In this document: positions 1 through 64,000 of the stretch, piece after piece
Layout: the number at the start of each line of letters is the position of its first letter
Numbering within the stretch: the first letter of the stretch is position 1
Origin: Candidatus Uhrbacteria bacterium
GTDB lineage: Bacteria > Patescibacteriota > Patescibacteriia > JACQRZ01
Direction: 5' to 3'
Length of the DNA stretch: 64,000 nt
Assembly: GCA_016206155.1 (NCBI GenBank)
Contig: JACQSC010000001.1
Span: 5,105 to 69,104, forward strand
Made by a program: the position numbers and the translations under genes
Notes under the pieces: generated by a model
What the model was told of the DNA's origin: nothing
Seen by the model: the letters and a program-made list of their open reading frames with translations, nothing else
Database searches by the model: none

Positions 1-183
1 ATGGCGACATACATCATGATGTATATGATTGACGACCTCGTTGTCTTTGCGATTGCGCTCTATGGGATTAATAAAATAAGTTCGACAGCGCAGTACGCCA
101 AATGGTCATCGCTTCTGGGGGGCGTGCTCATGATTCTTCTCGGCATTCTGATGGTTCTGCGCCCCGATCTCCTGATTCTATGA
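1..183 (+). CDS. C-terminal fragment of a membrane protein (5' end outside window)
   Basis: ORF open from the window start; hydrophobic C-terminus. Confidence 0.3.
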   Translation: MATYIMMYMIDDLVVFAIALYGINKISSTAQYAKWSSLLGGVLMILLGILMVLRPDLLIL

Positions 184-187
184 TTCT

Positions 188-724
188 ATGCTTTTTCCTG
201 GTCACGCGGCAGCAGGATATCTGGTAGGGGTGGGTATTGTTGCGCTTACAGCGTCTCACCCGGACAGCACGTCGATGTTTTTATGGATTGGCGCTGTTTG
301 TGGTGCGATGCCAGACATCGATATGTTTGCCGCATTTGCGCGCACGCGCTCGCTTGTGATAGAGAATGAGAAACAATCGCATCGAGCATATATCACTCAT
401 ACGCCGCTGTTTTGGGCTGTCATGGCTTTTTTTATGTTTCTTGCAAGCCGTAATGCGCTGTTTGCGCTTATTGTCTTGCTTGCTCCACTGAGCCACCTTT
501 TTCTTGACTCGCTCGAGGACGAGATCCAATGGCTGGGCCCCTGGTCAAAGAAGGGCTACCGGATATTCAAAAGCAGAAAAGACCTCGCCGTTCCGCGGCA
601 TGACTTTTTTTCTTTTTGGGGAAAGTTTTTATTCTGGTATTGGACGAACCGTCGCCTCACGGCGGCCTTGGAAATAGCGCTTATCGTTTCAGCGCTGTTG
701 ACAGGATTTCTCGCAATTCGTTGA
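188..724 (+). CDS. membrane-bound metal-dependent hydrolase-like protein (DUF457/YdjM-like)
   Basis: 178-aa polytopic hydrophobic ORF; Gly/His-rich N-terminus with a PDID motif; family assignment is tentative. Confidence 0.4.
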   Translation: MLFPGHAAAGYLVGVGIVALTASHPDSTSMFLWIGAVCGAMPDIDMFAAFARTRSLVIENEKQSHRAYITHTPLFWAVMAFFMFLASRNALFALIVLLAPLSHLFLDSLEDEIQWLGPWSKKGYRIFKSRKDLAVPRHDFFSFWGKFLFWYWTNRRLTAALEIALIVSALLTGFLAIR

Positions 725-2027
725 TGGGCAGTGCAAAGCCAATGTTTTCTGAGCCAATGACGGTTGCGACATTGACACCCACGGCGCGACCGGCAAAGTC
801 AAGGAGTGGACCGCCGGAGTTTCCCGGGTTAATCGCCGCGTCTGTCTGAATAACGTTTTCAAGTTTTGTAACAGCGCCATCCGTATCTTTTGCGTTGATT
901 GTCCTTTTTAGTCCCGATACAATACCGACAGAAATAGTATTACCAAACTCGCCCAGGGCGTTGCCGATTGCAATAACGCTTTCCCCAAGGCGGAGATTGT
1001 CAGAATTGCTGAGAGGAATGACCGGGTATCCGCCATCGGCGATTTTTATAATCGCGATGTCATGGTCGGCGTCGCGATAAAAAACCTTAGCCGGCTTCTG
1101 CGTACCGTCAGAAAGGAGCGCGGTATAGGAGGCCTGGGTGTCAGCGACAACATGCTTGTTTGTGACAATATAGCCATCTGGTGTCGCAAAAAAACCTGTT
1201 CCAGCTCCGACCTTCTTGCGCTCTACACCTTTTTTTTGAAAAACAGGCACGCGAACGTCGACTCCTTTAAGTCGTGGATCATTTTCAAAGGGGTTAACCA
1301 GAACGCGCTCAAGAAGGGGAACATCTTTTGATACAACAACGGAAACAACCGCCTTAGATGCCGCTTCAACGATCTTTGGCAAGACCTCTTCACGCGATCC
1401 TTCTAGAAGACCTCCTTCTTGTCCTTTTAGTCCATTGATTTCACTGTTGAGCGTTGCAATATGGCCTTCTAGCATTTTTACGGCGCCCTCAAGCGCGGCG
1501 ATGCGATCTTGGAGCGGAGCGTCGGCCTTGAGCGTGGAAGACTCAAGGCGAGAGACCGCTGATGGGGAAATTGCCTCAATGTCTGCATTTTTTGCGCCAA
1601 GCCCCAACTCGCGCATGACGCGAAACGCATCATTAGGCCGACCGAGAAAATACCGCTTCAGGTCGTTCGGATTGATATACCACGCCTGTCCCTGATCCTC
1701 AACTTGTAAGACGATTGTTCCGGCAAGACGTCTGGCAAATGCCGGATCTCCTGCAATTTCATCTGATTTTCCAATACGCGCAAGATCGCGGTTAGAAATG
1801 CCAAGGCCGAGGTCACGCATGATGCGAAACGCATCGTCAGGCCGGCCGAGAAAATATCGTTTGAGATTCTTGGGATTGACATACCACGCTTCGCCGTTTT
1901 TCTCTACTTGTAGGAGGATGCGTCCGGCAAGGCGGTTTGGCGTCGCAGCCGCAGCGTCGCGGGGATCATGGAGAGATCCGGATAGAATGAGAAGGAGCGC
2001 CGAAAAAATGAGAAGTGAATTTTTCAT
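681..2027 (-). CDS. S1C trypsin-like serine protease (HtrA/DegP-like, no obvious PDZ) with signal peptide and N-terminal duplicated ~55-aa GEAWYvNP..KRYFLGRP.DAF domain
   Basis: Catalytic triad contexts TNKHVV, DIAIIKI and GNSGGPL; N-terminal signal peptide; two tandem repeats followed by a coiled-coil segment. Confidence 0.8.
   Translation of the reverse strand: MKNSLLIFSALLLILSGSLHDPRDAAAATPNRLAGRILLQVEKNGEAWYVNPKNLKRYFLGRPDDAFRIMRDLGLGISNRDLARIGKSDEIAGDPAFARRLAGTIVLQVEDQGQAWYINPNDLKRYFLGRPNDAFRVMRELGLGAKNADIEAISPSAVSRLESSTLKADAPLQDRIAALEGAVKMLEGHIATLNSEINGLKGQEGGLLEGSREEVLPKIVEAASKAVVSVVVSKDVPLLERVLVNPFENDPRLKGVDVRVPVFQKKGVERKKVGAGTGFFATPDGYIVTNKHVVADTQASYTALLSDGTQKPAKVFYRDADHDIAIIKIADGGYPVIPLSNSDNLRLGESVIAIGNALGEFGNTISVGIVSGLKRTINAKDTDGAVTKLENVIQTDAAINPGNSGGPLLDFAGRAVGVNVATVIGSENIGFALPINELREILSTALKR
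1600..1960. repeat. intragenic tandem duplication (~205-nt period) encoding the two GEAWY-domain copies of the protease
   Basis: Two DNA blocks (~1610-1745 and ~1815-1950) align with more than 70 percent identity. Confidence 0.6.
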
Positions 2028-2103
2028 ATAAAAAAAGTATAGAATATATTTACGGGATATTCAAGATGTGGTATACTTGTTGCATAAGTCATAGGAAACA
2101 TAT

Positions 2104-2871
2104 ATGGATCAACTCGCCGCCACAGGTGCCGATATTGCAAGCGCATATCTTTTACTGGGCATTCTCATGACTGCAATCGTGCTTGCGCTCCTGATTGTTT
2201 TTTTTGTTTCGCCAAAGGCGTTTCCCAGAAAGGAATACATGGGCGCTGTCTGGCCGCTGTTCAAACGGCATTTCTGGCTGTTGCTTGCCATCGTAATCAT
2301 CCAGCAGGTTCTGGCAAACCTTCCGTCAGCCATAACGGGCGTTGCGCAGGGTTTGTTTAGTCTTGGCGAGAATGAGCCGATTAGCGCGATCCTGAGTTTT
2401 GTCGCCATGATCGTCATTGTCACAATTCTTCAGGCGGGTCTGGTTGGCATTATGCTTACCGTTGTTTCTGGGGGCACGCCGCGCCTTGGCGATCTTTTTT
2501 CGAAAACGCGCGTGTTCTGGCGCTATCTGGGTTGTTCGATTCTTTACGGACTCATTACGGTTGGCGGATTTTTTCTGTTAGTGTTTCCCGGTGTGATCTG
2601 GTTCCTTAAGTTTTCCCTTTGGTCGTACTTTATTGTCGATAAAAATGCCGGTGTTATTGAGGCGTTGAAGATGAGTAGCCAAGCAACAAAAGGGTACAAG
2701 CCCTCACTCTTCGTTTTGTACATCTATCTTATGTCGCTGAATCTGCTTGGCCTGAGCGCGCTTTTCGTTGGATTTTTTGTGACCGCGCCCATGACACTTC
2801 TGATACTTGCGTGGGTGTATCGTCGGTTGAGCGGCGGTGTTGGCACTCCTTCCGCTGTCCCCAAGCCGTAG
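2104..2871 (+). CDS. polytopic membrane protein of unknown function
   Basis: 255-aa ORF with about 6 predicted TM helices and a consistent coding frame. Confidence 0.5.
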   Translation: MDQLAATGADIASAYLLLGILMTAIVLALLIVFFVSPKAFPRKEYMGAVWPLFKRHFWLLLAIVIIQQVLANLPSAITGVAQGLFSLGENEPISAILSFVAMIVIVTILQAGLVGIMLTVVSGGTPRLGDLFSKTRVFWRYLGCSILYGLITVGGFFLLVFPGVIWFLKFSLWSYFIVDKNAGVIEALKMSSQATKGYKPSLFVLYIYLMSLNLLGLSALFVGFFVTAPMTLLILAWVYRRLSGGVGTPSAVPKP

Positions 2872-2924
2872 GGTGTTGACCGTGCTCGCAAACAAGCGTA
2901 TGTTTTCATACGGGTTTTTGATAT

Positions 2925-3476
2925 ATGCATTTTTTACGTTTTGTCATTGCCGTTTTTGCGCTGACGGTTATCCCGATCCTCGTCGGTGTCGGGGTTGTTA
3001 TTTTTTCAAATACCCTTAAACCCTCCACGGGTTTGGCTGTATTTGACAACCGTGATTTTGGCATATCATTTTCCTATCCATCGGAGTGGAAAAAAGAGTA
3101 TCCATCAAAAACGATGATTCGTTTTTCTCAGGACCCAGTTGCCATGATCTTTGAGGGGAAGGAGCTGGATGCGCAAAAAATCCGCACGCTTGCAAAGTAC
3201 ACAAAAGAAAATCTCAGCGAGATCGCAGAGTCGGCGGAGGCATCGGGGTTTACTTATGTATTGGAAGAATCGGCGCCGGCGATGCTTGGCGGAAAAGAGG
3301 CGCATCGTATTTCTGTACTGATGGAGAAAGAGTGGCATACGCTTCGCGTCGTGCAAGTATGGAGTATCGTAAACGATCGAATCTATGCAGTGTCGTTTTC
3401 CGCGCCTCTCAATGGCTGGCCCACTGCTGTACAATCGTTTGAAAACGTGCTTCAATCACTCAAAATAAGGGATTAG
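2925..3476 (+). CDS. hypothetical secreted/membrane-anchored protein (PsbP/DUF1795-like fold suspected)
   Basis: N-terminal TM segment followed by a soluble domain; weak resemblance only. Confidence 0.4.
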   Translation: MHFLRFVIAVFALTVIPILVGVGVVIFSNTLKPSTGLAVFDNRDFGISFSYPSEWKKEYPSKTMIRFSQDPVAMIFEGKELDAQKIRTLAKYTKENLSEIAESAEASGFTYVLEESAPAMLGGKEAHRISVLMEKEWHTLRVVQVWSIVNDRIYAVSFSAPLNGWPTAVQSFENVLQSLKIRD

Positions 3477-3504
3477 GTTATATGGATTAGGGACTAGTAT
3501 TTAC

Positions 3505-3533
3505 TAACCCCTAACCCCTAACCCCTAACCCCT
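3505..3533. repeat. (CCCCTAA)x3.5 telomere-like heptamer array; G-rich complement could form a G-quadruplex
   Basis: taacccctaacccctaacccctaacccc lies between the convergent/adjacent genes; an inverted TTAGGG partial copy sits at 3487-3492. Confidence 0.8.
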
Positions 3534-3536
3534 TGT

Positions 3537-4247
3537 TTGATGCAAGCAGTTATTTTAGCAGCCGGTGAAGGCAAGCGTCTTCGCCCCCTCACCAACGATC
3601 ACCCTAAGCCGATGGTGCTTGTGGGCGGAAAACCAATTCTCGAATATACATTGAGCATCTTGCCCAATATCATCGACGAGGTCATTCTTGTCGTTGGCTA
3701 CAAACAGGAAAAAATAAAAGAATATTTCGGCGATGCGTGGCAAGGGCGGCGTCTACAGTATGCGGATCAGCCCGAGCCAAAGGGGACCGGTGATGCGTTG
3801 GTCCGTGCGCGACCGTTTTTGAACGGCGAACCGTTTTTGATGCTCTTTGCCGATGATCTATATCACCCCGACGATTTAGCTACACTCGTTGAGAGCGAAC
3901 ATCCCGCGATTCTTGTGAAAGAACATGAACAGCCCGAACGGATGGGGGTGTGTACGGTGTCAGACGACGGAACACTGCTTGAGTTGGTTGAGAAGCCGGC
4001 ATTTCCATTAGGCAACCTCGTGAACGTCGGCCCTTCTTTTCTGCACCATGATATTTTTGATCTTGCAATCCACGAACCACTGCTGGCAAATGGCGAGAGC
4101 TGCCTTCCAGAACAAATCGCACGGTTGGCAAAAATACGTACGGTAAAGGCGGTGCGTGCGCGATTCTGGCATCCGATCGGGTATCCGGAAGATCTCAAGT
4201 CTGCGCGCACACACCTTGAAAAAAGTTTGGAAGACCGAACCAACTAA
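3537..4247 (+). CDS. sugar-1-phosphate nucleotidyltransferase (NTP_transferase family)
   Basis: N-terminal motif AVILAAGEGKRLRPLT..PKPMV typical of G1P thymidylyl/uridylyltransferases. Confidence 0.75.
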   Translation: MMQAVILAAGEGKRLRPLTNDHPKPMVLVGGKPILEYTLSILPNIIDEVILVVGYKQEKIKEYFGDAWQGRRLQYADQPEPKGTGDALVRARPFLNGEPFLMLFADDLYHPDDLATLVESEHPAILVKEHEQPERMGVCTVSDDGTLLELVEKPAFPLGNLVNVGPSFLHHDIFDLAIHEPLLANGESCLPEQIARLAKIRTVKAVRARFWHPIGYPEDLKSARTHLEKSLEDRTN

Positions 4248-4249
4248 CT

Positions 4250-5251
4250 ATGACATTTTTTGTAACTGGCGCAGGTGGATATATTGGATCTGTGGCAACC
4301 TATCTTTTTCTATCAAATGGCGTGCGCGTCATTGCCGTTGATGATTTTTCAACCGGATTTCGCGCGCCGCTGAACCTGCTTCGTGAGCGTTTTGATTCGC
4401 AGGTGACATGGTATGAGCGTGACGTTCGCGTCGGATGCGATGATATTTTCCAGATGCATCCCGACATTGATGTCGTGGTGCATTTTGCCGCGCGGTGCAG
4501 TGTTGATGAGTCTGTGGCAGATCCGCTCCTGTATTTTAATAGAAACGTCGCTGGGACGCTTGCCCTTCTGCGAAGTATGAAAACAGCGGGGATCAGACGC
4601 ATTGTCTTTTCCTCCACCTGCGCTGTATATGGCGATGCGCAGTACGTTCCGGTTGATGAGCACCATCCGTGCGTTCCGTGTAATCCGTACGGTGAATCTA
4701 AGCGAATGGTTGAGAAGATTCTTGAGCGGTGCGCGGCTCGCGGCGAACTCCAGTACATGGTGTTGCGCTATTTTAACGTATGCGGCGCATCTGATGACGG
4801 ACTCATCGGCGATTCAAAAAAACCATCGCTCCTGCTTGTGCAAAACGCCGTGCGCGGCGCGCTTGGCATCGAATCGTTTTATTTGACCTGCCAGGCTGTT
4901 GATACGCCCGATGGAACGCCGATTCGCGATTATGTGAATGTCGTTGATCTGTGCGATGCGCATTTGAAAGCGGCAGAACTTCTCATTGGAGGATATCATG
5001 ACGCCCTCCTGAATCTCGGTACCGGCGCAGGATTCTCTGTTCTTGAAATTCTCTCGGCCGTGGAGCAGATTACCGGAAAGACGCTTCAGCGAAAAGACAC
5101 GACGCCACGCAAAGGAGAATACGCGAAGATGATCGCGTCACATACGGCCGCGACACGTCTTCTTGGATGGAAGCCGCAGAGATCGATCCGAGAAAGCGTG
5201 GAGTCGTTGGTGCGATGGTATACGTCTCATCCGCATGGGTGGGAAAACTAG
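4250..5251 (+). CDS. galE: NAD-dependent epimerase/dehydratase (UDP-glucose 4-epimerase-like)
   Basis: Rossmann motif GAGGYIGS; YGESK (YxxxK) active-site motif; about 333 aa. Confidence 0.75.
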   Translation: MTFFVTGAGGYIGSVATYLFLSNGVRVIAVDDFSTGFRAPLNLLRERFDSQVTWYERDVRVGCDDIFQMHPDIDVVVHFAARCSVDESVADPLLYFNRNVAGTLALLRSMKTAGIRRIVFSSTCAVYGDAQYVPVDEHHPCVPCNPYGESKRMVEKILERCAARGELQYMVLRYFNVCGASDDGLIGDSKKPSLLLVQNAVRGALGIESFYLTCQAVDTPDGTPIRDYVNVVDLCDAHLKAAELLIGGYHDALLNLGTGAGFSVLEILSAVEQITGKTLQRKDTTPRKGEYAKMIASHTAATRLLGWKPQRSIRESVESLVRWYTSHPHGWEN

Positions 5252-5254
5252 CTT

Positions 5255-6451
5255 ATGAAAATCCTCATGATTGCAAGTCTGTATCGTCCCTATGTTCGCG
5301 GTGGAGCAGAGGTTGTTTTTCAGATGATTGTTGATGAGCTAAAGAAAAACCATGATGTGATTGTTGTGTCGACGTATCCCTGGCGCGGATTTCATTCGTT
5401 GATTCCGCAGCTATCGCAAGAAGAAGGAGTGCGCGTGTATCGATTTTTTCCGCTGAATATTTTTTCTTTTATCACGATTTTGCGACGTCCGTTTTTTCTT
5501 CGGGCGTTCTGGCATGTCTTTGATGCGTTCAACATTCACAGCTATTACGCCATTCGTTCACTCTTGAAAAAAGAACGCCCTGATGTTGTCATGACGCACA
5601 ACCTCAAAGGGATAGGACTCACCATTCCCCGCGCGATCGCGCGCATGCGCATACCGCACATCCACACGGTCCATGATATTGGGCTTGTGTATCCATCGGG
5701 CATTGTACTCTATGGTGAGGAGTCAACACGTGCCAATCGTTGCCTGGCATGTGTTTCCGGCGCGATAACACGCCGTCTCTTCGGCTCGCCGCGAGTGGTG
5801 ATATTCGCTTCTCGCTTTCTCAAAGATTTTTATGCGCGCCATTCATTTTTTTCGCAATCGCGCAGTGTGGTGATCCAGAATCCGATTTATCAAATCCCAG
5901 CGCCCGCGCGCGAACGTTCGCGCATCGCTAACGAGGGACCAACGATGTTTGCCTTTGTCGGTCAGCTCGAACCGCACAAGGGGATTAAATTTCTTCTTCG
6001 TTCGTGGCAGAACTGGAAGTGCGCCGATGTGCGGCTTCATATCGCTGGCGCGGGAAGCGATGAGGCGGCGGTGCGTCAAGCGACGGCGCGCGATTCGCGC
6101 ATCACGTATACCGGATACAGTCAGGACGTTCCGTCATTTCTTGCCAAGAGTTCGTTCGTGATTGTTCCTTCGCTCTGTTATGAAAACGCTCCTATGATTA
6201 TTTTTGAAAGCGGTGCAATGGGGATTCCGGTGGTTGTCGCTGACATCGGCGGCATGGCAGAGTATATTGAGGAAGGCGTCAATGGATTTTTGTTTTTGCC
6301 TGGCGATGAGCAGTCGCTCATTGACGCGCTGGAACGAGCCGCTACGGCGCGCGGACGGTATGCTGAACTTTCGCTGGCGGCAACATTATTCGCGGCGCCG
6401 CATACCTGTGAGCGATACTGCGCGTCTCTATTCCGAGAAGCGGATTTGTGA
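5255..6451 (+). CDS. glycosyltransferase family 4 (GT-B fold)
   Basis: C-terminal GT4 signature FVGQLEPHKGI..E..P..EAMA-like motif (ENAPMIIFESGAMGIPVV). Confidence 0.7.
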   Translation: MKILMIASLYRPYVRGGAEVVFQMIVDELKKNHDVIVVSTYPWRGFHSLIPQLSQEEGVRVYRFFPLNIFSFITILRRPFFLRAFWHVFDAFNIHSYYAIRSLLKKERPDVVMTHNLKGIGLTIPRAIARMRIPHIHTVHDIGLVYPSGIVLYGEESTRANRCLACVSGAITRRLFGSPRVVIFASRFLKDFYARHSFFSQSRSVVIQNPIYQIPAPARERSRIANEGPTMFAFVGQLEPHKGIKFLLRSWQNWKCADVRLHIAGAGSDEAAVRQATARDSRITYTGYSQDVPSFLAKSSFVIVPSLCYENAPMIIFESGAMGIPVVVADIGGMAEYIEEGVNGFLFLPGDEQSLIDALERAATARGRYAELSLAATLFAAPHTCERYCASLFREADL

Positions 6452-6464
6452 TATACTGTACTCT

Positions 6465-6740
6465 ATGAATCGTGCGAAGATGTTCCGCTCTTTGGATCGT
6501 TTTTTGATTAGCGAAATTCATCACTGGGGGATTCCAATTTTGCGTGTTGCATTAGTGGTTGTGTTTTTCTGGTTTGGCGCGCTAAAAATTCTGGGCGCCA
6601 CGCCGGTGGTGAATCTCTTTGCTGAAACATATTCATTTTTTCCAACAGAATCCTTTCTTCTCATACTCGGATGGTGGGAGGTGATAATCGGCGCCGGACT
6701 TGTGATCTACGGTTATGAAATTAAGCGGCACGCATCATGA
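6465..6740 (+). CDS. small membrane protein (DUF417/YkgB-like)
   Basis: The upstream part of ORF 6204-6740 overlaps the GT4 gene; I placed the start at the internal ATG at 6465; two TM helices. Confidence 0.4.
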   Translation: MNRAKMFRSLDRFLISEIHHWGIPILRVALVVVFFWFGALKILGATPVVNLFAETYSFFPTESFLLILGWWEVIIGAGLVIYGYEIKRHAS

Positions 6741-9253
6741 CATTCTCTCAATACACGACTCAAGCGGTTGATGAGATTCTTTTTGGGTTGAACACCTCTC
6801 GCGCGACAGGCCTCTCAAGCGATGAGGCGCGCACGCGGCGTGGCCAATATGGCGCGAATGAAATAGTGCGACGCGAGACAACCTTGCGCGATCTTCTGAT
6901 ACGCCAATTCCGTTCGTCGTTCATCTATCTTCTTCTTGCGGCAGCGTTTATCTCGTTTCTCCTTGGTGAGATCATCGACGGGCTTCTCATCGTATTGTTT
7001 GTTCTTATCAATGTCAGTTTAGGATTTTTCCAAGAATATCGGTCGCATAAGACCATTGCGCTACTCAAGCAATACATGCTACCGCATGCGACGGTGCTGC
7101 GCGACGGTGCGCAGGGCTCTGTCGCGCGTTCAACGGTAGTCCCCGGAGATATTATTGTTGTCCAGCCCGGCGCGATGGTTCCCGCAGACGTACGATGGAT
7201 TGATGCGAACGATCTGGCTATTGACGAGTCTGCGCTGACCGGTGAGTCCGCGCCGGCTCTGAAAGGCTCGTTTCATCTAGCGCATGCCGCACAAGAAATT
7301 TTTCAGGCAATAAATATCGGATTTGCCGGCACAACCGTCGTGCGCGGCCGAGGCACCGGAGTTGTGATTGCCATAGGCGCGAGAAGCGCCTTTGGATCTG
7401 TTGCGGCGCTTGCCACAGAGACCGAACGTTCAGGTTCCTTGGAACAGGGACTGACCTCCTTTTCCAGTTTTATCCTTCGGCTCGTGCTTCTGACGCTCGC
7501 GGTCCTTTTTCTCATCAATATAGCGCTTAAGGGCGATTCGCTTTCATGGGCGCGCTTGTTGGTTTTTTCTATTGCGTTGGCCGTCAGCGTTATTCCGGAA
7601 GCCTTGCCGCTCGTGATGACGTTTTCTCTTTCACATGGCGCACGGCGCCTCGCGCAAAAAAAAGTCGTGGTCAAGCGCTTGGCAGCCATTGAAAACCTTG
7701 GGAGCATTGACGTATTGTGCACCGACAAGACGGGCACATTGACAGAAAACGTGCTTACGGTTGCGCACATTCTTCCACGCAAAAAGAGCGATCCGCTTTT
7801 TTGGGCATGCGCGGGAACACCGCATATTGCGGACCACGTGCAGCGCGATCCGTTTGACATTGCTTTCTGGAATGCGCTTGCCCCCAATCAACGCAACGAT
7901 GTCATGCGCTTTGAGCGCTCCGCCGAAATTCCGTTTGATCCTGTGCGGCGACGCAACACCACCGCGGTCCGAAATGGGAGGTCGCTCATTGTCATTAGCC
8001 GCGGCGCCTATGAACACATTGTACCGCTCTGTGCCGCGATACCAAAAAAAGAGCGTGAAACACAGGAGCAATGGATTGCAGACGAAGGACGGGACGGGAG
8101 GCGCGTGGTCGCCATTTCAATTCGAACCGTTCAAAAAAAGGATGGCGCGGATTTAAAAAAAGATGAAACCCGGATGCGCTTTGCCGGACTCATTTCTCTT
8201 GCCGACCCGCTGAAACGAAGCAGCAAAGACGCCGTTTTTAAGGCTCGAGAACTGGGTGTTCAGCTTAAGATGCTTACGGGTGATAGTCCCGAAGTCGCCG
8301 GCGCTGTTGCGCGCGCCATCGGACTTGCCGAATCGGAACATGACGTTATGACCGGCAGTTCATTTGACCACCTTACGATCGACGAGCAGCGGCAAGCCGT
8401 TGAACGGATTAACGTTTTTGCGCGCGTTAATCCCGAGCAGAAGTTCCGCATTATTCAGCTGCTGCAGCATACGCATACTGTTGGATTTCTCGGTGAGGGA
8501 ATTAACGATGCGCCAGCACTCAAGCTAGCGCATGTTGCGCTCGTGGTGCAGGGTGGCGCTGACATCGCGCGCGAAGCGGCGGACATCGTTCTTTTGAAAA
8601 AAAATCTTGGCGTCATCGTCGACGGGATCCAGGAGGGACGAGAGGTATTTGTCAACACGCTCAAGTATATTCGCGCAACGCTTGCATCCAACTTCGGCAA
8701 CTTTTACGCCGTTGCGGTTTCGTCACTGTTTATTCCTTTTTTGCCGATGCTGCCGCTGCAGATTTTGCTGGTGAACCTTCTTTCAGATTTTCCAATGATC
8801 GCGATTGCAACCGACCGCGTTGATCGCCAGGATGTCAAAAAACCGCGCACATACCACATTCGCGACATCGCCCTGATCACAACGCTTCTTGGCCTCGTGA
8901 GCACGATCTTCGATTTTATCTTCTTTGCGTTATTTCGCGGATTTGATCCGGGGATTTTGCAAACAAACTGGTTTATGGGCAGCATCCTTACTGAGCTTGC
9001 GTTTCTTTTCTCAATACGGACGAATCGTTTTTTTCTAAAAGCGCAGGCGCCGTCCCTGTCCCTGGCAGGGTTTTCCGCACTCGCCATTGCCGCAACGATT
9101 GTTTTGCCCTATACGAGCATAGGGCAGAGACTATTTTTATTTATCCCGCCAAGCAGCACACACCTGATTATTATTTTTACACTTGTTGGCGCATATCTTG
9201 CGGTATCCGAGGCAGTGAAGCTTATGTACTATCGCCACGTTGCGCACTCGTAG
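6737..9253 (+). CDS. cation-transporting P-type ATPase (P2/P3-type, Ca2+/Mg2+ class)
   Basis: Phosphorylation motif CTDKTGTLT; hinge motif GEGINDAPAL; 838 aa with 8-10 TM segments. Confidence 0.85.
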   Translation: MTFSQYTTQAVDEILFGLNTSRATGLSSDEARTRRGQYGANEIVRRETTLRDLLIRQFRSSFIYLLLAAAFISFLLGEIIDGLLIVLFVLINVSLGFFQEYRSHKTIALLKQYMLPHATVLRDGAQGSVARSTVVPGDIIVVQPGAMVPADVRWIDANDLAIDESALTGESAPALKGSFHLAHAAQEIFQAINIGFAGTTVVRGRGTGVVIAIGARSAFGSVAALATETERSGSLEQGLTSFSSFILRLVLLTLAVLFLINIALKGDSLSWARLLVFSIALAVSVIPEALPLVMTFSLSHGARRLAQKKVVVKRLAAIENLGSIDVLCTDKTGTLTENVLTVAHILPRKKSDPLFWACAGTPHIADHVQRDPFDIAFWNALAPNQRNDVMRFERSAEIPFDPVRRRNTTAVRNGRSLIVISRGAYEHIVPLCAAIPKKERETQEQWIADEGRDGRRVVAISIRTVQKKDGADLKKDETRMRFAGLISLADPLKRSSKDAVFKARELGVQLKMLTGDSPEVAGAVARAIGLAESEHDVMTGSSFDHLTIDEQRQAVERINVFARVNPEQKFRIIQLLQHTHTVGFLGEGINDAPALKLAHVALVVQGGADIAREAADIVLLKKNLGVIVDGIQEGREVFVNTLKYIRATLASNFGNFYAVAVSSLFIPFLPMLPLQILLVNLLSDFPMIAIATDRVDRQDVKKPRTYHIRDIALITTLLGLVSTIFDFIFFALFRGFDPGILQTNWFMGSILTELAFLFSIRTNRFFLKAQAPSLSLAGFSALAIAATIVLPYTSIGQRLFLFIPPSSTHLIIIFTLVGAYLAVSEAVKLMYYRHVAHS

Positions 9254-9282
9254 AACCGTGGCGTTGCGGAAAAATAATTACC

Positions 9283-10920
9283 GTGCTACAAAGAAAAGGT
9301 ATTCACGCTTCTTTTTTTATGCTTACCCCCGAAGAACGAAAAAGAATAGAACCGTTTGTCACGAGCCTTGATGCCGATGTGTTTGGGTTTCAAAATCTAC
9401 CGTCGGTGATCTCTGGTGCGTTGTTTGGCCGCTATAGCCGGTCTGAGCTTGGCGCGCGTGAGCTTCTCTCTCGCGAGTTTCTCGGAGAAGGTCAGGAATT
9501 CCGCGATGCGCTCACCGGCGAACTCAATCTTGGCGGCATGAAGATTGATCCCGCAAAGGCAGAAGGTTTTTTTAGCCGTGTGCTTGACCAGTACGGCGAT
9601 GATTCCGTTGCAGAGCTTGGCGGTACGGCACTAGCGGTTGAGAATGTATCCAATGTTTTGGCAAAGATCATCGAAGATCGCCGCATCGGACTATCACCGC
9701 TCGAGAAGTCGTCGCGGTATGTGCGTTTTGACCGGAGGGATGAACAGGGGAATTATCCGTATGTCATTGATCCCGCTATTGATGCGGCTGGTTATGGTGA
9801 ACTGTATAGAACAACCATGAACATGCTTTTTGATACCTACAGCGCGCTTCTTGAGCCGTTGATGGAAGAGCTGAACGTTCGTTTTCCAAAAAAAGAGGAT
9901 CAAAGCGATGGCGCATACCGCGCAGCGCTGCGCGGACAGGCATGCGATGTTGTGCGGTATCTTCTACCGATGGGAACCAAGACAAATGTGGGATTGGTCG
10001 GGAACGGTCGCGCATTCGAATACCTGATGTATAATCTTCGCGCCAGCGGACTTGCGGAGGGAGCGCGTATAGCAAAAGAAATAGACGATGCGCTCGGATT
10101 TTTGATTCCGGCATTCGTCCGCCGAGCAAAGACCGATCGCGGGCAGGGGAATGTGGACTATCTCGCATCGCTTTTTCAAAAGCAAAAAGAGTTCTCCTCC
10201 CGAATCGCTACCAATACAATGAAGGAACGTGAACATGAGGCAACAGTCCGCCTTATCGAGTACGATCCGCAGGGAGAACTCAACGTTGCGGCCGCGCTAT
10301 GTTACGACCATTCCGACGGATCGTACATACAGACAAAAGAATTTTTTGAGCGAACACCGGAAAAGGCAAGCGATCTCATTGCCGATATTCTTTCACCGCG
10401 AAAACACCGGACACACAAGCCGCCGCGCGCTTTTGAGCATGCACGGTATCTTTTTGAAATTACCTGCGACATTGGGGCGTTCCGCGACCTGCATCGCCAT
10501 CGCATGCTGACTCAACAACGACAGCAATACACAACGCTTCACGGCTATGCGATACCTCAAGACATTAAAGATGCGGGAAAAGAAGGGGAGTACGCGAAAG
10601 CCATGGAGCGGGCGGCGGACGCATACGAGATAATTGGGCGCGACCTTCCACTTCAGGCGCAATACTGCGTGCCGTTCGGATTTCTCATTCGTTTCCTCTT
10701 CCGTCTTAACGCGCGCGAGGCGTACCACTTGTGCGAGTTGCGCAGTACGATTCAAGGCCATCCGAGCTATCGTTATGTGGCGCAAGAGATGGCGCGGGAG
10801 ATTGCGAAGGTGCATCCCAACCTCGGCAATGGCATGATGGTAACATGGGAAGGGTATGATGAGCTTGCCCGCGTCGCGTCCGAAATGCGTCAGGAACAAA
10901 AGGCTCGCGCGCGAAAATGA
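9283..10920 (+). CDS. ThyX-like (flavin-dependent thymidylate synthase family) protein, divergent
   Basis: RHR-containing motif (HRHRMLTQQRQ) and ARxxLPxGT-like segment (CDVVRYLLPMGTKT); the serine positions of the canonical ThyX motif are substituted. Confidence 0.4.
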   Translation: MLQRKGIHASFFMLTPEERKRIEPFVTSLDADVFGFQNLPSVISGALFGRYSRSELGARELLSREFLGEGQEFRDALTGELNLGGMKIDPAKAEGFFSRVLDQYGDDSVAELGGTALAVENVSNVLAKIIEDRRIGLSPLEKSSRYVRFDRRDEQGNYPYVIDPAIDAAGYGELYRTTMNMLFDTYSALLEPLMEELNVRFPKKEDQSDGAYRAALRGQACDVVRYLLPMGTKTNVGLVGNGRAFEYLMYNLRASGLAEGARIAKEIDDALGFLIPAFVRRAKTDRGQGNVDYLASLFQKQKEFSSRIATNTMKEREHEATVRLIEYDPQGELNVAAALCYDHSDGSYIQTKEFFERTPEKASDLIADILSPRKHRTHKPPRAFEHARYLFEITCDIGAFRDLHRHRMLTQQRQQYTTLHGYAIPQDIKDAGKEGEYAKAMERAADAYEIIGRDLPLQAQYCVPFGFLIRFLFRLNAREAYHLCELRSTIQGHPSYRYVAQEMAREIAKVHPNLGNGMMVTWEGYDELARVASEMRQEQKARARK

Positions 10921-10953
10921 AAAAAACAGGAAGTGCGGCGCTATGAGTTTGGG

Positions 10954-10981
10954 TTGACAAAAGAATAACTTTTGATATACT
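10954..10981 (+). promoter_or_regulatory. sigma70-like promoter TTGACA-16-TATACT upstream of the phd/vapC-like pair
   Basis: Hexamers match consensus with a 16-nt spacer, about 30 nt before the ATG at 11012. Confidence 0.4.
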
Positions 10982-11011
10982 TAAGGTATACTTATTTTAT
11001 AGAAAAAATCT

Positions 11012-11251
11012 ATGGAGCCAGCATTGATCGGCGTTAAGCATCTTCAAACACGTTTTAAGGATGTCGCGCGAGCCGCGCAGAAAGGCCAGTCCTTTCTTGT
11101 GATGAAGCACACGACGCCGCTTTTTCGTATTGAACCCGTGACAAAGAAGAAGGAACCACGCTATACCATAGACGACATTATGACCATTCGCTTTACGAGC
11201 CGTGATCGCAATTTAAGCAAAAAGATTGATACATATTTGTACAACGTATGA
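11012..11251 (+). CDS. type II antitoxin (Phd/YefM- or prevent-host-death-like)
   Basis: 79-aa ORF overlapping the downstream PIN gene by 4 nt (ATGA). Confidence 0.55.
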   Translation: MEPALIGVKHLQTRFKDVARAAQKGQSFLVMKHTTPLFRIEPVTKKKEPRYTIDDIMTIRFTSRDRNLSKKIDTYLYNV

Positions 11252-11625
11252 CCGTGTTTGACTCCAATGTCTGGATTGCCGCATTTCACGAATCAGATAC
11301 GCTTCATTGTCGTGCGGTGGAAGCGCTCCGGGAACATAAGCCACCGTTTGGCGTTCCTGAATACGTGCTCCTTGAGGTTGCAACAATTCTTGCCAAAAAA
11401 GCAGGAATGGTGCATGCCAAGAGGTTTGTTGAGATGATGTTTGATAATCGCGATTGCACGATACTCATCACCGATGAATTATTCTGCCGTTCGGTCGCTC
11501 GCGCCTATATCAAAGAAGGAAAGGCGGAATTGTCCTTTGTTGACATGAGTCTTGTTGTGCTTGCGGCGCATCATCAGGTGATAACATTTGATGCGCACCT
11601 TGCCCGCCGTTTGCGAAAATTGTAA
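11248..11625 (+). CDS. vapC: PIN-domain toxin VapC
   Basis: N-terminal VFDSNVWIA motif with acidic residues typical of the PIN fold; 125 aa; translationally coupled to the antitoxin. Confidence 0.75.
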   Translation: MTVFDSNVWIAAFHESDTLHCRAVEALREHKPPFGVPEYVLLEVATILAKKAGMVHAKRFVEMMFDNRDCTILITDELFCRSVARAYIKEGKAELSFVDMSLVVLAAHHQVITFDAHLARRLRKL

Positions 11626-11652
11626 CGTGTTGTAATTCTTAATAGGTGATCT

Positions 11653-12105
11653 ATGACCATCGAACTGACCCCCGCTCAATACGAAACTCTGCTCAAACTC
11701 GTCTATCTCGGTGAGTGGATGGCAAACGGCATCCGCACAGAAGAAGAACGCGACGAGAAGATCCATCAAGCTGCTCAGCACTTCTATTCCTATGCCGATG
11801 AGGCGGACGCCGGAGCGTTGATTGAGTATGACAAAGAGTACCATCAGTACGTTTCAACGCCGGCGCTGGATGACGATGCGGAGATTGTCCGTTTTCGCGA
11901 AGAGTATGACGATGAAGTATTTTGGGATGAATTGATAGAAAAGCTCGCGATGCGCGATTTTGCCAACCGATACGGCGAGGAACATTGGTTCTCCGGCGGC
12001 GTGCAAGACGGATCAGACATTCAAAGCGGCTTTATAAATAAATATGTCGACGAGTTTGAGGCTAACGGTATCGGCAACCTTATTATCAAGGGTGATGAAT
12101 TGTAA
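11653..12105 (+). CDS. hypothetical acidic protein
   Basis: 150-aa ORF rich in D/E with no recognisable motifs. Confidence 0.35.
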   Translation: MTIELTPAQYETLLKLVYLGEWMANGIRTEEERDEKIHQAAQHFYSYADEADAGALIEYDKEYHQYVSTPALDDDAEIVRFREEYDDEVFWDELIEKLAMRDFANRYGEEHWFSGGVQDGSDIQSGFINKYVDEFEANGIGNLIIKGDEL

Positions 12106-12110
12106 AAGGT

Positions 12111-12587
12111 GTGATTGTTGTCCTGCACGATATTAGGAGCGCGCATAACGTCGGCTCGATTTTTCGCACAGCTGATGCGGCCGGCTTGTCGCGCCTGTAT
12201 CTCTGTGGCATTACACCAACACCGCGCGATCGGTTCTGGCGCGCGCAAACCGATATCGCAAAGGTCGCGCTTGGGGCAGAAGAATGGCTGCCGTGGGAAT
12301 ATGCAAAAAGCGCTGTTCGTCTTCTCACTCGATTGAAAAAAGAAGGATGCACGATTCTTGCGCTTGAGCAAAGCGCGCGCTCCATTCCTTATACACGCAT
12401 CCGCATCTCAAAAAAACAGTGGTCGCGGACGGTTCTGGTGCTGGGCAACGAAGTGACAGGGCTCTCGCGAACCATTCTTAACCGAGCCGACACGATTATC
12501 GAAATCCCGATGCATGGCCGCAAAGAGTCGCTCAACGTCGCCGTCGCGTTTGGGATTGCTGTATTCGCTTTGCAAAGGGCTTTGTGA
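12111..12587 (+). CDS. SpoU/TrmH-family RNA 2'-O-methyltransferase
   Basis: SPOUT motifs (HNVGSIFRTADAAG, LGNEVTGLS, IPMHGRKESLNVAVAFGIA). Confidence 0.7.
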   Translation: MIVVLHDIRSAHNVGSIFRTADAAGLSRLYLCGITPTPRDRFWRAQTDIAKVALGAEEWLPWEYAKSAVRLLTRLKKEGCTILALEQSARSIPYTRIRISKKQWSRTVLVLGNEVTGLSRTILNRADTIIEIPMHGRKESLNVAVAFGIAVFALQRAL

Positions 12588-13945
12588 GTGGTATATTAAC
12601 GACACGTGAATATATGAGAAAAATTGAAAAAATCGGTTTGAGTTTCGCAGTCATCATCGGAATTGGAGTCGGAGGTTTTTTTACGCTGCCATGGATTCTT
12701 GGATTGTTCACGAAAGACATCCCGCCCATTGACGATCATGATTTGCGATTGCAAAAAGTACTTCTCCTCGATTCGGAAAATGCGTACTTTGATCTCATCC
12801 GCGGGGGGAAGGCGCTATCGTTGACAAAGGAGGAAGAGCAATTTTTGACAGACGCAACTACGGGAAAGACATGGGACGATGCAAAAGCGACAACGATCCT
12901 TGAAAAGAATGCAACAGCACTTGCTTTTTTTACCGCAGCGGCAGAAAAGGCAGCATTCCAAGATGTTGCGATTGCCAACCCGGCAGATATAAGTTTTGAA
13001 ATTAAATCGCCAAATATTAATGATTGGCGTACTCTTACGCGCCTGAGCGCACTTCGCACACGTGTTTTCGTACGCGCAGGCAATGGGACGGAAGGGCTTG
13101 AGGAGATATTGCATTCTATTAGGATAAGTTCTGCAATCTTGCGCTCTCAATCAACACTGATTGAATATCTTGTTGCGCTTGGAATGAAGGAGATCGGCAT
13201 CAATACGGCGCGCGATATTGTGTCAAAAGAAACCGTCGATTCGACAAAGCTGAAGCAGATTGTTTCCGAACTTTCAAACTATTATGATAATGAGAAAGGA
13301 TTAGAGAGTGCGTTTAGGGGTGAGTATATGGGAACGGCGCAAATAATAGATCGTATGGCAACGGGCGATTTCGAGTCGTCGCGCGCTGTGTTTGATTCTC
13401 TTGGCGAGTCTAGCGACCCCGAGAGAGTGAACGAACCTTCCAAAAAAGTAATGAACTCATTCTATTTCCGACAAAATAAAAGCAAAAAAATACACGCGGA
13501 AATGATGCGCGCGTTTCTTTTGAATACCACAAAACCGTGTGGCATGCAGCAATTTCCAAAACCCGAGCAGTCAAACAATTCTTCTGTTGCCCTTTATTTT
13601 TCCGATAACGCAATTGGAAAACTTCTTACTGCGTTAGCCGTCGCTTCATACGAAAATGTATTTACAAAAAAATGTCAAGACGATCTGTTGGTTGGTGTGC
13701 TTCAGGCGACCCTCGCACTCAAGATGCATATCACTGCAATGGGTGCATATCCCGCTACTCTTTCAGAACTTGTCCCGCAATATTTTCCATCAGTGCCACT
13801 CGATCCATTTGACGGAAAGCCGCTTCGCTACTCACCGACAAAAAAAATTCTCTATTCTGTCGGAAAAGATTTGATTGATGAAGGCGGAAGCACTGGCGAT
13901 GATTGGAAAAAAATGAATGATCCAACGTTTCCGGTCGCATTCTGA
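12584..13945 (+). CDS. hypothetical membrane-anchored protein
   Basis: 453-aa ORF with an N-terminal TM helix; no recognisable domain. Confidence 0.45.
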   Translation: MSGILTTREYMRKIEKIGLSFAVIIGIGVGGFFTLPWILGLFTKDIPPIDDHDLRLQKVLLLDSENAYFDLIRGGKALSLTKEEEQFLTDATTGKTWDDAKATTILEKNATALAFFTAAAEKAAFQDVAIANPADISFEIKSPNINDWRTLTRLSALRTRVFVRAGNGTEGLEEILHSIRISSAILRSQSTLIEYLVALGMKEIGINTARDIVSKETVDSTKLKQIVSELSNYYDNEKGLESAFRGEYMGTAQIIDRMATGDFESSRAVFDSLGESSDPERVNEPSKKVMNSFYFRQNKSKKIHAEMMRAFLLNTTKPCGMQQFPKPEQSNNSSVALYFSDNAIGKLLTALAVASYENVFTKKCQDDLLVGVLQATLALKMHITAMGAYPATLSELVPQYFPSVPLDPFDGKPLRYSPTKKILYSVGKDLIDEGGSTGDDWKKMNDPTFPVAF

Positions 13946-13964
13946 TATAACCAGTTGAAAGGGC

Positions 13965-14558
13965 ATGCTTTTCTCTTCATTGAATTCAAAAAAACTTGTT
14001 TCATTGCTCAAAAGCGGCGCGATTGGCGTGATTCCCACCGATACGATCTATGGTATTTCCGCGTCAGTGAAAAAGCCAGAAACAATAGAGCGTCTGTACG
14101 ATATTCGCCTCCGCGACCGGTCAAAACCGTTTATCGTACTGATTGGGTCAGTAGATGATCTCGCTCTGTTTGATATTGCGCTGGAAGATTCTTTCAAGGC
14201 GACACTTATGCGCATATGGCCCGCGCCTGTGAGTATTGTTCTTCCCAGCAGCGATGATGCGCACGCTCACCTTCATCGCGGTACGCGCTCGCTCGCTTTT
14301 CGCGTGCCAGACGACGCGCGCCTACGAGCGTTGCTTAAAAAAACCGGACCGCTCATCACGACAAGCGCCAATCCCGAGGGGAAGAAACCGGCAACGACGA
14401 TAGCACAGGCACAGAACTATTTTGGTAACTCGCTCGACTTTTATGTTGATGCAGGAAAACGAAAAGGGAAGCCGTCAACGCTCCTGAGGCATGATGGCGC
14501 ATCGTTTACGGTTATTCGGCAGGGCACCTATCATCTTCCCGATTTGAAGGGTGTATAG
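13965..14558 (+). CDS. tsaC: L-threonylcarbamoyladenylate synthase (YrdC/Sua5 family)
   Basis: Motif VIPTDTIYGISA plus KPFIVLI..TSANPEGK typical of YrdC. Confidence 0.75.
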   Translation: MLFSSLNSKKLVSLLKSGAIGVIPTDTIYGISASVKKPETIERLYDIRLRDRSKPFIVLIGSVDDLALFDIALEDSFKATLMRIWPAPVSIVLPSSDDAHAHLHRGTRSLAFRVPDDARLRALLKKTGPLITTSANPEGKKPATTIAQAQNYFGNSLDFYVDAGKRKGKPSTLLRHDGASFTVIRQGTYHLPDLKGV

Positions 14559-15528
14559 TATACTCACCAAAAGACAACGCACGCGGTTCGCGTGTATTTT
14601 TGATAGTATGACGACGATCTACTACAAGAGCATCAAAGACAAGTCGCTTCGCACGCTTGAGACCGCGCGCGTTGGATGCTGGATTCATGTGGAGCAACCA
14701 ACCACCGCAGAGATTAAAAAAATTGCGGAGCAGTACGGCCTTGACGAGGGTCATTTGACGGATGCAATCGACCAGTACGAGGTGCCGCGCGTCGAGCGGG
14801 AAGGGGAGACGATTTACGTGTTTGTCCGCTATCCCACAAGTGATGGCGACGAAACACTGACCACGCCGATTCTCATCATCTTGTCGGAGAACATGCTTTT
14901 GACGGTGTGCCCAAAAGTGTTTCCGCAGCTCTCGCGTTTCATAAACGGCACGATCGAATTTTCTACGACGCAGAAAGTAAAACTTTTTTTGCTGCTGCTG
15001 CTTCAGATTTCCTCTGCCTATACATCATTTCTCAACCGCATTAACCGCGACATTCGCCGTCTTGGCATTCAGATTGAGCGGATCACAAGCAAAGAAATTC
15101 TCCAATTCGTTACGCTCGAGCGTATTGTGAGCGACTTTCTTTCAGCGCTCCTGCCTACGCACGGCATGCTCCAGAGCCTGCTTTCCGGAAAGATTTTTAA
15201 ACTTTATAAAGAGGACCAGGATCTTATCGAGGATATTTTTCTCAACAAAGGCCAGCTGATAGAAATGTGTCGCTCAAACATCAAGCTGATTGGAAACATC
15301 AGAAGCGCCTATTCCTCAATCATGTCGCACAACTTGAATCGGGTGATAAAGTTGCTCACGTCTTTGACGATTCTCGTCACAATTCCAACTATGGTTGCGA
15401 GCCTCTATGGTATGAACGTGCGTTTGCCGTTTGCAGATGCGCCGCATGCGTTCTGGGGCATTCTTATCTTTATCTTTGCAATTTCAACGCTCCTCACATT
15501 GGTGTTTGTCCGTAATCGTTGGTTGTGA
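14551..15528 (+). CDS. corA: Mg2+/Co2+ transporter CorA
   Basis: Signature YGMNV (GMN motif) before the two C-terminal TM helices. Confidence 0.85.
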   Translation: MYSILTKRQRTRFACIFDSMTTIYYKSIKDKSLRTLETARVGCWIHVEQPTTAEIKKIAEQYGLDEGHLTDAIDQYEVPRVEREGETIYVFVRYPTSDGDETLTTPILIILSENMLLTVCPKVFPQLSRFINGTIEFSTTQKVKLFLLLLLQISSAYTSFLNRINRDIRRLGIQIERITSKEILQFVTLERIVSDFLSALLPTHGMLQSLLSGKIFKLYKEDQDLIEDIFLNKGQLIEMCRSNIKLIGNIRSAYSSIMSHNLNRVIKLLTSLTILVTIPTMVASLYGMNVRLPFADAPHAFWGILIFIFAISTLLTLVFVRNRWL

Positions 15529-15767
15529 ATTGGTGGCCGTTTTGCCGTGTCACTTTACTTTTTTCTTTAAATATGTTTTAATAATACTAAGCGAGGCCAG
15601 TTCGCCTGTTTAGGTTATACCTGAAAAAGGCGACACTCGCGAAAATGTTTTTGCATGGGGCGGCTTTTGCTTCTGTTTCAAGACAAAAGCGGAGGTAGCA
15701 GTTGCCCTGTGCAATAAGGCCTGGGGAGAGGTTGAGGCGCCGAGCATCGCCTCCATTCCCCGGGACC

Positions 15768-15835
15768 GGGTCCGCCGCGCTACTTGCAAATCTCCAAGGG
15801 GTGAGTATGCGCTGGCGGACCCTTTTCTTTTTTCG
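15768..15835 (+). terminator. GC-rich hairpin plus T-run; possible 3' end of an unannotated non-coding transcript
   Basis: gggtccgccgcgc...gcgctggcggaccc followed by ttttcttttttcg. Confidence 0.35.
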
Positions 15836-15865
15836 TGAACACAAAGTTTATCCACAGATTTTAGA

Positions 15866-15893
15866 TTGACGTGCGCAATTTTTGTGCTATATT
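15866..15893 (+). promoter_or_regulatory. sigma70-like promoter TTGACG-16-TATATT for small peptide gene copy 1
   Basis: Consensus-like hexamers about 30 nt upstream of ATG 15926. Confidence 0.45.
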
Positions 15894-15925
15894 AAACAAT
15901 AACCCTTTAATTAAAAGCTATGCCC

Positions 15926-16042
15926 ATGTCCGCAATCGTACAGATGATCAAAAAAATGAATCAGGAAGCCCGATGTTTCTTTATTATTGTTGTCCTCATG
16001 ATTATTCCTGCGAATGCCGGGTATGGTTTGACTGCGAGATAA
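15926..16042 (+). CDS. conserved 38-aa hydrophobic small protein, copy 1 (MSAIVQMIKKMNQEARCFFIIVVLMIIPANAGYGLTAR)
   Basis: Paralogue at 17375-17491 is conserved at protein level (about 50 percent identity) with its own promoter and terminator; single predicted TM helix. Confidence 0.5.
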   Translation: MSAIVQMIKKMNQEARCFFIIVVLMIIPANAGYGLTAR

Positions 16043-16069
16043 AGGAAGCAACAGAGATCAAAAAAAACC

Positions 16070-16099
16070 ATTCAAAGCCCGGCAAACAAAGCCGGGTTT
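16070..16099 (+). terminator. intrinsic terminator (gcccggc-aaacaaa-gccgggt + T-run)
   Basis: 7-bp GC stem followed by ttgttcttt. Confidence 0.6.
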
Positions 16100-16548
16100 G
16101 TTCTTTACAAAAAATATTATTCCTCCTTTCAACTGTGTGCGTCGCCGGCTCGGAGGCGCGCGCAGAGAGAGGAGGAGCTGGTGAACCCCCCCTCTCGCAT
16201 CGTTGCAAAATTACTACGACCCCCGCCCCGAGGGGCGGAGAAAGGAGGTGCGCGTTGCTCGGACGCGCACAGGGAGTCACCACCCCCAACCTATTACGGG
16301 TTGGTGGATGGAACGTCAGAACGCTGGCGTTCCACATCGCCAACCGGCTTGGGCGCGGGGAGAGCGGGCAAGAAATTGTCCGCTCTCTCGAGGGGATCCT
16401 CGAGCCCGACCGAAAGGTCGCGCTCGAGGCCGCACTGAAGAAGTGCGGCCTGGATCCCAGCGGTGACCCGCTTGGAGGGTCACCGTCGTCCCGGTAGAGC
16501 TCGGGCGGTCGCGCAGGTCTTTGTACCTGCCGGCCGCCCCCACTTGCT

Positions 16549-17305
16549 TGGAAACCGGTGTCAGGTCTGGTTTTTATATTCTTCGCGTGTATACTGATCA
16601 TATATGGGAAGATCACCTCGAATCCAAGCACCAGATATAACCTTTCATATTATCAACCGTGGTAATGGAAAAAATACTATCTTCCATTCGGATAAAGACT
16701 TTCATGAATACCTCGAACTACTGCAATGCTACCAAGAAAAATTTGATATGCGCATCTACCACTATGTCCTTATGTCGAATCATGTTCATATTCTCGTTGA
16801 GCCCTCAAAGGAAAACTCAATTTCAAAATTCATGCAAGGGCTGACACTGGCGCACACCATGCGTTTTAATATGCGATATCAGTCAGTTGGTCATGTCTGG
16901 CAGGGACGATTTAAGAGCATTCCTATCGAGACAGACATATATTTTCTTCAGTGCGGACGATACATTGAACTCAATCCTGTGAGAGCGGGAATCGTGTCCC
17001 ATCCATCACGATATCCGTGGAGTAGCTACCAGTTTTACGCTCAAGGAAAACAAAATAAGCTCCTGAACACCGACCCCTTCTATGATGAACTCGGAAGTTC
17101 GACGTCTCAACGGAGAGAGCGATACACGCAATATATCGAAGAAGAATTGCCCAACATACATGCCCGCTCAGCAATACGATTCTCACAAGATCTTGTTTAC
17201 GGGAGTGAATCCTTTGTCAATAAGCTAAAAAATGATTTCAACTACGAACCAACTCGAAGGAAAGGTGGGAGACCGAAAATAAACCAGACCTGACACCGGT
17301 TTTCC
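16549..17305. mobile_element. IS200-like/REP-associated tyrosine transposase (RAYT) unit bounded by 25-bp inverted repeats
   Basis: Left GGAAACCGGTGTCAGGTCTGGTTT (16549-16573); right AAACCAGACCTGACACCGGTTTTCC (17281-17305), its reverse complement; the right repeat overlaps the transposase stop codon. Confidence 0.7.
16604..17293 (+). CDS. Y1 HUH transposase, IS200/IS605 TnpA-like / RAYT (COG1943)
   Basis: Motifs FHIINRGN, SNHVHILVE (HuH), HVWQGRF, YIELNPVRAGIV, YPWSSY. Confidence 0.85.
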   Translation: MGRSPRIQAPDITFHIINRGNGKNTIFHSDKDFHEYLELLQCYQEKFDMRIYHYVLMSNHVHILVEPSKENSISKFMQGLTLAHTMRFNMRYQSVGHVWQGRFKSIPIETDIYFLQCGRYIELNPVRAGIVSHPSRYPWSSYQFYAQGKQNKLLNTDPFYDELGSSTSQRRERYTQYIEEELPNIHARSAIRFSQDLVYGSESFVNKLKNDFNYEPTRRKGGRPKINQT

Positions 17306-17323
17306 CGGTTTTCCAGTTTTGAT

Positions 17324-17351
17324 TGACACGAGTTTTTTTTGTGATATTGTT
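17324..17351 (+). promoter_or_regulatory. sigma70-like promoter TTGACA-16-TATTGT for small peptide gene copy 2
   Basis: Positioned as in copy 1. Confidence 0.4.
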
Positions 17352-17374
17352 AAATATATCCTTAACTAGATGCC

Positions 17375-17491
17375 ATGTCAGGAATAGCGCACATGATCAA
17401 TAACATGATTCAGGAAGCCAGCCGCTTCTTTGCTTTTGTTATTATTATGTTCCTCGGATCAAGTGCCGGGCATGGTTTGACTACGCGATAA
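17375..17491 (+). CDS. conserved 38-aa hydrophobic small protein, copy 2 (MSGIAHMINNMIQEASRFFAFVIIMFLGSSAGHGLTTR)
   Basis: Paralogue of 15926-16042. Confidence 0.5.
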   Translation: MSGIAHMINNMIQEASRFFAFVIIMFLGSSAGHGLTTR

Positions 17492-17507
17492 AAAATACTA
17501 GAAATAA

Positions 17508-17539
17508 AACCAAAAGAACCCGGCCCCAAAAGCCGGGTT
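17508..17539 (+). terminator. intrinsic terminator (acccggc-cccaaaa-gccgggt + T-run)
   Basis: Same architecture as the terminator at 16070. Confidence 0.6.
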
Positions 17540-17696
17540 TGTTCTTTTTAAAGCACAAATTGCTCCCCCTTTTAAGTGTGAACACGGAAATTCGGCAGTC
17601 GTGTTTACAAAGAAAGGAGGAGAAACGGTGAATCTCCTTCCTTTCGCACCAGGCGACCCCTACCGCAATTTTTGCACATAAGGAAGAAGGAAGGAG

Positions 17697-18527
17697 GTGG
17701 GGATGCTGCAAGTGCAGCAACTCTGCTATACACCACCCTCAGTATACCTCAGGGAAGAGCTTGCACGGAGGCAAGTTCTTCGCCACCAGGTGGAAGCCTG
17801 GTGGCACGAGAGCGGTTGGGGACTCCCCCCAATCGTTCAGGCCATGGAAGGCCGGCTATGCGGCGTGCTTAGCCGGCACGTTGCAACATTTAGATACGAG
17901 GATGGCCTCTTCGCGCTCATGGCGAAAGAGGCTGGGCTCCTGCCCATGTGGCTGGAGTACGTCGGTGACAAATACGTCGACGTCTCCTCCTACAAGAGGA
18001 GCCTCCTCCGTCCGACTCTGTGCTCCGGCCGGGGAAGGAATGGGGGCCTCAAGCTCCGTAAGGAGACACTGGTCGAGAACGAGCAGTTTTGGCGGGGGAA
18101 ACCTTTCCAAAACATCGTGACCGATCATGGCGGGCAACTCGTCGCGTGGCATCACACGCTACAAAACGAGATGCTCGAGGGGCTCCTTGTGGAGAAGCCT
18201 GTGCGAACGGATTGCACCGGTTGGTTGGGGCGGATCGCCTCGACCGCCCACGGGTACTACGAAGCGTACATGAGCGTCTTCGTGGCCCATGGAGTGCTGT
18301 TTGAAGACTACCACGGTGGAGAGTCGGGCAACGCGCTCGACAACTTCACTGGAAGAGTCTTCGAGCCCGCATGGAAGCGGTTACACGAGCGATTCGGGGT
18401 TCGACCCCTGATCGTTCGACTCCCTTGGTGGGAGTCGCTGGGGTATTACCCTGGCGACCGGGAGTGGCGCTCGCACGGCGTCATCCCGCCACAGTTCCCT
18501 GACCTCCTGTCTGGCAATCAGGAGTGA
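17697..18527 (+). CDS. hypothetical Trp-rich protein in a GC-rich island
   Basis: 276-aa ORF preceded by a strong SD (GGAAGGAGGTGGGG-ATG); local GC is well above the flanks. Confidence 0.5.
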   Translation: MGMLQVQQLCYTPPSVYLREELARRQVLRHQVEAWWHESGWGLPPIVQAMEGRLCGVLSRHVATFRYEDGLFALMAKEAGLLPMWLEYVGDKYVDVSSYKRSLLRPTLCSGRGRNGGLKLRKETLVENEQFWRGKPFQNIVTDHGGQLVAWHHTLQNEMLEGLLVEKPVRTDCTGWLGRIASTAHGYYEAYMSVFVAHGVLFEDYHGGESGNALDNFTGRVFEPAWKRLHERFGVRPLIVRLPWWESLGYYPGDREWRSHGVIPPQFPDLLSGNQE

Positions 18528-18547
18528 AGGGACTCGAAGGGTAGCTC

Positions 18548-18585
18548 TGTCGACTACCCTTTCCCTTTTTTCTATAAACAACGAC
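18548..18585 (+). terminator. intrinsic terminator (gggtagctctgtcgactaccc + T-run)
   Basis: Hairpin followed by tttcccttttttc, 20 nt after the stop. Confidence 0.5.
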
Positions 18586-18762
18586 TTACGCAGTTGGCAC
18601 ATTTCTTCGTTACCGCCTCCGGTACGGGGACACCGTACCACCAGAGTACGCCTTACTCCGTTCCTCGGCGGCGCCTTGAACTGCACTCAACTGCGTAAGT
18701 CGTATGCAAACTCACATTATTTGGTATACTGTCCTCATCATCTGATATTACTCCGCCACTGT

Positions 18763-19734
18763 ATGCAATCATCGTTTTCACAAATGGCATTCCTTAGGAA
18801 GTTAACATCTTTGTATGAGCGCCAGCTCGTTCAAGAAAAGAAGGCTGCCGAGCTTATCAAACAAGAGATCAAGAGTTGTGACATTCCATTTTTTGTCCAA
18901 CGGTTCGCGACACAGGTGCCGGTGTTTATTTCTTCAAAGGTAGTCGCTGATGGCAAGCTGATCCCTTCCTTCCCAACCTCATTTGTGAGCGGGACCATTA
19001 CCGACAACCATCATCTGGTAAGTTCACTGATCAGCTCACAGCGCCTTATTGGGGACGCAAACATTAACTTTAATCCGGTATGCAATGGCATTTCTCGCAG
19101 TAACCATTACTTTGCGCCCTCTGTCGCGGTATCACGCGATTCGCTCCCAGCGTTATGTAAAGCAAAGAAAATCAGAGCGGACATAAAAGTAAAGAAACAG
19201 TCGTACACATCGGAGAATATTCTCATTGGTAACCGTAAGAATCCAAAAAATATTCTCGTCTGCCACTATGATTCATTCGGGCCGGGAGCAATTGATAACG
19301 CCTCGGGAACGACGGTTCTTTTGAATCTCGCCATTACATTTCCAAGTCTTTTAGGACACACTCTTTTTGTGATCGGTGGCAACGAAGAGCTTTCATATGA
19401 TCAGCCGATTTATTGGGGGCGCGGATATCGGATGTTTGAAAAAAATTATACGCCCCAACTGCAAAAGGCGCGCGCGATCTATGTTGTTGATTGTGTGGGA
19501 AATGGAAAAACAACTTTTGATTATCGTACCGATATCGCGCGTCTTGGATTTCCGATAAAGAATCTTGAAAGGTGGCAGAAAAAAATCGCTCTTGTGTACG
19601 GGGATTTTGAAAAATTGATGAAGGTGTATCATAGCGATTTGGATACCGCCGATCTTGTGAATGAAAAATATTTGGATGACGCGACACAAGAATTGCTTAA
19701 ACGAATAGCATCAAGCGCTGGCGCTGATCTCTAA
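18763..19734 (+). CDS. M28-family zinc peptidase (aminopeptidase-like)
   Basis: Motifs HYDS and GAIDNASG; start chosen at an internal ATG because the annotated 5' extension overlaps an inverted repeat. Confidence 0.6.
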   Translation: MQSSFSQMAFLRKLTSLYERQLVQEKKAAELIKQEIKSCDIPFFVQRFATQVPVFISSKVVADGKLIPSFPTSFVSGTITDNHHLVSSLISSQRLIGDANINFNPVCNGISRSNHYFAPSVAVSRDSLPALCKAKKIRADIKVKKQSYTSENILIGNRKNPKNILVCHYDSFGPGAIDNASGTTVLLNLAITFPSLLGHTLFVIGGNEELSYDQPIYWGRGYRMFEKNYTPQLQKARAIYVVDCVGNGKTTFDYRTDIARLGFPIKNLERWQKKIALVYGDFEKLMKVYHSDLDTADLVNEKYLDDATQELLKRIASSAGADL

Positions 19735-19776
19735 CATGAAAGGCGATCGGGGTATCGCGGTTGTTGGGACGGAAGA

Positions 19777-19905
19777 TTGATGTATTATCCCGAGATTGGC
19801 GGCGTGCGCATTGAAGATGTGGTTGTTGTTACCGAGGATCGATGCCAGAATTTGACCGATGAGCCGAAGGAGTATATAATCGAATACATAAAATATTTTT
19901 TCGAG
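19777..19905 (+). pseudogene. 3' remnant of an M24 (Xaa-Pro aminopeptidase/MetAP-like) gene fused in frame to the next gene
   Basis: Encodes GVRIEDVVVVTEDRCQNLT, the conserved C-terminus of M24 peptidases; no upstream body is present. Confidence 0.4.
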
Positions 19906-20154
19906 ATGGCATCAACCAATTTAAAACACATAACCTGCGACCCTTCTATCCTTGGAGGAAAACCAGTAATACGCGGGACGCGCATTTCTGTTGAATTTAT
20001 TCTTGAGCTTCTGCATTCGGGAATGGCGCTGAATGATATTCTCAAGGAGTATCCGCATCTTAAACGGCGGGATCTGGAGGCGGCAATTGCGTTTGCCAGG
20101 CATGCGGTATCGCGCGAGGAAGTGATTCATTTTGAATTAGCAACCGCTCGCTAA
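19906..20154 (+). CDS. DUF433-family (antitoxin-like) protein
   Basis: Segment ILGGKPVIRGTRISVEFILELL typical of DUF433. Confidence 0.55.
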   Translation: MASTNLKHITCDPSILGGKPVIRGTRISVEFILELLHSGMALNDILKEYPHLKRRDLEAAIAFARHAVSREEVIHFELATAR

Positions 20155-20157
20155 GAT

Positions 20158-20385
20158 ATGCGTTTTCTTGCCGATGAGAACATTCTCACGCACGACAAGG
20201 ATTTTACATACCAAGAAAAGGTGCCGGTAATTTTGTTGCGTTTTAGAGATCAGAAACCGATCAACGTCAAAAGGGGATTAATCGGATTTTTTGATCGTCC
20301 AGAAGTTGGGAGACTTAAAAAATCGATTACCGCTGTGCTGTCAGAGTACGGCGTTGAATTCCATAAACCGTTTGAATTGCGATGA
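20158..20385 (+). CDS. DUF5615/PIN-like (Mut7-C type) putative toxin
   Basis: N-terminus MRFLADENI; adjacent to the DUF433 partner. Confidence 0.45.
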   Translation: MRFLADENILTHDKDFTYQEKVPVILLRFRDQKPINVKRGLIGFFDRPEVGRLKKSITAVLSEYGVEFHKPFELR

Positions 20386-21503
20386 CCAAAGAGTCACTCA
20401 AACAGACATTCCTTGAATTGGTTGCGATTAACAGCCACCATCCCGACGAGGCAGAGATTGCGAAGTATATCTGCGCTTTTTTTGATAGATCCGGAATACA
20501 ATGGAAGAAGGATTCGTTTGAAAATATTTTTGCCTCTATTCCCGGTGAGGGCGAACCGGTGTTGCTGTCGACCCATATTGATATTCCCGAACCGGCGCCG
20601 CACGTCAATCCTGTTTTTGAGGGTGATATCATTCGCTCTGACGGTACGAGTATCTTGGGTGCCGATCCCAAAACCGGCCTTGCGGTGATCCTTGAATTCG
20701 CCCGTGATTTGAAATTGGTGAAATTGGTGTCAAGTCCGAATTTCGAACAAAATTCGGACTTGACACCAATTTCGGCGCACGCGCCGGTTGAGATTTTGCT
20801 TACGCGCGGGGAAGAGAAGGGACTTCTTGGCGCGCTGAACGCTGACTATTCACTTCTGAAATCAAAAATAGGTTTTTGTCTTGACGAAGATGGGCCCGTG
20901 AATCAAGTAACGGTGAAGGCGCCAGGGTATGTGCGTTTTGACGCGTCATTCACCGGAAAAGTTGTGCATACGCGCGAGCCGGAAAAGGGGATTAACGCAC
21001 TCCAGGTGTTCTGTCATGCGGTACGCGATCTACCGTGGGGATACGCTTGTGACGGGGTTACCTGGAATATCGGACAATTCCAATCAGGCACTGCGCGCAA
21101 CAGCGTACCGAGGTACGCTGAGGTACACGCGGAGCTTCGGGGTTTTGACACCGAGAAATTGCGCAGGGAAGCGCAGCGCATCGCGGAACGTTTCTGCAAA
21201 ACAGCAGAGCAGTTTGGTGCGACCTGCGATGTGCAGCACAATGTGATGTTTGAGGGATATGACATCGATCGGAACCATCCGCTGTTTGCGCGGATGAACG
21301 TGGTATATGAGAAGATGGGCTTGACCCAGCAGTATCATGAAACCTACGGTGGTAGCGATGTCAATGTTTTTATTGCAAAAGGAATTACCGCAGTCACGCT
21401 CGGATCCGGCTACTACAACGCGCACGAATACACCGAGTATGCAGACCTTGCAGATATGGCGCAGATTTATACATTCTTGACAGAATTTTTGAGGGTGCAA
21501 TAA
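20382..21503 (+). CDS. M20-family metallopeptidase (PepT/ArgE/DapE clan) carrying an in-frame palindromic insertion
   Basis: M20 motifs (STHIDIP, GADPKTGLAVILE, EEKGLLGA). Confidence 0.7.
   Translation: MTKESLKQTFLELVAINSHHPDEAEIAKYICAFFDRSGIQWKKDSFENIFASIPGEGEPVLLSTHIDIPEPAPHVNPVFEGDIIRSDGTSILGADPKTGLAVILEFARDLKLVKLVSSPNFEQNSDLTPISAHAPVEILLTRGEEKGLLGALNADYSLLKSKIGFCLDEDGPVNQVTVKAPGYVRFDASFTGKVVHTREPEKGINALQVFCHAVRDLPWGYACDGVTWNIGQFQSGTARNSVPRYAEVHAELRGFDTEKLRREAQRIAERFCKTAEQFGATCDVQHNVMFEGYDIDRNHPLFARMNVVYEKMGLTQQYHETYGGSDVNVFIAKGITAVTLGSGYYNAHEYTEYADLADMAQIYTFLTEFLRVQ
20712..20772. repeat. 52-nt perfect palindrome with a 9-nt tandem leader, inserted in frame in the M20 peptidase
   Basis: aaattggtgtcaagtccgaatttcgaacaaaattcggacttgacaccaattt preceded by a gaaattggt duplication; encodes about 25 extra residues between conserved M20 motifs. 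Confidence 0.7.
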
Positions 21504-21640
21504 TGAAGTTATGATCCAGAAGAATACACAATTAGTCGCGGCCACTCCATGGCATCGTCCGCGAATCCGGCAAACAGCTGGCTGATTTGTGTATTCAAAG
21601 GTAAATTTGTAAAAAAGAGTTTCAAGTCACACAAAAAAGT

Positions 21641-21661
21641 CCAGCTGAATGCTGGGTTTTT
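21641..21661 (+). terminator. weak intrinsic terminator (ccagc-tgaat-gctgg + T5)
   Basis: Short stem followed by ttttt. Confidence 0.3.
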
Positions 21662-21750
21662 CATTTGAGGTGGTTTGAAACTTTTTTTATTTAATAAGAC
21701 GATTTTCAGACCGCGTCACGAGGTCTGAACTATGGCAGAGGAGGTACGCC

Positions 21751-21909
21751 ATGCAGGTTCGTGGGCATATGGATTGGGATCTGGAGCAAGACCAGTATCC
21801 CGTCGTCATCAAGCTTACCGACGAGAACAGAGGTTTGCAGAAAGGAGGTGAGAGCGATGATGAGTTGGCCGCGTCGGCCCCATCTGTGGCCCCCGCGCTA
21901 GTCCGGTAA
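21751..21909 (+). CDS. possible 52-aa small ORF with a strong SD (GGAGGT) in a GC-rich non-coding island
   Basis: SD and spacing are good; it overlaps a 14-codon mini-ORF in another frame, so coding status is uncertain. Confidence 0.2.
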   Translation: MQVRGHMDWDLEQDQYPVVIKLTDENRGLQKGGESDDELAASAPSVAPALVR

Positions 21910-22070
21910 CAGGCTAGCAGCAGACCCCGCCGATTCGCGAAAGCGTTTCGGCGGGGCCCACCACCCGCTATGATACGTTTTTCATCAATTTTTACAATAC
22001 TACAGCCATATCATCACTATCCTCTGTCTTTCGAGAGAGGGTAGTGTTTGTGTTGTTTTTATGAACACTG

Positions 22071-22101
22071 CCCCTTCTCGAAAGAGGAGGGGCGTTTTTC
22101 T
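22071..22101 (+). terminator. intrinsic terminator (ccccttctc-gaaa-gaggagggg + T-run)
   Basis: 9-bp stem followed by cgtttttct. Confidence 0.45.
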
Positions 22102-22269
22102 GTCGTCAGGAGGCGGCAGGCGCTCGCGGAAAGTAGAAAGGAGGTGCGCAATGCACCCGCGTTACCCGCACAACTAGCCTAGTCGGCTAGCCTCGCCCCG
22201 CCGTTCGCACCAGAGCGTTCGGCGGGGTATATTTATGGCTGAGATCCGATCTCAGCCATGAGTCTTGTT

Positions 22270-22298
22270 TGATAGTGAAAAGTGTGGTATAATGAATA
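22270..22298 (+). promoter_or_regulatory. putative promoter with extended -10 (TGgTATAAT)
   Basis: TTGATA-like -35 and tggtataat upstream of ORF 22344. Confidence 0.3.
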
Positions 22299-22343
22299 TA
22301 TGATGGCGCGTAGCGAGAAGCGCTTAGATTTTGTTTTGACCGT

Positions 22344-22571
22344 ATGTATACCTGGGACTACAACCTGCCGAAAAACTGGAAACCGCAGACCCGCGATGAA
22401 TGGGTGTGGTTTCTTGAGCGCAAAATACATTATGATGATTGGAAGGGGGTGCGTCCGTGGATGCTAAAAAAATATGCCCGCGCGCTCAAACTCGATCCGG
22501 CAAAACGGCTCTTTGTTGGCGCATATCTCGATCGCTATGGCAAAAAAATCGCAATTCAAGCTGACCAATGA
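22344..22571 (+). CDS. hypothetical 75-aa protein (possible partner of the downstream nucleotidyltransferase)
   Basis: Trp-rich small ORF overlapping the next gene. Confidence 0.3.
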   Translation: MYTWDYNLPKNWKPQTRDEWVWFLERKIHYDDWKGVRPWMLKKYARALKLDPAKRLFVGAYLDRYGKKIAIQADQ

Positions 22572-23226
22572 GCAGAAAATTATTCTGCAGGTTCTTGCAC
22601 AATCACCGCTCCGCAAGCGCCTCTATTGGACTGGAGGGACGGCGCTTGCGTATTTTTATCTTCACCATCGAGGATCGTACGACGTTGATCTCTTTTCTGA
22701 TACGCAATTGGCTTTGAGCGAACTGTTGCCGTTCGCGCGCGATGCCGCAGAAGCGCTATCGCTCAAAAAGTTTGAACCAAAGAGAATTCACGACCGTTTT
22801 GAGTTTATCTTTACCAATGGGCAGGAGACGCGTCTTGATTGCGTGTGGTATCAATTTCCCGCGCTCAAAAAGCGCAAAGAATGGGAGGGGATTTTGGTTG
22901 ACTCATTTGAGGATATGGTTGCCAATAAAACAATCGCGCTCATGGAACGGCGAGAGGGGAAGGATGTTTTTGATATATACACGCTGTTAAAAAAAAAGCT
23001 GATTACGGTGCCCTCTCTGCTTGAACTGGTAAGAAAAAAATTCGGTGCCGGTATCCACGAGGAAACAATCTTGGCAGACGGGCTTCTTGCATGTAATAAA
23101 CTGAAAAACATTCGGCCAATGCTTTTTGGCTCTGAGAAGGAACAAGAAAAGCAAGTACTTGATGTCGTGAATTTTTTCAAGGATCATGCGGCGCAGCGAC
23201 TTCATTCATTAATTGAAGATCTATGA
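22537..23226 (+). CDS. AbiEii/DUF1814-like nucleotidyltransferase (putative type IV toxin)
   Basis: NTase motif WTGGTALAYFYLHHRGSYDVDLFS. Confidence 0.5.
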   Translation: MAKKSQFKLTNEQKIILQVLAQSPLRKRLYWTGGTALAYFYLHHRGSYDVDLFSDTQLALSELLPFARDAAEALSLKKFEPKRIHDRFEFIFTNGQETRLDCVWYQFPALKKRKEWEGILVDSFEDMVANKTIALMERREGKDVFDIYTLLKKKLITVPSLLELVRKKFGAGIHEETILADGLLACNKLKNIRPMLFGSEKEQEKQVLDVVNFFKDHAAQRLHSLIEDL

Positions 23227-23918
23227 AAAAATCACACTATCGCATACTCGTGCGTGCGGCGGGATTGATTCTTATTGTTGGCATCGCTATTGGCGCTGTC
23301 ATGGCAGTCCGTGAGCAAAACAAATCAGCGCGGAGATCGCTGCTGTCAGAACAGGCGCAGGAAAAGGCGGTGTCGCCGGAATTATCGTCAAAGCCGATTG
23401 TTCGCGAGAACAAGGGAGTAACTGAGATTTCTCTGCCAAGCGCACCGGAAGTCACTACACAGGCGACCATTGAGGAGCTGAAAGAATTCCGGAAGCGGAG
23501 CGAAGAATTGGAGCGCACTGTCGCGGCGCTGACGAAGGAAAAGAAAGAGAGCGAACTTGTGGTGGGGCTTGGCGACGCGCCATTGAAGGTAGAGCCGCTG
23601 TATACGTTTGAGCAACAGCAAAAAGGATTGATCGGGCGCGAGAGCTTGCCAGAGGATAGTGGTATGCTCTATATCTTCCAAATGGATGATTCGGGACGCC
23701 TTTTTGGCACAAAGGGAATGAAGTTTCCCGTCGATATCATCTGGGCGAACAACGATCGAACCGTTGTGCATATTCACAAAAACGTCCCGCCGAATTTTGT
23801 CGATGACCTTAAAAGTCTCTGGCCCGCACGCTATGTACTGGAAGTGAACGGCGGATATGCAGATAAGCACGGGATAGATGTTGGTGATACCATCGACCTA
23901 TCCAAGATACCACATTGA
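23223..23918 (+). CDS. DUF192 (COG1430) domain protein with N-terminal TM and coiled coil
   Basis: C-terminal DUF192-like block (MLYIF..VDIIWAN..VLEVNGG). Confidence 0.55.
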   Translation: MKKSHYRILVRAAGLILIVGIAIGAVMAVREQNKSARRSLLSEQAQEKAVSPELSSKPIVRENKGVTEISLPSAPEVTTQATIEELKEFRKRSEELERTVAALTKEKKESELVVGLGDAPLKVEPLYTFEQQQKGLIGRESLPEDSGMLYIFQMDDSGRLFGTKGMKFPVDIIWANNDRTVVHIHKNVPPNFVDDLKSLWPARYVLEVNGGYADKHGIDVGDTIDLSKIPH

Positions 23919-23922
23919 AAAA

Positions 23923-24006
23923 AGGGTATAGCGTTTAGGGTACAGGGTATAGGGGGGGGGAATTCTCTTCTAAACCCTAAACCCTAAACCCTAAACCCTA
24001 AACCCT
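23923..24006. repeat. inverted heptamer arrays: G-rich TTTAGGG/AGGGTAYA block followed by (CCCTAAA)x4
   Basis: gggtatagcgtttagggtacagggtataggggggggg ... ctaaaccctaaaccctaaaccctaaaccctg; the two halves are mutually complementary. Confidence 0.8.
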
Positions 24007-24954
24007 GTGACTGTTTTTGCCTACATCATCGCGCTGTTCTTCCTCTTCTACCTCTTGGGCAAGAGCGCGGATGTTGTTGTCAAGCGAGTGCGACTCATTT
24101 CTGAACGGCTCGGTATCCGCTTGTTTCTCCTCGGCATTATCTTGGGGCTTTTTACCTCGTTGCCGGAAATTTCCATCGGCATCAACTCGCTGGTTGACGA
24201 CGTTCCCGACCTGTCGCTGGGAAATCTCATGGGCGGATTTATAGTGCTCTTTGGCCTCATCATGGGGGTGAGCTTGATTTTGAATAAGCGCATTAAAACT
24301 GACGGAAATCTTTGGCACTACGCGCCGATTTTGATTTATTTTTTCCTCCCGTTCCTCTTTGTTCTCGATGGACACATCCAACGACAAGAGAGCCTCGTGC
24401 TTATCGCGGCGTACGTCGGTCTGCTGATTCATCTGTACCGTGCCTACCACAAAGAAGTTTCAACAGAGAAGAGAGATGTCGAATTTCGCCTTCCTCAGAT
24501 ATTTAACGATATGCTCATCATCCTCGTTGGGCTCATCGCCGTCACGCTCATTTCCAATGTCATTGTTCGCATCACGGAGGGGCTGCTTGTTGAGGCCCAT
24601 GTGTCACAATTCTTCATCGGCGTTCTGCTTTTTTCAGTGGGCACGAACCTTCCCGAGATTATTGTTGCTTTTCGCGCGTGGCAGAAGCACATGAAAGAGC
24701 TCACGCTCGCGCATCTTTCGGGTTCCGCGATGACCGATCCGTTGTTGATCGGCATTTTTTCTTTTATTCAGCCCTATACGATCGAGGTTAATGGGTCGTA
24801 TATGCTTTTTTTCTTTTTTAATTTTGTGCTGTTTGTGCTTGTCGGGATATTTTATAAAACCGGTAAAGTATTGTCACGAACAGAGGGGATTGTGCTCTTG
24901 GGGATCTATCTGTTGTTTCTGTATGTTGAGATTACTTTTGGATTGAAGTTCTAA
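24007..24954 (+). CDS. Ca2+/Na+ antiporter (CaCA/YrbG family)
   Basis: Two alpha-repeat signatures (GNLMGG..; VGTNLPEIIVAF); GTG start abutting the repeat. Confidence 0.7.
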   Translation: MTVFAYIIALFFLFYLLGKSADVVVKRVRLISERLGIRLFLLGIILGLFTSLPEISIGINSLVDDVPDLSLGNLMGGFIVLFGLIMGVSLILNKRIKTDGNLWHYAPILIYFFLPFLFVLDGHIQRQESLVLIAAYVGLLIHLYRAYHKEVSTEKRDVEFRLPQIFNDMLIILVGLIAVTLISNVIVRITEGLLVEAHVSQFFIGVLLFSVGTNLPEIIVAFRAWQKHMKELTLAHLSGSAMTDPLLIGIFSFIQPYTIEVNGSYMLFFFFNFVLFVLVGIFYKTGKVLSRTEGIVLLGIYLLFLYVEITFGLKF

Positions 24955-25184
24955 TGACTCAGTTTATGAAGATTGCCGTACAAGTAAAAACACCTGCGCG
25001 AAAGAATGAGGTTGTGAAGGTCGATGACGGCACGTATCGTGTTGCAGTAACAGCCCCTCCCATGGAAGGGAAAGCGAACAAAGCCGTAATTGATCTTTTG
25101 GCAGAATATTTTGATGTGCCAAAATCACAGATAGAGATAACGAAAGGTCAAACATCGCGCCAAAAGCATTTTATGATTCATTGA
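24954..25184 (+). CDS. DUF167/YggU-family protein
   Basis: 76 aa with AV.V.A.P..GKAN..VI..LA...V signature. Confidence 0.6.
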   Translation: MTQFMKIAVQVKTPARKNEVVKVDDGTYRVAVTAPPMEGKANKAVIDLLAEYFDVPKSQIEITKGQTSRQKHFMIH

Positions 25185-25303
25185 CACATGCGCTTGACAG
25201 CCTTACAGTGACTCTATCTCGTATGGAGCGCCTGCCACATTACAGAGTCTAAGAACACGCGACCGGTTCAGGCGAATAAGACGACGGCAACCAAATAATA
25301 TCT

Positions 25304-26167
25304 ATGTCAGAGGATGTAACACAAAAAGGCGACGCCGCAGAGAAACCAAGGCCGGCGAAGCTCGATAGGAACGTTCTTGGGAGAATCCGGCTGATTGTCG
25401 ATGGAGAAGACGGGAAAAGCGGCATCGGCGCTTTGGCGCGTCGCGTTGAGGCGCTTGACAAGGACGCAGAGCGGTTGCGTGAGGAAAGGCAGAAGGCGCG
25501 GGAGGTTGTTGACAACATGAAAGAGCGAAGCGGAGAGCTTATTGGAGCTCTTCATGCGCTTTTTACGCGCGCGCAGGCAACACTGCAAAAAACCGAAGAA
25601 AAATGCGCATCAGTCGAACAGGAAATACGGGAAAAGAGCAGCATGGTCTGCGACGGAATTGCAGTCATTGAAAAGATCGTGGACGAATACGCAAAAAACG
25701 AAAGACAGTATCAAGCGGCAGAGCAGATGCAAAAAATTCTTGAAAAAATGAAGGTATTTGCCGGTATCTGCGAGACTGTTCTCCATAGCATTGCGCGGTT
25801 GCAGAAGAGTGGGAAAGCCGGAGAGATAACGGTAGCGCGTGAGCTTTTTGGCCGGAATGTCTCTTTATTACAGTCTATGCTGGGTGAGTATCAGCATCAG
25901 GCTGAGAAGAATCCACGCGTGCGCGGCGATCTTCCAACCGATTTTTCAGAAATAATTATCAAAGGAAACTTCACAGAGGCAAAAAAACATATTGATGAGA
26001 CGCTCTCTTCGCTTAAAGAAAAGATGGGCGGATACGTCGCTGGCATAAAGAGGAATTTGCCCGACAATCTCGGCGCTCTTTTGACAGAAAAGGAAAAGAA
26101 TTATTTTGAACAGCGCGCGCACGCATCAAGCAATGACAATACAGACCTTTCAAAAAATAATTCTTGA
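25304..26167 (+). CDS. hypothetical coiled-coil protein
   Basis: 287 aa, E/K/Q-rich with heptad character. Confidence 0.45.
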   Translation: MSEDVTQKGDAAEKPRPAKLDRNVLGRIRLIVDGEDGKSGIGALARRVEALDKDAERLREERQKAREVVDNMKERSGELIGALHALFTRAQATLQKTEEKCASVEQEIREKSSMVCDGIAVIEKIVDEYAKNERQYQAAEQMQKILEKMKVFAGICETVLHSIARLQKSGKAGEITVARELFGRNVSLLQSMLGEYQHQAEKNPRVRGDLPTDFSEIIIKGNFTEAKKHIDETLSSLKEKMGGYVAGIKRNLPDNLGALLTEKEKNYFEQRAHASSNDNTDLSKNNS

Positions 26168-26173
26168 GCCGAT

Positions 26174-26377
26174 GTGCAAGATTTTGTTAGAGAGAAGCTT
26201 GCTTTTTTTGCTTCGTGCGACGCCCCTCTTTTGTTTGCAAAGAAGCTTAAGGGATCAAAACACATCTATCGTTTTCGCATCGGTAATTATCGCGCAGTAT
26301 TTCGTATTGAACGTTCGACCTGCATTTTTTTGACCGTGAAGGATCGAAAAGATGTGTATCTGGGTTTGTCATTGTGA
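26174..26377 (+). CDS. RelE/ParE-family toxin (short form), apparently orphan
   Basis: HIYRFRIGNYRAVFRIE..IFLTVKDRKDVY matches the RelE/ParE C-terminal core; no obvious antitoxin upstream. Confidence 0.5.
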   Translation: MQDFVREKLAFFASCDAPLLFAKKLKGSKHIYRFRIGNYRAVFRIERSTCIFLTVKDRKDVYLGLSL

Positions 26378-26609
26378 TGTCACTATATACCACGACTTAC
26401 AGCAGGCGCGGGGGAAACGGTGACTGTCCCCGTTTCTACCCCGTTTCTACGACGGCTTATGGTTGAAAGAGTTATGCACAGCCGTTGCTTCTTGACGCCG
26501 TTTTTATCTGCTATACTGGTGGCATGAGGAAATTTTTCTCTCACATTTTTTATTCATACACACGGTGAAGACGCGTAAGTCTTCATTTTTATTTATGTCA
26601 AGAAACACT

Positions 26610-29600
26610 ATGACAAGAAAAGCGCATGCGTTCGTCTCAAAGGTCCTGTATCCGATAACGATTGCGTCAATGGTTCTGTGGTCCTTGGGTCCGGCGGCGT
26701 TTCCGGTGCCGGCATACGCGGCAATCACCAGAAACGAGGCTGTAGCGCTTGCGACAGGCGCTCAGAGCCTCGGTGTGTCAAGCAGCCCTACGGCGGTTTT
26801 TGGCTTGAACCTTAATATAAGCGCCGGAGAGACATTTTCCCGCGCGCGGGTGGTTATTGATCCAAGCAATAGTTTTGATCCATCAGGAGACCTGGCGGCG
26901 ATTGCGCCCGGCGCCACATCTGGCATTGAGCTATATGACGACGCCGGTGCGACAAGCGGATCATTTGATGCGACCGATCAGGCAATTATCAGCAATAATT
27001 CCATTATTCAGAATCCGCGATTTTCAAAATTAGCGCTTGGCGCCAATATTCTGACACTTGATCCAAACGTTGACACCACCCTTCCCTATATGCAGGGACA
27101 GCTGGTTTTTGCAAACGTGACGGCAAATGCGGCTTCAACAGGGGCTTATGCGTGGCACATCGTGACGGCGAACGGAACGGGAACCGGGGCGGGAACGACA
27201 TTGCGCCTTGACGGGAACACAACCGCCGCGCCGACCTTTTTGGCAAGCTCCCGTCTATCCATGATTGATACGCCTGCGTTTGGGAGCGGTTCGTTTACCA
27301 TTAATGGAACGTCAAACACAACCACCTATGCCTCAACGGCCGCAACCGCGTCGCTTGGTGATATCATTTATTATCAGACAGGTACAACGGCCGGACGCTG
27401 GGGGGTCGTAACTACGAATTTTAATGTAACGGCAGCTTCGGTGAACGGCGCAAATCTTGCGAATGGTACGTACAAAATAGCAAAATTTCCGAGCATTACA
27501 GGTTCATTTGTCGTTCCTGCAAGCGGCAGTTTCACGCCGACTGGTGCATACGGAACGACGACAACGCCCGTTGTCGGTGATCTTGTTCTTTTCCAGCAGG
27601 GAACAGGCGATGCGCGATGGGGCATGGTTACAAACAATACGTTGTCGGGGGGTTCATTTGCCATTAACGGTATGACGCTTGCGGCAGGAACCTATCGGAT
27701 TAGCACCCTTGATACAAGCGGGGGAAACCAAATGGGATTCCAAACCGCGCTCATGAACAACACCTCAATGTCAATGGCGTTGGGCGAACTTTCATTCGTT
27801 TTGACAACACAGAATCCTGCAGCGACTGATTATGGCTGGCACATTACAACTACGGGAGCAACGGGTGTGAGTGGCGCCGGCGCAGGAACGTTGCGGCTTG
27901 ACAATGCAACAGCTGCTCCAACATACGGATGGACCGCATCACTTGTGCCAGATATCGCACAAGCAGTTGCCGCAGATGAGCTCGGCGCGAACGAAGGAAA
28001 TGATTACTTTGTCGCAATCCGAACATCTGCCGGCGCGCAAAATGGACGGGCAGTTCGATTTATCATGAATCCTGGTGATATTGTGTTCAGCGCAAACACG
28101 CCCACCACAACGCCAACGCTTGTTTCCTCGCCGACCTATACTGTCTCGACAACCGCCCAGCAGTCGCAGTCGGCAGGGGCTAACACTACGGTCATGGACA
28201 TGACCAACGGATTTTTGCGACTGAAACAAAGCAGTAATTTTAAGGCAGTTGCGCGTGTTCAGTTTGGCAGTACCGATGCAGCAAAAACCCTGACATCCAT
28301 TGCGATTTCTTTTGCCACTGCAAACAGCACAACGCCGACGTGGACCGCAAGCGCGGCAACATCATCTGAACTCCTTGATCTTGCCGCAACCGGTGGAGGT
28401 ATTTCACTGTGGAAAGACGGCGGATCGCCCGGATTCGGTTTGAATGGCGCAGGCGATACGCAAGTGACACTTGCGGCAAGCCCGGTATATGGCGCAAGCA
28501 ATGCCTTTACCATTACTCCTGCAACAGCGCCGACCATCGCGTCGGATGATGTGTACTTTATCGTACTGAAATCCGATACGTCCGGTGTGACAAACAATAA
28601 TGCGTTTACCGTGAACATGGCAACAAACGCAATTACTACAAGCGGTACATCGCCGACAATCGGCGTATTCTCAACACCGCCGATTGCCATGGATACCACC
28701 GCGCCGACGATTGCAAGCGTATCTGACGTTCCCGGACAATCAACGAAGTTGAGCGTTCGATTCAGCGAGCCGGTGCAGAAAATTAACGCGGCCGGAGCAC
28801 TCACAACAACTGATTTGACCTATACAAATGACGCAACAGACGGATCAGGACGGACCGTGAGCTCGATTTCCCATAATCCGGGCGCGGATATTGCTGAACT
28901 CACCATGAGCGGCGCGCTTGTGGCCGGCGATTTTGACGGAACGCCGTCATCTCTTGCCGCCGGAACAAGTAAGATTGAGGATATGGCGGGCAATGTCATG
29001 GGAACAACAGCGCGCAATCTTGGCAGTCCCCTGATCATTACAACCTCGGTTATTCCTGCGACGTATGTCGGATCGGTCTATGACGCCACAACGCCGCTTG
29101 TCACATTTGCGGCATCCGGCGGAACAGGAGCAAAGACATTTTCAGGAAATACGCAAGCAGATACAGACGCGCTTGTCGCGCTTCTTGGCGCAAGTCCCCT
29201 TGCCGGGGCTACGGGAAAGCTCACGGGTACGGTTCAGCAAAATACCGCAGGAACCAGGAATGTGACGATAAAGGTGACCGATGGCGTAGCCGCAACAGCA
29301 ACAAAACAATTTACGATTAATGTCGCTGCAACGCAAGGAGGCGATGTTCCAGGATTGACAAATGTCACGCCGCCGTCAGGCTCGCAGGGCGCTACAAACC
29401 TATCAGTCGCCATCACCGGCACGAACACAAGCTTTACCAGCGCCAGCGCGGTTGCCTTTCTATTGAATGGAACGGCCGACACCAATATTACAGTCGGAAC
29501 AGTTACCGCAAATAGCGCAACATCCATAACGGTTCCCGTTACAATTGCGGCGGGCGCGGCAACCGGCAGTCGTGATGTGCGCGTGACAACCGGCAATCAA

Positions 29601-32600
29601 GTAGTCATTATGCCAAGCGGATTTAATGTCACCGGCGCGGTCGCGGCAGGGCTCAACCTTGTGTTCCCGACTGATTCGGCAACAGGCATTCAACTGCCCC
29701 AGCCGGGATTTAATTTTAATCCATCAACAAATACCACATTCACTCATTATCGCATTGTATTGAGCGCAACTCAGGATTTTGCAACGGCGCTGTGGAACTA
29801 TGTTTTTCCAAAGCCGGATACGCTTGGCACGAACGGAAGCCATTGCAGTGCGACATCGTGTAATGTGAACTATTCAGCGGGAAATTTTCTCACAATCACT
29901 CCCGCTTCGACGCTCACATCAAATACAACCTACTACTGGAAAGTTGAAACCTATCAGGATCCAACACCGACAACGCAGTTCGCGTCTACGGATGTCATTG
30001 AGCTGAACAGGCGGGAAAACACGCCGGTGCGAAGTTTTACAACCTCGGCTTCTGTGACGGATGTTCAGCCGCCGCAAATAGAACATCGTCCAATTGTTCA
30101 GGCGCGCGCAAACGCGGTAGCTACCGTGTACGCGCGTGTACTAGACAATGTTGCAAACGCGAACACAACGCCTGCCCTTGCCACAACATTGTCTGCCTGT
30201 GCCGGTACCGGATGCACGCCTTCGACATCAACACTGCCAAGCGCAAGCGCGACTGATGGCGTTGTCGCCGGAACGCTTGCGCAGAACGGATACTATAGTT
30301 ATGTTCTTCCCTCCGCGTTTATTACCGCGACTGTCGGAACGGTTGTGCGGTATTATATCACCGCTTCTGACGGTACCAATACGAGCAATTTTTATCAGTC
30401 GGGCGGGACAACGCCGTTTCAGTTCACAACTACGGCGGCTATCGCAACCAGCGGTGTCACGATTACCGGTACGGTAAAAGATACCAGCGATACGTGCGCC
30501 ACCGGCGTGCAGGGCGCGCTTGTGTTTGCCGAAGGGAGCGGGTTCAGCGCGACAACAGGCGCGGACTGCGCCTACACACTGGGTGCGGCAAATAACGGAT
30601 TGGCCGTAGGATTCCCATATGATCTTGTTGTCGCGAGGGATGGATACTCAACCCAGCGGAGAGATGCCGTTTTGGCAGGGTCAACAAGCGTTGCGGTCCA
30701 ACTGGGGCAGGGCGCTACCGGCGGTTTTGGTGGAGATACCACACGGCCCCGTGTACTGCGCTCAATGCCCGGTGACAAGATGCAGAATATGCCAGGAAAT
30801 GATTCAAACATGAGGATTTTGGTTGTGTTTGATAAACCAATGAGCCAGTCGTCGGTATTGACAAACGGCAACATGGTGGTCAATTCCGTGAATGTTCAGA
30901 CAGGGGTTCTTACAAACATTACCCCAAACGGATCATGGGCATATTACTCAACCTATACCATGCCGTTTGGCGGGACAGAATCAAATGTCGCGGTATGGTC
31001 GTTTACCGGCACAAATACATTCGGTGACAACAAGACCATTGCCGTAAAAGTGACGCCGAGTGTTACTGATTCATCAGGGAATGCAGTGCAGGGGAACCTT
31101 ACTGACGGGAGTTATTCGTTTTCGTTCACAACCGGATCAACCGCAACATCCGTTGGTTTTAACACGGCAACCGGAACGTTTGCCGATGGCGGAGTGTTCG
31201 GTCAGGGTCAAAATATCGCGCCGCACGTGACGACCACTGCGCCGTCCATGGGTTCGCCAAGCGTACCGCGCAATACGAAAATCATGATTAATTTCGACAC
31301 CTCAATGGCCGATGATGCCGCTGGTACGTATACGCTTGCAAGCGCGGTGAAGCTGTTTGAGGTGTCCTCGGCAGGCGCCGAAACAGACGTCACATCATCG
31401 GCAATAAACGCCGTCACGCTTACATCTGATAAAATGGCCGCAACTGTTACACTGAAAACAACCTATCCAAGCGCTTGCACAGGCGCGTCCTGTGGCGTGT
31501 TTAAGGCAACCACCCGTTATCGCCTGAAGGTGCTTGGGTCGGCAAAAGCCGCAAATGGCATGACCATGCGCGCCCCGGGACAGGAAACGCAAGTGGCGTT
31601 TATGAGCGACTTTACAACATCCGCGTCATCCGACACGGTCGCGCCAACTATTGTCGGATCTGATCCGACGACGAACGCGACCGACGTTCCCTCGATGCTC
31701 GGGTCTGTGAGCGTGTCATTTGATAAGGATATGGATTCCTCATCGCTTACGACTTCAACGATGACTCTGACGACCGGCTCAACAGCGGTTACTGGAACGG
31801 TTGATTATCGACCGATGGAGCGAACCGCGTATTTTATTCCTTCGCGCGTTTTGACGCCGACAACGCAATACACGCTCACTCTCACTGCGGGGGTTCGAGG
31901 AATCAATGGCACGGCAATTGCGGCGGCAACGCGCGCGTTCACAACCGGATCTGCCGACACGTCCGCGCCTACTGTCACATCACTGACCGCGGATGACACA
32001 AACATCTCAATATCATTCAGCAAACCGATGAACTCATCGCCGGCAACCGATACGACAAACTTTACGTCAAGCGTATTGCGTGTTGCCAGCTACACGGTGA
32101 AATACGGAACAGCAGGGTTCAACGCGGCAACTGCGGGTACAACGCTTACACTTCCAGCAACAGCACAGATTAGCTATGACGGGAAGAACAATTCTGTGAT
32201 GATTTCAGGATACCGCCCGACGAGTACCACTGCGGCACAAGTTCAGGGACAACAATTATATGTTGCGGTTGCAAACGCAAAGGACATCGGCGGCAACGCG
32301 ATTAGCACATCAGGGACTGCTCCGGATACGGCAAATACCAGCCGCGCAACCGTGCAGAATAGCGCGACGACCCAAGGGCAACTTGGGCCGATGACCATTA
32401 CCAATGACATGATGAAGGCGGTTGGTGATTTCAAGCCAATCACATTTTCCTCCGCAACATTCGGATTTGCGCCGCAAACAGAAGTACGACCGTTCAATAT
32501 GATGACCGGCACCACCACAATTTACGGCGTGCATTTGTCTCTCTCACGGCAAATACCGGATGGAGGCGCCATCGTGCTTACCTTCCCGCAAGGGTTTAAT

Positions 32601-35600
32601 GTATCCGGCGCAAAACAGGATATCAACTCTCCGAAACGCCGCGACATAAACGGGCCTGGCACAGGCACGGTCACGTTCAAGTGTCAGACGAACGTCGCGG
32701 GAATGTCGGCGAAATCCTGCGGAGGCGGCGCGGCAAATGCAGATGATACCGGAACCGCGCAAGGCGGCCTTGCCGATGACGGTGTGGTGGTAAACGCCAA
32801 CGCGCGAACCATTACCATTTATGTGAGCGGGGCAACCAATAGCGAAGGACATGATGTTCTTGATTTTGACATCGCGGGCATCGTTAACTCAACCGTTCCA
32901 AAGGACTTCAACACGACCGGCTATACCGTCAGCATCGCGACAAAGAACGGTACGACAAATCTTGAAACACTGAGCTCCGTGCCATTTTTTATCCAGTCGG
33001 CAGGGACTACCACCTATACGCTCACCGGAACGATTACGGCGACAAACAACGATCAAAACGGGACAATATCGGTATTCCTTGACTCGCCGATGACCGGCCC
33101 GCTTGAGGCAACGTCCGCGGATTTTGCCGGCGGGCAAACAGCAACATATTCATTTACCAATCTTCCGCCCGGTGATTATGGATTGAGAACAGAACCGTAC
33201 GTAAAGATTAATGATACGACTGAATTCCTTGGGAAATTTCCTGAGCGTGTGATGATGAGCGCAAACACCGTGCGCAATTTTACGCTCTCAAGCGCAACTG
33301 CCGCAGGCACCGGAACCTCCGTGACCGTTTCCGTAGACGGACCCTCAAGCGAACCCATTGATATTTTCGCAAATGGCCCGGCCGGATTCCGCGTAATGCA
33401 AAAGACGCTTGATACCAATGCCGGCGCTGAAAACTTTACGATTCGCCTGTCAAATGGCGATTGGTTCCTTGGCGTCGGACCGCAAATGCCAAAAGGACAG
33501 ATGTCTGGCCCGCCGCCTTCGCCGAGCTATCTCCCGCCGCGGCCGGTCAATATCCGTATTAACGGCGGTGTATGTACCATTGAGGGAACTGAGACGTGCA
33601 CCAAGGCATTCACGTTGACCGCATCAACAAAACAAATACGTGGCGTTGTAAAGGATCTTGCGAATAAAGTTATTGCAAACGCGGAAGTGTATGCGTATTC
33701 TCCCGCGGGAGCATCAATGGGAAACTTCGCGAAAACAGATACGACAGGAACGTTCATCCTGAACATCACCGAAGGCGTATTTAATGTCGGCGCCATGATT
33801 CAGGGTATGCCGCCTTCAAAAGAAGTGCCGGTTGAGGTAACAAGCCACACTACGACCTATCTCAAGATAGACGGAGCCCAAGCAGCGATTAGGCCTGACG
33901 CGGCCGCGACGGCGTTCGTGTTGAAACTCGCAAAGCCTGATTATACGATTTCGGGAAAAGTGACTGACGGAACAAATGTCATCAATGGAGCGTCAGTGTA
34001 TGCGTATAAGCAGGGGGCGCCGGGACACGCAACGGCTCCGACAGATAGCTCCGGCAATTATTCACTCTTCGTGTCAACGGGTACATGGAAGGTCGGGGTC
34101 TTTTTGCCGAAATACGGAAATCTTACGGAACAGACCGTCACAGTCACAACGGCAAATGCGACTGACATCAATTTCTCACCAACAGGAACCGGAACATTCT
34201 ATGCCGTGTCAGGAACCGTGACTGTTGGCGGCGTTGCCCGAGAGGGGGCGCAGGTGCGTATTAAGAACAGCGGCTATTTTAATGACACACGTACCGATTC
34301 ACTTGGCGCGTACAGTTTTAATGTGCCGCAAGGGACAGGATACATTGTTGACGGATTTGTGCCGGGTGTAGGAGAGCTCGCGCCATTGACGGCATTTGAT
34401 GTTTCAGCAGCAGTTGAGAACAAAAACCTTACGGTCGCGACGTTGCGCACCATCACCATGACATTCTCCTCATCGGTGGCAAATGCGTTTGTTGAACTTC
34501 GCTCAACAACAGGATCAAACATTAGAAAGCAGATAAAGAATTCGACAACCGGAACGCTGTCCGCGCCTGACGGGAGCTATATCGTGAATGTCGATCTTCA
34601 GGGCGCGCCGATTCCGTTTACAGCCGTTGCCGCAACTGACGGAAATACAACATACGCAAGCGCAACGGGCGTTGTGACGGTGAATGGCGATGAGGGCCTT
34701 ACGGTTACAGTTCCCACCCTTCGAGCGCTTACCATTACTGTTCAAGATGGATCAAGTGTGGCACTGGCAGATGCATGGGTTGAACTTATGAATCCGACCA
34801 GCGGTGAACATTTCGGAAGCAAAACAGGAACAAATGGTCAGGCAACACTGCGCGCGGCTGACGGCACATACTTTATTAATGCAATGAAACCGGGGTATTA
34901 CCGTGCGCCGACATCGCTTACGGTGAGCGCGAACGCAGCCCAGACACTTACGCTTACGGCAGCGACACGAACCATAGCAGGAACCGTATATATCGGATCA
35001 ACGGGTGCCGCGAATTCGTTTGTACGCGCCGAAAAGCAGGGTGGCGGGTTTGGCGGAGCAATGACAGACGCAAACGGACAGTATACGCTCTCTGTGGCAG
35101 AAGGAATATGGAGAGTATTCGCAAAAGCTGAAGGATATGCGGAAGCGGAACTGAGCGCCACCGTTGATACAACAACCGCATCGGCGACCGGCAAAGATAT
35201 TACCCTTACTACAACCGTTACGGTGTCAGCGCCTAAGTCAAAGCCGATGACGCCGTCAACCGGCGGCAGTATTGAAGATACATCAGCAGGCATTAAAGTG
35301 AATGTGCCGGCAAACGCGCTTGGCAGTTCATCGTCAGCCGGAAACATGCAGGTAAAGAAAACAACGAACTTTACCAAAACAGAAACCGCGCGACCGGTCG
35401 CGGCAGTAGAGATTAGCGCGACTGACGCAAATGGCACGCCGATCAAAACATTGACAGAAAGCGTAACAGTTGAATTGAGTTACACAAAAGCAGAACTCGC
35501 GACAACAGCATCCTCTTCAGATACATCCATTAATACAAAGTCAGAAATTGAAAAACTCGATGTTGGGTTCTGGGATGAATCGGTATCAAACTGGACGACC

Positions 35601-37775
35601 TTGCCAACTACGACTACATATGTGGATTCAGCCGGTGCGGTTGTTACAAGTCCGTCAGAAGATCTTTCAAATGTCGCAAGTGTGAAATTAAGCGCGCTTA
35701 CCGATCACTTCTCCTTGTTCGCGCCGGTAGTCCCGACCGATCCGTCAGCGCCATCAACGCCAACAAACTTCGCGACAGGCACGGCGACAACAACAACGAT
35801 TGTCCTTGGGTGGTCCGTCGTATCCGGCGCGACCGGCTATAACATCTACCGGAGCACAAGCTCGACAGGAACATTTAGCCGCCTTGGTTCAGAGCCAACG
35901 GTTTCTAGCGGTTCGACTGGCACGTATACTGACAGCGGACTGTCCGCGAGTCAAACGTTCTACTACAAGATTTCTGCGTTGAACAATAACGGCGAATCTG
36001 CCGCGTCTAGCGCCCTGTCCGCAACATCAGCCGCCACAACGTCATCGAGTACAAGCTCTGGGGGTGTTGTCTCAAGTTCGAGCTCTTCCTCACAAACGAC
36101 AACCACCACCACGACAGCAACAGCCATTACCGCAACAAATGTCTCTGTTACCAACACAAACACGGTTGCCGTGGTGACAAAGGGCATAACAGCAAGCACA
36201 CTGGGTGTTTCGGCGATTAACGCGGCCAACCTTGAGGTAAAGCAAACCGGAGCGGCAACAACGGCAACAACGGAAAAGAAGGATGTCGCGGCGCAGCAGC
36301 TCAAGGACATGAAGAGCGTTGATGCGACCGAGAAAAAAGCTCAAGATGCTTTGGCAACTCTCGAGAGTATGGTCACAAAAGGTACGGTCGCCCCTCTCGC
36401 GCTTTCGCAGAACGTGACACGCTATGAGGTAAAAGAGAAGACAACCGGAAAGACCGCCTCGGTTACGCGCGTCGAACAACTGTTTGCGCCGACAAAGGAC
36501 ACCAAAGATGTTACGATTGTGATGACGGTTCCAAAGTCAGTGGCAGAGCGCGCTTCATTGCTTACGTTCACGGGTGTTCAGCCGGAAGTTTTGCAGGATG
36601 ATCCCATCCTTCGCTGGACCTTTGCTGAAGTAAAGGCAGGAGAAACAAAGGATTTGTCCTATCAGGCAAACAAAAATCTTGAGAAGCTTGAAGTAAAGAA
36701 TGTCGCCGTCGCCGCAGTGCCAGCATTCGTAGAGATGGCATGGGGCTTCAAGGATGGCAAATTCCAACTGATGCCAAAGACCGAAGCCGATGCCTTGCAT
36801 GCAGCGGCTGAAGCATCCGCCGCCGCTAAAGCTCCGGCGAGAGAAGAGAAGAAAGCTGAAGTTTCCCTTGAGAAAAAAGCCGCAGCCATGCCGGCAAAAG
36901 CGGCAGCGAAGCCGCTGGTAGCGGTAAAAGCACTGCCACATCTTTCGGCGAAGGCGGCAAAAGTTGTGACCAACGTACTAAAGCGCAGCGCTATCATTCT
37001 TCTGCCTGAGGCAAAGGGAGCGGCCTATTATCTCGACCCAAAGACGCAAAAACGGGCATCCCTCGGCCGTCCTGCAGAGGCATTTGAGGTGATGCGTTCG
37101 TTCGGAATCGGTATCACAAATAATGACCTTGAAAAGATTCCGGAAAGCACCAAAGAGGGCGATACGGCATTCGCCTGTAAGCACGCCGGTAAGATTTTCT
37201 TGCAAGTCCAGGCAAAAGGCGAGGCATGGTATGTGCATCCCGAGAATTGCAAGCGCTACTTCCTCAATCGTCCGGCCGATGCCTTTAATCTCATGCGCAA
37301 GCTTGCGCTTGGTGTCTCCAATGCGGACGCAGACGCGATTCCGACAAGCGAGAAGTCAAAACCGGTAACGCCTGCTACACCGGCGCAACCCGCACAGCCA
37401 AAAGAAGATCCAAAGAAGGCATCAGACAAACTTTCGCCCCTCGCGCGTCCATTGTATAGCGGCATGAAAGGGGATGATGTCAAAACGCTTCAGACCATTC
37501 TTACGCAGAAGGGATACTATACCGGTACAGTTTCTGGCACTATGGACGAGGCAACTTTTACAGCGGTGCGCCAGATGCAGTTAAAAGAGGGTCTGGTGAA
37601 GAGTGTGGCTACTCCCGGGTATGGCACCGTCGGTCCAGCAACTCGCGCATTTGTCAACAAGCTCTTACAAGTGGAGCCCGAACCGAAAAAGGAAACAACT
37701 CCAGCTGCGCCGAAGCAAAGCGAAGGCGAGGGTGAAAGCGCGCTTGATAAGCTCAAGCGACTTATGAAACAGTAA
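26610..37775 (+). CDS. giant (~3.7 k aa) secreted cell-surface protein with Ig-like/SbsA-like, carboxypeptidase-regulatory-like and FN3 domains, a Ser/Thr linker, two GEAWY repeats and a C-terminal PG_binding_1 domain
   Basis: Signal peptide MTRKAHAFVSKVLYPITIASMVLWSLGPAAFPVPAYA; repeated ..APTI.S..P..GATDV blocks; four GxV.D...A..GA.V-type beta-sandwich repeats; FN3 motif (W..V.GATGYNIYRS); C-terminal LYSGMKGDDVKTLQTILTQKGYY..DEATFTAVRQMQ. Start taken at the third in-frame ATG; the annotated 5' end overlaps a hairpin. Confidence 0.85.
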   Translation: MTRKAHAFVSKVLYPITIASMVLWSLGPAAFPVPAYAAITRNEAVALATGAQSLGVSSSPTAVFGLNLNISAGETFSRARVVIDPSNSFDPSGDLAAIAPGATSGIELYDDAGATSGSFDATDQAIISNNSIIQNPRFSKLALGANILTLDPNVDTTLPYMQGQLVFANVTANAASTGAYAWHIVTANGTGTGAGTTLRLDGNTTAAPTFLASSRLSMIDTPAFGSGSFTINGTSNTTTYASTAATASLGDIIYYQTGTTAGRWGVVTTNFNVTAASVNGANLANGTYKIAKFPSITGSFVVPASGSFTPTGAYGTTTTPVVGDLVLFQQGTGDARWGMVTNNTLSGGSFAINGMTLAAGTYRISTLDTSGGNQMGFQTALMNNTSMSMALGELSFVLTTQNPAATDYGWHITTTGATGVSGAGAGTLRLDNATAAPTYGWTASLVPDIAQAVAADELGANEGNDYFVAIRTSAGAQNGRAVRFIMNPGDIVFSANTPTTTPTLVSSPTYTVSTTAQQSQSAGANTTVMDMTNGFLRLKQSSNFKAVARVQFGSTDAAKTLTSIAISFATANSTTPTWTASAATSSELLDLAATGGGISLWKDGGSPGFGLNGAGDTQVTLAASPVYGASNAFTITPATAPTIASDDVYFIVLKSDTSGVTNNNAFTVNMATNAITTSGTSPTIGVFSTPPIAMDTTAPTIASVSDVPGQSTKLSVRFSEPVQKINAAGALTTTDLTYTNDATDGSGRTVSSISHNPGADIAELTMSGALVAGDFDGTPSSLAAGTSKIEDMAGNVMGTTARNLGSPLIITTSVIPATYVGSVYDATTPLVTFAASGGTGAKTFSGNTQADTDALVALLGASPLAGATGKLTGTVQQNTAGTRNVTIKVTDGVAATATKQFTINVAATQGGDVPGLTNVTPPSGSQGATNLSVAITGTNTSFTSASAVAFLLNGTADTNITVGTVTANSATSITVPVTIAAGAATGSRDVRVTTGNQVVIMPSGFNVTGAVAAGLNLVFPTDSATGIQLPQPGFNFNPSTNTTFTHYRIVLSATQDFATALWNYVFPKPDTLGTNGSHCSATSCNVNYSAGNFLTITPASTLTSNTTYYWKVETYQDPTPTTQFASTDVIELNRRENTPVRSFTTSASVTDVQPPQIEHRPIVQARANAVATVYARVLDNVANANTTPALATTLSACAGTGCTPSTSTLPSASATDGVVAGTLAQNGYYSYVLPSAFITATVGTVVRYYITASDGTNTSNFYQSGGTTPFQFTTTAAIATSGVTITGTVKDTSDTCATGVQGALVFAEGSGFSATTGADCAYTLGAANNGLAVGFPYDLVVARDGYSTQRRDAVLAGSTSVAVQLGQGATGGFGGDTTRPRVLRSMPGDKMQNMPGNDSNMRILVVFDKPMSQSSVLTNGNMVVNSVNVQTGVLTNITPNGSWAYYSTYTMPFGGTESNVAVWSFTGTNTFGDNKTIAVKVTPSVTDSSGNAVQGNLTDGSYSFSFTTGSTATSVGFNTATGTFADGGVFGQGQNIAPHVTTTAPSMGSPSVPRNTKIMINFDTSMADDAAGTYTLASAVKLFEVSSAGAETDVTSSAINAVTLTSDKMAATVTLKTTYPSACTGASCGVFKATTRYRLKVLGSAKAANGMTMRAPGQETQVAFMSDFTTSASSDTVAPTIVGSDPTTNATDVPSMLGSVSVSFDKDMDSSSLTTSTMTLTTGSTAVTGTVDYRPMERTAYFIPSRVLTPTTQYTLTLTAGVRGINGTAIAAATRAFTTGSADTSAPTVTSLTADDTNISISFSKPMNSSPATDTTNFTSSVLRVASYTVKYGTAGFNAATAGTTLTLPATAQISYDGKNNSVMISGYRPTSTTAAQVQGQQLYVAVANAKDIGGNAISTSGTAPDTANTSRATVQNSATTQGQLGPMTITNDMMKAVGDFKPITFSSATFGFAPQTEVRPFNMMTGTTTIYGVHLSLSRQIPDGGAIVLTFPQGFNVSGAKQDINSPKRRDINGPGTGTVTFKCQTNVAGMSAKSCGGGAANADDTGTAQGGLADDGVVVNANARTITIYVSGATNSEGHDVLDFDIAGIVNSTVPKDFNTTGYTVSIATKNGTTNLETLSSVPFFIQSAGTTTYTLTGTITATNNDQNGTISVFLDSPMTGPLEATSADFAGGQTATYSFTNLPPGDYGLRTEPYVKINDTTEFLGKFPERVMMSANTVRNFTLSSATAAGTGTSVTVSVDGPSSEPIDIFANGPAGFRVMQKTLDTNAGAENFTIRLSNGDWFLGVGPQMPKGQMSGPPPSPSYLPPRPVNIRINGGVCTIEGTETCTKAFTLTASTKQIRGVVKDLANKVIANAEVYAYSPAGASMGNFAKTDTTGTFILNITEGVFNVGAMIQGMPPSKEVPVEVTSHTTTYLKIDGAQAAIRPDAAATAFVLKLAKPDYTISGKVTDGTNVINGASVYAYKQGAPGHATAPTDSSGNYSLFVSTGTWKVGVFLPKYGNLTEQTVTVTTANATDINFSPTGTGTFYAVSGTVTVGGVAREGAQVRIKNSGYFNDTRTDSLGAYSFNVPQGTGYIVDGFVPGVGELAPLTAFDVSAAVENKNLTVATLRTITMTFSSSVANAFVELRSTTGSNIRKQIKNSTTGTLSAPDGSYIVNVDLQGAPIPFTAVAATDGNTTYASATGVVTVNGDEGLTVTVPTLRALTITVQDGSSVALADAWVELMNPTSGEHFGSKTGTNGQATLRAADGTYFINAMKPGYYRAPTSLTVSANAAQTLTLTAATRTIAGTVYIGSTGAANSFVRAEKQGGGFGGAMTDANGQYTLSVAEGIWRVFAKAEGYAEAELSATVDTTTASATGKDITLTTTVTVSAPKSKPMTPSTGGSIEDTSAGIKVNVPANALGSSSSAGNMQVKKTTNFTKTETARPVAAVEISATDANGTPIKTLTESVTVELSYTKAELATTASSSDTSINTKSEIEKLDVGFWDESVSNWTTLPTTTTYVDSAGAVVTSPSEDLSNVASVKLSALTDHFSLFAPVVPTDPSAPSTPTNFATGTATTTTIVLGWSVVSGATGYNIYRSTSSTGTFSRLGSEPTVSSGSTGTYTDSGLSASQTFYYKISALNNNGESAASSALSATSAATTSSSTSSGGVVSSSSSSSQTTTTTTTATAITATNVSVTNTNTVAVVTKGITASTLGVSAINAANLEVKQTGAATTATTEKKDVAAQQLKDMKSVDATEKKAQDALATLESMVTKGTVAPLALSQNVTRYEVKEKTTGKTASVTRVEQLFAPTKDTKDVTIVMTVPKSVAERASLLTFTGVQPEVLQDDPILRWTFAEVKAGETKDLSYQANKNLEKLEVKNVAVAAVPAFVEMAWGFKDGKFQLMPKTEADALHAAAEASAAAKAPAREEKKAEVSLEKKAAAMPAKAAAKPLVAVKALPHLSAKAAKVVTNVLKRSAIILLPEAKGAAYYLDPKTQKRASLGRPAEAFEVMRSFGIGITNNDLEKIPESTKEGDTAFACKHAGKIFLQVQAKGEAWYVHPENCKRYFLNRPADAFNLMRKLALGVSNADADAIPTSEKSKPVTPATPAQPAQPKEDPKKASDKLSPLARPLYSGMKGDDVKTLQTILTQKGYYTGTVSGTMDEATFTAVRQMQLKEGLVKSVATPGYGTVGPATRAFVNKLLQVEPEPKKETTPAAPKQSEGEGESALDKLKRLMKQ

Positions 37776-37804
37776 ACGCTTCGCACGCGCCGCTCTATTG
37801 GAAC

Positions 37805-37847
37805 GGGGTCAGGCACAGATTCGCTTCGCGAAACTGAGCCTGACCCC
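37805..37847. repeat. hairpin with GGGGTCAGG/CCTGACCCC stems (same stem core as the tatD insertion)
   Basis: ggggtcaggc-N23-gcctgacccc. Confidence 0.5.
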
Positions 37848-37856
37848 ACTGAACAA

Positions 37857-37899
37857 ATCAACGGCTAAACCGGTTTAGCCGTTGATTTTTGTTTTGCGA
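37857..37899 (+). terminator. strong intrinsic terminator of the giant gene
   Basis: Perfect 15-bp palindrome atcaacggctaaacc/ggtttagccgttgat followed by ttttgtttt. Confidence 0.75.
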
Positions 37900-37958
37900 G
37901 TGGTATACTAGAACCAACTATAATGTAATGTCTAGATTCCCATAAATTATTCATAGAC

Positions 37959-37987
37959 TGGATCCCGGCCTTCGCCGGGATGACAAA
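37959..37987. repeat. GGATCCCGGC-CTTC-GCCGGGATGAC palindromic element (family B, intergenic copy)
   Basis: Reverse complement of the copies inside uvrB and dus. Confidence 0.7.
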
Positions 37988-37992
37988 TTGCT

Positions 37993-38766
37993 ATGTCATC
38001 CTATTACAAAGGCAAACGATCACGAAACATCTTTGATCCTTTATCTCATGAGCCCTTTAGGGTCTCTCGTTCCAAGATCGAGCTTTTTTCCTCCTGCCCC
38101 CGTTGTTTTTATATCGACGTGCGGCTTGGTGTTGGCCAGCCTCCGGGATTTCCCTTTAATCTCAACTCCGCAGTTGATACTCTTCTTAAAAAAGAGTTTG
38201 ACATACATCGTAGCATGAGCACCGCGCATCCCCTCATGGAGGCGTATGGCCTTGACGCGGTGCCGTTCAGCCACGAGAAAATGGACGAGTGGCGCGATCC
38301 GTTCAAGGGTGTTACGTTTCTCCATGAGCCTACGAATTTTTATGTCACCGGAGGCGTTGATGACGTTTGGCAAAATCCGGAAAAGGAGCTTATCATCGTT
38401 GACTACAAGTCAACAAGTAAGGAAAGCGAGGTAACCATCGATGCGGAGTGGCAGCAATCATACAAGCGCCAGATGGAGATTTATCAGTGGCTCTTTCGCA
38501 ACAACGGTTTCTCCGTATCTGATACGGGGTACTTTGTTTACTGCAACGGCAGGCGCGATGTGGCTGCCTTTGATGGAAAACTTGAATTTGACATTAAGCT
38601 GATTCCCTATACCGGCAGTGACTTGTGGATCGAAAGCGCGCTTGCCAGCATGAAGCAACTACTCATGGCAGATGTGGTCCCTGAACCGGGCGACTGCTGT
38701 GATTTTTGTACCTATCGCCGCGATGCGCGAGAAGTCTTAACGAAACTCGTAACTCGTAACTCGTAA
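37993..38766 (+). CDS. PD-(D/E)XK nuclease, Cas4/RecB-like (solo, no cas neighbours)
   Basis: N-terminal Cys motif (C-X2-C) plus C-terminal CCDFC for an Fe-S cluster; IIVDYKS (D..K) and QMEIY (QhxxY) motifs. Confidence 0.6.
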   Translation: MSSYYKGKRSRNIFDPLSHEPFRVSRSKIELFSSCPRCFYIDVRLGVGQPPGFPFNLNSAVDTLLKKEFDIHRSMSTAHPLMEAYGLDAVPFSHEKMDEWRDPFKGVTFLHEPTNFYVTGGVDDVWQNPEKELIIVDYKSTSKESEVTIDAEWQQSYKRQMEIYQWLFRNNGFSVSDTGYFVYCNGRRDVAAFDGKLEFDIKLIPYTGSDLWIESALASMKQLLMADVVPEPGDCCDFCTYRRDAREVLTKLVTRNS

Positions 38767-38840
38767 CTCGTAACTCGTACAGGGATTGGGAGGCGTCGTT
38801 TTTCCAAATTACAAGTTACGGATTACGAGTTACTGATTAC
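38744..38840. repeat. (CGTAACT)x5 heptamer array followed by inverted AGTTACG copies
   Basis: actcgtaactcgtaactcgtaactcgtaactcgtac ... caagttacggattacgagttactgattac; overlaps the stop codon of the Cas4-like gene. Confidence 0.8.
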
Positions 38841-38846
38841 TATACT

Positions 38847-39848
38847 ATGGTTCTCCTCAAACTCCTCCTCATCTTTTGTTCCCTGGGCGGTTTTTTGCTT
38901 TCGTTGTATATTTTTCATAAAAAGCATCGACACGAAAAAATGTTGTGTCCCATCGGGGGGAAGTGTGAGGCAGTTCTTGCCAGCCAATACAATCGCTTCT
39001 TTGGCATTCCGCTTGAAACCATCGGACTGTTTTATTATGGCGCTGTCTTTATCTTCTCAACCGTGCGCGCGGTTATGGGGGGCGACCCCTTTCCTCTCAT
39101 ATCATTTGCGGTATTCGGCCTGACTATTACGGCATTTTTATTTTCTCTCTATCTCACCTTTATCCAGGCGTTCACGCTCAAGCAATGGTGCACGCTCTGC
39201 CTGACATCCGCCGCTCTGTGCACCATCATTTTTACGAGCACATTCATGACCTCTCAGCAGTCGTTCGTTGCGCTCTTGGGCGCCTACCAACCTCTGGTCA
39301 GCGCATTCTATCTCCTTGCGCTTGCCGTTGGACTTGGATGCGCGACCGTGACTGATGTGTTCTTTTTGAAGTTTCTCCGAGACTATCACATTTCTCAAAG
39401 CGAATATGATGTTCTCTCAACCCTCGCGCAAATGATGTGGGCATCACTCGCGGCGATTATCGTTGCCGGGGTTGGCCTGGCGCTCGGTGCGCCCGATGGA
39501 TACCAACTGCCCCACTCGATGTTCGTAAGCTGGATCGTATTGCTTGTCATTCTCATCAATGCGGCGGTTTTGAATCTTATTGTTGCGCCAAAGCTTCTTC
39601 ATATTTCTTTCCGCGAGAAACATGATCATGAAACGGGAGAGCTTGGCATCATTCACAAGCTTGCGTTTGAGTTGGGCGCCGTGTCTGTTGTTTCATGGTA
39701 TTTCGCCTTTTTTCTTACCGTTATTCCTGATACCGGGTACTCGTTTTTTGCGTTGAGCATATGGTACGGCGTGCTGGTCGTCGTCGGCGTTGCCGTTGGC
39801 CGACTTTTCGAGTATCGCATACGCCAATCTTCAAGAACAGCCGTATGA
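38847..39848 (+). CDS. vitamin K epoxide reductase (VKOR) family membrane protein with a C-terminal membrane extension
   Basis: Loop cysteines CPIGGKC and CTLC active site in a 4-TM core. Confidence 0.6.
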   Translation: MVLLKLLLIFCSLGGFLLSLYIFHKKHRHEKMLCPIGGKCEAVLASQYNRFFGIPLETIGLFYYGAVFIFSTVRAVMGGDPFPLISFAVFGLTITAFLFSLYLTFIQAFTLKQWCTLCLTSAALCTIIFTSTFMTSQQSFVALLGAYQPLVSAFYLLALAVGLGCATVTDVFFLKFLRDYHISQSEYDVLSTLAQMMWASLAAIIVAGVGLALGAPDGYQLPHSMFVSWIVLLVILINAAVLNLIVAPKLLHISFREKHDHETGELGIIHKLAFELGAVSVVSWYFAFFLTVIPDTGYSFFALSIWYGVLVVVGVAVGRLFEYRIRQSSRTAV

Positions 39849-42793
39849 ATGATATTTCAAAGCGCGAAGAAGATGTCTTGAGGTTCTGGGAAGAGCATCA
39901 TATCTTCAGAAAATCAGTTGACCAGCGTCCGGTAGAAAAGCCGTACGTTTTTTATGACGGGCCGCCATTCGCAACCGGTTTGCCGCACTATGGCCACCTC
40001 ATCGCATCGTTGATGAAGGATGTCGTCCCGCGCTACTGGACCATGAAAGGGTATCGGGTCGAGCGCGTATGGGGATGGGACTGTCATGGATTGCCAATTG
40101 AAAATATCATTGAGGAGAAGCTCGGACTCAAAACAAAAAAAGATATTGAAAGTTATGGCATCGATAGATTTAACACCGCTTGCCGTTCAACGGTATTGCA
40201 ATTTGCCGATGAATGGAAAAAAACGATTCGCCGATATGGACGATGGGTTGATATGGAGCGTGCGTATAACACCATGGACCGCTCATATATGGAAAGTGTG
40301 TGGTGGGTATTCTCCGAGCTCTGGAAGAAGGGGCTGATCTATGAGGGGAAAAAGCCCATGCACATCTGTCCGCGCTGCGCAACGCCACTTTCGAACTTTG
40401 AGGTGACCCTTGGTTACAAAGACATCAAGGACATCTCCGCAACCGCAAAGTTTCGATTGACCAACGCGGCAGAGAAGCTCGGACTTTTCGGCGACGTTTT
40501 TTTGTTGGCGTGGACAACGACCCCCTGGACACTGCCGGGTAATGTGCTCTTGGCGGTAGGAAGAGAAATTGACTATGGCATATTCAAAAATGGCCAAGGC
40601 GAACATATCATCTTGGCAAAAAATGCCTTGGACCATTACCAATCATTCGCCGGAAAAGACTATAGATATGTCAAAACCGTCAAAGGCGAAGGATTGGTCG
40701 GGTTGAACTACGAGCCGCTTTTTCCTTATTATACAAACAGTGTGCGTGCCTTTCGTGTCGTGGCTGGTGATTTTGTAACGACAGATGAAGGAACTGGCGT
40801 GGTGCACATTGCGCCGGCGTTTGGCGAGGACGACTTTGCGATTGCCGAGAAAGAATGTACCGGATTCATCCAGCATGTGACACTCGAGGGGACGTTCGTA
40901 CCCGAGGTGAGTGATTTTGCCGGCATGCCGGTCAAGCCAAAGGAAGATCCGACGCGCGCCGATGTTGAAATTATAAAATATCTTGCAAAACATGGCAGGC
41001 TTTTTGCAAAAGAAAAAATAGAACACAGCTATCCCCATTGTTGGCGGTGCGATACGCCCCTGCTCAATTACGCAACAAGCAGTTGGTTTGTGCGGGTAAC
41101 GGAGCTGAAAAAAGATCTCTTGACAGCCAACAAACAGACATCATGGGTTCCAGAACACATGAAGGATGGAAGGTTCGGCAAATGGCTTGCCGGCGCGCGT
41201 GACTGGGCGATTTCCCGCAACCGCTACTGGGGAACGCCATTGCCAATGTGGAGAAGCCAGGACGGCGAGGTGGTCTGTGTTGGAAGCGCGCGCGAGCTTG
41301 AGGAGCTTTCCGGGCATGCTATCGACGATCTTCACAAGGATGCGGTTGATGCTATCACATTTGAAAAAGACGGAAAGCTGTTTATGCGCATCCCCGATGT
41401 GCTCGATTGCTGGTTCGAGTCAGGATCGATGCCGTACGGACAAATGCACTATCCTTTTGAGAATAAGGAAAAATTCGAGCAGGGATTTCCCGCTGAGTTC
41501 ATCGCCGAAGGGCAAGATCAGACGCGTGGCTGGTTCTACACCCTGCATGTGCTTGCGGTTGCGCTGACGCGCGGAAAACAGCCATCGATTCCGCTGCGCG
41601 GCCCACTGCCGGCATTCAGGCACGTCATCGTTAACGGCATTGTGTTGGCTCAGGATGGCAAGAAGATGTCAAAAAAACTAAAAAATTATCCAGACCCTAT
41701 GGAGGTCATATCGAGATACGGCGCAGACGCCATGCGGTTCTATCTTGCCGCATCGCCTGCCATGCATGCGGAGAATTTGAATTTTTCCGAAGGTGGCGTT
41801 CGCGAGATGTATAATAAATGCGTCAATACCGTATGGAATATCGCGCAATTTTATACAATGTTTGCATCATTTCCTCACGCGCGGCTCGATCCGCGGGCAT
41901 TCCCCCATATTCTTGATCGCTGGATTCTTTCGCGCCTGCACAATACGCTCAAAAAAGTAACCACACATCTCAATGCCTACGAACTTGCGCAGAGCACGCG
42001 GCCGCTGCTGGAGTTTATTAGCGACTGCTCGCAGTGGTATGTGCGCCGTTCGCGCGAACGGTTTAAGGGTGAGATGTCAGAGGATCGCGGACAGGCGCTT
42101 GCAACATTACGCGAGGTCTTGTGCGTGCTTTCTAAGATCATTGCGCCGTTTACGCCATTTTTGGCTGAAGCGATACATCAAGGGTTAAGGGTTCAGGGTT
42201 CAGGGTTCAGCAAGGTGGAGTCTGTGCATTTAGAGCAATGGCCCGACTGGGACAATGCGTTTATCGACGAGAATCTCGAACGTGATATTGAGGATGCGCG
42301 CAGCATTGTCGAGATTGCGCACGCCCTTCGCGCGGAGGCGAACATGAAGGTGCGTCAGCCGCTTTCAACGCTCGTGTGTTCACAGCCGTTGCCGCGCGCT
42401 TTTCTGGATATGATTGCTGAGGAAGTAAATGTCAGAGAGGTTGTTGTAAAACCCAACCCAAAAGGAGGGGAGGGGTGGCATCTCAGGAGCGAAAAGAACC
42501 TGGCCGTTGCGCTGAACACAACCCTGACCGCAGAACTTGAAGAAGAGGGGGTGGTGCGCGAGATGATCCGCACCGTGAATGCATTGCGAAAAAAACGTGG
42601 ACTGACGATCCATGACATGGTTTCGTTTTGCTATTATACCGACGATCCGCGCCTTACAGATCTCATCGATCGCCATAGAGAAAAAATCGCAAAAAGTATT
42701 TTAGCAGAATCGCTTCGGTTGAAAAAAACAGCGTCAATGGATGAGCTGTCTGTGGGCGATCAAAAGGTTTTCATTTCCTTGAGTGTGACATGA
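39845..42793 (+). CDS. ileS: isoleucine--tRNA ligase (type 2, no C-terminal zinc finger)
   Basis: PPFATGLPHYGH (HIGH), GWDCHGLPIE, KMSKKLKN (KMSKS); start at ATG 39845, overlapping the upstream stop by ATGA. Confidence 0.9.
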   Translation: MNDISKREEDVLRFWEEHHIFRKSVDQRPVEKPYVFYDGPPFATGLPHYGHLIASLMKDVVPRYWTMKGYRVERVWGWDCHGLPIENIIEEKLGLKTKKDIESYGIDRFNTACRSTVLQFADEWKKTIRRYGRWVDMERAYNTMDRSYMESVWWVFSELWKKGLIYEGKKPMHICPRCATPLSNFEVTLGYKDIKDISATAKFRLTNAAEKLGLFGDVFLLAWTTTPWTLPGNVLLAVGREIDYGIFKNGQGEHIILAKNALDHYQSFAGKDYRYVKTVKGEGLVGLNYEPLFPYYTNSVRAFRVVAGDFVTTDEGTGVVHIAPAFGEDDFAIAEKECTGFIQHVTLEGTFVPEVSDFAGMPVKPKEDPTRADVEIIKYLAKHGRLFAKEKIEHSYPHCWRCDTPLLNYATSSWFVRVTELKKDLLTANKQTSWVPEHMKDGRFGKWLAGARDWAISRNRYWGTPLPMWRSQDGEVVCVGSARELEELSGHAIDDLHKDAVDAITFEKDGKLFMRIPDVLDCWFESGSMPYGQMHYPFENKEKFEQGFPAEFIAEGQDQTRGWFYTLHVLAVALTRGKQPSIPLRGPLPAFRHVIVNGIVLAQDGKKMSKKLKNYPDPMEVISRYGADAMRFYLAASPAMHAENLNFSEGGVREMYNKCVNTVWNIAQFYTMFASFPHARLDPRAFPHILDRWILSRLHNTLKKVTTHLNAYELAQSTRPLLEFISDCSQWYVRRSRERFKGEMSEDRGQALATLREVLCVLSKIIAPFTPFLAEAIHQGLRVQGSGFSKVESVHLEQWPDWDNAFIDENLERDIEDARSIVEIAHALRAEANMKVRQPLSTLVCSQPLPRAFLDMIAEEVNVREVVVKPNPKGGEGWHLRSEKNLAVALNTTLTAELEEEGVVREMIRTVNALRKKRGLTIHDMVSFCYYTDDPRLTDLIDRHREKIAKSILAESLRLKKTASMDELSVGDQKVFISLSVT
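42181..42210. repeat. in-frame G-quadruplex-type repeat GGGTTAAGGGTTCAGGGTTCAGGGTTCAG inside ileS
   Basis: Four GGG tracts with 4-nt spacers; encodes GLRVQGSGFS. Confidence 0.7.
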
Positions 42794-42883
42794 GGCCCAA
42801 ACGGCAGTGCGTTAAGCAAAAAAATGTCCCACCACACAAGATGTCCACATACGATAATTGTTCGGATGTGATACAATTATATT

Positions 42884-42916
42884 AACCCCTAACCCCAAAC
42901 CCCAAACCCCAAACCT
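42884..42916. repeat. C-rich heptamer array (CCCCTAA/CCCCAAA variants) downstream of ileS
   Basis: taacccctaaccccaaaccccaaaccccaaacc. Confidence 0.8.
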
Positions 42917-43011
42917 ATGGCCCCCCAAAAAAAGAAAAAGCAGACAACCGGCATCAAGCTGCCAAAGCTCGTTCGCCACACCAAGAAAGCAAAACGGAAG
43001 TAATTTATTTT

Positions 43012-44397
43012 ATGGTAAAAAGTAAAAAGAAAAAAGAGGAAGGCCACGAGCACTTTAAGAGCGCGTGGGTTGTGACGGTTGATATGGGGTATGGCCACCA
43101 GCGCGCCGCATACCCAATGCATGATATTGCCCACAAGGGCATTATCACAATGAATAATTACAAGGGCCTTCCGCGATCCGAAAGAGAGCTGTGGATTAAA
43201 AGCAGGGAGGGATATGAGTTTGTTTCTCGCATTCAGGCGCGCAGCGTGATTGGCAAGTACGTCTTTGAATTGTTTGATAAGATTCAGGAAATTCCGAGTT
43301 TCTACCCTCGCCGCGATCTCTCGCGCCCCAATCTTCAGCTTCTTCAGACCTATGCCATGATTGAAAGGCAGGGTCTTGGCAAACATCTCTTCACTAAGGT
43401 ATTGGTAGAAAATCAGCACCTGCCTCTCCTCTGCACCTTCTTTCTCCCCGCTTTTGCCGCAGAGCACTACGGGTATGAAGGGGAGATCTATTGTCAGGTA
43501 TGCGATGCGGACGTGAGCCGTACGTGGGTGCCAAAAGATCCAAAGCGCAGCAGGATCAAGTACCTTGCGCCGAACAAGCGCGTTGTAGAGCGCTTAAAAC
43601 TCTATGGCGTGAAAGAAGAAAATATCTTTTTTACCGGCTTTCCGCTACCAAAGGAAAATATCGGCAATGCCGATTTGGAGATTTTGAAGAAGGATCTTGG
43701 GGCGCGGCTCTTGAATCTCGACCCGCATCGTCTTACGCTTCACAAGTTTGGACATATCATTAATTATCACCTTGGGAAAAAATATATTCCAAAGCGCGCA
43801 GCGCATCCTCTGACGCTGGTATTTGCTGTTGGAGGCGCCGGCGCGCAAAGTGATATTGGTGAGGCGATTATCAAGAGTTTGCGCCAAAGGATTCTTGGCG
43901 GTGAGCTGCGCCTTCATTTGATAGCCGGAGTGCGCAAGGAGGTAAAAGATTTTTTTGAAGAGCAGGTAAAAAAAAATACACTGGAGGAGGAGCTGGGGCG
44001 CGGTGTTCGCATTTTTTACGAAAAATCAAAACTGGACTATTTCAAGAAATTCAACGAGCTTTTGAGAAAAACCGATATTCTCTGGACCAAGCCATCGGAA
44101 CTCTCGTTTTATACGGCCCTGGGACTTCCGATCATAATGGCGCCTTCGGTGGGTTCGCAAGAGGACTTCAATCGCACATGGCTCAAGACCGTCGGCGGCG
44201 GCATTTCACAGGACGATCCGCGGTATGCCGATGAGTGGCTCTTTGACTGGATTGAGAGCGGATGGCTTGCCCGCGCCGCGCTGAATGGTTTTATTGAGGC
44301 GCCGATTATGGGAACGTACGCTGCGCAGCGATTGGTCCTGACCGCGCACGATCATGAAGCCGAGAGAATAGAAGAAAAGTCGCCACTTGCGGTTTGA
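43012..44397 (+). CDS. GT28/MGDG-synthase-like (UgtP-like) glycosyltransferase
   Basis: N-terminal MGYGHQRAA (G-x-G-H-x-x-A-A) and C-terminal LGLPIIMAPSVGSQE..N blocks resemble diacylglycerol glycosyltransferases. Confidence 0.45.
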   Translation: MVKSKKKKEEGHEHFKSAWVVTVDMGYGHQRAAYPMHDIAHKGIITMNNYKGLPRSERELWIKSREGYEFVSRIQARSVIGKYVFELFDKIQEIPSFYPRRDLSRPNLQLLQTYAMIERQGLGKHLFTKVLVENQHLPLLCTFFLPAFAAEHYGYEGEIYCQVCDADVSRTWVPKDPKRSRIKYLAPNKRVVERLKLYGVKEENIFFTGFPLPKENIGNADLEILKKDLGARLLNLDPHRLTLHKFGHIINYHLGKKYIPKRAAHPLTLVFAVGGAGAQSDIGEAIIKSLRQRILGGELRLHLIAGVRKEVKDFFEEQVKKNTLEEELGRGVRIFYEKSKLDYFKKFNELLRKTDILWTKPSELSFYTALGLPIIMAPSVGSQEDFNRTWLKTVGGGISQDDPRYADEWLFDWIESGWLARAALNGFIEAPIMGTYAAQRLVLTAHDHEAERIEEKSPLAV

Positions 44398-44406
44398 GCC
44401 AACGCC

Positions 44407-45417
44407 ATGAACCGGTTGAAAAAATTTTTACTCATCGTTTTTTTCGGCGGGAGCGCGTTCTTTGGGCTTTTTCTTATTCTCCTCAATCTTCCCGGATCGC
44501 AAAGCGAAAAGACGCCGGTGTTTGGCGTCAGCTTTACGCCCGCGTACGCGACAAGCCTTGATCTTAATTGGCAAGCTGCCTATACCGCGATGCTTGATGA
44601 TTTGGGTGTGCGGCATTTTCGCCTTTCTGCACAGTGGGACACGATTGAACCCATTGACAACACCTATAGCCTTGACGATCTTGATTTTCAGATGGATGAG
44701 GCGATGCGCCGCGGCGCAGAGGTTCTGCTTGGTGTGGGCCGCAAGCTTCCGCGTTGGCCCGAATGCCATGATCCCGCATGGGCAAAAGGATTGACAAAAA
44801 AGGAGCGCAGAGAAAAAATTCTTGAGAACGTCCGCGTTGTTGTCGAGCGGTATAAGGATCATCCCGCGCTCAAGCGATGGCAGGTGGAGAACGAGGTACT
44901 CTTTCCTTTCGGCGTGTGTCCCGATGGTTTTGACATCGCTCTTTTAAAGAAAGAAATTGAACTGGTGCGCTCGCTTGATGACCGGCATGAGATTGTTATG
45001 ACCGATTCGGGAGAGTGGACGTTCTGGATTCCAATTGCGTTCTATGGTGACGTTCTTGGCATCAGCATGTATCGTGAAGCGTGGAATGAACTTTTGAATA
45101 TGCATATCCAGTTTCCCATTAACGAGGGATGGTATCAGTTGCGCAGCCGTTTGGTTGCCCCATGGAAGGAATCGATTATAGTGACCGAACTGCAAACAGA
45201 GCCTTGGGCGGGAAAAGCCATTAAGGACATGGCGCCTGAGGAGTCGCTGAAGTGGATGCCATTGGAAAAAATTCAAGAAAACATCCGCTTTGCGAAAAAT
45301 GTTGGACTGAGCGAAGTATATCTTTGGGGGGCTGAGTGGTGGTACTTCCTCCGTCAGCAGGGATATCCAGAAATTTGGAACGGGCTGAAGGAGGTGTTTA
45401 TAGGTCAACAAAAATGA
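44407..45417 (+). CDS. membrane-anchored putative glycoside hydrolase (TIM-barrel, GH5-like)
   Basis: N-terminal TM helix; WQVENEV (NE catalytic-acid-like motif). Confidence 0.35.
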   Translation: MNRLKKFLLIVFFGGSAFFGLFLILLNLPGSQSEKTPVFGVSFTPAYATSLDLNWQAAYTAMLDDLGVRHFRLSAQWDTIEPIDNTYSLDDLDFQMDEAMRRGAEVLLGVGRKLPRWPECHDPAWAKGLTKKERREKILENVRVVVERYKDHPALKRWQVENEVLFPFGVCPDGFDIALLKKEIELVRSLDDRHEIVMTDSGEWTFWIPIAFYGDVLGISMYREAWNELLNMHIQFPINEGWYQLRSRLVAPWKESIIVTELQTEPWAGKAIKDMAPEESLKWMPLEKIQENIRFAKNVGLSEVYLWGAEWWYFLRQQGYPEIWNGLKEVFIGQQK

Positions 45418-45674
45418 ACGATATCGCGGTGGGACGCACCGTGAGCGTCGAGGGCGAGGTTTCGGGATATACCGTCAGCAATGGAAAGTGGATCTTTTTT
45501 GATTTAAAGGACGAGCAAGGGAAGATCGGTTGTTTTACCGCCGCGTTGAATCTGTCACAAGCGTTTGAAGACGGCATGCAGATTGTTGTCCATTATTCTT
45601 TTCCAAAAAAGTGGAGAACGCTTGATATCTTCTCCTCGACGCTGAGCAATCCCGAATTCAAGGTAAGGTGGTAG
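45414..45674 (+). CDS. OB-fold nucleic-acid-binding protein (XseA N-terminal-like)
   Basis: VSVEGEVSGYTVSNGKWIFFDLKDEQGKI pattern of the tRNA_anti-like OB fold; overlaps the upstream stop. Confidence 0.35.
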   Translation: MNDIAVGRTVSVEGEVSGYTVSNGKWIFFDLKDEQGKIGCFTAALNLSQAFEDGMQIVVHYSFPKKWRTLDIFSSTLSNPEFKVRW

Positions 45675-46204
45675 CCGGCAGGGTCGCGATAGTCATACCA
45701 CTCGCCGTAAATTTTTTTTGAAACAGTGAGCTGACGCTCTTCTCGTTGATTTAAGAGCATTTTGATTTCGTCAAGCGTTTTCCCCGCGTATTTATTCGTC
45801 TGCGTTGCCCGTTCAGCTCGAATCTGCACCGGCGCGGTAATAAAAACCCGCAAGACAGGTAAACCGTCGCCGATGATACCATGCCACATGTCGCCAATGA
45901 CGTTTCCACGCTCGAGCATCTCGTGCGCGCGCTGGTCCATTGCGCTGTCTTCCTCAAGGGTAATGGTGGTGAGATAGTTTTCGAACGACACCTCCTTATC
46001 GGGGTACTTTTTTGTCCATTCTTCCCGCCAGAGTCCGCCAACATAGAATACGGGCCATCCCAACACCTCGGCAAGCTGGCGCGATGTTGTGGTCTTTCCC
46101 GAACCGGGAAGTCCCGAGAAGAGAATGCCGGAATATCGTTTTCCCATTGATTTTTCAGGCATAATTTGATACGCTGGAACAAGAATCTTATTGACCTTCA
46201 CCAA
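45593..46204 (-). CDS. P-loop kinase, cytidylate kinase-like family
   Basis: Walker A motif GLPGSGKTT; about 200 aa. Confidence 0.5.
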   Translation of the reverse strand: MVKVNKILVPAYQIMPEKSMGKRYSGILFSGLPGSGKTTTSRQLAEVLGWPVFYVGGLWREEWTKKYPDKEVSFENYLTTITLEEDSAMDQRAHEMLERGNVIGDMWHGIIGDGLPVLRVFITAPVQIRAERATQTNKYAGKTLDEIKMLLNQREERQLTVSKKIYGEWYDYRDPAGYHLTLNSGLLSVEEKISSVLHFFGKE

Positions 46205-46383
46205 TTACCTTAACGAAAAACCTATGATTTTGGCCAGCTCCTTGCTCTTCGCCGCAAAAAATTCTCATCGTACTGATAGTACGACTGCGGTTTTTTACGC
46301 CTCCAGAGCAGCAGATCTGTCTCAAAATCATACACTTTTTCTTGTTAACGCAATTGGTGAAGGTCAATAAAGCTGACAGCGTT

Positions 46384-47226
46384 ATGACGCATGAAACCGC
46401 GCAGGCAATACTACGATTGAATCGGGAGACATACGAAAAGATCGCTCCCGAGTTTGACAAAAGCCGAAACGTCCTTTGGGATGATTTTAGCATCTTCGAC
46501 GCATATGTCAAAGAAGGCATGCGGGTGTTGGATATCGGCTGTGGAAGCGCGCGGCTCTTTCGTTACCTGCGCGACAAGGGGGTGCGGTACATCGGTATTG
46601 ATAACAATCAATACCTTATCGAAAAAGCGCGCGAACGATATCCGAGGGGCACGTTTATTCACGGAGACGTCTTGCAGCTTGAAAAGATTCCCGAGCTTTC
46701 CGGCCAGACTTTTGACTGCGTTTTTTGCATCTCTCTGCTCTCGCACATTCCGTCGCACGAGTATCGGCGGTACGCTCTCTTGGGAATGCGCACCTTTGTG
46801 CGGCCGACGGGGACGCTGATGATGCTTAACTGGAATCTTTGGCGGCCAGGCATACGTCCCGGATGGCGCCAGAAGAACATTTGGACGGGCAATCTTCAGC
46901 GGCTGTTTCTTGAAACCGATGTATGGACACTTCGGTATCGCGTTCCCGAGCGAAAGCTTGGTTTGCGCGATGTCATGGCTTGGTGGGGCGATTCATATTA
47001 CGGGTGGCCGCTCTATTACCGCGCATTTACCGCAGGTGAATTAAAGAAGCTTTGTGTCAGGGTTGGATTTCGTGATGTGACCTCGTTCTATGTGCGTCGC
47101 GGCAGGCACGCCTTGTGGTGGAATGGGCGTACGATTGCGACTATGGCGCACATGACGCCGATTCCACTTCAGAATAAGGCGGCTGTTCAAGAAAAGATTG
47201 TCGTTTCTGCAGTCAGTCCGGCCTAG
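46384..47226 (+). CDS. class I SAM-dependent methyltransferase
   Basis: Motif I VLDIGCGSARL. Confidence 0.65.
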   Translation: MTHETAQAILRLNRETYEKIAPEFDKSRNVLWDDFSIFDAYVKEGMRVLDIGCGSARLFRYLRDKGVRYIGIDNNQYLIEKARERYPRGTFIHGDVLQLEKIPELSGQTFDCVFCISLLSHIPSHEYRRYALLGMRTFVRPTGTLMMLNWNLWRPGIRPGWRQKNIWTGNLQRLFLETDVWTLRYRVPERKLGLRDVMAWWGDSYYGWPLYYRAFTAGELKKLCVRVGFRDVTSFYVRRGRHALWWNGRTIATMAHMTPIPLQNKAAVQEKIVVSAVSPA

Positions 47227-47236
47227 GGATTTTCCT

Positions 47237-47419
47237 ATGAATCGCCACAAGACACGAGCGGAAAAGCGCGAAGAAATTGATCAAAAAGCAAAAACAGCGC
47301 CGCGCGGCGGTACGCGCGCAGGGCAAGCTGCGAATACAGCCGTACGCCGCGGGTATGCGGGCTTGCCAAAGGGATTGAAGATACGAGTTTATAAAGAGAA
47401 GAATGCCGAGCGTATATGA
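47237..47419 (+). CDS. small basic hypothetical protein
   Basis: 60-aa Lys/Arg-rich ORF. Confidence 0.25.
   Translation: MNRHKTRAEKREEIDQKAKTAPRGGTRAGQAANTAVRRGYAGLPKGLKIRVYKEKNAERI

Positions 47420-64000: not shown

Follow-up and report, generated by a model that had tools for sequence, protein, structure and literature searches.

The unit of approximately 755 bp at positions 16550-17305 of the window (the whole analysed stretch of 64,000 nucleotides from Candidatus Uhrbacteria) is most likely a TIRtron, a single TIRYT gene with its own terminal inverted repeats on either side, both belonging to the GGGGWSAS type; we assign a probability of about three in four to this reading. The TIRtron/TIRYT class was defined by Di Nocera, De Gregorio and Rocco in 2013 (PMC3733652). 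A TIRtron comprises a RAYT-like HUH-Y1 gene between long terminal inverted repeats with a GGGGWSAS motif, at short and fairly constant distances (PMC3733652). Some of the repeats are partly self-complementary, the genome contains their families in moderate numbers, and in some members a dimer arrangement is frequent (PMC3733652). The class itself is already known and little studied; in the literature searched, TIRtrons are seldom named, and no member has been the subject of a biochemical study. The member from Candidatus Uhrbacteria is an added case, with which the class reaches into the Candidate Phyla Radiation (CPR). The features of the unit and the related repeats of the window are listed in Table 1.

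Table 1. Coordinates of the unit's components and of related repeats in the 64-kb window.
Feature	Position	Strand	Remarks
Left terminal inverted repeat GGAAACCGGTGTCAGGTCTGGTTT	16550..16573	+	core GGTGTCAGG
Conserved box TGTATACTGA	16588..16597	+	-10-like TATACT inside, 8 nt before ATG
HUH/Y1 gene, TIRYT / RAYT group-1-like	16604..17293	+	229 aa, intact ORF
Right terminal inverted repeat	17281..17304 (or to 17305)	-	partner of GGAAACCGGTGTCAGGTCTGGTTT, one mismatch
Partial tandem copy of the right repeat's outer end (CGGTTTTCC)	17306..17314	-	9 nt, read from sequence
Inverted dimer GAAATTGGTGTCAAGTCCGAATTT / reverse complement	20711..20773	.	24/24, 6-nt spacer; in M20/PepT-like peptidase gene
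Solo repeat GAAACGGGGACAGTCACCGTTTC	26410..26451	-	7-bp stem + 11-nt outer-half tandem duplicate
Degenerate inverted dimer GGAACGGGGTCAGGCACAGATTCGC / TTCAGTGGGGTCAGGCTCAGTTTCGC	37798..37851	.	intergenic, just after 3736-aa ORF
Diverged inverted dimer	49980..50057	.	27-nt spacer; in frame in uvrB, z -5.9
Perfect inverted dimer GAGAAAATGGTGTCAGGTTCCATTT / reverse complement	58365..58420	.	25/25, 6-nt spacer; metG
Partial outer-half copies, then perfect inverted dimer GATAATGGGGTCAGGAGCCATTAA / reverse complement	60003..60074	.	24/24; tatD
Tandem outer-half pair GAAACGGTGTCAGCA-GAAACGGTGTCTGC	60360..60390	-	in frame in tatD (ADTVSADTVS)
Solo repeat GATAATGGGGTCAAG	62305..62330	-	3' end of ORF 60732-62318

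The Y1 HUH motifs that the first-pass annotation had seen in the gene product are all present. The HUH motif occupies residues 59-62 (NHVH), the catalytic tyrosine is Y120 within Y120-IELNP (to P125), and all 17 columns that are invariant over 52 homologues are kept. WQ at 99-100, SS at 140-141 and a GRPK motif toward the C-terminal end were also identified, and the Pfam profile Y1_Tnp yielded 62.6 bits (cut-off 23). The signature of NHVH, WQ, YIELNP and SS in approximately 230 residues, together with the repeat core GGTGTCAG, matches at the sequence level TnpAY1 subclass 2.1, RAYT group 1 and TIRYT. Subclass 2.1 (Quentin et al. 2018, PMC6006769) is the same as RAYT group 1 (Bertels et al. 2017, PMC5581495) and is characterized by NHVH, W[EQ], YIELNP, an SS tail and a median length of 238 aa (PMC6006769, Table 1). 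The protein shares these motifs, a similar length (229 versus 238 aa) and the low copy number of group 1, which is the most IS-like RAYT group. Subclass 2.1 proteins have a conserved C-terminal (HTH-like) domain (PMC6006769); in the 229-aa protein, Pfam gave no hit to an HTH or DnaA_C-like C-terminal domain. An AlphaFold2 model (pLDDT 91) places helices at residues 142-212.

The label "RAYT/IS200-like" given in the first-pass annotation has to be weighted towards its first half. The NCBIfam model for RAYTs (REP_Tyr_transpos, NF047646) scored best among the NCBIfam models with 70.4 bits, which is below its equivalog cut-off of 80, whereas the IS200 model NF033573 reached 22.4 bits and thus lies far under its cut-off of 55. 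The best PDB fold match of the model is 4er8_A, the E. coli TnpA_REP (E 4e-9); ISDra2, IS608 and IS200 TnpA follow at approximately 1e-6. The HUH-Y1 catalytic fold is common to all of these enzymes, and an ssDNA cut-and-rejoin chemistry is presumed both for the protein and for IS200/IS605 TnpA. It is nevertheless highly improbable that the unit is an ordinary IS of the IS200/IS605 family, which copies only itself and has no connection with the short palindromes. The protein has the tyrosine motif Y---NP and not Y---Q, and the ends are inverted repeats instead of two different, asymmetric same-strand subterminal hairpins. According to the ORF list of the window, no long ORF adjoins the unit, including tnpB. 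An ordinary IS would agree with the behaviour of the unit as a discrete mobile block and with several copies of some distant homologues on one plasmid record, but not with a repeat motif that is 25-fold enriched in the window outside the unit, nor with the cognate dimers that accompany homologues elsewhere. The first-pass annotation had expected an ordinary IS to show itself by multiple identical copies of the whole unit and a lack of related short repeats; tblastn detected a single gene copy in the 64-kb window, and related repeats are present.

The flanking inverted repeats had been described as 25 bp long with the right copy overlapping the stop codon. Their presence and the overlap were verified, and the length has to be corrected to 22-24 nt. 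Left and right repeat match in 23 of 24 positions, their central 22 nt are perfectly complementary, and shuffled sequence gave no match of this quality. The right repeat overlaps the last four codons plus stop (..AAC CAG ACC TGA, stop at 17291-17293), which is the '3'ov' arrangement of TIRtrons (PMC3733652). The unit further resembles TIRtrons in its RAYT-like protein with HUH and catalytic Y, in the long inverted repeats on both sides and in the dispersed dimers. It differs in the core GGTGTCAG, which agrees with GGGGWSAS in seven of eight positions and is off at one, and in its CPR host, a group unsampled in PMC3733652. The outer ends of the repeats read GGAA, GAAA, GAGA or GATA. The conserved 5' tetranucleotide that the first-pass annotation proposed to look for did not materialize: a GT[AG]G tag at the foot of the repeats is absent from the window and from close relatives. 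Inside the left repeat there is a weak stem (AAACCgG/CtGGTTT), and as single-stranded DNA this repeat folds at -3.3 kcal/mol (z -2.25). No target duplication was found in the flanks of the unit.

The box TGTATACTGA upstream of the gene is invariant in a DNA alignment of the window with the locus of a relative at 80% amino acid identity (L204), and similar TATAAT/TATAC boxes occur in the relatives L002 and L205. A promoter scan by consensus gave no hit at 16588..16597; the box is a putative promoter, and the mRNA starting from it would have no leader or almost none. The unit and the neighbouring GC-rich block correspond to no known RNA, because an Rfam scan at the gathering threshold and an ARAGORN scan of the whole window returned nothing and an Rfam E-value scan of 15500-17800 gave chance-level matches only.

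Repeats of the GGAAACCGGTGTCAGGTCTGGTTT type also flank the homologues in L002, L204 and L203, and repeats of the type GGTGTCA[GA]GTC are found at L204 (80% amino acid identity), L205 (68%), L002 (65%) and L203 (46%). Between the repeats inclusive, the DNA of the window and of L204 is approximately 85% identical; outside, the two sequences are unrelated. Moreover, the five close relatives are located in five different gene neighbourhoods. Because homology stops exactly at the repeats and the gene contexts of the relatives differ, the unit appears to be discrete and mobile, unlike a domesticated gene that is passed on by vertical descent. The comparison documents directly that the whole unit has been relocated between lineages. 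Conserved throughout the family, the repeats show exactly where the mobile unit ends.

These findings bear on the REPIN-RAYT arrangement recognized in the first-pass annotation. Its outline is correct, as one gene lies between inverted repeats and the window contains scattered REPIN-like dimers, but traits of canonical RAYTs and REPs are lacking. We regard it as unlikely that the locus is a canonical REPIN-RAYT system, in which a domesticated, immobile and vertically inherited single-copy RAYT keeps REPINs for the benefit of the host. Whole-unit movement instead of vertical residence is indicated by the fact that contexts differ even at 80% amino acid identity, and the gene is missing at the syntenic site in the four relatives examined. 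The nearest solved structure and the best NCBIfam model are those of REPtrons (E. coli TnpA_REP, PDB 4er8; Pseudomonas RAYTs), and the single gene copy in 64 kb as well as the inverted palindromic repeats at the gene resemble these systems. However, the RAYT score remains under the NCBIfam cut-off, the guide tetranucleotide GT[AG]G is missing, and signature and length fit subclass 2.1 and not 2.2 or 2.5. Compared to REPtron enzymes, the 229-aa protein is approximately 65 residues longer and possesses a helical C-terminal extension. Finally, the dimers of the window are not copies of the flanking repeat.

The association of TIRYT genes with repeats extends over the family. Of 78 metagenomic homologues (34-48% identity) that could be tested, approximately 60 are flanked by inverted repeats that exceed the shuffle control. 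The core of nearly all of these repeats is GGGGTCAGA, GGGGACAGA or GGTGTCA[AG]G, and most homologue loci contain an exact GGGGTCAG or GGGGACAG, whereas the core in the window matches in only 7/8 positions. The homologue core corresponds to the motif GGGGWSAS described in PMC3733652. Across 24 homologue loci with a length of at least 5 kb (312 kb in total), the repeat of the respective locus was found in 31 additional copies, many of them in inverted dimers. Miniature units without a gene, in which the repeat of the respective unit forms a short inverted dimer, are scattered in related genomes. In the surveys of subclass 2.1 and group 1, by contrast, no REP-like sequences were found around the genes (PMC6006769), and the flanking 16-mers occur only about 12 times (PMC5581495); here and in the metagenomic relatives, the flanking repeats are conserved and dispersed copies are added. 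Distant homologues (at most 38% identity) are encoded on 30 of 72,556 plasmids; phages contain essentially no homologues of the 229-aa protein. Three copies on a P. aeruginosa record were considered as a case of unit transposition and rejected, because they sit in larger duplicated cassettes.

A GTCAGG core common to the flanks and to other palindromes of the window had been noticed in the first-pass annotation, and its presence in both was confirmed. The strict repeat motif has 16 sites in the window compared to 0.65 expected from shuffles (shuffle maximum 4), and the core by itself has 23 sites compared to 5.2 expected. Most motif copies belong to inverted dimers of sister variants, of which the window contains five, with the variant types GTCAAGTCC, AAAATGGTGTCAGGTTCC and TAATGGGGTCAGGAGCC. 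These dimers agree with the unit in polarity (GAAA end on the outside) and in core; their outer and inner segments are different, and none carries the unit's own repeat. The further inverted pairs suggested by the first-pass annotation are thus found on searching the window, but as sister variants. Its idea that the unit accounts for the palindromic families may apply to the GTCAGG-core dimers, which share the core; it offers no explanation for the ATCCCGGC hairpins or for the heptamer arrays of the window, (GGGTWWA)n. The closest match to the unit's own repeat in the window is the tandem pair at 60360..60390.

Most of the window dimers lie inside genes and not between them, and four are in frame (M20 peptidase, UvrB, MetRS and TatD). 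This is a further difference from TIRtrons, as a location within genes was reported for GTAG/CGTC REPs and not for TIR repeats (PMC3733652). The dimer in the peptidase gene is preceded by a 9-nt outer-half duplicate, gives the in-frame product LVKLVSSPNFEQNSDLTPIS, represents a 16-aa insertion relative to PDB 3gb0 and folds at -28.8 kcal/mol (z -11.4). The metG dimer is in frame and encodes EKMVSGSISEKMEPDTIFS, an insertion of approximately 15 aa compared to PDB 2csx (-28.4 kcal/mol, z -10.5). It is absent from all 17 of the closest Uhrbacteria orthologues compared, and the same MetRS allele occurs in three further samples. The exact target site is not derivable because the MetRS loop at the dimer is hypervariable among orthologues. 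The annotated start of MetRS corresponds to M16 of the longest ORF. In tatD, the in-frame dimer causes an insertion of 18-20 aa relative to PDB 1j6o (-27 kcal/mol, z -10.7), and the tandem pair one of about 10 aa relative to PDB 1yix. The uvrB dimer is located in the linker ahead of the UVR domain (EKMVSSSFF...RYLTPLS). Given these alignments, the in-frame dimers in MetRS, TatD and PepT can be regarded as real insertions, and the dimers are predicted to add 15-20 residues in loops or linkers of four housekeeping proteins. A protein search with three dimer-encoded peptides, joined as one query, gave no candidates.

The remaining elements are found between genes or at a gene end. The solo repeat at 26410..26451 is intergenic and lies upstream of the 3736-aa ORF. 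The degenerate dimer on the other side of this ORF folds at -20.4 kcal/mol (z -6.7), and L002 contains a similar dimer at 1560-1625. The complement of the GATAATGGGGTCAAG core supplies the TGA stop of ORF 60732-62318.

By analogy to TnpA_REP and to the TnpA enzymes of IS200/IS605, the enzyme would bind its own repeat on single-stranded DNA, e.g. on the lagging-strand template. H60 and H62 would hold the metal ion, and Y120 would cleave and reseal the DNA at the conserved core or close to it. Enzymes of the family, either the unit's own or paralogues elsewhere in the genome, may have spread the window dimers in trans. Movement by the unit's own enzyme would have to accommodate that none of these dimers carries its exact repeat. 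In a gene-dense genome, presumably only in-frame, tolerated insertions would survive. As a tentative extension, which we hold to be possible but somewhat doubtful, TIRYT enzymes of Uhrbacteria and related CPR bacteria might actively seed dimers of 50-80 bp into coding sequences, where these, in genomes that are almost wholly coding, would persist mainly as in-frame peptide inserts of essential genes (metG, uvrB, tatD, helicase and peptidase genes).

Alternatively, the intragenic palindromes might be created or maintained without a transposase, for example by repair (template-switch or hairpin-directed), by selection on the structure of the mRNA or by an RPE-like element with a mechanism of its own. 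They would then share the core only because the ends of the unit stem from the same repeat pool. Such an origin would be compatible with the perfect complementarity of the arms within intragenic dimers (24/24, 25/25 and 24/24) that differ from each other and from the unit's repeat, and with the degeneration of two dimers in intergenic or linker position. Furthermore, the reading frame is the same (xTG-GTG-TCA) for each of the six in-frame left arms, and in MetRS and UvrB the initial six bases of the dimer fall on E-K codons of the host gene. However, an arm identical to GAAATTGGTGTCAAGTCCGAATTT is present within a UvrD-like gene of L002; the occurrence of one variant in unrelated genes of two genomes requires mobility. 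In addition, GTCAAG-type and AAAATGGTGTCAGGT-type repeats flank the TIRYT genes of L205 and L203, and cognate dimers are general in the TIRYT family. We therefore consider a non-transposase origin to be very improbable, and spreading by TIRYT enzymes is the preferred explanation for the dimers.

It is uncertain whether a hairpin or the plain sequence is recognized, because single arms fold weakly (-3 to -8 kcal/mol) and few beat shuffles. The perfect stem of an arm has a mean length of 4.1 (shuffles: 3.2), and p<=0.05 is reached by 19 of 109 arms. An arm hairpin holds for some subfamilies (ATCAAT/ATTGAT, AATTGG/CCAATT, AAAATGG/CCATTTT and AAACC/GGTTT). The assumption of a REP-like hairpin in every repeat was dropped, since the stem exceeded the shuffle control in those 19 arms only.

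To our knowledge, no transposase is known for the Rickettsia palindromic elements (RPEs). These elements, the subject of Ogata et al. in 2000, are reportedly in-frame inserts of approximately 15-30 residues in tolerated loops of housekeeping and repair genes including uvrB. The window dimers are likewise short palindromic repeats that keep the frame of housekeeping and repair genes, uvrB among them; they differ in being elements of approximately 50-80 bp whose core is common to the ends of an identifiable transposase unit. As the window shows, essential genes can accommodate such miniature derivatives in frame. If the link between enzyme and dimers is true, the system would be a tractable model for the entry of RPE-like palindromic insertions into proteins. 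If CPR genomes are indeed seeded by TIRYT enzymes, this would be the first RPE-like phenomenon for which a cognate transposase can be identified, and the origin of in-frame palindromic elements would become open to experiment. With 15-20 extra residues in housekeeping proteins and dimers that can break metagenomic assemblies, gene annotation and alignment in CPR bacteria are affected.

A search of contigs with the pattern GGTGTCARGTN{10,40}ACYTGACACC gave at least 120 loci, compared to approximately 70 expected by chance according to our own estimate; these are examples and neither a census nor a taxonomic distribution. Among the matches listed for this pattern (845 kb) there is no TIRYT gene, which is neutral with respect to an association. 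Tandem duplications of the outer half recur, and inverted heptamer arrays such as (GGTGTCA)n occur in other phyla. Duplications equivalent to CGGTTTTCC are also present at L002 and L204. The derivation of a single cleavage site from the outer-half duplicates was dropped, because the junctions vary (after GGTG, GTCA(G) or GGT). Both the outer-half duplications and the arrays of the (GGTGTCA)n type might have arisen as side products of the enzymes' cut-and-rejoin chemistry.

The unit, one HUH/Y1 transposase gene between two inverted repeats, had been read in the first-pass annotation as a REPIN-RAYT arrangement: a single Y1 transposase, flanked by 25-bp inverted repeats, the right copy of which covers the stop codon. 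Gene and repeats were recovered. The ORF matches Pfam Y1_Tnp (PF01797) with 62.6 bits (cut-off 23), tblastn detected one gene copy only within the 64-kb window, and the repeat pair was matched by chance in none of 100 shuffles. The length of the repeats had to be corrected to 22-24 nt. The left one, read from the sequence, is GGAAACCGGTGTCAGGTCTGGTTT; the right one is its reverse complement with one mismatch and a perfect central stretch of 22 nt. It overlaps the 3' end of the gene, both its final codons and the TGA at 17291-17293, and its outer end is partly repeated in tandem directly behind it (9 nt).

In an alignment with 51 homologues (37-80% identity), all 17 invariant columns are retained in the window protein. 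They include the HUH motif N59-H60-x-H62 as well as G96, W99, R102, Y120, E122, N124 and R127. Conservation extends to S140-S141 and to GRP(K/R) at the C-terminus. The AlphaFold2 model deduced from this alignment is confident (pLDDT 91, pTM 0.88). Of the solved structures, E. coli TnpA_REP with a REP hairpin (4er8_A; E 4e-9, TM 0.74 on target) ranks first for this model, ahead of the transposases of ISDra2, IS608 and IS200 (E ~1e-6). Residues 140-229 form a helical extension in the model, for which no Pfam match was found. Judged by its sequence, the enzyme of the unit is an intact HUH-Y1 transposase. The search for homologues yielded 2943 hits, from Uhrbacteria, Magasanikbacteria, Omnitrophota, Nitrospirota and many unnamed metagenomic contigs. 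A 24.3-kb P. aeruginosa locus (NZ_CP116719.1) contains three homologues of ~34% identity, annotated 'transposase', amid toxin and immunity-like cassettes (deaminase, EndoU, endonuclease); two of the three are identical and part of a larger duplicated block.

The repeats accompany the gene in its close relatives. The homologue of L002 (65% identical) lies between AAATCGGTGTCAGGTCTGGTTT and its perfect complement, and those of L204, L203 and L205 (80%, 46% and 68% amino acid identity) are associated with GGAAACCGGTGTCAGGTCTGGTTTT, GAAAAATGGTGTCAGGTCTGATTTT and AGAAAATGGTGTCAAGTCCCATTTTT, respectively. A metagenome scan added 80 homologue loci of 34-48% identity, 78 of which had flanks long enough for a repeat test; in ~60 of these 78, the best inverted repeat between upstream and downstream flank exceeded every shuffle control, and nearly all of these repeats hold GGGGTCAGA, GGGGACAGA, GGTGTCA[AG]G or GGGGTCGGTGAC. 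From left to right repeat, window and L204 share ~85% DNA identity, and the similarity stops directly outside both repeats. The five close relatives have five different neighbourhoods: corA, a small ORF and a GC-rich block in the window, small ORFs in L204, smpB in L205, genes for a pilin and a prepilin peptidase on either side in L002, and an unannotated upstream ORF in L203. The repeats therefore bound a discrete unit of ~755 bp that has moved in one piece; by these comparisons they are conserved with the gene and mark the ends of a unit that was relocated between lineages. L001, an independently assembled Logan contig (SRR12113428), corresponds to window 16543 to ~18033 and ends 7 nt left of the left repeat; the junction may be polymorphic, or the GC-rich block may have assembled poorly.

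Di Nocera et al. 2013 (PMC3733652) introduced the names TIRtron and TIRYT for elements and proteins in which RAYT-like genes are flanked by long terminal inverted repeats, not GTAG REPs; many of the repeats share GGGGWSAS, and the families are moderately abundant, often as dimers. The repeat core of the unit matches GGGGWSAS in seven of eight positions. Most TIRYTs were assigned by Quentin et al. 2018 (PMC6006769) to TnpAY1 subclass 2.1 (group 1 of Bertels et al.), with NHVH, W[EQ], YIELNP and SS-tail motifs and 238 aa as the median length; they found no REP-like sequences near subclass 2.1 genes. Every sequence feature listed for this subclass is present in the window protein. According to Bertels et al. 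2017 (PMC5581495), group 1 is the largest RAYT group and, with group 6, the most IS-like; duplicates make up 6.3%, and some copies lie on plasmids. The REPIN-RAYT reading was close. However, the protein scores 70.4 bits with the NCBIfam model of REP-associated tyrosine transposases (cut-off 80), and the GT[AG]G tetranucleotide of RAYT/REP systems, expected by that reading, is absent at the repeats. An IS200 identity was rejected, as the NCBIfam IS200 model gives 22.4 bits (cut-off 55). The unit is thus probably best named a TIRtron with a TIRYT gene (TnpAY1 subclass 2.1, RAYT group 1), a sequence-based assignment with a probability of roughly 0.75. In the searched literature, the term TIRYT was used in PMC3733652 and PMC6006769 only, and no report of such elements in CPR bacteria was found.

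The core GG[GT]GTCA[AG] occurs at 23 sites of the window (5.2 in shuffles), and a stricter motif with an outer GA[ATG]A at 16 sites (0.65 in shuffles, maximum 4). The predicted inverted pairs do exist as dimers sharing the core; none carries the unit's own arm, and all are sister variants. All are oriented like the unit, GAAA end outward. Folding energies of the single-stranded DNA are -27 to -29 kcal/mol for perfect dimers (z ~ -10 to -11) and only -3 to -8 kcal/mol for single arms. The variant GAAATTGGTGTCAAGTCCGAATTT is identical in the peptidase gene of the window and in a UvrD-like helicase gene of L002. GTCAAG-type and AAAATGGTGTCAGGT-type repeats flank the TIRYT genes of L205 and L203, which suggests that paralogous units exist for the dimer variants of the window. 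In the 24 homologue loci that span 5 kb or more (312 kb in total), the respective own repeat has 31 additional copies when up to 3 mismatches in 18 nt are allowed, many of them as inverted dimers; a cognate repeat family is therefore a general companion of these proteins. Beside full repeats of several genomes, 9-17 nt of the outer half recur as partial tandem duplications, with junctions after GGTG, GTCA(G) or GGT; repeated cutting and rejoining may have left them, or slippage.

Positions of the unit, its dispersed repeats and further features
Feature	Locus	Position	Remark
Left repeat	window	16550-16573	+
Transposase ORF	window	16604..17293	+; 229 aa
Right repeat	window	17281-17304	-
Inverted dimers	window	20720-20773, 37798-37851, 49980-50057, 58365-58420, 60026-60074
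Solo repeat copies	window	26410-26440, 62305-62330
Half-copies	window	60003-60025, 60360-60390
Outer-half duplications	window	17306-17314, 20711-20719, 26441-26451, 60003-60025, 60360-60390
Outer-half duplications	L002	7051-7063, 7827-7838, 3160-3175
Outer-half duplications	L204	680-695, 1455-1475
Heptamer arrays	window	23920-24012, 38744-38840, 3488-3532, 42178-42214, 42880-42924, 58809-58839, 60205-60241
Inverted GGTGTCA arrays	L028, L054	4179-4259, 698-780	examples
TTGTCATCCCGGCGRAGGCCGGGATCCAGTC palindromes	window	37956-37986 (-), 48871-48901 (+), 55554-55581 (+)
GAGAACGGTGACAGC half	window	48908-48925
Hydrophobic ORF and terminator	window	15924-16111, 17373-17552
GC-rich block	window	16180-16549
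276-aa ORF	window	17697-18527
GGGCAAGGGATAAGCCCTTGAGAC repeat	window	54001-54050, 54892-54961
3736-aa ORF	window	26565-37775
Transposase homologues	L209 (P. aeruginosa)	14239-14931, 16538-17230, 22170-22862

Four dimers and one pair of half-copies sit within long ORFs and keep the reading frame. The dimer in the M20/PepT-like peptidase gene encodes LVKLVSSPNFEQNSDLTPIS (16-aa insertion compared to 3gb0), that in metG EKMVSGSISEKMEPDTIFS (~15 aa, 2csx), that in tatD EKMGSGIIGIMGSGAINLMAPDPII (18-20 aa, 1j6o), and that in uvrB EKMVSSSFF...RYLTPLS, in the variable linker before the UVR domain; the half-copy pair in tatD encodes ADTVSADTVS (~10 aa, 1yix). The MetRS loop with the dimer is hypervariable among 17 Uhrbacteria orthologues (60-84% identity), none of which has the dimer; the window's allele was found in three further samples. 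As a protein, the window's MetRS is 100% identical to an NCBI entry assigned to Candidatus Uhrbacteria bacterium. One helicase gene of L002 holds two in-frame dimers. In-frame left arms are read as xTG-GTG-TCA in six of six cases, and the TGA stops of the TIRYT gene and of ORF 60732-62318 stem from the core's complement (CCTGAC or CTTGAC). At the sequence level, dimers with the core and polarity of the unit are clearly dispersed in the window, and four of them reside in frame in genes. Di Nocera et al. (PMC3733652) catalogued GTAG/CGTC REPs that lie in frame within genes, many of these being repair genes, for example uvrB. In-frame dimers resembling Rickettsia palindromic elements in a CPR genome are modestly novel.

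By analogy to the biochemistry of TnpA_REP and IS200/IS605, the enzyme would bind its repeat on single-stranded DNA, and Y120, with a metal coordinated by H60/H62, would cut and rejoin it. Gene-less dimers might be spread by this chemistry too, through the window enzyme or its paralogues; in a gene-dense genome, selection would then spare only insertions that are in frame and in loops. Recognition may or may not need the weak hairpin within each arm, which beats shuffles for only 19 of 109 arms; several subfamilies have compensatory stem changes. Intragenic dimers keep perfectly complementary arms, whereas intergenic ones have decayed.

Other repeats were observed nearby. Tandem heptamer arrays of the window, (GGGTWWA)n facing (TWWACCC)n and (GTAACTC)n facing its complement, lie mostly at gene ends; one supplies the MetRS C-terminus (LNPKP) and stop codon, and another, containing GGGGACAG, is in frame in tatD. 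Among the matches listed (L005-L121), inverted arrays (GGTGTCA)n...(TGACACC)n, whose heptamer is the core of the unit's repeat, occur in Acidobacteriota, Gemmatimonadota, Chloroflexota, Planctomycetota and Desulfobacterales, and none of these has a TIRYT gene within 8 kb. Palindromes of a second family, TTGTCATCCCGGCGRAGGCCGGGATCCAGTC, are built on a GC-rich stem of 8 bp. Two copies are in frame, in dus and uvrB; the latter encodes VIPAEAGIQ, a ~16-aa insertion compared to UvrB of the PDB, and is followed by the repeat-like half GAGAACGGTGACAGC.

The GC-rich block directly left of the unit (65% GC) is an unbroken run of about ten near-perfect hairpins (minimum free energy as RNA, -216 kcal/mol), and one of its frames is protein-like (..TLAFHIANRLGRGESGQEIVRSLEGILEPDRKVALEAALKKCGL..). 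It matches no Rfam family and none of the compared loci; since L204 is homologous only up to the repeat, the block lies outside the unit. Block and TIRtron are bracketed by two copies (73% identity) of a hydrophobic 38-40-aa ORF (..GYGLTAR / ..GHGLTTR) with terminator. The 276-aa ORF has ~60% GC (genome average ~47%) and no Pfam match, and may be foreign DNA. Another palindromic repeat, GGGCAAGGGATAAGCCCTTGAGAC paired with its reverse complement, occupies the uvrC-dus junction, with an 84%-identical partial copy 896 nt upstream within uvrC. Nearly all long ORFs of the window, one of them of 3736 aa, are on the + strand.

Follow-up and report, generated by a model that had tools for sequence, protein, structure and literature searches.

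We found that a palindrome lying in frame in an M20 peptidase gene of Candidatus Uhrbacteria belongs to a family of short inverted repeats. Within the 64-kb stretch of DNA analysed here (the window), members of this family are inserted in conserved genes relative to their orthologues, the host genes are intact, and the same repeat is associated with a RAYT-like transposase gene, which it brackets on both sides (Table 1). The best reading of this arrangement, to which we assign a probability of about 0.8, is a REP/REPIN-RAYT system in a CPR bacterium. The M20 palindrome would then be a REPIN of that family, that is, a small mobile hairpin element, and the gene 3.4 kb away would be its likely transposase gene.

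Table 1. Positions of the repeat units, candidate REPINs and associated genes in the 64-kb window
Feature	Position	Strand	Remarks
REP unit 5' of RAYT (GGAAACCGGTGTCAGGTCTGGTTT)	16550..16573	+	
RAYT-like Y1 HUH transposase gene, 229 aa	16604..17293	+	TGA stop within 3' REP core
REP unit 3' of RAYT, inverted (GAAAACCGGTGTCAGGTCTGGTTT)	17281..17304	-	partial duplicate GGAAAACCGG at 17305-17314
M20/PepT-like metallopeptidase gene, intact, insertion host	20382..21503	+	373 aa
Partial tandem duplicate of REP 5' end (GAAATTGGT)	20711..20719	+	
Candidate REPIN, two inverted REP units (GAAATTGGTGTCAAGTCCGAATTT)	20720..20773	.	6-nt spacer; in frame in M20 gene
Candidate REPIN of GGGGTCAGGCAC subfamily, 20-nt arms	37805..37847	.	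apparently intergenic; adjoins terminator-like palindrome
Candidate REPIN, older and degenerate, 27-nt arms, 81% complementary	49981..50057	.	23-nt spacer; in frame, uvrB linker (ORF 48171-50186 +)
Candidate REPIN, 25-nt perfect arms	58365..58420	.	in frame in methionyl-tRNA synthetase (metG, 57279-58835 +)
Candidate REPIN, 24-nt perfect arms (60026-60074) plus partial 5' copies (60004-60025)	60004..60074	.	in frame in tatD (ORF 59832-60722 +)

An inverted repeat in an intact M20 peptidase gene

The segment at 20711-20773 reads GAAATTGGT, then GAAATTGGTGTCAAGTCCGAATTT, CGAACA and AAATTCGGACTTGACACCAATTTC. A repeat search resolved it into two arms of 24 nt each (20720-20743 and 20750-20773) that are 100% complementary, with 6 nt between them. 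An earlier note on this DNA had described a 52-nt perfect palindrome here. The inverted repeat is genuine, but it is built as 24 + 6 + 24 = 54 nt, and since its centre, CGAACA, lacks self-complementarity it is no perfect palindrome. The tandem gaaattggt duplication said to precede it stands as described, with the 9-nt GAAATTGGT at 20711-20719 and again at 20720-20728. Folded as single-stranded DNA, the hairpin reaches -26.8 kcal/mol (z = -9.6). The search for the palindrome, which had been proposed on a genome-wide scale, was run across the 64-kb window; it recovered related elements, and the M20 arm itself occurs at two places only and nowhere else there, with 0 matches expected from 100 shuffles. 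The repeat is thus far beyond chance.

The ORF runs uninterrupted across the hairpin and encodes ...ARDLKLVKLVSSPNFEQNSDLTPISAHAPVEILLTRGEEKG; the tryptic peptide predicted for the insert is LVSSPNFEQNSDLTPISAHAPVEILLTR. Both Pfam M20_dimer and Peptidase_M20 are found in the ORF, and its score against the NCBIfam PepT-like model is 219.9 bits, which falls below the cutoff of 274.25. The translated ORF matches an NCBI protein of Candidatus Uhrbacteria at 100% identity; that record comes from a single NCBI contig. Nine close Uhrbacteria orthologues (72-77% identity, 356-364 aa) are without the insert. They read 'ELARDLA', six variable residues and then 'HAPVEILLTRGEEKG', whereas the window protein has 22 residues in place of the six, a net gain of 16 aa (48 nt) between 'ARDL' and 'HAP'. 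A gap of 16 residues is found at the same position in the solved homologue 3GB0. Loop length differs among the orthologues. Taking out 54 nt would leave the M20 loop 2 aa shorter than theirs, and taking out 63 nt would leave it 5 aa shorter. The inserted length could be 48, 54 or 63 nt, as estimated by comparison with orthologues.

The window protein keeps all the residues that are invariant in the alignment, including H65, D95, E144, E145, D168 and H348, which we take to be the metal and catalytic residues of M20 enzymes. An AlphaFold model built from the alignment (pLDDT 88.9, pTM 0.86) places the insert between helix 97-116 and strand 136-141, with a pLDDT below 50 for insert residues 116-127. 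The earlier note had proposed that a palindromic element was inserted in frame in a conserved M20 peptidase, had suggested an alignment with homologues as a check, and had considered that the gene might be a pseudogene. The insert-free orthologues at 72-77% identity and the retained invariant residues bear out the insertion, and nothing points to a pseudogene in an ORF that is intact. Judging from the alignment and the model, the M20 gene is intact and appears to tolerate the element as a low-confidence loop extension.

Related doublets in the window

Twelve full REP units and one partial core copy (at 60008) are present in the window, and more are found in related contigs. The full units make up five inverted doublets and two single units. 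When the units are aligned in one orientation, the core GG(T/G)GTCA(G/A)G stands at the same arm position in all five doublets, and in every arm it is flanked by an A-rich 5' side (G/A-AAA-xx) and a T-rich 3' side. The five elements are among the strongest hairpins of the window. In three of them the arms, 24-25 bp long, pair perfectly, and folding of four doublets gave z scores of -7.4 to -12.9. Four of the five lie within long ORFs, which encode the M20 peptidase, UvrB, methionyl-tRNA synthetase (MetRS) and a TatD-family hydrolase; elements in the window measure 49-77 nt and encode approximately 16-25 aa.

Are the other host genes also interrupted by additions rather than by native segments? 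The segments in MetRS and TatD are absent from close relatives of these proteins, and they fall in gaps of the PDB homologues. The UvrB element sits in the variable linker that leads to the C-terminal UVR domain. NCBI and independent Logan assemblies both contain the MetRS protein complete with its insert; the peptides predicted for this insert are MVSGSISEK / MEPDTIFSQGISDQVGDDSIHER. Comparison of sequences supports the status of a probable insertion for all four host genes (M20, MetRS, UvrB and TatD).

A single REP unit is a much smaller structure. It is predicted to form stems of 6-7 bp with -3 to -4 kcal/mol (z = -1.3 to -3.3). Column covariation of the single unit gave 72% of cells paired versus 70% in shuffles, with a slid register equally good; the stems are A/T-rich and the registers differ between subfamilies. 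A test of own versus swapped flanks for the single-unit hairpin gave p = 0.036. The GTAG / CGTC tag is absent from the aligned REP units of the window, which start with G(A/G)AAA...

A RAYT-like gene bracketed by the repeat

The two single REP units bracket, in inverted orientation, an ORF that matches Pfam Y1_Tnp with an E value of 5e-17. Its top NCBIfam model is REP_Tyr_transpos (NF047646) at 70.4 bits; the curated cutoff is 80, and the shortfall indicates a divergent clade. Against transpos_IS200 (NF033573) the ORF scores 22.4 bits and does not reach the cutoff of 55. A phmmer search of the PDB with the single RAYT sequence gave no match. With a profile of 22 homologues, the best PDB match is E. 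coli TnpA-REP 4ER8 (E 7e-8; 2XM3, 8e-6), which ranks ahead of the IS200/IS605 transposases, including ISDra2 TnpA. The profile alignment to 4ER8 spans the HUH motif and the Tyr helix 'YIELNPVRAG', and H60 and H62 of the HUH motif and Y120, the Tyr at the catalytic position, are invariant in the RAYT alignment.

Approximately 2900 relatives of this RAYT were found at E < 1e-10, many of them on short contigs. Most carry no source name, and those that do come mostly from Uhrbacteria, Magasanikbacteria and CPR2, with some from Omnitrophota and Nitrospirota. The bracket is conserved with the gene. At all three loci of close homologues (65-80% identity; L007, L008 and L009) the same REP lies on both sides. 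From a sample of 80 distant metagenome loci, 69 had enough flank, and 60 of these 69 are flanked by inverted repeats whose core is G[GT]G[TA]C[AG]; the stems vary from locus to locus and the core is kept. A transposase gene of this type bracketed by inverted REPs is what defines a REP-RAYT unit. The dispersed doublets of the window have stems unlike those of the RAYT-flanking units, and we assume that one RAYT recognises all the REP subfamilies.

Copies in other genomes

Close relatives were taken mainly from Logan assemblies. Another Uhrbacteria contig, L007, has a doublet within a UvrD-like helicase gene (3183/3217), and its arms match the M20 arm at 24/24 nt. Because this identical arm stands in an unrelated gene, the REP unit is a DNA element and not a protein motif. 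The same helicase gene holds a second doublet, of the type found at 37805 in the window, and the GGGGTCAGGCAC subfamily of that element occurs in L007 at 1567-1614. In L001, the M20 orthologue (67% identity) likewise has a doublet of the M20 element's family in this loop, but one that is decayed and differently bounded. In the very same loop, the M20 orthologues of L002 and L003 have a different palindromic family, GTCATYCCGAG...CTCGGGATGAC, whose peptide signature RHSE..AEESR is also found in the MetRS linker of other Uhrbacteria. Since different elements occupy the same loops of orthologues, these loops are permissive sites that have been hit repeatedly.

An exact 21-mer of the M20-type arm had 0 matches in JGI metagenome contigs, and a full-text literature search for the core motif returned unrelated primer sequences only. 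A scan for GGTGTCARGT..ACYTGACACC, with one genome per species, gave at least 120 matches. Among the matches listed, approximately 30 from several phyla are REPIN-like, with hairpins of the form aaaaGGTGTCAGGTxxxTTTT in Proteobacteria, Planctomycetota, Acidobacteriota and Firmicutes. The listed matches are dominated by another class, arrays of inverted GGTGTCA heptamers in Acidobacteriota, Gemmatimonadota and other phyla, and the scan is not usable as a census of Uhrbacteria. Copies in the scanned genomes and at the metagenome RAYT loci lie mostly in a short-ORF (intergenic) context, with a few possible exceptions.

How the element may enter and persist in genes

On the REP/REPIN-RAYT reading, each REPIN would consist of two REP units of approximately 24 nt in inverted orientation, and its cognate RAYT would be the Y1 HUH enzyme encoded in the window. 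By analogy with E. coli TnpA-REP and IS200/IS605 TnpA, the RAYT would recognise the REP on single-stranded DNA, making its specific contact with the invariant core GG(T/G)GTCA(G/A)G. The enzyme would cut and rejoin DNA and thereby copy or move the doublet to new sites. Most landing sites would be genes because the genome is approximately 90% coding, a figure that comes from crude ORF cover of the window. Copies would persist where they comprise a multiple of three bases, are open in one particular phase and lie in surface loops or linkers. In the M20 peptidase, such a tolerated site would be the loop flanked by the helix that follows Asp95 and the strand that precedes Glu144/Glu145. In MetRS it would be the linker that comes after 'LAMAEK', in UvrB the linker ahead of the UVR domain, and in TatD a loop. 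We infer that mobility is catalysed by the RAYT, that the inserts are translated as short hydrophilic loop extensions, and that the host enzymes are not destroyed and retain their activity.

The favoured phase reads the core as G GTG TCA GG and encodes x-Ser-Gly/Ser in each of the seven intragenic copies, of which the window has four, L007 two and L001 one. This phase is open in 7/7 copies, and the other two phases are open in 4/14 cases. The bias is suggestive, with p ~0.06 and a second open frame in only 4 of the seven copies. One phase of the complementary arm always reads CC TGA, and the same TGA is the stop codon of the RAYT. A possible but rather doubtful extension of the REP/REPIN-RAYT reading is that a REPIN lineage has adapted to coding sequence in streamlined CPR genomes, with one fixed phase that is kept open, targeting to sites beside GA(G/A)AAA (Glu-Lys codons) and repeated use of the same permissive loops in orthologues. 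The fixed phase would then encode a hydrophilic loop, Lys-Met/Leu-Val-Ser-Gly/Ser ... Leu-Thr-Pro/Pro-Asp-Thr.

The junctions bear on how the element spreads. In uvrB, metG and tatD, three of the four intragenic insertions of the window, the left arm has GAG AAA or GAA AAA as its six outermost bases. In relatives that lack the element, the aligned residues are a native Glu/Gln-Lys: 'LAMAEK' in all MetRS orthologues, 'LAEK' in the TatD consensus and 'SVQK' in UvrB. Such Glu-Lys junctions could reflect microhomology, or else insertion on the 3' side of a short specific sequence in the manner of IS200/IS605. In addition, the outer side of a REP is often bordered by a truncated direct repeat of the unit's first 9-17 nt, the end points of which vary; examples are M20, tatD, the 3' flank of the RAYT, the two flanks of the RAYT in L007 and in L009, and the helicase copy in L007. 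Slippage at the hairpin or abortive strand transfer are our guesses for the origin of these one-sided partial duplications, which a simple IS200/IS605 model does not predict.

Could the same REP-derived element have spread independently of the RAYT? Template switching at replication forks, or slippage, might act through microhomology between the REP end (TTTCTC/TTTC) and native GA(G/A)AAA, and the RAYT gene would then be merely another REP site. It fits this model that three of the four window insertions begin exactly at the native Glu-Lys GAG AAA/GAA AAA, which makes up the outer 6 bp of the left arm. Slippage would also yield what is seen in the partial tandem duplicates of the REP 5' end, whose end points are variable. 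A fixed target adjoining GAAA is, however, also expected from an IS200/IS605-type enzyme. Moreover, a conserved core with variable stems suits recognition by a protein better than pure microhomology, and conservation of the bracket over a wide clade (60/69 loci) is the signature of a functional REP-RAYT unit. We therefore consider spread without the RAYT improbable.

The earlier note had held the M20 palindrome to be unrelated to the tatD element and to represent a second, independent family. The arms of the two elements are indeed identical at only 14 of 26 aligned positions, and a clearly different family, that of GTCATYCCGAG..., does exist in orthologues elsewhere. Yet the M20 and tatD elements have their core, architecture, spacing and codon phase in common, intermediates are found in metG, uvrB and the RAYT flanks, and the core is shared among five of the strongest hairpins in the window as well as the flanks of the RAYT. 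A separate origin is very unlikely on this evidence and the claim is abandoned here. Because the arms agree at 14/26 positions and yet share core, architecture and phase, the two elements represent different subfamilies of one family and not unrelated families.

It is less plausible still that the M20 segment is a native peptidase loop, a loop selected at the protein level or an assembly artefact. The 24-bp complementarity is perfect at the DNA level with third codon positions included, identical DNA lies in an unrelated gene of another genome, and the segment is absent from the nine close orthologues. These points outweigh the variable length of the M20 loop among orthologues; and although NCBI has the M20 protein from one contig only, its counterpart insertion in MetRS appears in independent assemblies. 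Least credible of all is a MITE whose ends match a DDE-type IS: the element is short, non-coding and has terminal inverted repeats as a MITE would, but the duplication is one-sided and copies the element's own end rather than forming a symmetric target-site duplication, the window shows no DDE transposase whose ends match, and the element ends match the flanks of the Y1 transposase instead.

Comparison with known systems

E. coli TnpA-REP/YafM, with its REPs and BIMEs, and the REPINs of Pseudomonas fluorescens are examples of REP/REPIN-RAYT systems, in which REPINs are usually reported from outside genes and the RAYT is regarded as a domesticated enzyme present in single copy. Such systems were reportedly described by Nunvar in 2010, by Bertels & Rainey in 2011 and by Messing in 2012, the last with the RAYT-REP complex of PDB 4ER8. 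The Uhrbacteria system resembles them in its inverted doublets that form long hairpins, in a Y1 HUH gene bracketed by two inverted units, in its HUH and Tyr motifs and in having 4ER8 as its best solved match. It differs in its CPR host, in a GG(T/G)GTCA(G/A)G core with an A-rich 5' side and no GTAG tag, and in the placement of four of the five window doublets within genes rather than outside them. The RAYT score also lies under the NCBIfam equivalog cutoff, and the protein has 229 aa versus 165 aa for the known TnpA-REP type.

The IS200/IS605 transposases (IS608, ISDra2 TnpA) share the enzyme fold and a hairpin-guided, single-strand logic, and the GARAAA junctions would agree with insertion beside a short specific sequence that leaves no target duplication. 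Unlike IS200/IS605 elements, the system described here has no TnpB and has identical inverted end units instead of distinct left and right ends. The PDB match to this group is weaker than that to TnpA-REP, and the NCBIfam IS200 score is 22 bits only.

Among elements within genes, a close analogue is provided by the Rickettsia palindromic elements (RPE; Ogata et al. 2000, as cited in PMC3733652). Both are in-frame palindromes in conserved genes of small, gene-dense genomes, with intact hosts, tolerated loops and encoded peptides that are related through the same phase. However, the host phylum is unrelated and the sequences probably are too, so that we treat RPE as an analogue only; the units here are shorter (49-77 nt), and a candidate transposase with the same flanking repeat is present. 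RPE-1 is roughly twice as long as the units here. Rickettsia is the genus in which in-frame palindromes are best known, and we know of no mobilising enzyme for them there.

Intragenic REPs have also been reported in several species, often as dimers encoding 20-30 aa (Di Nocera et al. 2013, PMC3733652). The hosts of intragenic GTAG/CGTC REPs include Opitutus terrae, R. conorii and Thauera, many of the copies lie in repair genes (uvrA/uvrB/uvrD/recBCD), and the intragenic repeats of R. conorii were equated with RPE-4 and RPE-6 (PMC3733652). CPR genomes lie outside that survey (Di Nocera et al. 2013, PMC3733652). The elements described here are likewise dimers in known genes, including uvrB in the window and the UvrD-like helicase in L007, and encode approximately 16-25 aa. 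They differ in having no GTAG/CGTC tag and in an intragenic share that is much higher in the sampled 64 kb. Intragenic REP dimers and RPEs are thus already published. What is new is the CPR host, a REP class with the GGTGTCAGG core and no GTAG/CGTC tag, the high intragenic share in the sampled region, and a bracketed RAYT beside in-frame copies. Within the library searched, we found no paper that joins RAYT or REPIN with CPR, which is absence of evidence only.

Implications

Why does it matter that a RAYT bracketed by a repeat, and doublets of the same repeat in M20, MetRS, UvrB and TatD, occur together in a CPR bacterium? The combination offers a concrete and testable enzyme-substrate pair for the entry of palindromes into genes, and it helps to account for some of the odd loop insertions in CPR proteins. 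It is also a warning for annotation, structural work and phylogeny, where these segments of 16-25 residues should be taken as selfish DNA rather than as functional loops peculiar to a lineage. If a REPIN lineage has adapted to coding sequence, a RAYT-driven element would regularly generate differences in loop length in essential proteins, MetRS and UvrB among them, and it would supply the missing transposase link for RPE-like in-frame palindromes.

Junctions of the REP elements

In the window and on L007 and L009, two contigs with close RAYT homologues, the first 9-17 nt of the REP recur as partial tandem duplicates directly outside the unit, on one side only and with variable end points (see table). 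Simple cut-and-paste models do not predict such one-sided, variable duplicates. At three left arms, the outer 6 bp read GAG AAA or GAA AAA and correspond to Glu/Gln-Lys residues that are native to relatives without the element. The overlap is a hint of a GARAAA target sequence, or else of microhomology.

The RAYT gene takes its stop codon, TGA, from the core of the 3' flanking REP (CC TGA CAC C). The 229-aa RAYT protein itself was absent among NCBI proteins and turned up only in a Logan assembly, so the deposited MAG may lack an annotation for it.

Positions of repeats, junctions and neighboring genes
Feature	Contig	Position	Setting
Palindromic family GTCATYCCGAG...CTCGGGATGAC	L002	3283-3450	M20 loop
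Same family	L003	306-480	M20 loop
Two small ORFs	window	19777-20154; 20158-20385	directly upstream of M20 gene
One-sided REP partial duplicates	window	20711-20719; 60004-60025; 17305-17314	
Same	L007	3160-3175; 7050-7068; ~7830-7841	last directly outside 3' REP
Same	L009	690-703; 1454-1470	
Left-arm outer 6 bp	window	49980-49985; 58365-58370; 60000-60005	uvrB; metG; tatD
RAYT stop codon	window	17291-17293	
Perfect hairpin, 24-nt arms GGGCAAGGGATAAGCCCTTGAGAC, 22-nt spacer	window	54892-54961	first 27 codons of Dus-domain ORF
Heptamer array, (AGGGTWT)n facing (CCCTAAA)5	window	23918-24018	intergenic gap
Heptamer array, (GTAACTC)5 facing degenerate (GAGTTAC)n	window	38744-38840	intergenic gap
33-nt inverted repeat, arms 88% complementary, 117 nt apart	window	46188-46370	bridges gap between two divergent ORFs
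Perfect 17-bp palindrome, then T run	window	37855-37888	directly after intergenic REPIN 37805-37847
REPIN with GGGGACAGACCAC core	L154	8078-8140	inside 342-codon open frame

Other inverted repeats

The hairpin in the Dus-domain ORF is unrelated in sequence to the REP family, and each of its arms is a small palindrome in itself (CAAGGG..CCCTTG). Because the Pfam Dus match begins only at residue 46, the hairpin could sit either in the 5' UTR or in an N-terminal extension. It may represent a genuine second family of REPIN-like elements in this genome. Both inverted heptamer arrays share the design of inverted GGTGTCA heptamer arrays from other phyla, among the matches listed.

Three further repeats were observed. 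One arm of the 33-nt inverted repeat holds AATTGGTGAAGGTCAA, with a faint likeness to REP, and the 17-bp palindrome is terminator-like. L154 is a metagenome contig that carries a distant homologue of the RAYT; its REPIN may be an intragenic copy from outside Uhrbacteria.

Different elements in the same loops

The two small ORFs before M20 look like a putative toxin-antitoxin pair. On the syntenic L002 contig, a DUF433 gene lies upstream of the M20 orthologue.

In the M20 orthologues of L002 and L003, the same loop is filled by a palindromic family that differs from the REP family of the window. This family, which encodes the peptides RHSE.AEESR and SLGMT, also occupies, in the MetRS proteins P0245 and P0248 from other Uhrbacteria, the linker that holds the metG element of the window. 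The same permissive loops, namely the M20 loop and the MetRS linker, gather differing elements.

Follow-up and report, generated by a model that had tools for sequence, protein, structure and literature searches.

Two secreted proteins encoded in the 64,000-nucleotide stretch of DNA analyzed here (the window) share a small, highly conserved domain of ∼58 aa that appears to be so far undescribed and has no name. It is widespread in the secreted proteins of the ultra-small Patescibacteria, where it comes as an obligate tandem pair, and, as we judge with moderate confidence, it probably serves across the lineage to anchor its carriers non-covalently to the cell envelope. Patescibacteria, also known as the candidate phyla radiation, account for a sizable part of bacterial diversity; to our knowledge, almost nothing is known of how they build and decorate their envelopes or attach to hosts, and a domain present on thousands of their secreted proteins offers a handle on these questions.

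Four repeats in two secreted proteins

The four copies were recovered from ORF translations, two each in a giant surface protein and an HtrA-type protease (Table 1). All four scored 96–116 bits by hmmsearch with a profile built from the same four, and nothing beyond them exceeded 5 bits with this profile in a six-frame translation of the window. Homology to hundreds of database proteins, with E values down to 7e-51, shows that the similarity is not due to chance. An earlier note on this DNA had described the repeat as occurring twice ahead of the PG-binding domain of the giant protein and twice at the N-terminus of the protease; translation bore this out, with Pfam placing PG_binding_1 after G1 and G2 and hmmsearch recovering P1 and P2, and the coordinates it gave (36990–37330 and 1600–1960) lie within about 20–35 nt of the mapped copies.

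Table 1. Coordinates in the window of the two repeat-carrying proteins and their domains.
Feature	Position	Strand	Basis
Giant secreted surface protein, 3,736 aa	26565..37775	+	ORF list; Pfam; N-terminus MSRNTMTRKAHAFVSKVLYPITIASMVLWSLGPAAFPVPAYAA
Repeat G1 (giant protein aa 3472-3528)	36978..37148	+	hmmsearch 96 bits; translation
Repeat G2 (giant protein aa 3536-3595)	37170..37349	+	hmmsearch 116 bits; translation
PG_binding_1 (giant protein aa 3636-3678)	37470..37598	+	Pfam PF01471, above cut-off
Secreted protease gene, 448 aa	681..2027	-	translation; NCBI record MBI4252559.1
Repeat P1 (protease aa 31-88)	1764..1937	-	hmmsearch 116 bits; translation
Repeat P2 (protease aa 97-154)	1566..1739	-	hmmsearch 115 bits
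Trypsin_2 / HtrA-type serine protease domain (aa 276-418)	774..1202	-	Pfam PF13365, E 1.8e-33

The giant protein runs from an N-terminal signal peptide through Big_5, CarboxypepD_reg, and fn3-type Ig-like domains to the repeat pair and a C-terminal PG_binding_1 domain (39.6 and 37.2 bits vs. a gathering cut-off of 23 for PF01471), and a C-terminal membrane anchor is absent. The pair adjoins PG_binding_1, with the Ig-like array toward the other end of the protein, and the PF01471 model does not match the repeats themselves. Of the four copies, G1 diverges most, with LLPE replacing LQVE and GAAYY replacing GEAWY.

The protease, whose NCBI record names Candidatus Uhrbacteria bacterium as its source, consists of a signal peptide, the repeat pair (P1 beginning a few residues past the signal), an Ala/Leu-rich linker, and a protease domain with TNKHVV (His), DIAII (Asp), and GNSGGP (Ser) motifs. 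It shares the Trypsin_2 domain and the His-Asp-Ser triad with HtrA/DegP proteins; however, no PDZ domain was found, the chain stopping 30 aa past the protease domain, the repeat pair lies at the N-terminus instead, and its best NCBIfam matches, HtrA/DegP models at ∼180 bits, fall far below the family cut-offs of 416–470 (180.6 bits for TIGR02037, cut-off 416.2). Orthologs of this protease are not the main carriers of the repeat: its protease region was matched by phmmer in only three of 265 database proteins and one of 83 carriers from genome loci (L016), the latter weakly (E 4.5e-7).

Any two copies share a mean identity of ∼56%, with 0.58 within one protein and 0.56 between proteins. Between P1 and P2, identity is 69% at the DNA level and 68% at the protein level, and since copies within one protein are no closer than copies in different proteins, a recent tandem duplication is ruled out and the two-copy arrangement is ancestral. 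The DNA-level tandem duplication that had been proposed for the protease is thus not upheld, two copies being the family norm.

Neither Pfam nor NCBIfam gave a match at E ≤ 1, whether the repeats were scanned alone or as part of either protein, PHROGs gave only noise on the repeats (E ≥ 0.02), and nine further carriers had no match over the repeats at E ≤ 10; assignment to a named domain was rejected after scans of the repeats and 100+ carriers against these three collections placed nothing on the repeat. Single-sequence and profile searches of the PDB likewise gave only noise and no sequence relative, and nothing relevant was found in the literature on the motif or on a Patescibacteria wall-binding domain. 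The earlier statement that the pattern belongs to no named domain therefore stands, and searches of Pfam, NCBIfam, PHROGs, and the PDB returned no confident match to a well-known domain of unrelated function.

Family size, pairing, and distribution

An exhaustive HMMER search of 1.84 billion representatives placed the repeat in 3,653 protein clusters at E ≤ 1e-3, a lower bound on the number of carrier clusters, and in 2,525 at E ≤ 1e-30. The search for other carriers, suggested earlier as a check, thus yielded thousands, and the module is not private to the protease and the giant protein. Of the 145 new top representatives, 142 had exactly two copies, as did 145 of the 150 listed and 79 of the 83 genome-locus carriers. 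The copies are spaced by 4–20 aa or by a Ca-binding TSP3_bac insert of 57–60 aa. An N-terminal hydrophobic signal was found in 208 of 247 complete carriers, only one of which had another TM-like segment, and the first copy begins a median of 10 residues past the signal. Large proteins can also carry the pair at their very C-terminus, as do 11 of the 145 top representatives, carrier L072, and the giant protein. Many carriers are a signal and a pair and nothing else, and a genome scan with a 6-sequence alignment showed that one genome can hold several carriers.

The named sources of carriers are almost always Patescibacteria. Occurrence outside the group was considered and rejected: entries titled ‘Gammaproteobacteria’ and ‘Bacillota’ seem to be mislabeled, since at many of those loci the flanking genes are shared, at 60–90% identity, with Falkowbacteria/Parcubacteria loci. 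Viral contigs yielded one secreted 211-aa single-copy carrier on two contigs, a 12-residue chance motif, and no endolysin, and tblastn against 50,697 phage genomes found no carrier; fusions to phage endolysins, sought in both collections as a test of wall binding, were thus not recovered.

The partner domains are diverse, unrelated, and all extracellular, led by TSP3_bac (33), Trypsin_2 (10), CAP (9), Transglut_core (4), and NAGPA (3), with SNase, subtilase S8, GH10, C25, cupredoxin, SH3b, LTD, and ComEA-like HHH_3 also represented and Ig-rich giants among the carriers; the repeat is more conserved than most of these partners. In species-representative genomes, 43 of 83 carriers combine a signal and the pair with a NAGPA phosphodiester glycosidase, and the neighbors of such carriers often include a GT2 glycosyltransferase, at 14 loci, and UppS, at 11, a setting that suggests envelope glycopolymer metabolism. 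In the one partner sample scanned as a set, the 25 families listed of the 40 found included no amidase, NlpC/P60, M23, or lysozyme, and no conserved partner gene was seen beside carriers. The genes for the protease and the giant protein do not form an operon, being separated by 24.5 kb that contain housekeeping genes.

The family merits a Pfam entry. It defines a computable ‘surface proteome’ of Patescibacteria, and the repeat itself could serve as a tag for localization or pull-down and as a small target for structural and ligand work.

Predicted structure and resemblance to uL30

AlphaFold2 predicted each repeat of the tandem (pLDDT 82, pTM 0.73) as three strands, a helix, a strand, and a short helix (E-E-E-H-E-H). 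The single-domain model was poorer (pLDDT 78, pTM 0.55) and lost the fourth strand, so the final fold search was run on the tandem model. A four-stranded β-sheet with two α-helices in ∼50–70 residues, as predicted here, agrees with the descriptions of the EccB-repeat/PlyCB-like/Lys170-type fold; solved PDB chains gave no significant sequence or fold match. With the EccB1 repeats of type VII secretion and the PlyCB-like fold, superposition scores were under any accepted threshold at 13% identity, and peptidoglycan binding by EccB1 has itself only been hypothesized. Similarity to the wall-binding domain of the enterococcal phage endolysins LysIME-EF1/Lys170 is weak; the latter multimerizes from separately translated copies, whereas the repeat is a covalent pair and was found on no phage lysin. 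For multimeric wall binding of the kind ascribed to this fold, the relevant observations are the obligate pairing and the better tandem prediction.

By hhalign, part of the repeat profile resembles ribosomal protein uL30 (Ribosomal_L30, PF00327) (probability 49%, P 1.7e-4, 29 columns, 41% identity), with a score of 23.4 that none of 300 column-shuffled uL30 profiles reached (mean 9.5, maximum 16.8). The common part is a β-α-β stretch (KRyyLGRPxDAFxvMRxLGLGItN vs. LKRSvIGRPedqrvTvrtLGLkKTN); the whole ∼55-aa β-α-β-α-β domain of Ribosomal_L30 is not matched. Four carriers bear the independently assigned JGI label ‘ribosomal protein L30/L7E’; PF00327 gave no match on these four at E ≤ 10, and uL30 chains in the PDB reached a phmmer E of only about 1.5. 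In addition, uL30 is a cytoplasmic, stand-alone ribosomal protein, whereas repeat carriers have signal peptides and extracellular partners. The resemblance explains some database mislabels. Candidate-phyla-radiation bacteria reportedly lack uL30, and carriers mislabeled as L30 could mislead analyses that rely on its absence in these lineages.

Candidate role of the pair

Partners that are many, unrelated, and all extracellular form the pattern of known anchoring modules, and a mean identity of ∼56% between copies fits a conserved ligand of the carrier’s own cell rather than a variable foreign one. We infer an anchoring role in which the pair, as the binding unit, would hold carriers non-covalently on the wall or a polymer linked to it. 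It would put the PDZ-less HtrA-type protease onto an envelope layer and, together with PG_binding_1, would make the wall-proximal foot of the Ig-rich giant protein. The likeness to monoderm wall anchors (LysM, SH3b, SLH, CW_binding_1/2, PG_binding_1, SPOR) lies in a small domain in tandem that either closely follows the signal peptide or lies C-terminally, and in its fusion to extracellular enzymes and adhesins of many unrelated kinds that lack any other membrane anchor. The repeat differs, however, in matching none of these Pfam families, in a copy number fixed at two with unusually high conservation, and in partners not dominated by peptidoglycan hydrolases.

Family size, pairing, signals, partners, GT2/UppS context, PG_binding_1 adjacency, conservation, and the tandem model were counted for anchoring. 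As a rule, established wall-binding modules come joined to peptidoglycan hydrolases, and we counted against anchoring that such partners were unseen among the families listed for the partner sample and phage endolysin carriers unseen in the viral contigs and phage genomes. Proteins made of a signal and a pair would be anchors without cargo, which is odd, and PG_binding_1 beside the pair is just as compatible with a ligand of the pair that is not peptidoglycan.

Instead of binding a wall glycopolymer, the pair might dock onto a dedicated envelope protein (an S-layer, pilus, or scaffold, much as dockerin docks onto cohesin) or drive self-assembly of its carriers, which we regard as rather unlikely. 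Very high conservation across all 58 aa is typical of protein-protein interfaces, the tandem is predicted better than one copy, stand-alone signal-and-pair proteins are common, and PDZ-less HtrA proteases require some other assembly element; the nearest structural analogs, the EccB1 repeats and the LysIME-EF1 domain, pack together or form tetrameric rings, but those that oligomerize do so to bind the wall. No conserved partner gene was seen beside the carriers, however, and cupredoxin, nuclease, GH10, and CAP domains share no need to oligomerize. Adhesion to a host or prey surface is less probable still. Patescibacteria are thought to be largely episymbionts that, on this account, would deliver enzymes and adhesins onto the host cell, and hydrolases, proteases, nucleases, and giant Ig-rich adhesin-like proteins are indeed among the partners; yet host-recognition domains normally diversify, whereas these copies keep their identity across many lineages with presumably different hosts, and the pair of the giant protein adjoins PG_binding_1 rather than the distal tip.

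That both window proteins carry the module had suggested co-localization, for example with the protease processing the giant adhesin or with both proteins on one wall polymer. Targeting or anchoring is still the most plausible reading, but a dedicated enzyme-substrate relationship is highly improbable: both proteins are secreted, and anchoring in the same layer could let them meet, but at least 3,653 clusters of otherwise unrelated proteins, with dozens of partners and in some genomes several carriers, imply only a probable common envelope compartment. The distance between the two genes and the single weak protease match, L016, also speak against it.

Also quite improbable is binding of phosphodiester polyanions, either a teichoic-acid-like polymer or extracellular nucleic acid, through a uL30-related β-α-β core, for which the hhalign match above all shuffled profiles, the JGI labels, the NAGPA, SNase, and ComEA-like HHH_3 partners, and a mean net charge of +1.1 per repeat would speak. 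A bolder combination, to which we give little credence, would make the pair the main non-covalent surface-display anchor in much of Patescibacteria, binding a lineage-specific phosphodiester wall polymer with a core derived from uL30; if true, a ribosomal RNA-binding fold would have been exapted for extracellular polyanion binding.

Two secreted proteins of the window share a paired domain

Two proteins of the window, the giant Ig-rich surface protein (copies G1 and G2) and the HtrA-type protease (copies P1 and P2; NCBI MBI4252559.1, Candidatus Uhrbacteria MAG), carry a genuine domain that is used in pairs on the surface proteins of Patescibacteria, is abundant and highly conserved, and has no earlier description. 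A profile built from these four ∼58-aa copies scored them at 96–116 bits, and nothing further in a six-frame translation of the window exceeded 5 bits; thus, the earlier observation of two copies ahead of PG_binding_1 in the giant protein and two in the protease was correct, and the window holds four copies only. The giant-protein copies read SAIILLPEAKGAAYYLDPKTQKRASLGRPAEAFEVMRSFGIGITNNDLEKIP and GKIFLQVQAKGEAWYVHPENCKRYFLNRPADAFNLMRKLALGVSNADADAIP in translation and sit within its last 437 residues, with PG_binding_1 downstream (Pfam, 39.6 bits).

The mechanical start of the giant ORF is a GTG, beyond which the same frame reads MSRNTMTRK... and encodes an evident signal peptide that ends in AYAA. 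Translation probably begins instead at an ATG codon ∼30–45 nt downstream. The protease linker is heptad-like and Ala/Leu/Glu-rich, with a weak match to the DUF7310 coiled coil (E 0.11), and may replace the absent PDZ domains in oligomerization.

Coordinates of the domain copies, their carrier ORFs, and other features of the window
Feature	Position (nt)	Strand	Protein	Description
YdjM-family membrane protein ORF	188-724	+		3′ overlap with protease ORF, 44 nt (681-724)
Protease ORF	681-2027	-	448 aa	Signal peptide, two copies, linker, Trypsin_2 (Pfam)
Protease linker	1410-1541	-	aa 163-206	
Copy P2	1566-1739	-	aa 97-154	Profile search
Copy P1	1764-1937	-	aa 31-88	Profile search
ThyX ORF	9283-10920	+	545 aa	Two Thy1 stretches
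AbiEii-type nucleotidyltransferase toxin gene	22474-23226	+		Type IV toxin-antitoxin
Start region of giant ORF	26496-26700	+		Mechanical start at 26565
Giant protein ORF	26565-37775	+	3,736 aa	
Copy G1	36978-37148	+	aa 3472-3528	Profile search
Copy G2	37170-37349	+	aa 3536-3595	Profile search

Family size and taxonomic distribution

The earlier note did not recognize the domain as a named one, and the searches gave it no name: the repeats had no match at E ≤ 1 in Pfam-A (2025 copy) or NCBIfam 20.0, only noise in PHROGs, and no credible match among PDB sequences, whether searched as a single sequence or as a 20-sequence profile. A full-text literature search for the motif and for any described Patescibacteria wall-binding domain found none. 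The protease repeat pair nevertheless recovered 247 proteins in a word-indexed search (E down to 7e-51), nearly all without a name, the named ones being mostly Falkowbacteria or "Patescibacteria group" and one Elusimicrobiales. With a single-domain profile, HMMER run exhaustively over 1.84 billion cluster representatives returned 3,653 proteins at E ≤ 1e-3 and 2,525 at E ≤ 1e-30.

A scan of one genome per GTDB species yielded at least 592 domain-encoding stretches, with Falkowbacteria, Uhrbacteria, Parcubacteria, and Patescibacteria group among the titles of the matches listed. Several genomes supplied two loci each to the best 80, of which 31 were titled "uncultured Gammaproteobacteria" and one "Bacillota" (e.g., loci L005, L006, L008, L024, L025, L029, L037, L045, and L067). 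These titles are probably wrong, because at many such loci the syntenic flanking genes are 60–90% identical in amino acid sequence to those of Falkowbacteria/Parcubacteria loci. The family is very large and lineage-restricted.

Anatomy, partner domains, and gene neighborhoods

Two copies were present in all 120 listed matches of the word-indexed search (in which the query was itself a pair), in 142 of 145 new top representatives from HMMER, and in 79 of 83 carrier ORFs of the genome loci. The copies are joined by a linker of 4–20 aa or, in about one-third of carriers, by a 57–60-aa insert holding two Ca-binding TSP3_bac motifs (DxDxDGxxDxxE; e.g., proteins P0011, P0023, and P0036 and loci L028, L070, and L079); the length of this insert is strikingly constant across carriers. 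Mean identity was 0.58 between copies within one protein and 0.56 between proteins, and P1 and P2 share 69% DNA and 68% protein identity, values that exclude the local, DNA-level tandem duplication previously proposed for the protease. Copies 1 and 2 do not form separate subfamilies, and the pair is old and under strong constraint.

Among 247 Met-starting carriers, 208 had an N-terminal hydrophobic signal, a median of 10 residues from the first copy, and one had a further TM-like segment. Of 145 carriers, 128 have the pair at the N-terminus, 11 at the extreme C-terminus, and six internally. A rare one-copy exception, a 211-aa secreted protein with a ∼110-aa C-terminal region lacking assignment, is encoded on two putative viral contigs from IMG/VR (L084, 484-1116; L085, 5896-6528).

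A Pfam scan of 97 representatives identified as partners TSP3_bac (33 carriers), Trypsin_2 (10), CAP (9), Transglut_core (4), NAGPA (3), beta-propeller/LVIVD, SNase, DJ-1/PfpI, and CarboxypepD_reg (2 each), and subtilase S8, GH10, peptidase C25, C39-like, PEBP, YHYH, Spondin_N, fn3, CARDB, and others (1 each). Further partners, on small carriers, were cupredoxin, SH3b, lamin-tail, and ComEA-like HHH_3 domains; many carriers consist of the signal and the pair and nothing more. The window protease is therefore a member of a recurrent architecture, Trypsin_2 without PDZ, and the giant protein belongs with the rarer C-terminal carriers; a second Uhrbacteria giant (L072) has the same pair at its end. 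Proteins of ∼410 aa composed of signal, pair, and NAGPA phosphodiester glycosidase (L004, L005, L026, and 40 more) account for 43 of the 83 carriers in species-representative genomes, and their genes are often followed by those for a GT2 glycosyltransferase (14 loci) and the undecaprenyl-diphosphate synthase UppS (11 loci). ThyA, DHFR, and dCMP deaminase also occur in this conserved neighborhood.

Predicted structure and resemblance to uL30

AlphaFold2 modeled the protease tandem region (89-sequence alignment) with pLDDT 82 and pTM 0.73, each repeat folding as strand-strand-strand-helix-strand-short helix. A single repeat modeled less well (121-sequence alignment; pLDDT 78, pTM 0.55, fourth strand absent), an indication that the two copies fold as one unit. 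Foldseek returned nothing at E < 1 against the PDB or viral models, with EccB chains repeatedly topping the PDB list without significance. Published descriptions give both the EccB1 repeat domains and the LysIME-EF1/Lys170 endolysin wall-binding domain a four-stranded sheet plus two helices and have them acting at the envelope in multiple copies (PMC4769845, PMC7098653), a likeness in kind that is no evidence of homology.

Four secreted carriers with signal peptides (P0013, P0032, P0033, and P0038) bear the JGI label "ribosomal protein L30/L7E." Pfam Ribosomal_L30 did not match them even at E ≤ 10, and phmmer placed uL30 chains at E ∼1.5 against the PDB. With a profile of five uL30 sequences (three of them checked against PDB alignments), hhalign aligned 29 columns of the domain (alignment A6) at 41% identity, probability 49%, and P 1.7e-4; none of 300 column-shuffled uL30 controls reached the real score of 23.4 (mean 9.5, maximum 16.8). 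We read this as a real local beta-alpha-beta motif resemblance, which does not itself establish descent and which explains the mislabels. Such labels could mislead studies of which CPR bacteria lack uL30.

Likely role of the pair

Like LysM, SH3b, SLH, CW_binding, and PG_binding, the domain occurs in carriers with a secretion signal and no other anchor, is terminal and of fixed multiplicity, and combines freely with unrelated extracellular enzymes and adhesins. By this analogy, we lean toward the pair being a non-covalent envelope-anchoring module that would bind a conserved constituent of the envelope of the producing cell itself. An own-envelope ligand is favored because the domain is strongly conserved, the dominant NAGPA fusions have glycopolymer-synthesis neighbors, the TSP3 linker, known from OmpA-type wall-binding proteins, is present, and in the giant protein the pair adjoins PG_binding_1 at the foot. 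Counting against anchoring are the numerous "empty" signal-plus-pair proteins, the weak structural matches, the lack of a peptidoglycan-hydrolase partner among the families listed in the 97-representative scan, and the failure to find phage-lysin carriers.

Protein docking or oligomerization by the pair is an unlikely alternative, and host-surface adhesion and polyanion binding on a uL30-like core are each improbable. Least credible, and very improbable, is the dedicated protease-adhesin partnership previously suggested for the window: the module is promiscuous, and 24.5 kb of housekeeping genes separate the two loci. From the shared module the earlier note had suggested co-localization; a common location is indeed what it points to, but not a common pathway, the presence of the domain on both proteins being ordinary for this lineage. 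Modular surface-targeting repeats are already known as a kind; the domain family and its obligate pairing are new, as is probably the fold.

Other features of the window

The YdjM-family and protease ORFs converge. The AbiEii-type toxin gene lies a few kilobases upstream of the giant gene in otherwise housekeeping surroundings. The ThyX ORF is about twice the usual length and may encode a tandem-fused flavin-dependent thymidylate synthase.

Follow-up and report, generated by a model that had tools for sequence, protein, structure and literature searches.

Heptanucleotide microsatellites are already known from Xanthomonas, cyanobacteria and Beggiatoaceae, including inverted pairs located by stop and start codons. 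The STRR heptamers of cyanobacteria (short tandemly repeated repetitive sequences) are of the same kind as the prokaryotic long simple sequence repeats (LSSRs). The REP and BIME elements of enterobacteria are imperfect intercistronic stem-loops without a U-tract that lie between co-transcribed genes, with mRNA stabilisation and effects on translation near the stop codon as possible functions; REPs share a single conserved sequence, of which copies mobilised by RAYT transposases are scattered through the genome. In Xanthomonas, GGGAATC arrays of approximately 4-5 tandem units form 70-75 inverted pairs per genome, on opposite strands and capable of forming stem-loops, at 50 bp or less from the stop or start codons of co-directional ORFs (PMC4692102). 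Some of these arrays overlap the end of an ORF, and their length and sequence vary between relatives in which the flanking genes are kept; the GGGGA(C/T)T arrays of Nostoc are related to them, with few of them paired, and a G-quadruplex role has been proposed for G-rich heptamers (PMC4692102).

A second described system comprises the TAACTGA direct repeats of marine Beggiatoaceae, cyanobacteria and Bacteroidetes, with 2-6 units per array (PMC4679880). Each of the three forward frames of these arrays is closed by a stop codon, 13 of the arrays extend over the stop of the preceding ORF, and most end a few nucleotides before a start codon devoid of a Shine-Dalgarno motif; one inverted pair has been reported, and horizontal spread has been proposed (PMC4679880). 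According to Mrazek 2007, as summarised in these two papers (PMC4679880, PMC4692102), heptamers are the commonest class of LSSRs (5-11-nt units) in most prokaryotic genomes surveyed, and polymerase slippage is the proposed source of such repeats. No paper linking heptamer repeats with CPR (Candidate Phyla Radiation) bacteria or Patescibacteria, and none with a CGTAACT array, was found in the literature searched, so that the locus described here is the first CPR example found.

The locus belongs to Candidatus Uhrbacteria, a CPR host, and was analysed within a 64-kb stretch of DNA, hereafter the window. It contains the following features:

37993..38766, plus strand: gene for a PD-(D/E)XK nuclease of Cas4-like fold, whose 3′ end seeded the array
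38744..38779, plus strand: perfect heptamer array (AACTCGT)x5.1, the 5′ arm of a quasi-palindrome
38764..38766, plus strand: TAA stop codon of the PD-(D/E)XK gene, within the third repeat unit
38780..38807, plus strand: 28-nt loop, CAGGGATTGGGAGGCGTCGTTTTTCCAA
38808..38842, plus strand: degenerate inverted array of five units, the 3′ arm
38847..39848, plus strand: gene for a VKOR-family membrane protein

Analysis of the sequence revealed an uninterrupted period-7 run of 36 nt in the 5′ arm. A sequence-only reading of this DNA had described five CGTAACT copies followed about 30 nt later by three inverted AGTTACG copies. The perfect array and the inverted arm at that distance are both present, but the exact CGTAACT copies number four (at 38748, 38755, 38762 and 38769), with partial units flanking them on both sides, and AGTTACG occurs exactly only once, at 38814. 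The units of the 3′ arm are, in order, ATTACAA, GTTACGG, ATTACGA, GTTACTG and ATTACTA, with 8 deviations from GTTACGA in 35 positions and a 14-nt sub-period also present. The arms 38749-38779 and 38810-38840, separated by 30 nt, are 81% complementary over 31 nt, and the gap from the 3′ arm to the VKOR start codon is 4-6 nt. The long imperfect hairpin that had been proposed is thus borne out by the predicted RNA fold of -34.8 kcal/mol (z = -3.66, matched by 0 of 200 shuffles), with an interrupted stem of 28 bp, and by a DNA fold of -17.9 kcal/mol (z = -3.3). The predicted fold brings positions 38749 and 38840 together at the base of the stem, with the VKOR AUG 6 nt beyond. An Rfam scan of 36000-44000 at E <= 1 returned nothing at 38700-38900.

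Perfect runs of at least 2.7 units occur five times at period 7 in the window, and none was found at periods 4-6 and 8-12 or in shuffled sequence; the feature at 38744-38842 is therefore not due to chance. An inverted partner of the quality seen here (at least 16/21 matches within 150 nt) was found in one of 373 control segments. The inverted arm was seen in one assembly, and the orthologous direct array was confirmed in the independent assembly of a relative (L001).

The 5′ arm is also the end of a gene. The nuclease terminates in K-L-V-T-R-N-S-TAA, encoded at 38743-38766, and the LVTRNS codons (38746-38763) together with the TAA make up exactly three repeat units, in agreement with the earlier proposal that the array supplies these residues and the stop. 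The designation of the gene as Cas4-like held for the fold, with a match to PF12705, but the Cas4 model scored 31.8 against a cut-off of 65, and by these profile matches the nuclease is Cas4-like in fold only. An exact look-up of the window's nuclease protein returned no record. Any array of at least 3.3 units yields the identical LVTRNS* tail, and the length of the spacer to VKOR alone varies. A phase-variable contingency locus was considered and rejected, since copy number switches neither a reading frame nor a promoter.

When compared with the described systems, the feature resembles the Xanthomonas GGGAATC pairs in having opposite-strand arrays close together, with the stop codon in the first arm and the start codon after the second. 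It differs from them in that CGTAACT/AGTTACG has no GGG run, so that neither a G-quadruplex nor an i-motif is possible, in its CPR host, and in that a stepwise birth from coding sequence is traceable here. The AGGGTTT/CCCTAAA types present elsewhere in the window are nearer to the Xanthomonas G-tract class, and G-tracts of this kind were found at 3468-3533 and 23923-24006. As in the TAACTGA arrays, the forward-oriented AACTCGT array has a stop codon in each of the three frames and overlaps the upstream stop, and the units of both share TAACT; the in-phase unit here is, however, TAACTCG, which matches TAACTGA at 5/7 positions. Whereas TAACTGA is a single dominant heptamer genome-wide with horizontal spread proposed, the window has many different heptamers, and its array originated in place. 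The window shares with prokaryotic LSSRs, as these are characterised in the two summaries cited above, an excess at period 7, a mostly non-coding location and copy numbers that differ between relatives; the LSSR surveys, as summarised there, deal with direct arrays, and an inverted partner and polarity fall outside that description. Unlike REPs, the hairpin at 38744-38842 is locally generated, and no second copy of it was found in the window and the CPR loci searched. Altogether, the feature shares the architecture of the heptamer class and has neither the G-tracts nor the TAACTGA unit that distinguish the described families.

The origin of the array was traced by aligning eight orthologous nuclease-VKOR junctions from relatives with 76-85% protein identity. 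In the relatives, the VKOR ATG overlaps or almost abuts the stop codon of the upstream gene. In three of them (L010, L008 and L002) the genes share an ATGA overlap and the array is absent; such relatives have a proto-repeat alone, AACTgGTAACTC, in the last nuclease codons (..LVT..). The junction of L010, GAACTGGTAACTCACGTATGA, contains an imperfect 7-nt direct repeat, AACTgGT AACTC, within these conserved ..LVT.. codons. At 82% identity, L001 has AACTCGT AACTCGT AATTCGT AACTCGA cc ATG, that is, 3.7 units, which already produce the LVTRNS* tail and leave a spacer of 7 nt, loop and inverted arm being absent; the spacing between nuclease and VKOR in the relatives without overlap is 7-8 nt. Compared with L001, the window has two extra units, to which loop and inverted arm add about 61-67 nt, and array, loop and arm together constitute its entire 80-nt nuclease-VKOR spacer. 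The number of units at the orthologous site is thus 0, 3.7 or 5.1, and the loop with the five-unit inverted arm occurs in the window genome only, among the junctions compared. These alignments show that the array grew in place from coding sequence, and such growth accounts for a heptamer that does not belong to the AGGGNNN/CCCTNNN family of the other window arrays.

A second junction, between DUF192 and a Na/Ca exchanger, shows a similar range of states: the genes overlap as ATGA in L319, two TGATTCC and two TGATTAC units fill a 52-nt spacer in L320, and a CCCTAAA hairpin fills an 88-nt spacer in the window. At both of the compared junctions it was the array that made the spacer between formerly overlapping cistrons, and hence it adjoins stop and start codons. 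The earlier statement that such arrays sit at gene ends is accordingly right as to their location at gene boundaries, but this location is largely a by-product, the array now being the spacer of genes that formerly overlapped or abutted.

When the L001 array is reverse-complemented, 19/20 positions agree with the inverted arm, the AAT variant unit among them, which would fit an arm copied from the ancestral array before this was homogenised. The additional segment could instead be a small mobile palindromic element of the MITE or REP type whose terminal repeats are heptamer arrays by chance; it measures approximately 73 nt, is missing in the closest relative, and unrelated dispersed perfect palindromes do occur in the window. 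BLAST searches with the loop and the second arm (38780-38846) and with the G-rich arms of the window's other pairs found no second copy, either in the window or in the 1.3 Mb of CPR sequence compared, which argues against a mobile element. One of the supposed terminal repeats is, moreover, a pre-existing local array common to L001, and a target-site duplication is not visible. We consider a mobile origin extremely improbable and an inverted copy of the local array the better account of the second arm.

Period 7 is the sole enriched tandem period in the window. Tolerant scoring returned six period-7 arrays, against 0-1 for other periods (the multiple 14 excepted) and 0 in block shuffles. Besides the array under study, the following were recorded:

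23923..24006, plus strand: sister feature A2, a degenerate G-rich arm, a loop and a perfect (CTAAACC)x5.3 arm
3468..3533, plus strand: sister feature A1, a degenerate G-rich arm, a short loop and a perfect (CTAACCC)x4.3 arm
58818..58842, plus strand: degenerate single array CTAAACC CTAAACC CTAACCC
42884..42915, plus strand: single array of TAACCCC x2 and AAACCCC x3, in the spacer after IleRS
42181..42210, plus strand: array (AGGGTTC)x3-4 in open orientation, inside IleRS
60210..60237, plus strand: degenerate G-rich heptamers GGTTTAG GGGACAG GGTTCAG GGTACAG, within the TatD coding sequence

Three of the window's arrays form inverted pairs (3468-3533, 23923-24006 and 38744-38842), and in each of the three one arm shows 0 deviations from its unit and the partner arm 8-9. 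The G-rich arm of A2 reads AGGGTAT AGCGTTT AGGGTAC AGGGTAT AGGGGGG (8/35 deviations), and its perfect arm, beginning at 23970, runs up to a GTG start codon at 24007; in A1 the G-rich arm has 9/30 deviations and the perfect arm, from 3504, stops 6 nt before the ATG at 3540. The claim of a common architecture with the CCCTAAA pairs was therefore correct for the existence of such pairs at 23923-24006 and 3468-3533, but in both the perfect arm follows the degenerate one, the mirror of the order at 38744-38842. Among the single arrays, the one at 58818 encodes the tail PLNPKP of MetRS plus its TAA, with the next ATG (58847) about 5 nt on, and the array inside IleRS (perfect run from 42188) encodes GLRVQGSGFS in a linker of variable length; the perfect-run scan lists the array at 42884-42915 as (AACCCCA) at 42891. 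The perfect palindromes in the window constitute a dispersed family unrelated to these arrays. CRISPR, telomere and iteron readings of the arrays were rejected, as these are short and internal, have site-specific sequences and lack spacers.

The CCCTAAA array was confirmed in four assemblies (L315-L318). Inside it, four short-read assemblies from the same population break off, an observation that would also be expected if the repeats exerted a function or a hazard at the DNA level, as a cruciform, a slipped structure or a protein-binding array serving as a nucleoid, replication or recombination signal. Either strand of the hairpin can fold, and the other window arrays, of the AGGGNNN/CCCTNNN type, contain G-tracts (cf. 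Rehm 2015, PMC4692102). CGTAACT, which lacks G-tracts, leaves no place for the quadruplex form of this idea; the variation of the heptamers by site and by relative speaks against one specific binding protein, and no candidate binding protein was found. A DNA-level role thus appears highly improbable to us.

The search was extended to a 1.31-Mb CPR set made up of the regions around this nuclease gene in the close relatives and in 80 further CPR species; the best match in the CPR contig search was 69% identical. These loci contain 18 period-7 arrays, against 0-9 for other periods, with many different units, and the array density is approximately 14 per Mb in comparison with approximately 86 per Mb in the window. 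At least 120 metagenome contigs, with GC contents from 27% to 69%, contain (AACTCGT)x3. A tblastn search of these matches with the nuclease and VKOR proteins found no orthologue of the locus, which points to independent origins. The proposal of a generic process is supported by these results, in the form of a period-7-specific one that generates heptamer arrays, often inverted pairs, at gene boundaries, with 5-6 period-7 arrays and three inverted pairs in the window, other heptamers in relatives, and further cases in metagenome contigs and phages; a scan for further inverted heptamer arrays likewise found that they are not unique to 38744-38842, examples being present in the window and in metagenome and phage sequences. 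CGTAACT itself was rejected as a special heptamer because its frequency in viral contigs is not unusual: (AACTCGT)x3 gave 6 matches there, three permutations matched in composition gave 6, 1 and 45, and (CCCTAAA)x3 gave 45.

Inverted partners are far more frequent than chance would predict. The AACTCGT set comprised 126 arrays, 125 from the metagenome and viral contigs listed plus the window's own, and among these matches 25 had an inverted partner upstream and 5 downstream, by the same partner criterion as above. The paired share among the matches listed is thus about 24%, against a null of 0.3%, an approximately 80-fold enrichment. The commonest topology among the matches listed is (TTACGAG)n, loop, (CTCGTAA)n, which is identical read from either strand; the topology in the window is the minority one. 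ACCTTGA, a composition-matched unit intended as a control, was paired in 19 of 50 arrays in phage contigs, every partner being upstream. In the commonest AACTCGT topology and in the ACCTTGA pairs the open arm comes first and is followed by the arm with stops in all three frames. The arms of metagenome pairs are often uniform inside and unlike their partner, for instance (TTACGAA)n against (CGTAACT)n in L145, and the two arms of a pair do not correlate in length (rho 0.19, p = 0.30; rho -0.24, p = 0.30); a hairpin-level constraint on length was rejected for this reason.

The position of arrays with respect to genes follows their stop content. By an ORF-based assignment of context that is crude, pairs at the metagenome loci lie mainly between co-directional genes and are not enriched between convergent ones; single arrays within ORFs, assigned with the same crudeness, are in the open orientation in 26/26 cases and closed in 0/26 (AACTCGT and ACCTTGA together). 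Arrays closed in all frames are confined to intergenic sites or 3′ ends, and open ones can occur within coding sequences. A stop-codon filter, by which the stop content of the unit decides where an array is tolerated, explains this placement.

The stable stem (-34.8 kcal/mol) that begins at the gene end, and a T-rich tract after one metagenome example (L116), would be expected of a Rho-independent terminator or attenuator that stops transcription after the nuclease gene, a role the sequence-only reading had suggested for such arrays. The remaining data speak against that suggestion. The sequence after the stem, from 38841, is UAUACUAUGG, with no U-tract, the loop is 28-30 nt long, and 13 of 35 pairs (about one-third) are G-C. 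The hairpin at 38744-38842 was absent from the list produced by a consensus terminator scan, although the scan did find a canonical terminator with a 15-bp stem and a T-run at 37855-37888, directly after the giant upstream gene, which indicates that the organism does use canonical terminators. Since nuclease and VKOR overlap or lie 7-8 nt apart in relatives, they are expected to form one co-transcribed operon; the hairpin ends 6 nt from the next start codon, no convincing promoter of its own was found for the VKOR gene, and the lack of any enrichment of pairs between convergent genes points in the same direction. A terminator role is not supported by these features: the hairpin is no canonical terminator, transcription presumably does not end at it, and we regard this explanation as very unlikely.

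For a functional RNA hairpin between the two cistrons, three versions were considered. The hairpin could act as a REP/BIME-like barrier to 3′-5′ exonucleases that stabilises the upstream cistron; it could juxtapose the stop codon and the VKOR AUG and thereby keep the two genes translationally coupled despite the 80-nt insertion; or, by analogy with what has been proposed for the TAACTGA repeats, it might be the binding site of a post-transcriptional regulator. The abundance of inverted partners and their polarity in unrelated organisms, the stop-to-start location of pairs chiefly between co-directional genes, and the predicted closure of the stem just ahead of the AUG are all in line with such a function. 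Translational roles of heptamer arrays abutting start codons were proposed by MacGregor 2015 (PMC4679880). Shine-Dalgarno motifs at start codons are rare in the genome, so internal cistrons need another route to translation start; for the same reason, the missing motif downstream of the arrays is uninformative.

Against a functional hairpin, the antisense RNA at 38744-38842 folds as well as or better than the sense RNA (-38.0 vs -34.8), as in the other two window hairpins (-39.5 vs -29.8 and -45.9 vs -45.4). Of eight substitutions in the second arm, two are wobble-compatible in the sense RNA, four in the antisense RNA and two in neither, with no bias towards sense G-U pairs. The sense transcript shows no trace of selection, as both strands fold equally and the mismatches are wobble-compatible on either in similar numbers. 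The uncorrelated arm lengths likewise count against a conserved hairpin, close relatives manage without any hairpin, and there is no conservation among relatives on which covariation could show. On balance, a functional intercistronic hairpin is in our judgement unlikely.

We consider it probable, instead, that the feature is a heptanucleotide microsatellite that arose in place and acquired a decayed inverted copy of itself through slippage and template switching, with nearly neutral consequences. Replication slippage in a 7-nt register, favoured genome-wide here and in many prokaryotes, would have expanded the proto-repeat. The second arm, the loop aside, would then have been copied in inverted orientation from the array by a strand or template switch, as the single 19/20 match suggests. 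The uninterrupted arm may be kept homogeneous by ongoing slippage, and the interrupted arm would be frozen and left to drift; uncorrelated arm lengths are expected if each arm slips and homogenises independently. The element would be transcribed inside the nuclease-VKOR operon and fold into a stem-loop between the two cistrons (as DNA, into a cruciform), with the stop codon held in the 5′ stem arm and the 3′ arm ending 6 nt before the VKOR AUG. Under selection such an element would most likely be close to neutral. At most, it might influence mRNA stability as a side effect, in the manner of a REP, or tie VKOR translation to the stop codon before it, effects that are possible but unsupported. 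The partner enrichment and the topological polarity are not predicted by pure neutrality, and selection for a hairpin function could account for them.

With regard to annotation, these arrays should be taken neither as terminators nor as telomere-like repeats, and short-read assemblies break at them. The locus offers an unusually clear history, from overlapping genes to a short array that provided a new C-terminus and stop, and from there to an array with an inverted arm. This stepwise history indicates that heptamer repeats can turn coding sequence into spacers between genes and give proteins new tails. The approximately 80-fold enrichment of partners among the matches listed, together with their polarity, gives a quantitative hint that makes the question of mechanism or function testable. 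A bolder reading, which we consider quite unlikely, is that inverted heptamer hairpins constitute a widespread intercistronic class, common to bacteria and phages, whose polarity is fixed (open arm, loop, arm with stops in all frames, next start codon), either selected or produced by a dedicated mechanism working in a 7-nt register. If this were true, they might, for instance, insulate translation or permit re-initiation in genomes without Shine-Dalgarno sequences, and the Uhrbacteria example would be one caught at birth.

Inverted partners of heptamer arrays were strongly polar in the metagenome and viral contigs examined (loci L092-L217 and L225-L269), with the arm that is open to translation placed first, the arm carrying stop codons in all three frames placed second and the next start codon located just after it. 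Among the matches listed, partners of AACTCGT arrays followed this order in 25 cases vs 5 in the opposite order, and the corresponding values for ACCTTGA arrays were 19 and 0. The topology of the window's own hairpin, at the junction of the PD-(D/E)XK nuclease and VKOR genes, belongs to the minority type. A hairpin with the order (GTTACGA)n - loop - (CGTAACT)n was also observed in one metagenome contig (L125:1540-1640), where by eye it seems to lie immediately 3′ of a tRNA-like sequence; this location raises the possibility that inverted heptamer pairs may also be found outside protein-gene junctions.

Comparison of the DUF192 and Na/Ca exchanger junction across loci revealed an AGGGTNN/CTAAACC hairpin in the window (23870-24050), a TGATTCC/TGATTAC array in one relative (L320:3480-3625) and an ATGA gene overlap in another (L319:1800-1900). 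Separate heptamer arrays have arisen independently at this one junction. De Bruijn assemblies are broken by heptamer arrays: in 4 out of 4 independent short-read assemblies with an identical Na/Ca-exchanger protein (L315-L318, position 1-28), the contig ends within a (CTAAACC) array, 28 nt 5′ of the exchanger gene.

Open-orientation arrays are translated within essential genes of the window, and a candidate ORF begins 1 nt downstream of an AACCCCA array:

42181-42210: (AGGGTTC)x3-4 in IleRS, encoding GLRVQGSGFS within a linker of variable length
60210-60237: degenerate AGGGNNN units in TatD, encoding GLGDRVQGT
42917-43003: candidate 28-codon ORF, with a very basic predicted peptide (MAPQKKKKQTTGIKLPKLVRHTKKAKRK)

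The IleRS linker is replaced in relatives by unrelated sequence of equal length or 3 residues shorter. No match to the candidate ORF was found in NCBIfam.

The window also contains a family of perfect or near-perfect palindromes, with arms of 20-27 nt that are 1-23 nt apart:

20720-20773, 58365-58420, 60026-60074, 49981-50057, 37805-37847 (and 54892-54961): inverted-repeat family

Three members are perfect, with arms of 24-25 nt and a separation of 1-6 nt, and the core common to the family is GGTGTCAGG/GGGGTCAGG ... CCTGACMCC. Several lie in frame within coding sequences (MetRS, TatD, and the genes at 20382-21503 and 48174-50186), where they translate to stretches such as EKMVSGSISEKMEPDTIFS; the one in MetRS has the catalytic domain on one side and the anticodon domain on the other. 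Much like the Rickettsia palindromic elements, the family has the appearance of a palindromic element inserted at dispersed sites.

Regarding expression signals, Shine-Dalgarno motifs were seldom seen 5′ of start codons throughout the window (e.g., 16604, 50251, 56039, and 60732), and several genes exhibit a -10 box that resembles TATACT/TATGAT and has its 3′ end 7-9 nt 5′ of the ATG. The proximity of these boxes to the ATG suggests that leaderless mRNAs are frequent in this genome. A canonical intrinsic terminator was identified 3′ of the giant protein gene (26565-37775, 3736 aa):

37855-37888: perfectly paired 15-bp stem with a loop of 4 nt, plus a T-run

This structure provides an example of the form that terminators take in this genome.

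Follow-up and report, generated by a model that had tools for sequence, protein, structure and literature searches.

Heptamer direct repeats of the TAACTGA type have been described in Beggiatoaceae, cyanobacteria, and Bacteroidetes, where 2–6 copies are arranged head-to-tail and many arrays are present per genome (MacGregor 2015, PMC4679880). Most of them are located a few nucleotides ahead of start codons that lack a Shine-Dalgarno sequence, or run over the stop codon of the preceding gene; the minority found within ORFs is confined to the stop-free orientation and to positions that the protein structure tolerates (PMC4679880). The array analysed in this work, embedded in the isoleucyl-tRNA synthetase (IleRS) gene of Candidatus Uhrbacteria, resembles these repeats in its copy number (4.3), in the dispersal of arrays along the window (that is, the whole stretch of 64 kb analysed), in their placement at starts and stops, and in the stop-free orientation of the in-ORF copy, which occupies a hypervariable loop of lower pLDDT. 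Moreover, the complement of the TAACTGA unit, ATCAGTT, forms an in-frame array in the IleRS of another Patescibacteria locus (L207). The differences concern the host, which is a member of the Patescibacteria, the presence of several units, mostly G3/C3-rich, in place of one dominant heptamer, and the location of the ORF copies, which are found in internal loops of an essential enzyme and not at protein termini.

The cyanobacterial heptamers named STRR are said to have been described by Mazel et al. in 1990. An STRR inside the RNase P RNA gene is listed among the references of PMC2858038 (Vioque 1997), and heptamer repeats near start codons have been found in Nostoc (bioRxiv 10.1101/2022.06.06.494920). 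As in the STRR case, several distinct heptamer families are dispersed along the window, mostly intergenic and near start codons, and the RNase P RNA gene provides a precedent for arrays housed by an essential gene in one of its variable regions; the taxon and the unit sequences are different, and the RNase P case concerns an RNA helix rather than a frame-constrained protein loop.

According to the summary given in PMC4679880 of the survey of long simple sequence repeats (LSSRs) by Mrazek et al. (2007), heptanucleotides are the most abundant among units of 5–11 nt, a feature referred to polymerase slippage and a contact of about 7 nt; in the same summary, non-triplet units are largely excluded from coding regions. 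The heptanucleotide unit is shared with LSSRs; unlike them, about half or more of the arrays at the loci sampled in this genome and in other Patescibacteria lie inside long open frames.

Phase-variable heptanucleotide tracts, such as those of Escherichia coli K1 neuO and of the Haemophilus influenzae hmw1A promoter, are long and polymorphic, and belong to dispensable surface or modification genes. The IleRS array has in common with them a 7-nt unit in or next to an ORF, whose frame is kept only by a three-unit change; it differs in being short, in belonging to a housekeeping gene, and in showing no variants in a metagenome scan. Lastly, the Rickettsia palindromic elements, reportedly described by Ogata et al. 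in 2000, are said to be mobile elements of 100–150 bp with a conserved sequence, lying in frame in protein genes. What the two share is that in-frame repetitive DNA is tolerated in parts of housekeeping proteins that are non-conserved and exposed at the surface; the IleRS array, on the other hand, is a 30-nt tandem without a palindrome, and the closer analogue is a palindrome at 60026-60074, in a TatD-family gene of the same window.

Neither the published units (TAACTGA; STRR1 CCCCAAT, and others) nor their hosts (cyanobacteria, Beggiatoaceae, and some Bacteroidetes) match AGGGTTC and Candidatus Uhrbacteria, and a literature search for heptanucleotide repeats in Patescibacteria gave nothing relevant. 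In kind, the IleRS array belongs with these repeats, but it lies outside their named sequence families.

The IleRS gene

The start of the IleRS gene was set at MNDISK..., in agreement with the 982-aa database protein P0001; the mechanical ORF (39761-42793, + strand) contains 28 surplus codons upstream of this start, which were excluded from the gene. The protein is 100% identical to the NCBI entry "isoleucine--tRNA ligase [Candidatus Uhrbacteria bacterium]" and is known from one contig. Its translation harbors both HYGH and KMSKKLKNYPDP (the class I HxGH and KMSK motifs, respectively) and the Pfam domains tRNA-synt_1, Anticodon_1, and DUF5915; the best solved matches are 8c8u (top) to 8c9d, followed by eukaryotic cytoplasmic IleRSs. 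We take as type 2 an enzyme with a class I core and a helical anticodon-binding domain, in which a type-2 C-terminal domain replaces the zinc-binding C-terminus of type 1. On the basis of motifs, domains, and solved matches, the gene is classified as a type-2 (eukaryote-like) IleRS; the assignment made beforehand in a sequence-only reading of this DNA holds for a type-2-like enzyme, and its identification as an IleRS is borne out by the NCBI identity, the Pfam domains, and the match to 8c8u. No second IleRS copy was seen in the 64-kb window.

Table 1. Features of the window discussed in the text.
Feature	Position	Strand	Remarks
IleRS gene	39845..42793	+	982 aa plus stop
Heptanucleotide tandem array (AGGGTTC)x4.3, one mismatch	42181..42210	+	In frame, encodes G780-S789 (GLRVQGSGFS)
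Hypervariable loop codons, G780-V791	42182..42217	+	Flanked by the last helix of the anticodon-binding helical domain (AE.IHQ) and by the conserved ESVHLE.WP motif
(CTAACCC)x4.3, intergenic	3504..3533	+	Ends 6 nt before ATG at 3540
(CTAAACC)x5.3, intergenic	23970..24006	+	Adjoins GTG start at 24007
(AACTCGT)x5.1	38744..38779	+	Straddles stop codon of PD-(D/E)XK nuclease-like ORF 37993-38766
(AACCCCA)x4.6, intergenic	42884..42915	+	Downstream of IleRS stop; ends 1 nt before ATG
(CTAAACC)x3.3	58818..58840	+	Straddles stop of ORF 57234-58835; ends 6 nt before ATG at 58847
Imperfect array GGTTTAG GGGACAG GGTTCAG GGTACAG	60210..60237	+	In frame in TatD-family gene (59850-60722)

The array and its counterparts in the window

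The 30 nucleotides of the array read A GGGTTAA GGGTTCA GGGTTCA GGGTTCA G, for which TRF gives a period of 7, 4.3 copies, 95% matches, and the consensus AGGGTTC; the first unit of the array is AGGGTTA, and the exact portion (42188-42210) comprises 3.3 units. The frame across it is CAA followed by GGG TTA AGG GTT CAG GGT TCA GGG TTC AGC, that is ...FLAEAIHQ GLRVQGSGFS KVESVHLEQWP... in the protein, and the translation confirms the earlier claim of an in-frame repeat encoding GLRVQGSGFS between AIHQ and SVHLEQWP. The AGGGTTC unit has no stop in any of the three frames, while every frame of its complement, GAACCCT, contains one. Moreover, the sole deviant unit (TTA, not TTC) retains Leu, the majority residue at its column.

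The three-unit pattern did not occur in any of 100 dinucleotide-preserving shuffles. Furthermore, when exact arrays of at least three copies were sought for all periods from 5 to 15, the 64 kb yielded five, all of period 7, and 200 shuffles contained no exact period-7 array of this kind. The IleRS array is, thus, genuine, chance being excluded by both shuffle tests. The TRF output contains, in addition, imperfect arrays at positions 58818 and 60215.

As to their position, four arrays (3504, 23970, 42884, and 58818) end 0–6 nt ahead of a start codon, the ORF that follows the 42884 array being a lysine-rich one of 29 codons (42917-43006). Two arrays straddle a stop codon, either at the stop only (38744) or also next to a start (58818), and the IleRS array represents the minority in-ORF case. 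Three arrays are accompanied by degenerate inverted copies: that at 3504 pairs with a G-rich copy at 3463-3499 (hairpin z = −3.8), that at 23970 with an AGGGTAY array at 23923-23954 (hairpin of −45 kcal/mol, z = −5.0), and that at 38744 has its copy at 38810-38840 (z = −4.5). Unlike three intergenic arrays, the one in IleRS has neither an inverted partner nor ordinary secondary structure around it, and the ordinary fold predicted for the RNA of this region does not stand out (z = −0.36). The IleRS array belongs to a genome-wide set of period-7 arrays, where "genome-wide" stands for the 64 kb examined.

The in-frame array of the TatD-family gene is translated as GLGDRVQGTE and has AGGGTTCAGGGT in common with that of IleRS. 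The same gene contains a perfect 49-nt palindrome, also in frame.

Outside the window, exact (AGGGTTC)x4 was found in at least 120 metagenome contigs from heterogeneous organisms; some of the matches are long arrays resembling telomeres, and some of the contigs carry many different heptamers. As a clue to the origin of the IleRS array these matches were set aside as uninformative.

Comparison of the loop with other IleRSs

The array coincides with a loop whose flanks are strictly conserved: P771, F772, and E775 on one side and S793 and H795 on the other are invariant in 120 Patescibacteria IleRSs, and the stretch between them varies in both sequence and length. In the AlphaFold model, the helix 771-784 ends here and a coil (785-793) follows; the mean pLDDT of the 10-residue block 781-790 is 74, vs. 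96 and 95 in the neighbouring blocks.

The sequence-only reading had regarded the segment as a repeat insertion. This holds with respect to distant comparators, in that 10 residues follow the conserved Leu here, whereas the clade mode (GGEL) has 4 and the solved 8c8u has 2, i.e., +6 and +8 residues, respectively. It does not hold within the sub-clade, where there is essentially no net change in length: the nearest relatives (66–80% identity) have 9–10 residues in the loop, and the difference from the four with aligned loops is +1 or 0. The three nearest orthologues (L001, L002, and L003, with 80, 73, and 73% amino acid identity and a syntenic VKOR-IleRS arrangement) lack the repeat, and their codons at the loop are unrelated and non-repetitive. 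The peptide itself is not conserved in these three, so that a peptide preserved by unrelated codons, named beforehand as the evidence that would count against a repeat insertion, was not found. Since the loops of these orthologues have 9 residues vs. 10 here, the segment is read as occupying the loop and not as inserted into it; the alignments indicate a repeat that fills a hypervariable loop, with essentially no net insertion relative to close relatives.

Heptamer arrays in the IleRSs of other Patescibacteria

As a Patescibacteria background, we used the loci retrieved by an IleRS-alignment search of genome contigs, the best of which was 57% identical among the matches listed. The homologous loop harbors (AGCTAYC)x5 in L204, (TTACAAC)x5.9 in L205, and a degenerate (AGTAATC)x4.9 in L206. 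Two other loops carry heptamer arrays as well, namely that at about residues 673-688 (L007, L058, L204, and L206) and that at about 841-850 (L013, L025, and L207). Across the three loops, the units unable to form a G-quadruplex (G4) are AGCTAYC, TTACAAC, AGTAATC, AGAATTC, and AGAATCC, together with AGCGTTT, AAGAAAC, TCGATTT, GAATTAA, and ATCAGTT. In L025 and L204, a single deviant unit is placed exactly where a perfect unit would yield an in-frame TAA or TAG.

At the protein level, lag 7 is the most frequent periodicity in the 120 IleRSs (42 vs. 13–36 at other lags), a proxy that is ambiguous because 21-nt duplications, such as that at the L002 gene end, give an equal signal; it was therefore left out of the argument, in which only DNA-verified array cases were counted. 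In these cases, unrelated heptamer arrays fill the homologous IleRS loop independently and recurrently. Selection has left the signature of a filter on the in-frame arrays, consisting of the stop-free orientation, the deviant units at would-be stops, and the retained Leu.

Origin and persistence of the array

On the whole, we consider it probable that the array is a heptanucleotide simple sequence repeat lying in a sequence-unconstrained surface loop of IleRS, where it persists because it is harmless there, and that arrays of this kind are widespread in this genome and in related Patescibacteria, for the most part at gene boundaries. Its tolerance would depend on a length that keeps the reading frame, on an orientation that is stop-free in three frames, and on a loop length typical of the sub-clade. 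The array would have been generated locally, by replication slippage or array amplification as proposed for heptanucleotide LSSRs, from a seed in the ancestral Q-x-L-R codons (CAA GGG TTA AGG), and selection would afterwards have purged out-of-frame or stop-containing outcomes. A local origin is seen for the neighbouring (AACTCGT)x5 array, in that the homologous gene end of L003 contains a single AACTCGT vs. the 5.1 copies at 38744.

Growth by one unit at a time cannot be the whole route, because each slippage step of 7 nt would shift the frame of a gene that is essential; the gain of several units at once, a compensated change, or conversion from some other array would be required, and no such event was observed. 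The addition of three units, i.e., of seven codons, to a short ancestral loop was considered and rejected: it fits 8c8u and the 21-nt perfect core, but it conflicts with the 9–10-residue loops of the relatives.

The alternative that survives best, although we regard it as improbable, is that the array was copied or moved in one step from (AGGGTTC)n elsewhere, through gene conversion, microhomology-mediated patch repair, or a selfish mobile mini-element, much as Rickettsia palindromic elements insert in frame. Such a transfer would avoid the lethal frameshift intermediates, and it would account for a loop whose content has been swapped without a change in length vs. close relatives. Small repeat elements do occur inside genes here, because the TatD gene carries both a degenerate array with the identical 12-mer and the in-frame palindrome; furthermore, (AGGGTTC)n arrays are present in many metagenomic contigs. 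Against this, flanking signatures (target duplications or conserved ends) are absent, no inverted partner or other element structure surrounds the IleRS array, the arrays of the homologous loop elsewhere are built of unrelated units, and the neighbouring AACTCGT array has its single-copy seed locally, in a relative.

G-quadruplex potential

The sequence-only reading had stressed a G4 motif, and the motif itself is present: the G3N4G3N4G3N4G3 stretch at 42182-42205, GGGTTAAGGGTTCAGGGTTCAGGG, fits the canonical G4 regex (four runs of at least three G, loops of 1–7 nt), and, with its G-quadruplex model, ViennaRNA folds the mRNA segment into a minimum-energy structure that includes a three-tetrad G4 (−8.4 kcal/mol, counting the G4 by itself), a prediction that is maintained with 40, 70, and 130 nt of context. 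All six matches to the regex in the window fall within heptamer or heptamer-like repeats.

The emphasis placed on it was, on the other hand, misplaced, given that the IleRS loops of other Patescibacteria carry heptamers incapable of forming a G4 and that AACTCGT and CTAAACC are among the intergenic arrays of the window itself. The AGGGTTC array is the only G4-capable one among the heptamer arrays in IleRS loops, and no G4 motif was found in the homologous loop of L001, L002, L003, L204, L205, L206, or L207. Because only the Uhrbacteria array can form a G4, the common property is the period of 7; from the sequences compared, it is this period, and not the G4 potential, that recurs.

These data bear on the possibility that a functional G4, in RNA or in the non-template DNA strand, pauses the ribosome or the RNA polymerase before the C-terminal domains and tunes IleRS expression or co-translational folding. 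The canonical three-tetrad motif on the sense strand, its predicted presence in the mRNA minimum-energy structure, and the coincidence of all the window's G4 matches with heptamers speak for it; but the potential is not conserved at the site, being absent from the nearest relatives, the loop of other genomes is filled by heptamers unable to form a G4, the ordinary fold of the RNA does not stand out, and the structure itself is a model prediction. We therefore judge such a role very unlikely. If the array is, as we favour, a harmless repeat in an unconstrained loop, the G4 potential and the encoded peptide would be by-products with no part in aminoacylation.

Even less credible is a phase-variation (contingency) tract, in which the gain or loss of units would switch IleRS on and off. 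As in genes under heptanucleotide control, a unit whose length is not divisible by three sits within an ORF, and the frame survives only three-unit changes; yet IleRS is a housekeeping enzyme, hardly dispensable and without a second copy in the window, and the tract is short (3.3 perfect units). Moreover, a scan of metagenome contigs with exact flanks and a variable gap gave 0 hits and hence no copy-number variant, for a protein known from one contig, and the degenerate array in the homologous loop of L206 indicates decay rather than maintained instability. Least probable of all is an assembly or sequencing artefact of the metagenome-assembled genome: only one contig is known to carry the protein and repeats can mis-assemble, but the ORF is intact, the homologous flanks are spaced as in relatives, the 30-nt array is far shorter than a read, and equivalent in-frame arrays are found in independent NCBI, JGI, and Logan assemblies.

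Conclusions

The oddity of this IleRS is, in our reading, a tolerated simple repeat in a loop of free sequence, neither a disruption nor a regulatory device. Essential ORFs are usually kept free of non-triplet repeats; in this genome and in related candidate-phyla bacteria, however, a small number of IleRS loops harbor them again and again, and these arrays provide a natural map of the IleRS loops that tolerate arbitrary sequence. Heptamer repeats of the sort known in cyanobacteria and Beggiatoaceae are thereby extended to Patescibacteria.

A broader scenario is offered tentatively, as we hold it rather doubtful: in Patescibacteria of the Uhrbacteria/Magasanikbacteria neighbourhood, a process active throughout the lineage might write 7-nt arrays, both as marks at gene boundaries and through a repeated in-frame rewriting of specific surface loops in essential proteins. 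Under this scenario, the boundary arrays may sometimes be paired in inverted orientation, forming long hairpins, and may stand in place of a Shine-Dalgarno sequence, and the IleRS genes may contain three or more hot loops, sometimes several of them per gene. If true, it would represent, for this phylum, a hitherto undescribed mode of protein loop evolution driven by non-triplet repeats and, possibly, an equally undescribed signal for translation start. The arrays adjacent to start codons and the hairpins of paired arrays are, in any case, candidate expression signals in organisms that are unculturable.

The IleRS Gene and Its Heptamer Array

The mechanical ORF of the isoleucyl-tRNA synthetase (IleRS) gene (39761-42793, forward strand) begins 28 codons (MVRRAGRRRRCRW..., 39761-39844) upstream of the start of the database protein; most probably, translation begins at the ATG at 39845, a codon lying in the overlap with the 3' end of a VKOR-family gene (38847-39848). 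The product from this Met matches, at 100% identity across its 982 residues, an NCBI isoleucine--tRNA ligase (Candidatus Uhrbacteria bacterium), whose record is a single 125-kb contig; further relatives share 80, 73, 73, 71, and 66% identity, followed by many Patescibacteria IleRSs at about 60%. Pfam detects tRNA-synt_1, Anticodon_1 (residues 692-843), and DUF5915, and the translation contains the HYGH and KMSKKLKNYPDP motifs. Among solved structures, the C-terminal 297 residues match 8c8u to 8c9d best (E = 6.5e-43); eukaryotic cytoplasmic IleRSs and T. thermophilus 1ile come next. According to these data, the earlier naming of the gene as a type-2 IleRS is reasonable, and we take the enzyme to be of this type.

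The sequence-only reading had placed in this gene an in-frame repeat with a G-quadruplex (G4) pattern, encoding GLRVQGSGFS between AIHQ and SVHLEQWP, and the sequence, the ORF translation, and the G4 pattern match bear this out. Positions 42181-42210 read A GGGTTAA GGGTTCA GGGTTCA GGGTTCA G, and the ORF is uninterrupted across them (...PFLAEAIHQ-GLRVQGSGFS-KVESVHLEQWP...). Tandem Repeats Finder (TRF) reported a period of 7 and 95% matches; in the exact-repeat scan, one single-mismatch unit precedes a perfect core. The three-unit pattern was absent from all 100 dinucleotide-preserving shuffles, and 200 shuffles of the window yielded no exact array of period 7 with three or more copies. The four G3 runs, separated by 4-nt loops, form a canonical G4 pattern, and with 40, 70, or 130 nt of context the minimum-energy structure predicted by the ViennaRNA G-quadruplex model contains a three-tetrad G4 (-8.4 kcal/mol for the G4 alone). 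The array has no inverted partner and its ordinary structure is unremarkable (z = -0.36).

The Loop That Holds the Array

In the alignment of 120 Patescibacteria IleRSs, (nearly) invariant residues lie on both sides of the array (A767, P768, P771, F772, and E775 upstream; S793, V794, H795, W799, and P800 downstream), and between them sequence and length vary freely. The modal form (...YQEL-GGEL-ESVHL) has four residues after the Leu, whereas the window's IleRS has ten (RVQGSGFSKV) and the solved 8c8u has two; because of the latter, HMMER opens a gap of eight residues that coincides with the repeat. Modelled with AlphaFold2 from this alignment (mean pLDDT 90.6), the protein has a helix at 771-784 and coil at 785-793, with a pLDDT of 74 for block 781-790 and of 96 and 95 for its neighbours. 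On this model, the repeat encodes the flexible loop and, before it, the last turn of the helix that closes the anticodon-binding bundle.

We then compared the DNA of the three nearest relatives, L001 (80% identity), L002 (73%), and L003 (73%), all syntenic with the VKOR gene upstream. None of the three has a repeat in this loop, and their codons there are unrelated; thus, the repeat is lineage-specific. The loop is nine residues long in all three and ten in the 66%-identity relative. Judging from these sequences, within the sub-clade the repeat appears to replace loop sequence and to add no length. The proposed repeat insertion therefore stands with respect to the modal loop and 8c8u, but not with respect to the nearest relatives. 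Homology is retained at the loop start (Q-G-L-R, CAA GGG TTA AGG, versus Q-E-L-R, CAG GAA CTC CGG, in L002) and at the loop end (E-S-V-H). Moreover, the sole deviant unit (TTA, not TTC) encodes Leu, the majority residue of the column; in a perfect unit, Phe would stand there.

Heptamer Arrays in Other IleRS Genes

As background, we scanned the surroundings of IleRS (1.35 Mb) in species-representative genomes, 80 of them among the matches listed, mostly Patescibacteria. In these listed genomes, exact arrays (periods of at least 5 nt) were commonest at period 7 (nine), with six, four, two, and one at periods 5, 6, 8, and 9, respectively; the density was roughly one-twelfth of the window's. Counting only DNA-verified cases, in-frame arrays fall in three IleRS loops (Table), and some genes hold two or three separate arrays, of heptamers or 14-mers, spread over different variable loops; that of L207 has arrays in two regions besides ~841-850. 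The units are mutually unrelated, and only the window's is G4-capable. Common to these cases are the 7-nt period and the tolerant loops, and the G4 potential is probably a by-product of the particular unit. The IleRS array is best explained as a heptanucleotide simple-repeat array, a known class of element, tolerated in a hypervariable loop.

Several different heptamer arrays also stand side by side in metagenome contigs matching exact (AGGGTTC)x4 (L108, L114, L135, L143, L150, and L171), and some such contigs carry very long telomere-like arrays, e.g., (AAACCCT)x75 in L171. The many unrelated metagenomic contigs with diverse arrays imply that the phenomenon is widespread.

Heptamer arrays and paired-array hairpins in the window and in other IleRS loci (loops in the numbering of the window's protein)
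Locus	Position	Unit or feature	Copies	Remarks
Window	3504	CTAACCC	4.3	exact; ends 3533, ATG 3540
Window	23970	CTAAACC	5.3	exact; ends 24006, GTG 24007
Window	38744	AACTCGT	5.1	exact; straddles upstream stop codon
Window	42181-42210	AGGGTTC	4.3	TRF; IleRS loop 780-792
Window	42188 (to 42210)	AGGGTTC	3.3	exact; perfect core
Window	42891	AACCCCA	3.6	exact; ends 42915, ATG 42917
Window	58818	CTAAACC	3.3	imperfect (TRF); ends 58840, ATG 58847; straddles upstream stop codon
Window	60215	AGGGTAC-like		imperfect (TRF)
Window	3463-3538	hairpin		-27 kcal/mol, z = -3.8
Window	23923-24006	hairpin		-45 kcal/mol, z = -5.0
Window	38744-38840	hairpin		-35 kcal/mol, z = -4.5
L007	loop ~673-688, before ILDRW	AGAATTC	4
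L058	loop ~673-688	AGAATCC + GAACCCT	4.7 + 3
L204	loop ~673-688	AGCGTTT	4.3
L206	loop ~673-688	AAGAAAC	4.3
L204	loop 780-792	AGCTAYC	5
L205	loop 780-792	TTACAAC	5.9
L206	loop 780-792	AGTAATC	4.9	degenerate
L013	loop ~841-850, after VRQPL	TCGATTT	4.6
L025	loop ~841-850	GAATTAA	4.1
L207	loop ~841-850	ATCAGTT	4.7
L204	4518-4547, 4840-4874, 5030-5056	multi-array IleRS gene
L207	4960-4991, 5580-5611, 6716-6748	multi-array IleRS gene
L206	12018-12047, 12328-12361	multi-array IleRS gene
L204	8524-8558	one array		in ruvA
L205	4-94	two adjacent arrays		Uhrbacteria contig; just upstream of IleRS start
L205	3083-3113	CTAAAAG	4.4	spans IleRS stop codon; ruvA next

Other Heptamer Arrays in the Window

The 64 kb hold five exact tandem arrays of at least three copies at period 7 and none at the other periods from 5 to 15. 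All but two of the exact and TRF arrays fall outside long ORFs. The four C-rich ones stop 0-6 nt short of start codons, too close for a Shine-Dalgarno sequence to fit in between. Three intergenic arrays each have, as a partner, a degenerate array of the same heptamer in inverted orientation (arms 76-84% complementary, one perfect and the other decayed); the pairs form long imperfect hairpins, possibly terminators or processing sites between genes. A 29-codon lysine-rich ORF (42917-43006, MAPQKKKKQTTGIKLPKLVRHTKKAKRK), putatively encoding a small basic protein and lacking a Pfam match, begins 1 nt past the (AACCCCA) array.

The second in-ORF array, in a TatD-family gene (59850-60722), has AGGGTTCAGGGT in common with the IleRS array; its translation is GLGDRVQGTE. 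The same ORF contains a perfect in-frame 49-nt palindrome (60026-60074; 24-nt arms, 1-nt centre), encoding about 16 extra residues (...IMGSGAINLMAPDPII...), preceded by the 12-nt direct repeat AATGGGGTCAGG at 60005 and 60029 and reminiscent of the in-frame palindromic elements of Rickettsia; it also has an in-frame 15-nt duplication (60362-60391, ADTVSADTVS). The protein has 290 residues, versus 253 positions in the Pfam profile. Elsewhere, one sixth of the window is taken up by a single 3736-codon ORF (26565-37775, 11.2 kb).

Origin and Selection of the Arrays

AGGGTTC is stop-free in any frame (AGG GTT CAG GGT TCA GGG TTC), whereas GAACCCT, its complement, meets a stop within three units in whichever frame it is read; this accounts for the G-rich sense strand of the window's IleRS array and for there being only three GAACCCT units in L058. 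In L025 (11730-11758) and L204 (4518-4547), the sole deviant unit occupies the very site at which a perfect one would create an in-frame TAA or TAG, a clear mark left by selection on an originally perfect array. These patterns suggest that arrays arise near-perfect and that within ORFs only in-frame, stop-free versions survive.

At the end of a PD-(D/E)XK nuclease-like gene, the window has (AACTCGT)x5 (38744-38779) where L003 has a single AACTCGT (~235-260; ...ACC GAA CTC GTG AGA AAC versus ...ACG AAA CTC GTA ACT CGT AAC TCG TAA); therefore this array grew from local sequence, and, lying across the stop codon, it altered the C-terminus of the protein. By analogy, we infer that the IleRS array may have grown by local amplification from AGGGTTAAGG, which the Q-G-L-R codons would create as a seed. 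Since single-unit steps would shift the IleRS frame, a multi-unit, compensated, or conversion event would be needed; that the array was instead imported in one step, with no local amplification, seems rather unlikely to us.

Comparison with Known Heptamer Repeats

TAACTGA direct repeats are known from Beggiatoaceae, cyanobacteria, and some Bacteroidetes, in 2-6 copies, mostly a few nt upstream of starts without canonical ribosome-binding sites (MacGregor 2015, PMC4679880). Since no frame of the forward orientation is free of stops, thirteen of the sets extend across the stop codon that ends the upstream gene; a few reverse-orientation sets lie inside ORFs, outside functional domains (PMC4679880). 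In Nostoc, heptamer repeats adjoin or overlap start codons genome-wide (bioRxiv 10.1101/2022.06.06.494920), and in heterocystous cyanobacteria STRR heptamers sit within the gene for RNase P RNA (Vioque 1997, as cited in PMC2858038). According to Mrazek et al. 2007, as cited in PMC4679880, heptanucleotides are the most abundant class of long SSRs, polymerase slippage being the proposed cause, and coding regions seldom contain non-triplet units.

The window's arrays share every structural feature of these published elements, including the start-adjacent arrangement of TAACTGA in Beggiatoaceae and of heptamers in Nostoc, but differ in unit sequences and host taxa; complementing ATCAGTT of L207, however, gives the TAACTGA of Beggiatoaceae and cyanobacteria. 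Our literature search found no paper on such arrays in Patescibacteria. Of more interest than the IleRS array itself is that the same few IleRS loops are recurrently filled, in frame, by unrelated heptamer arrays across Patescibacteria, and the same holds for the start-codon-adjacent and paired-hairpin arrays.
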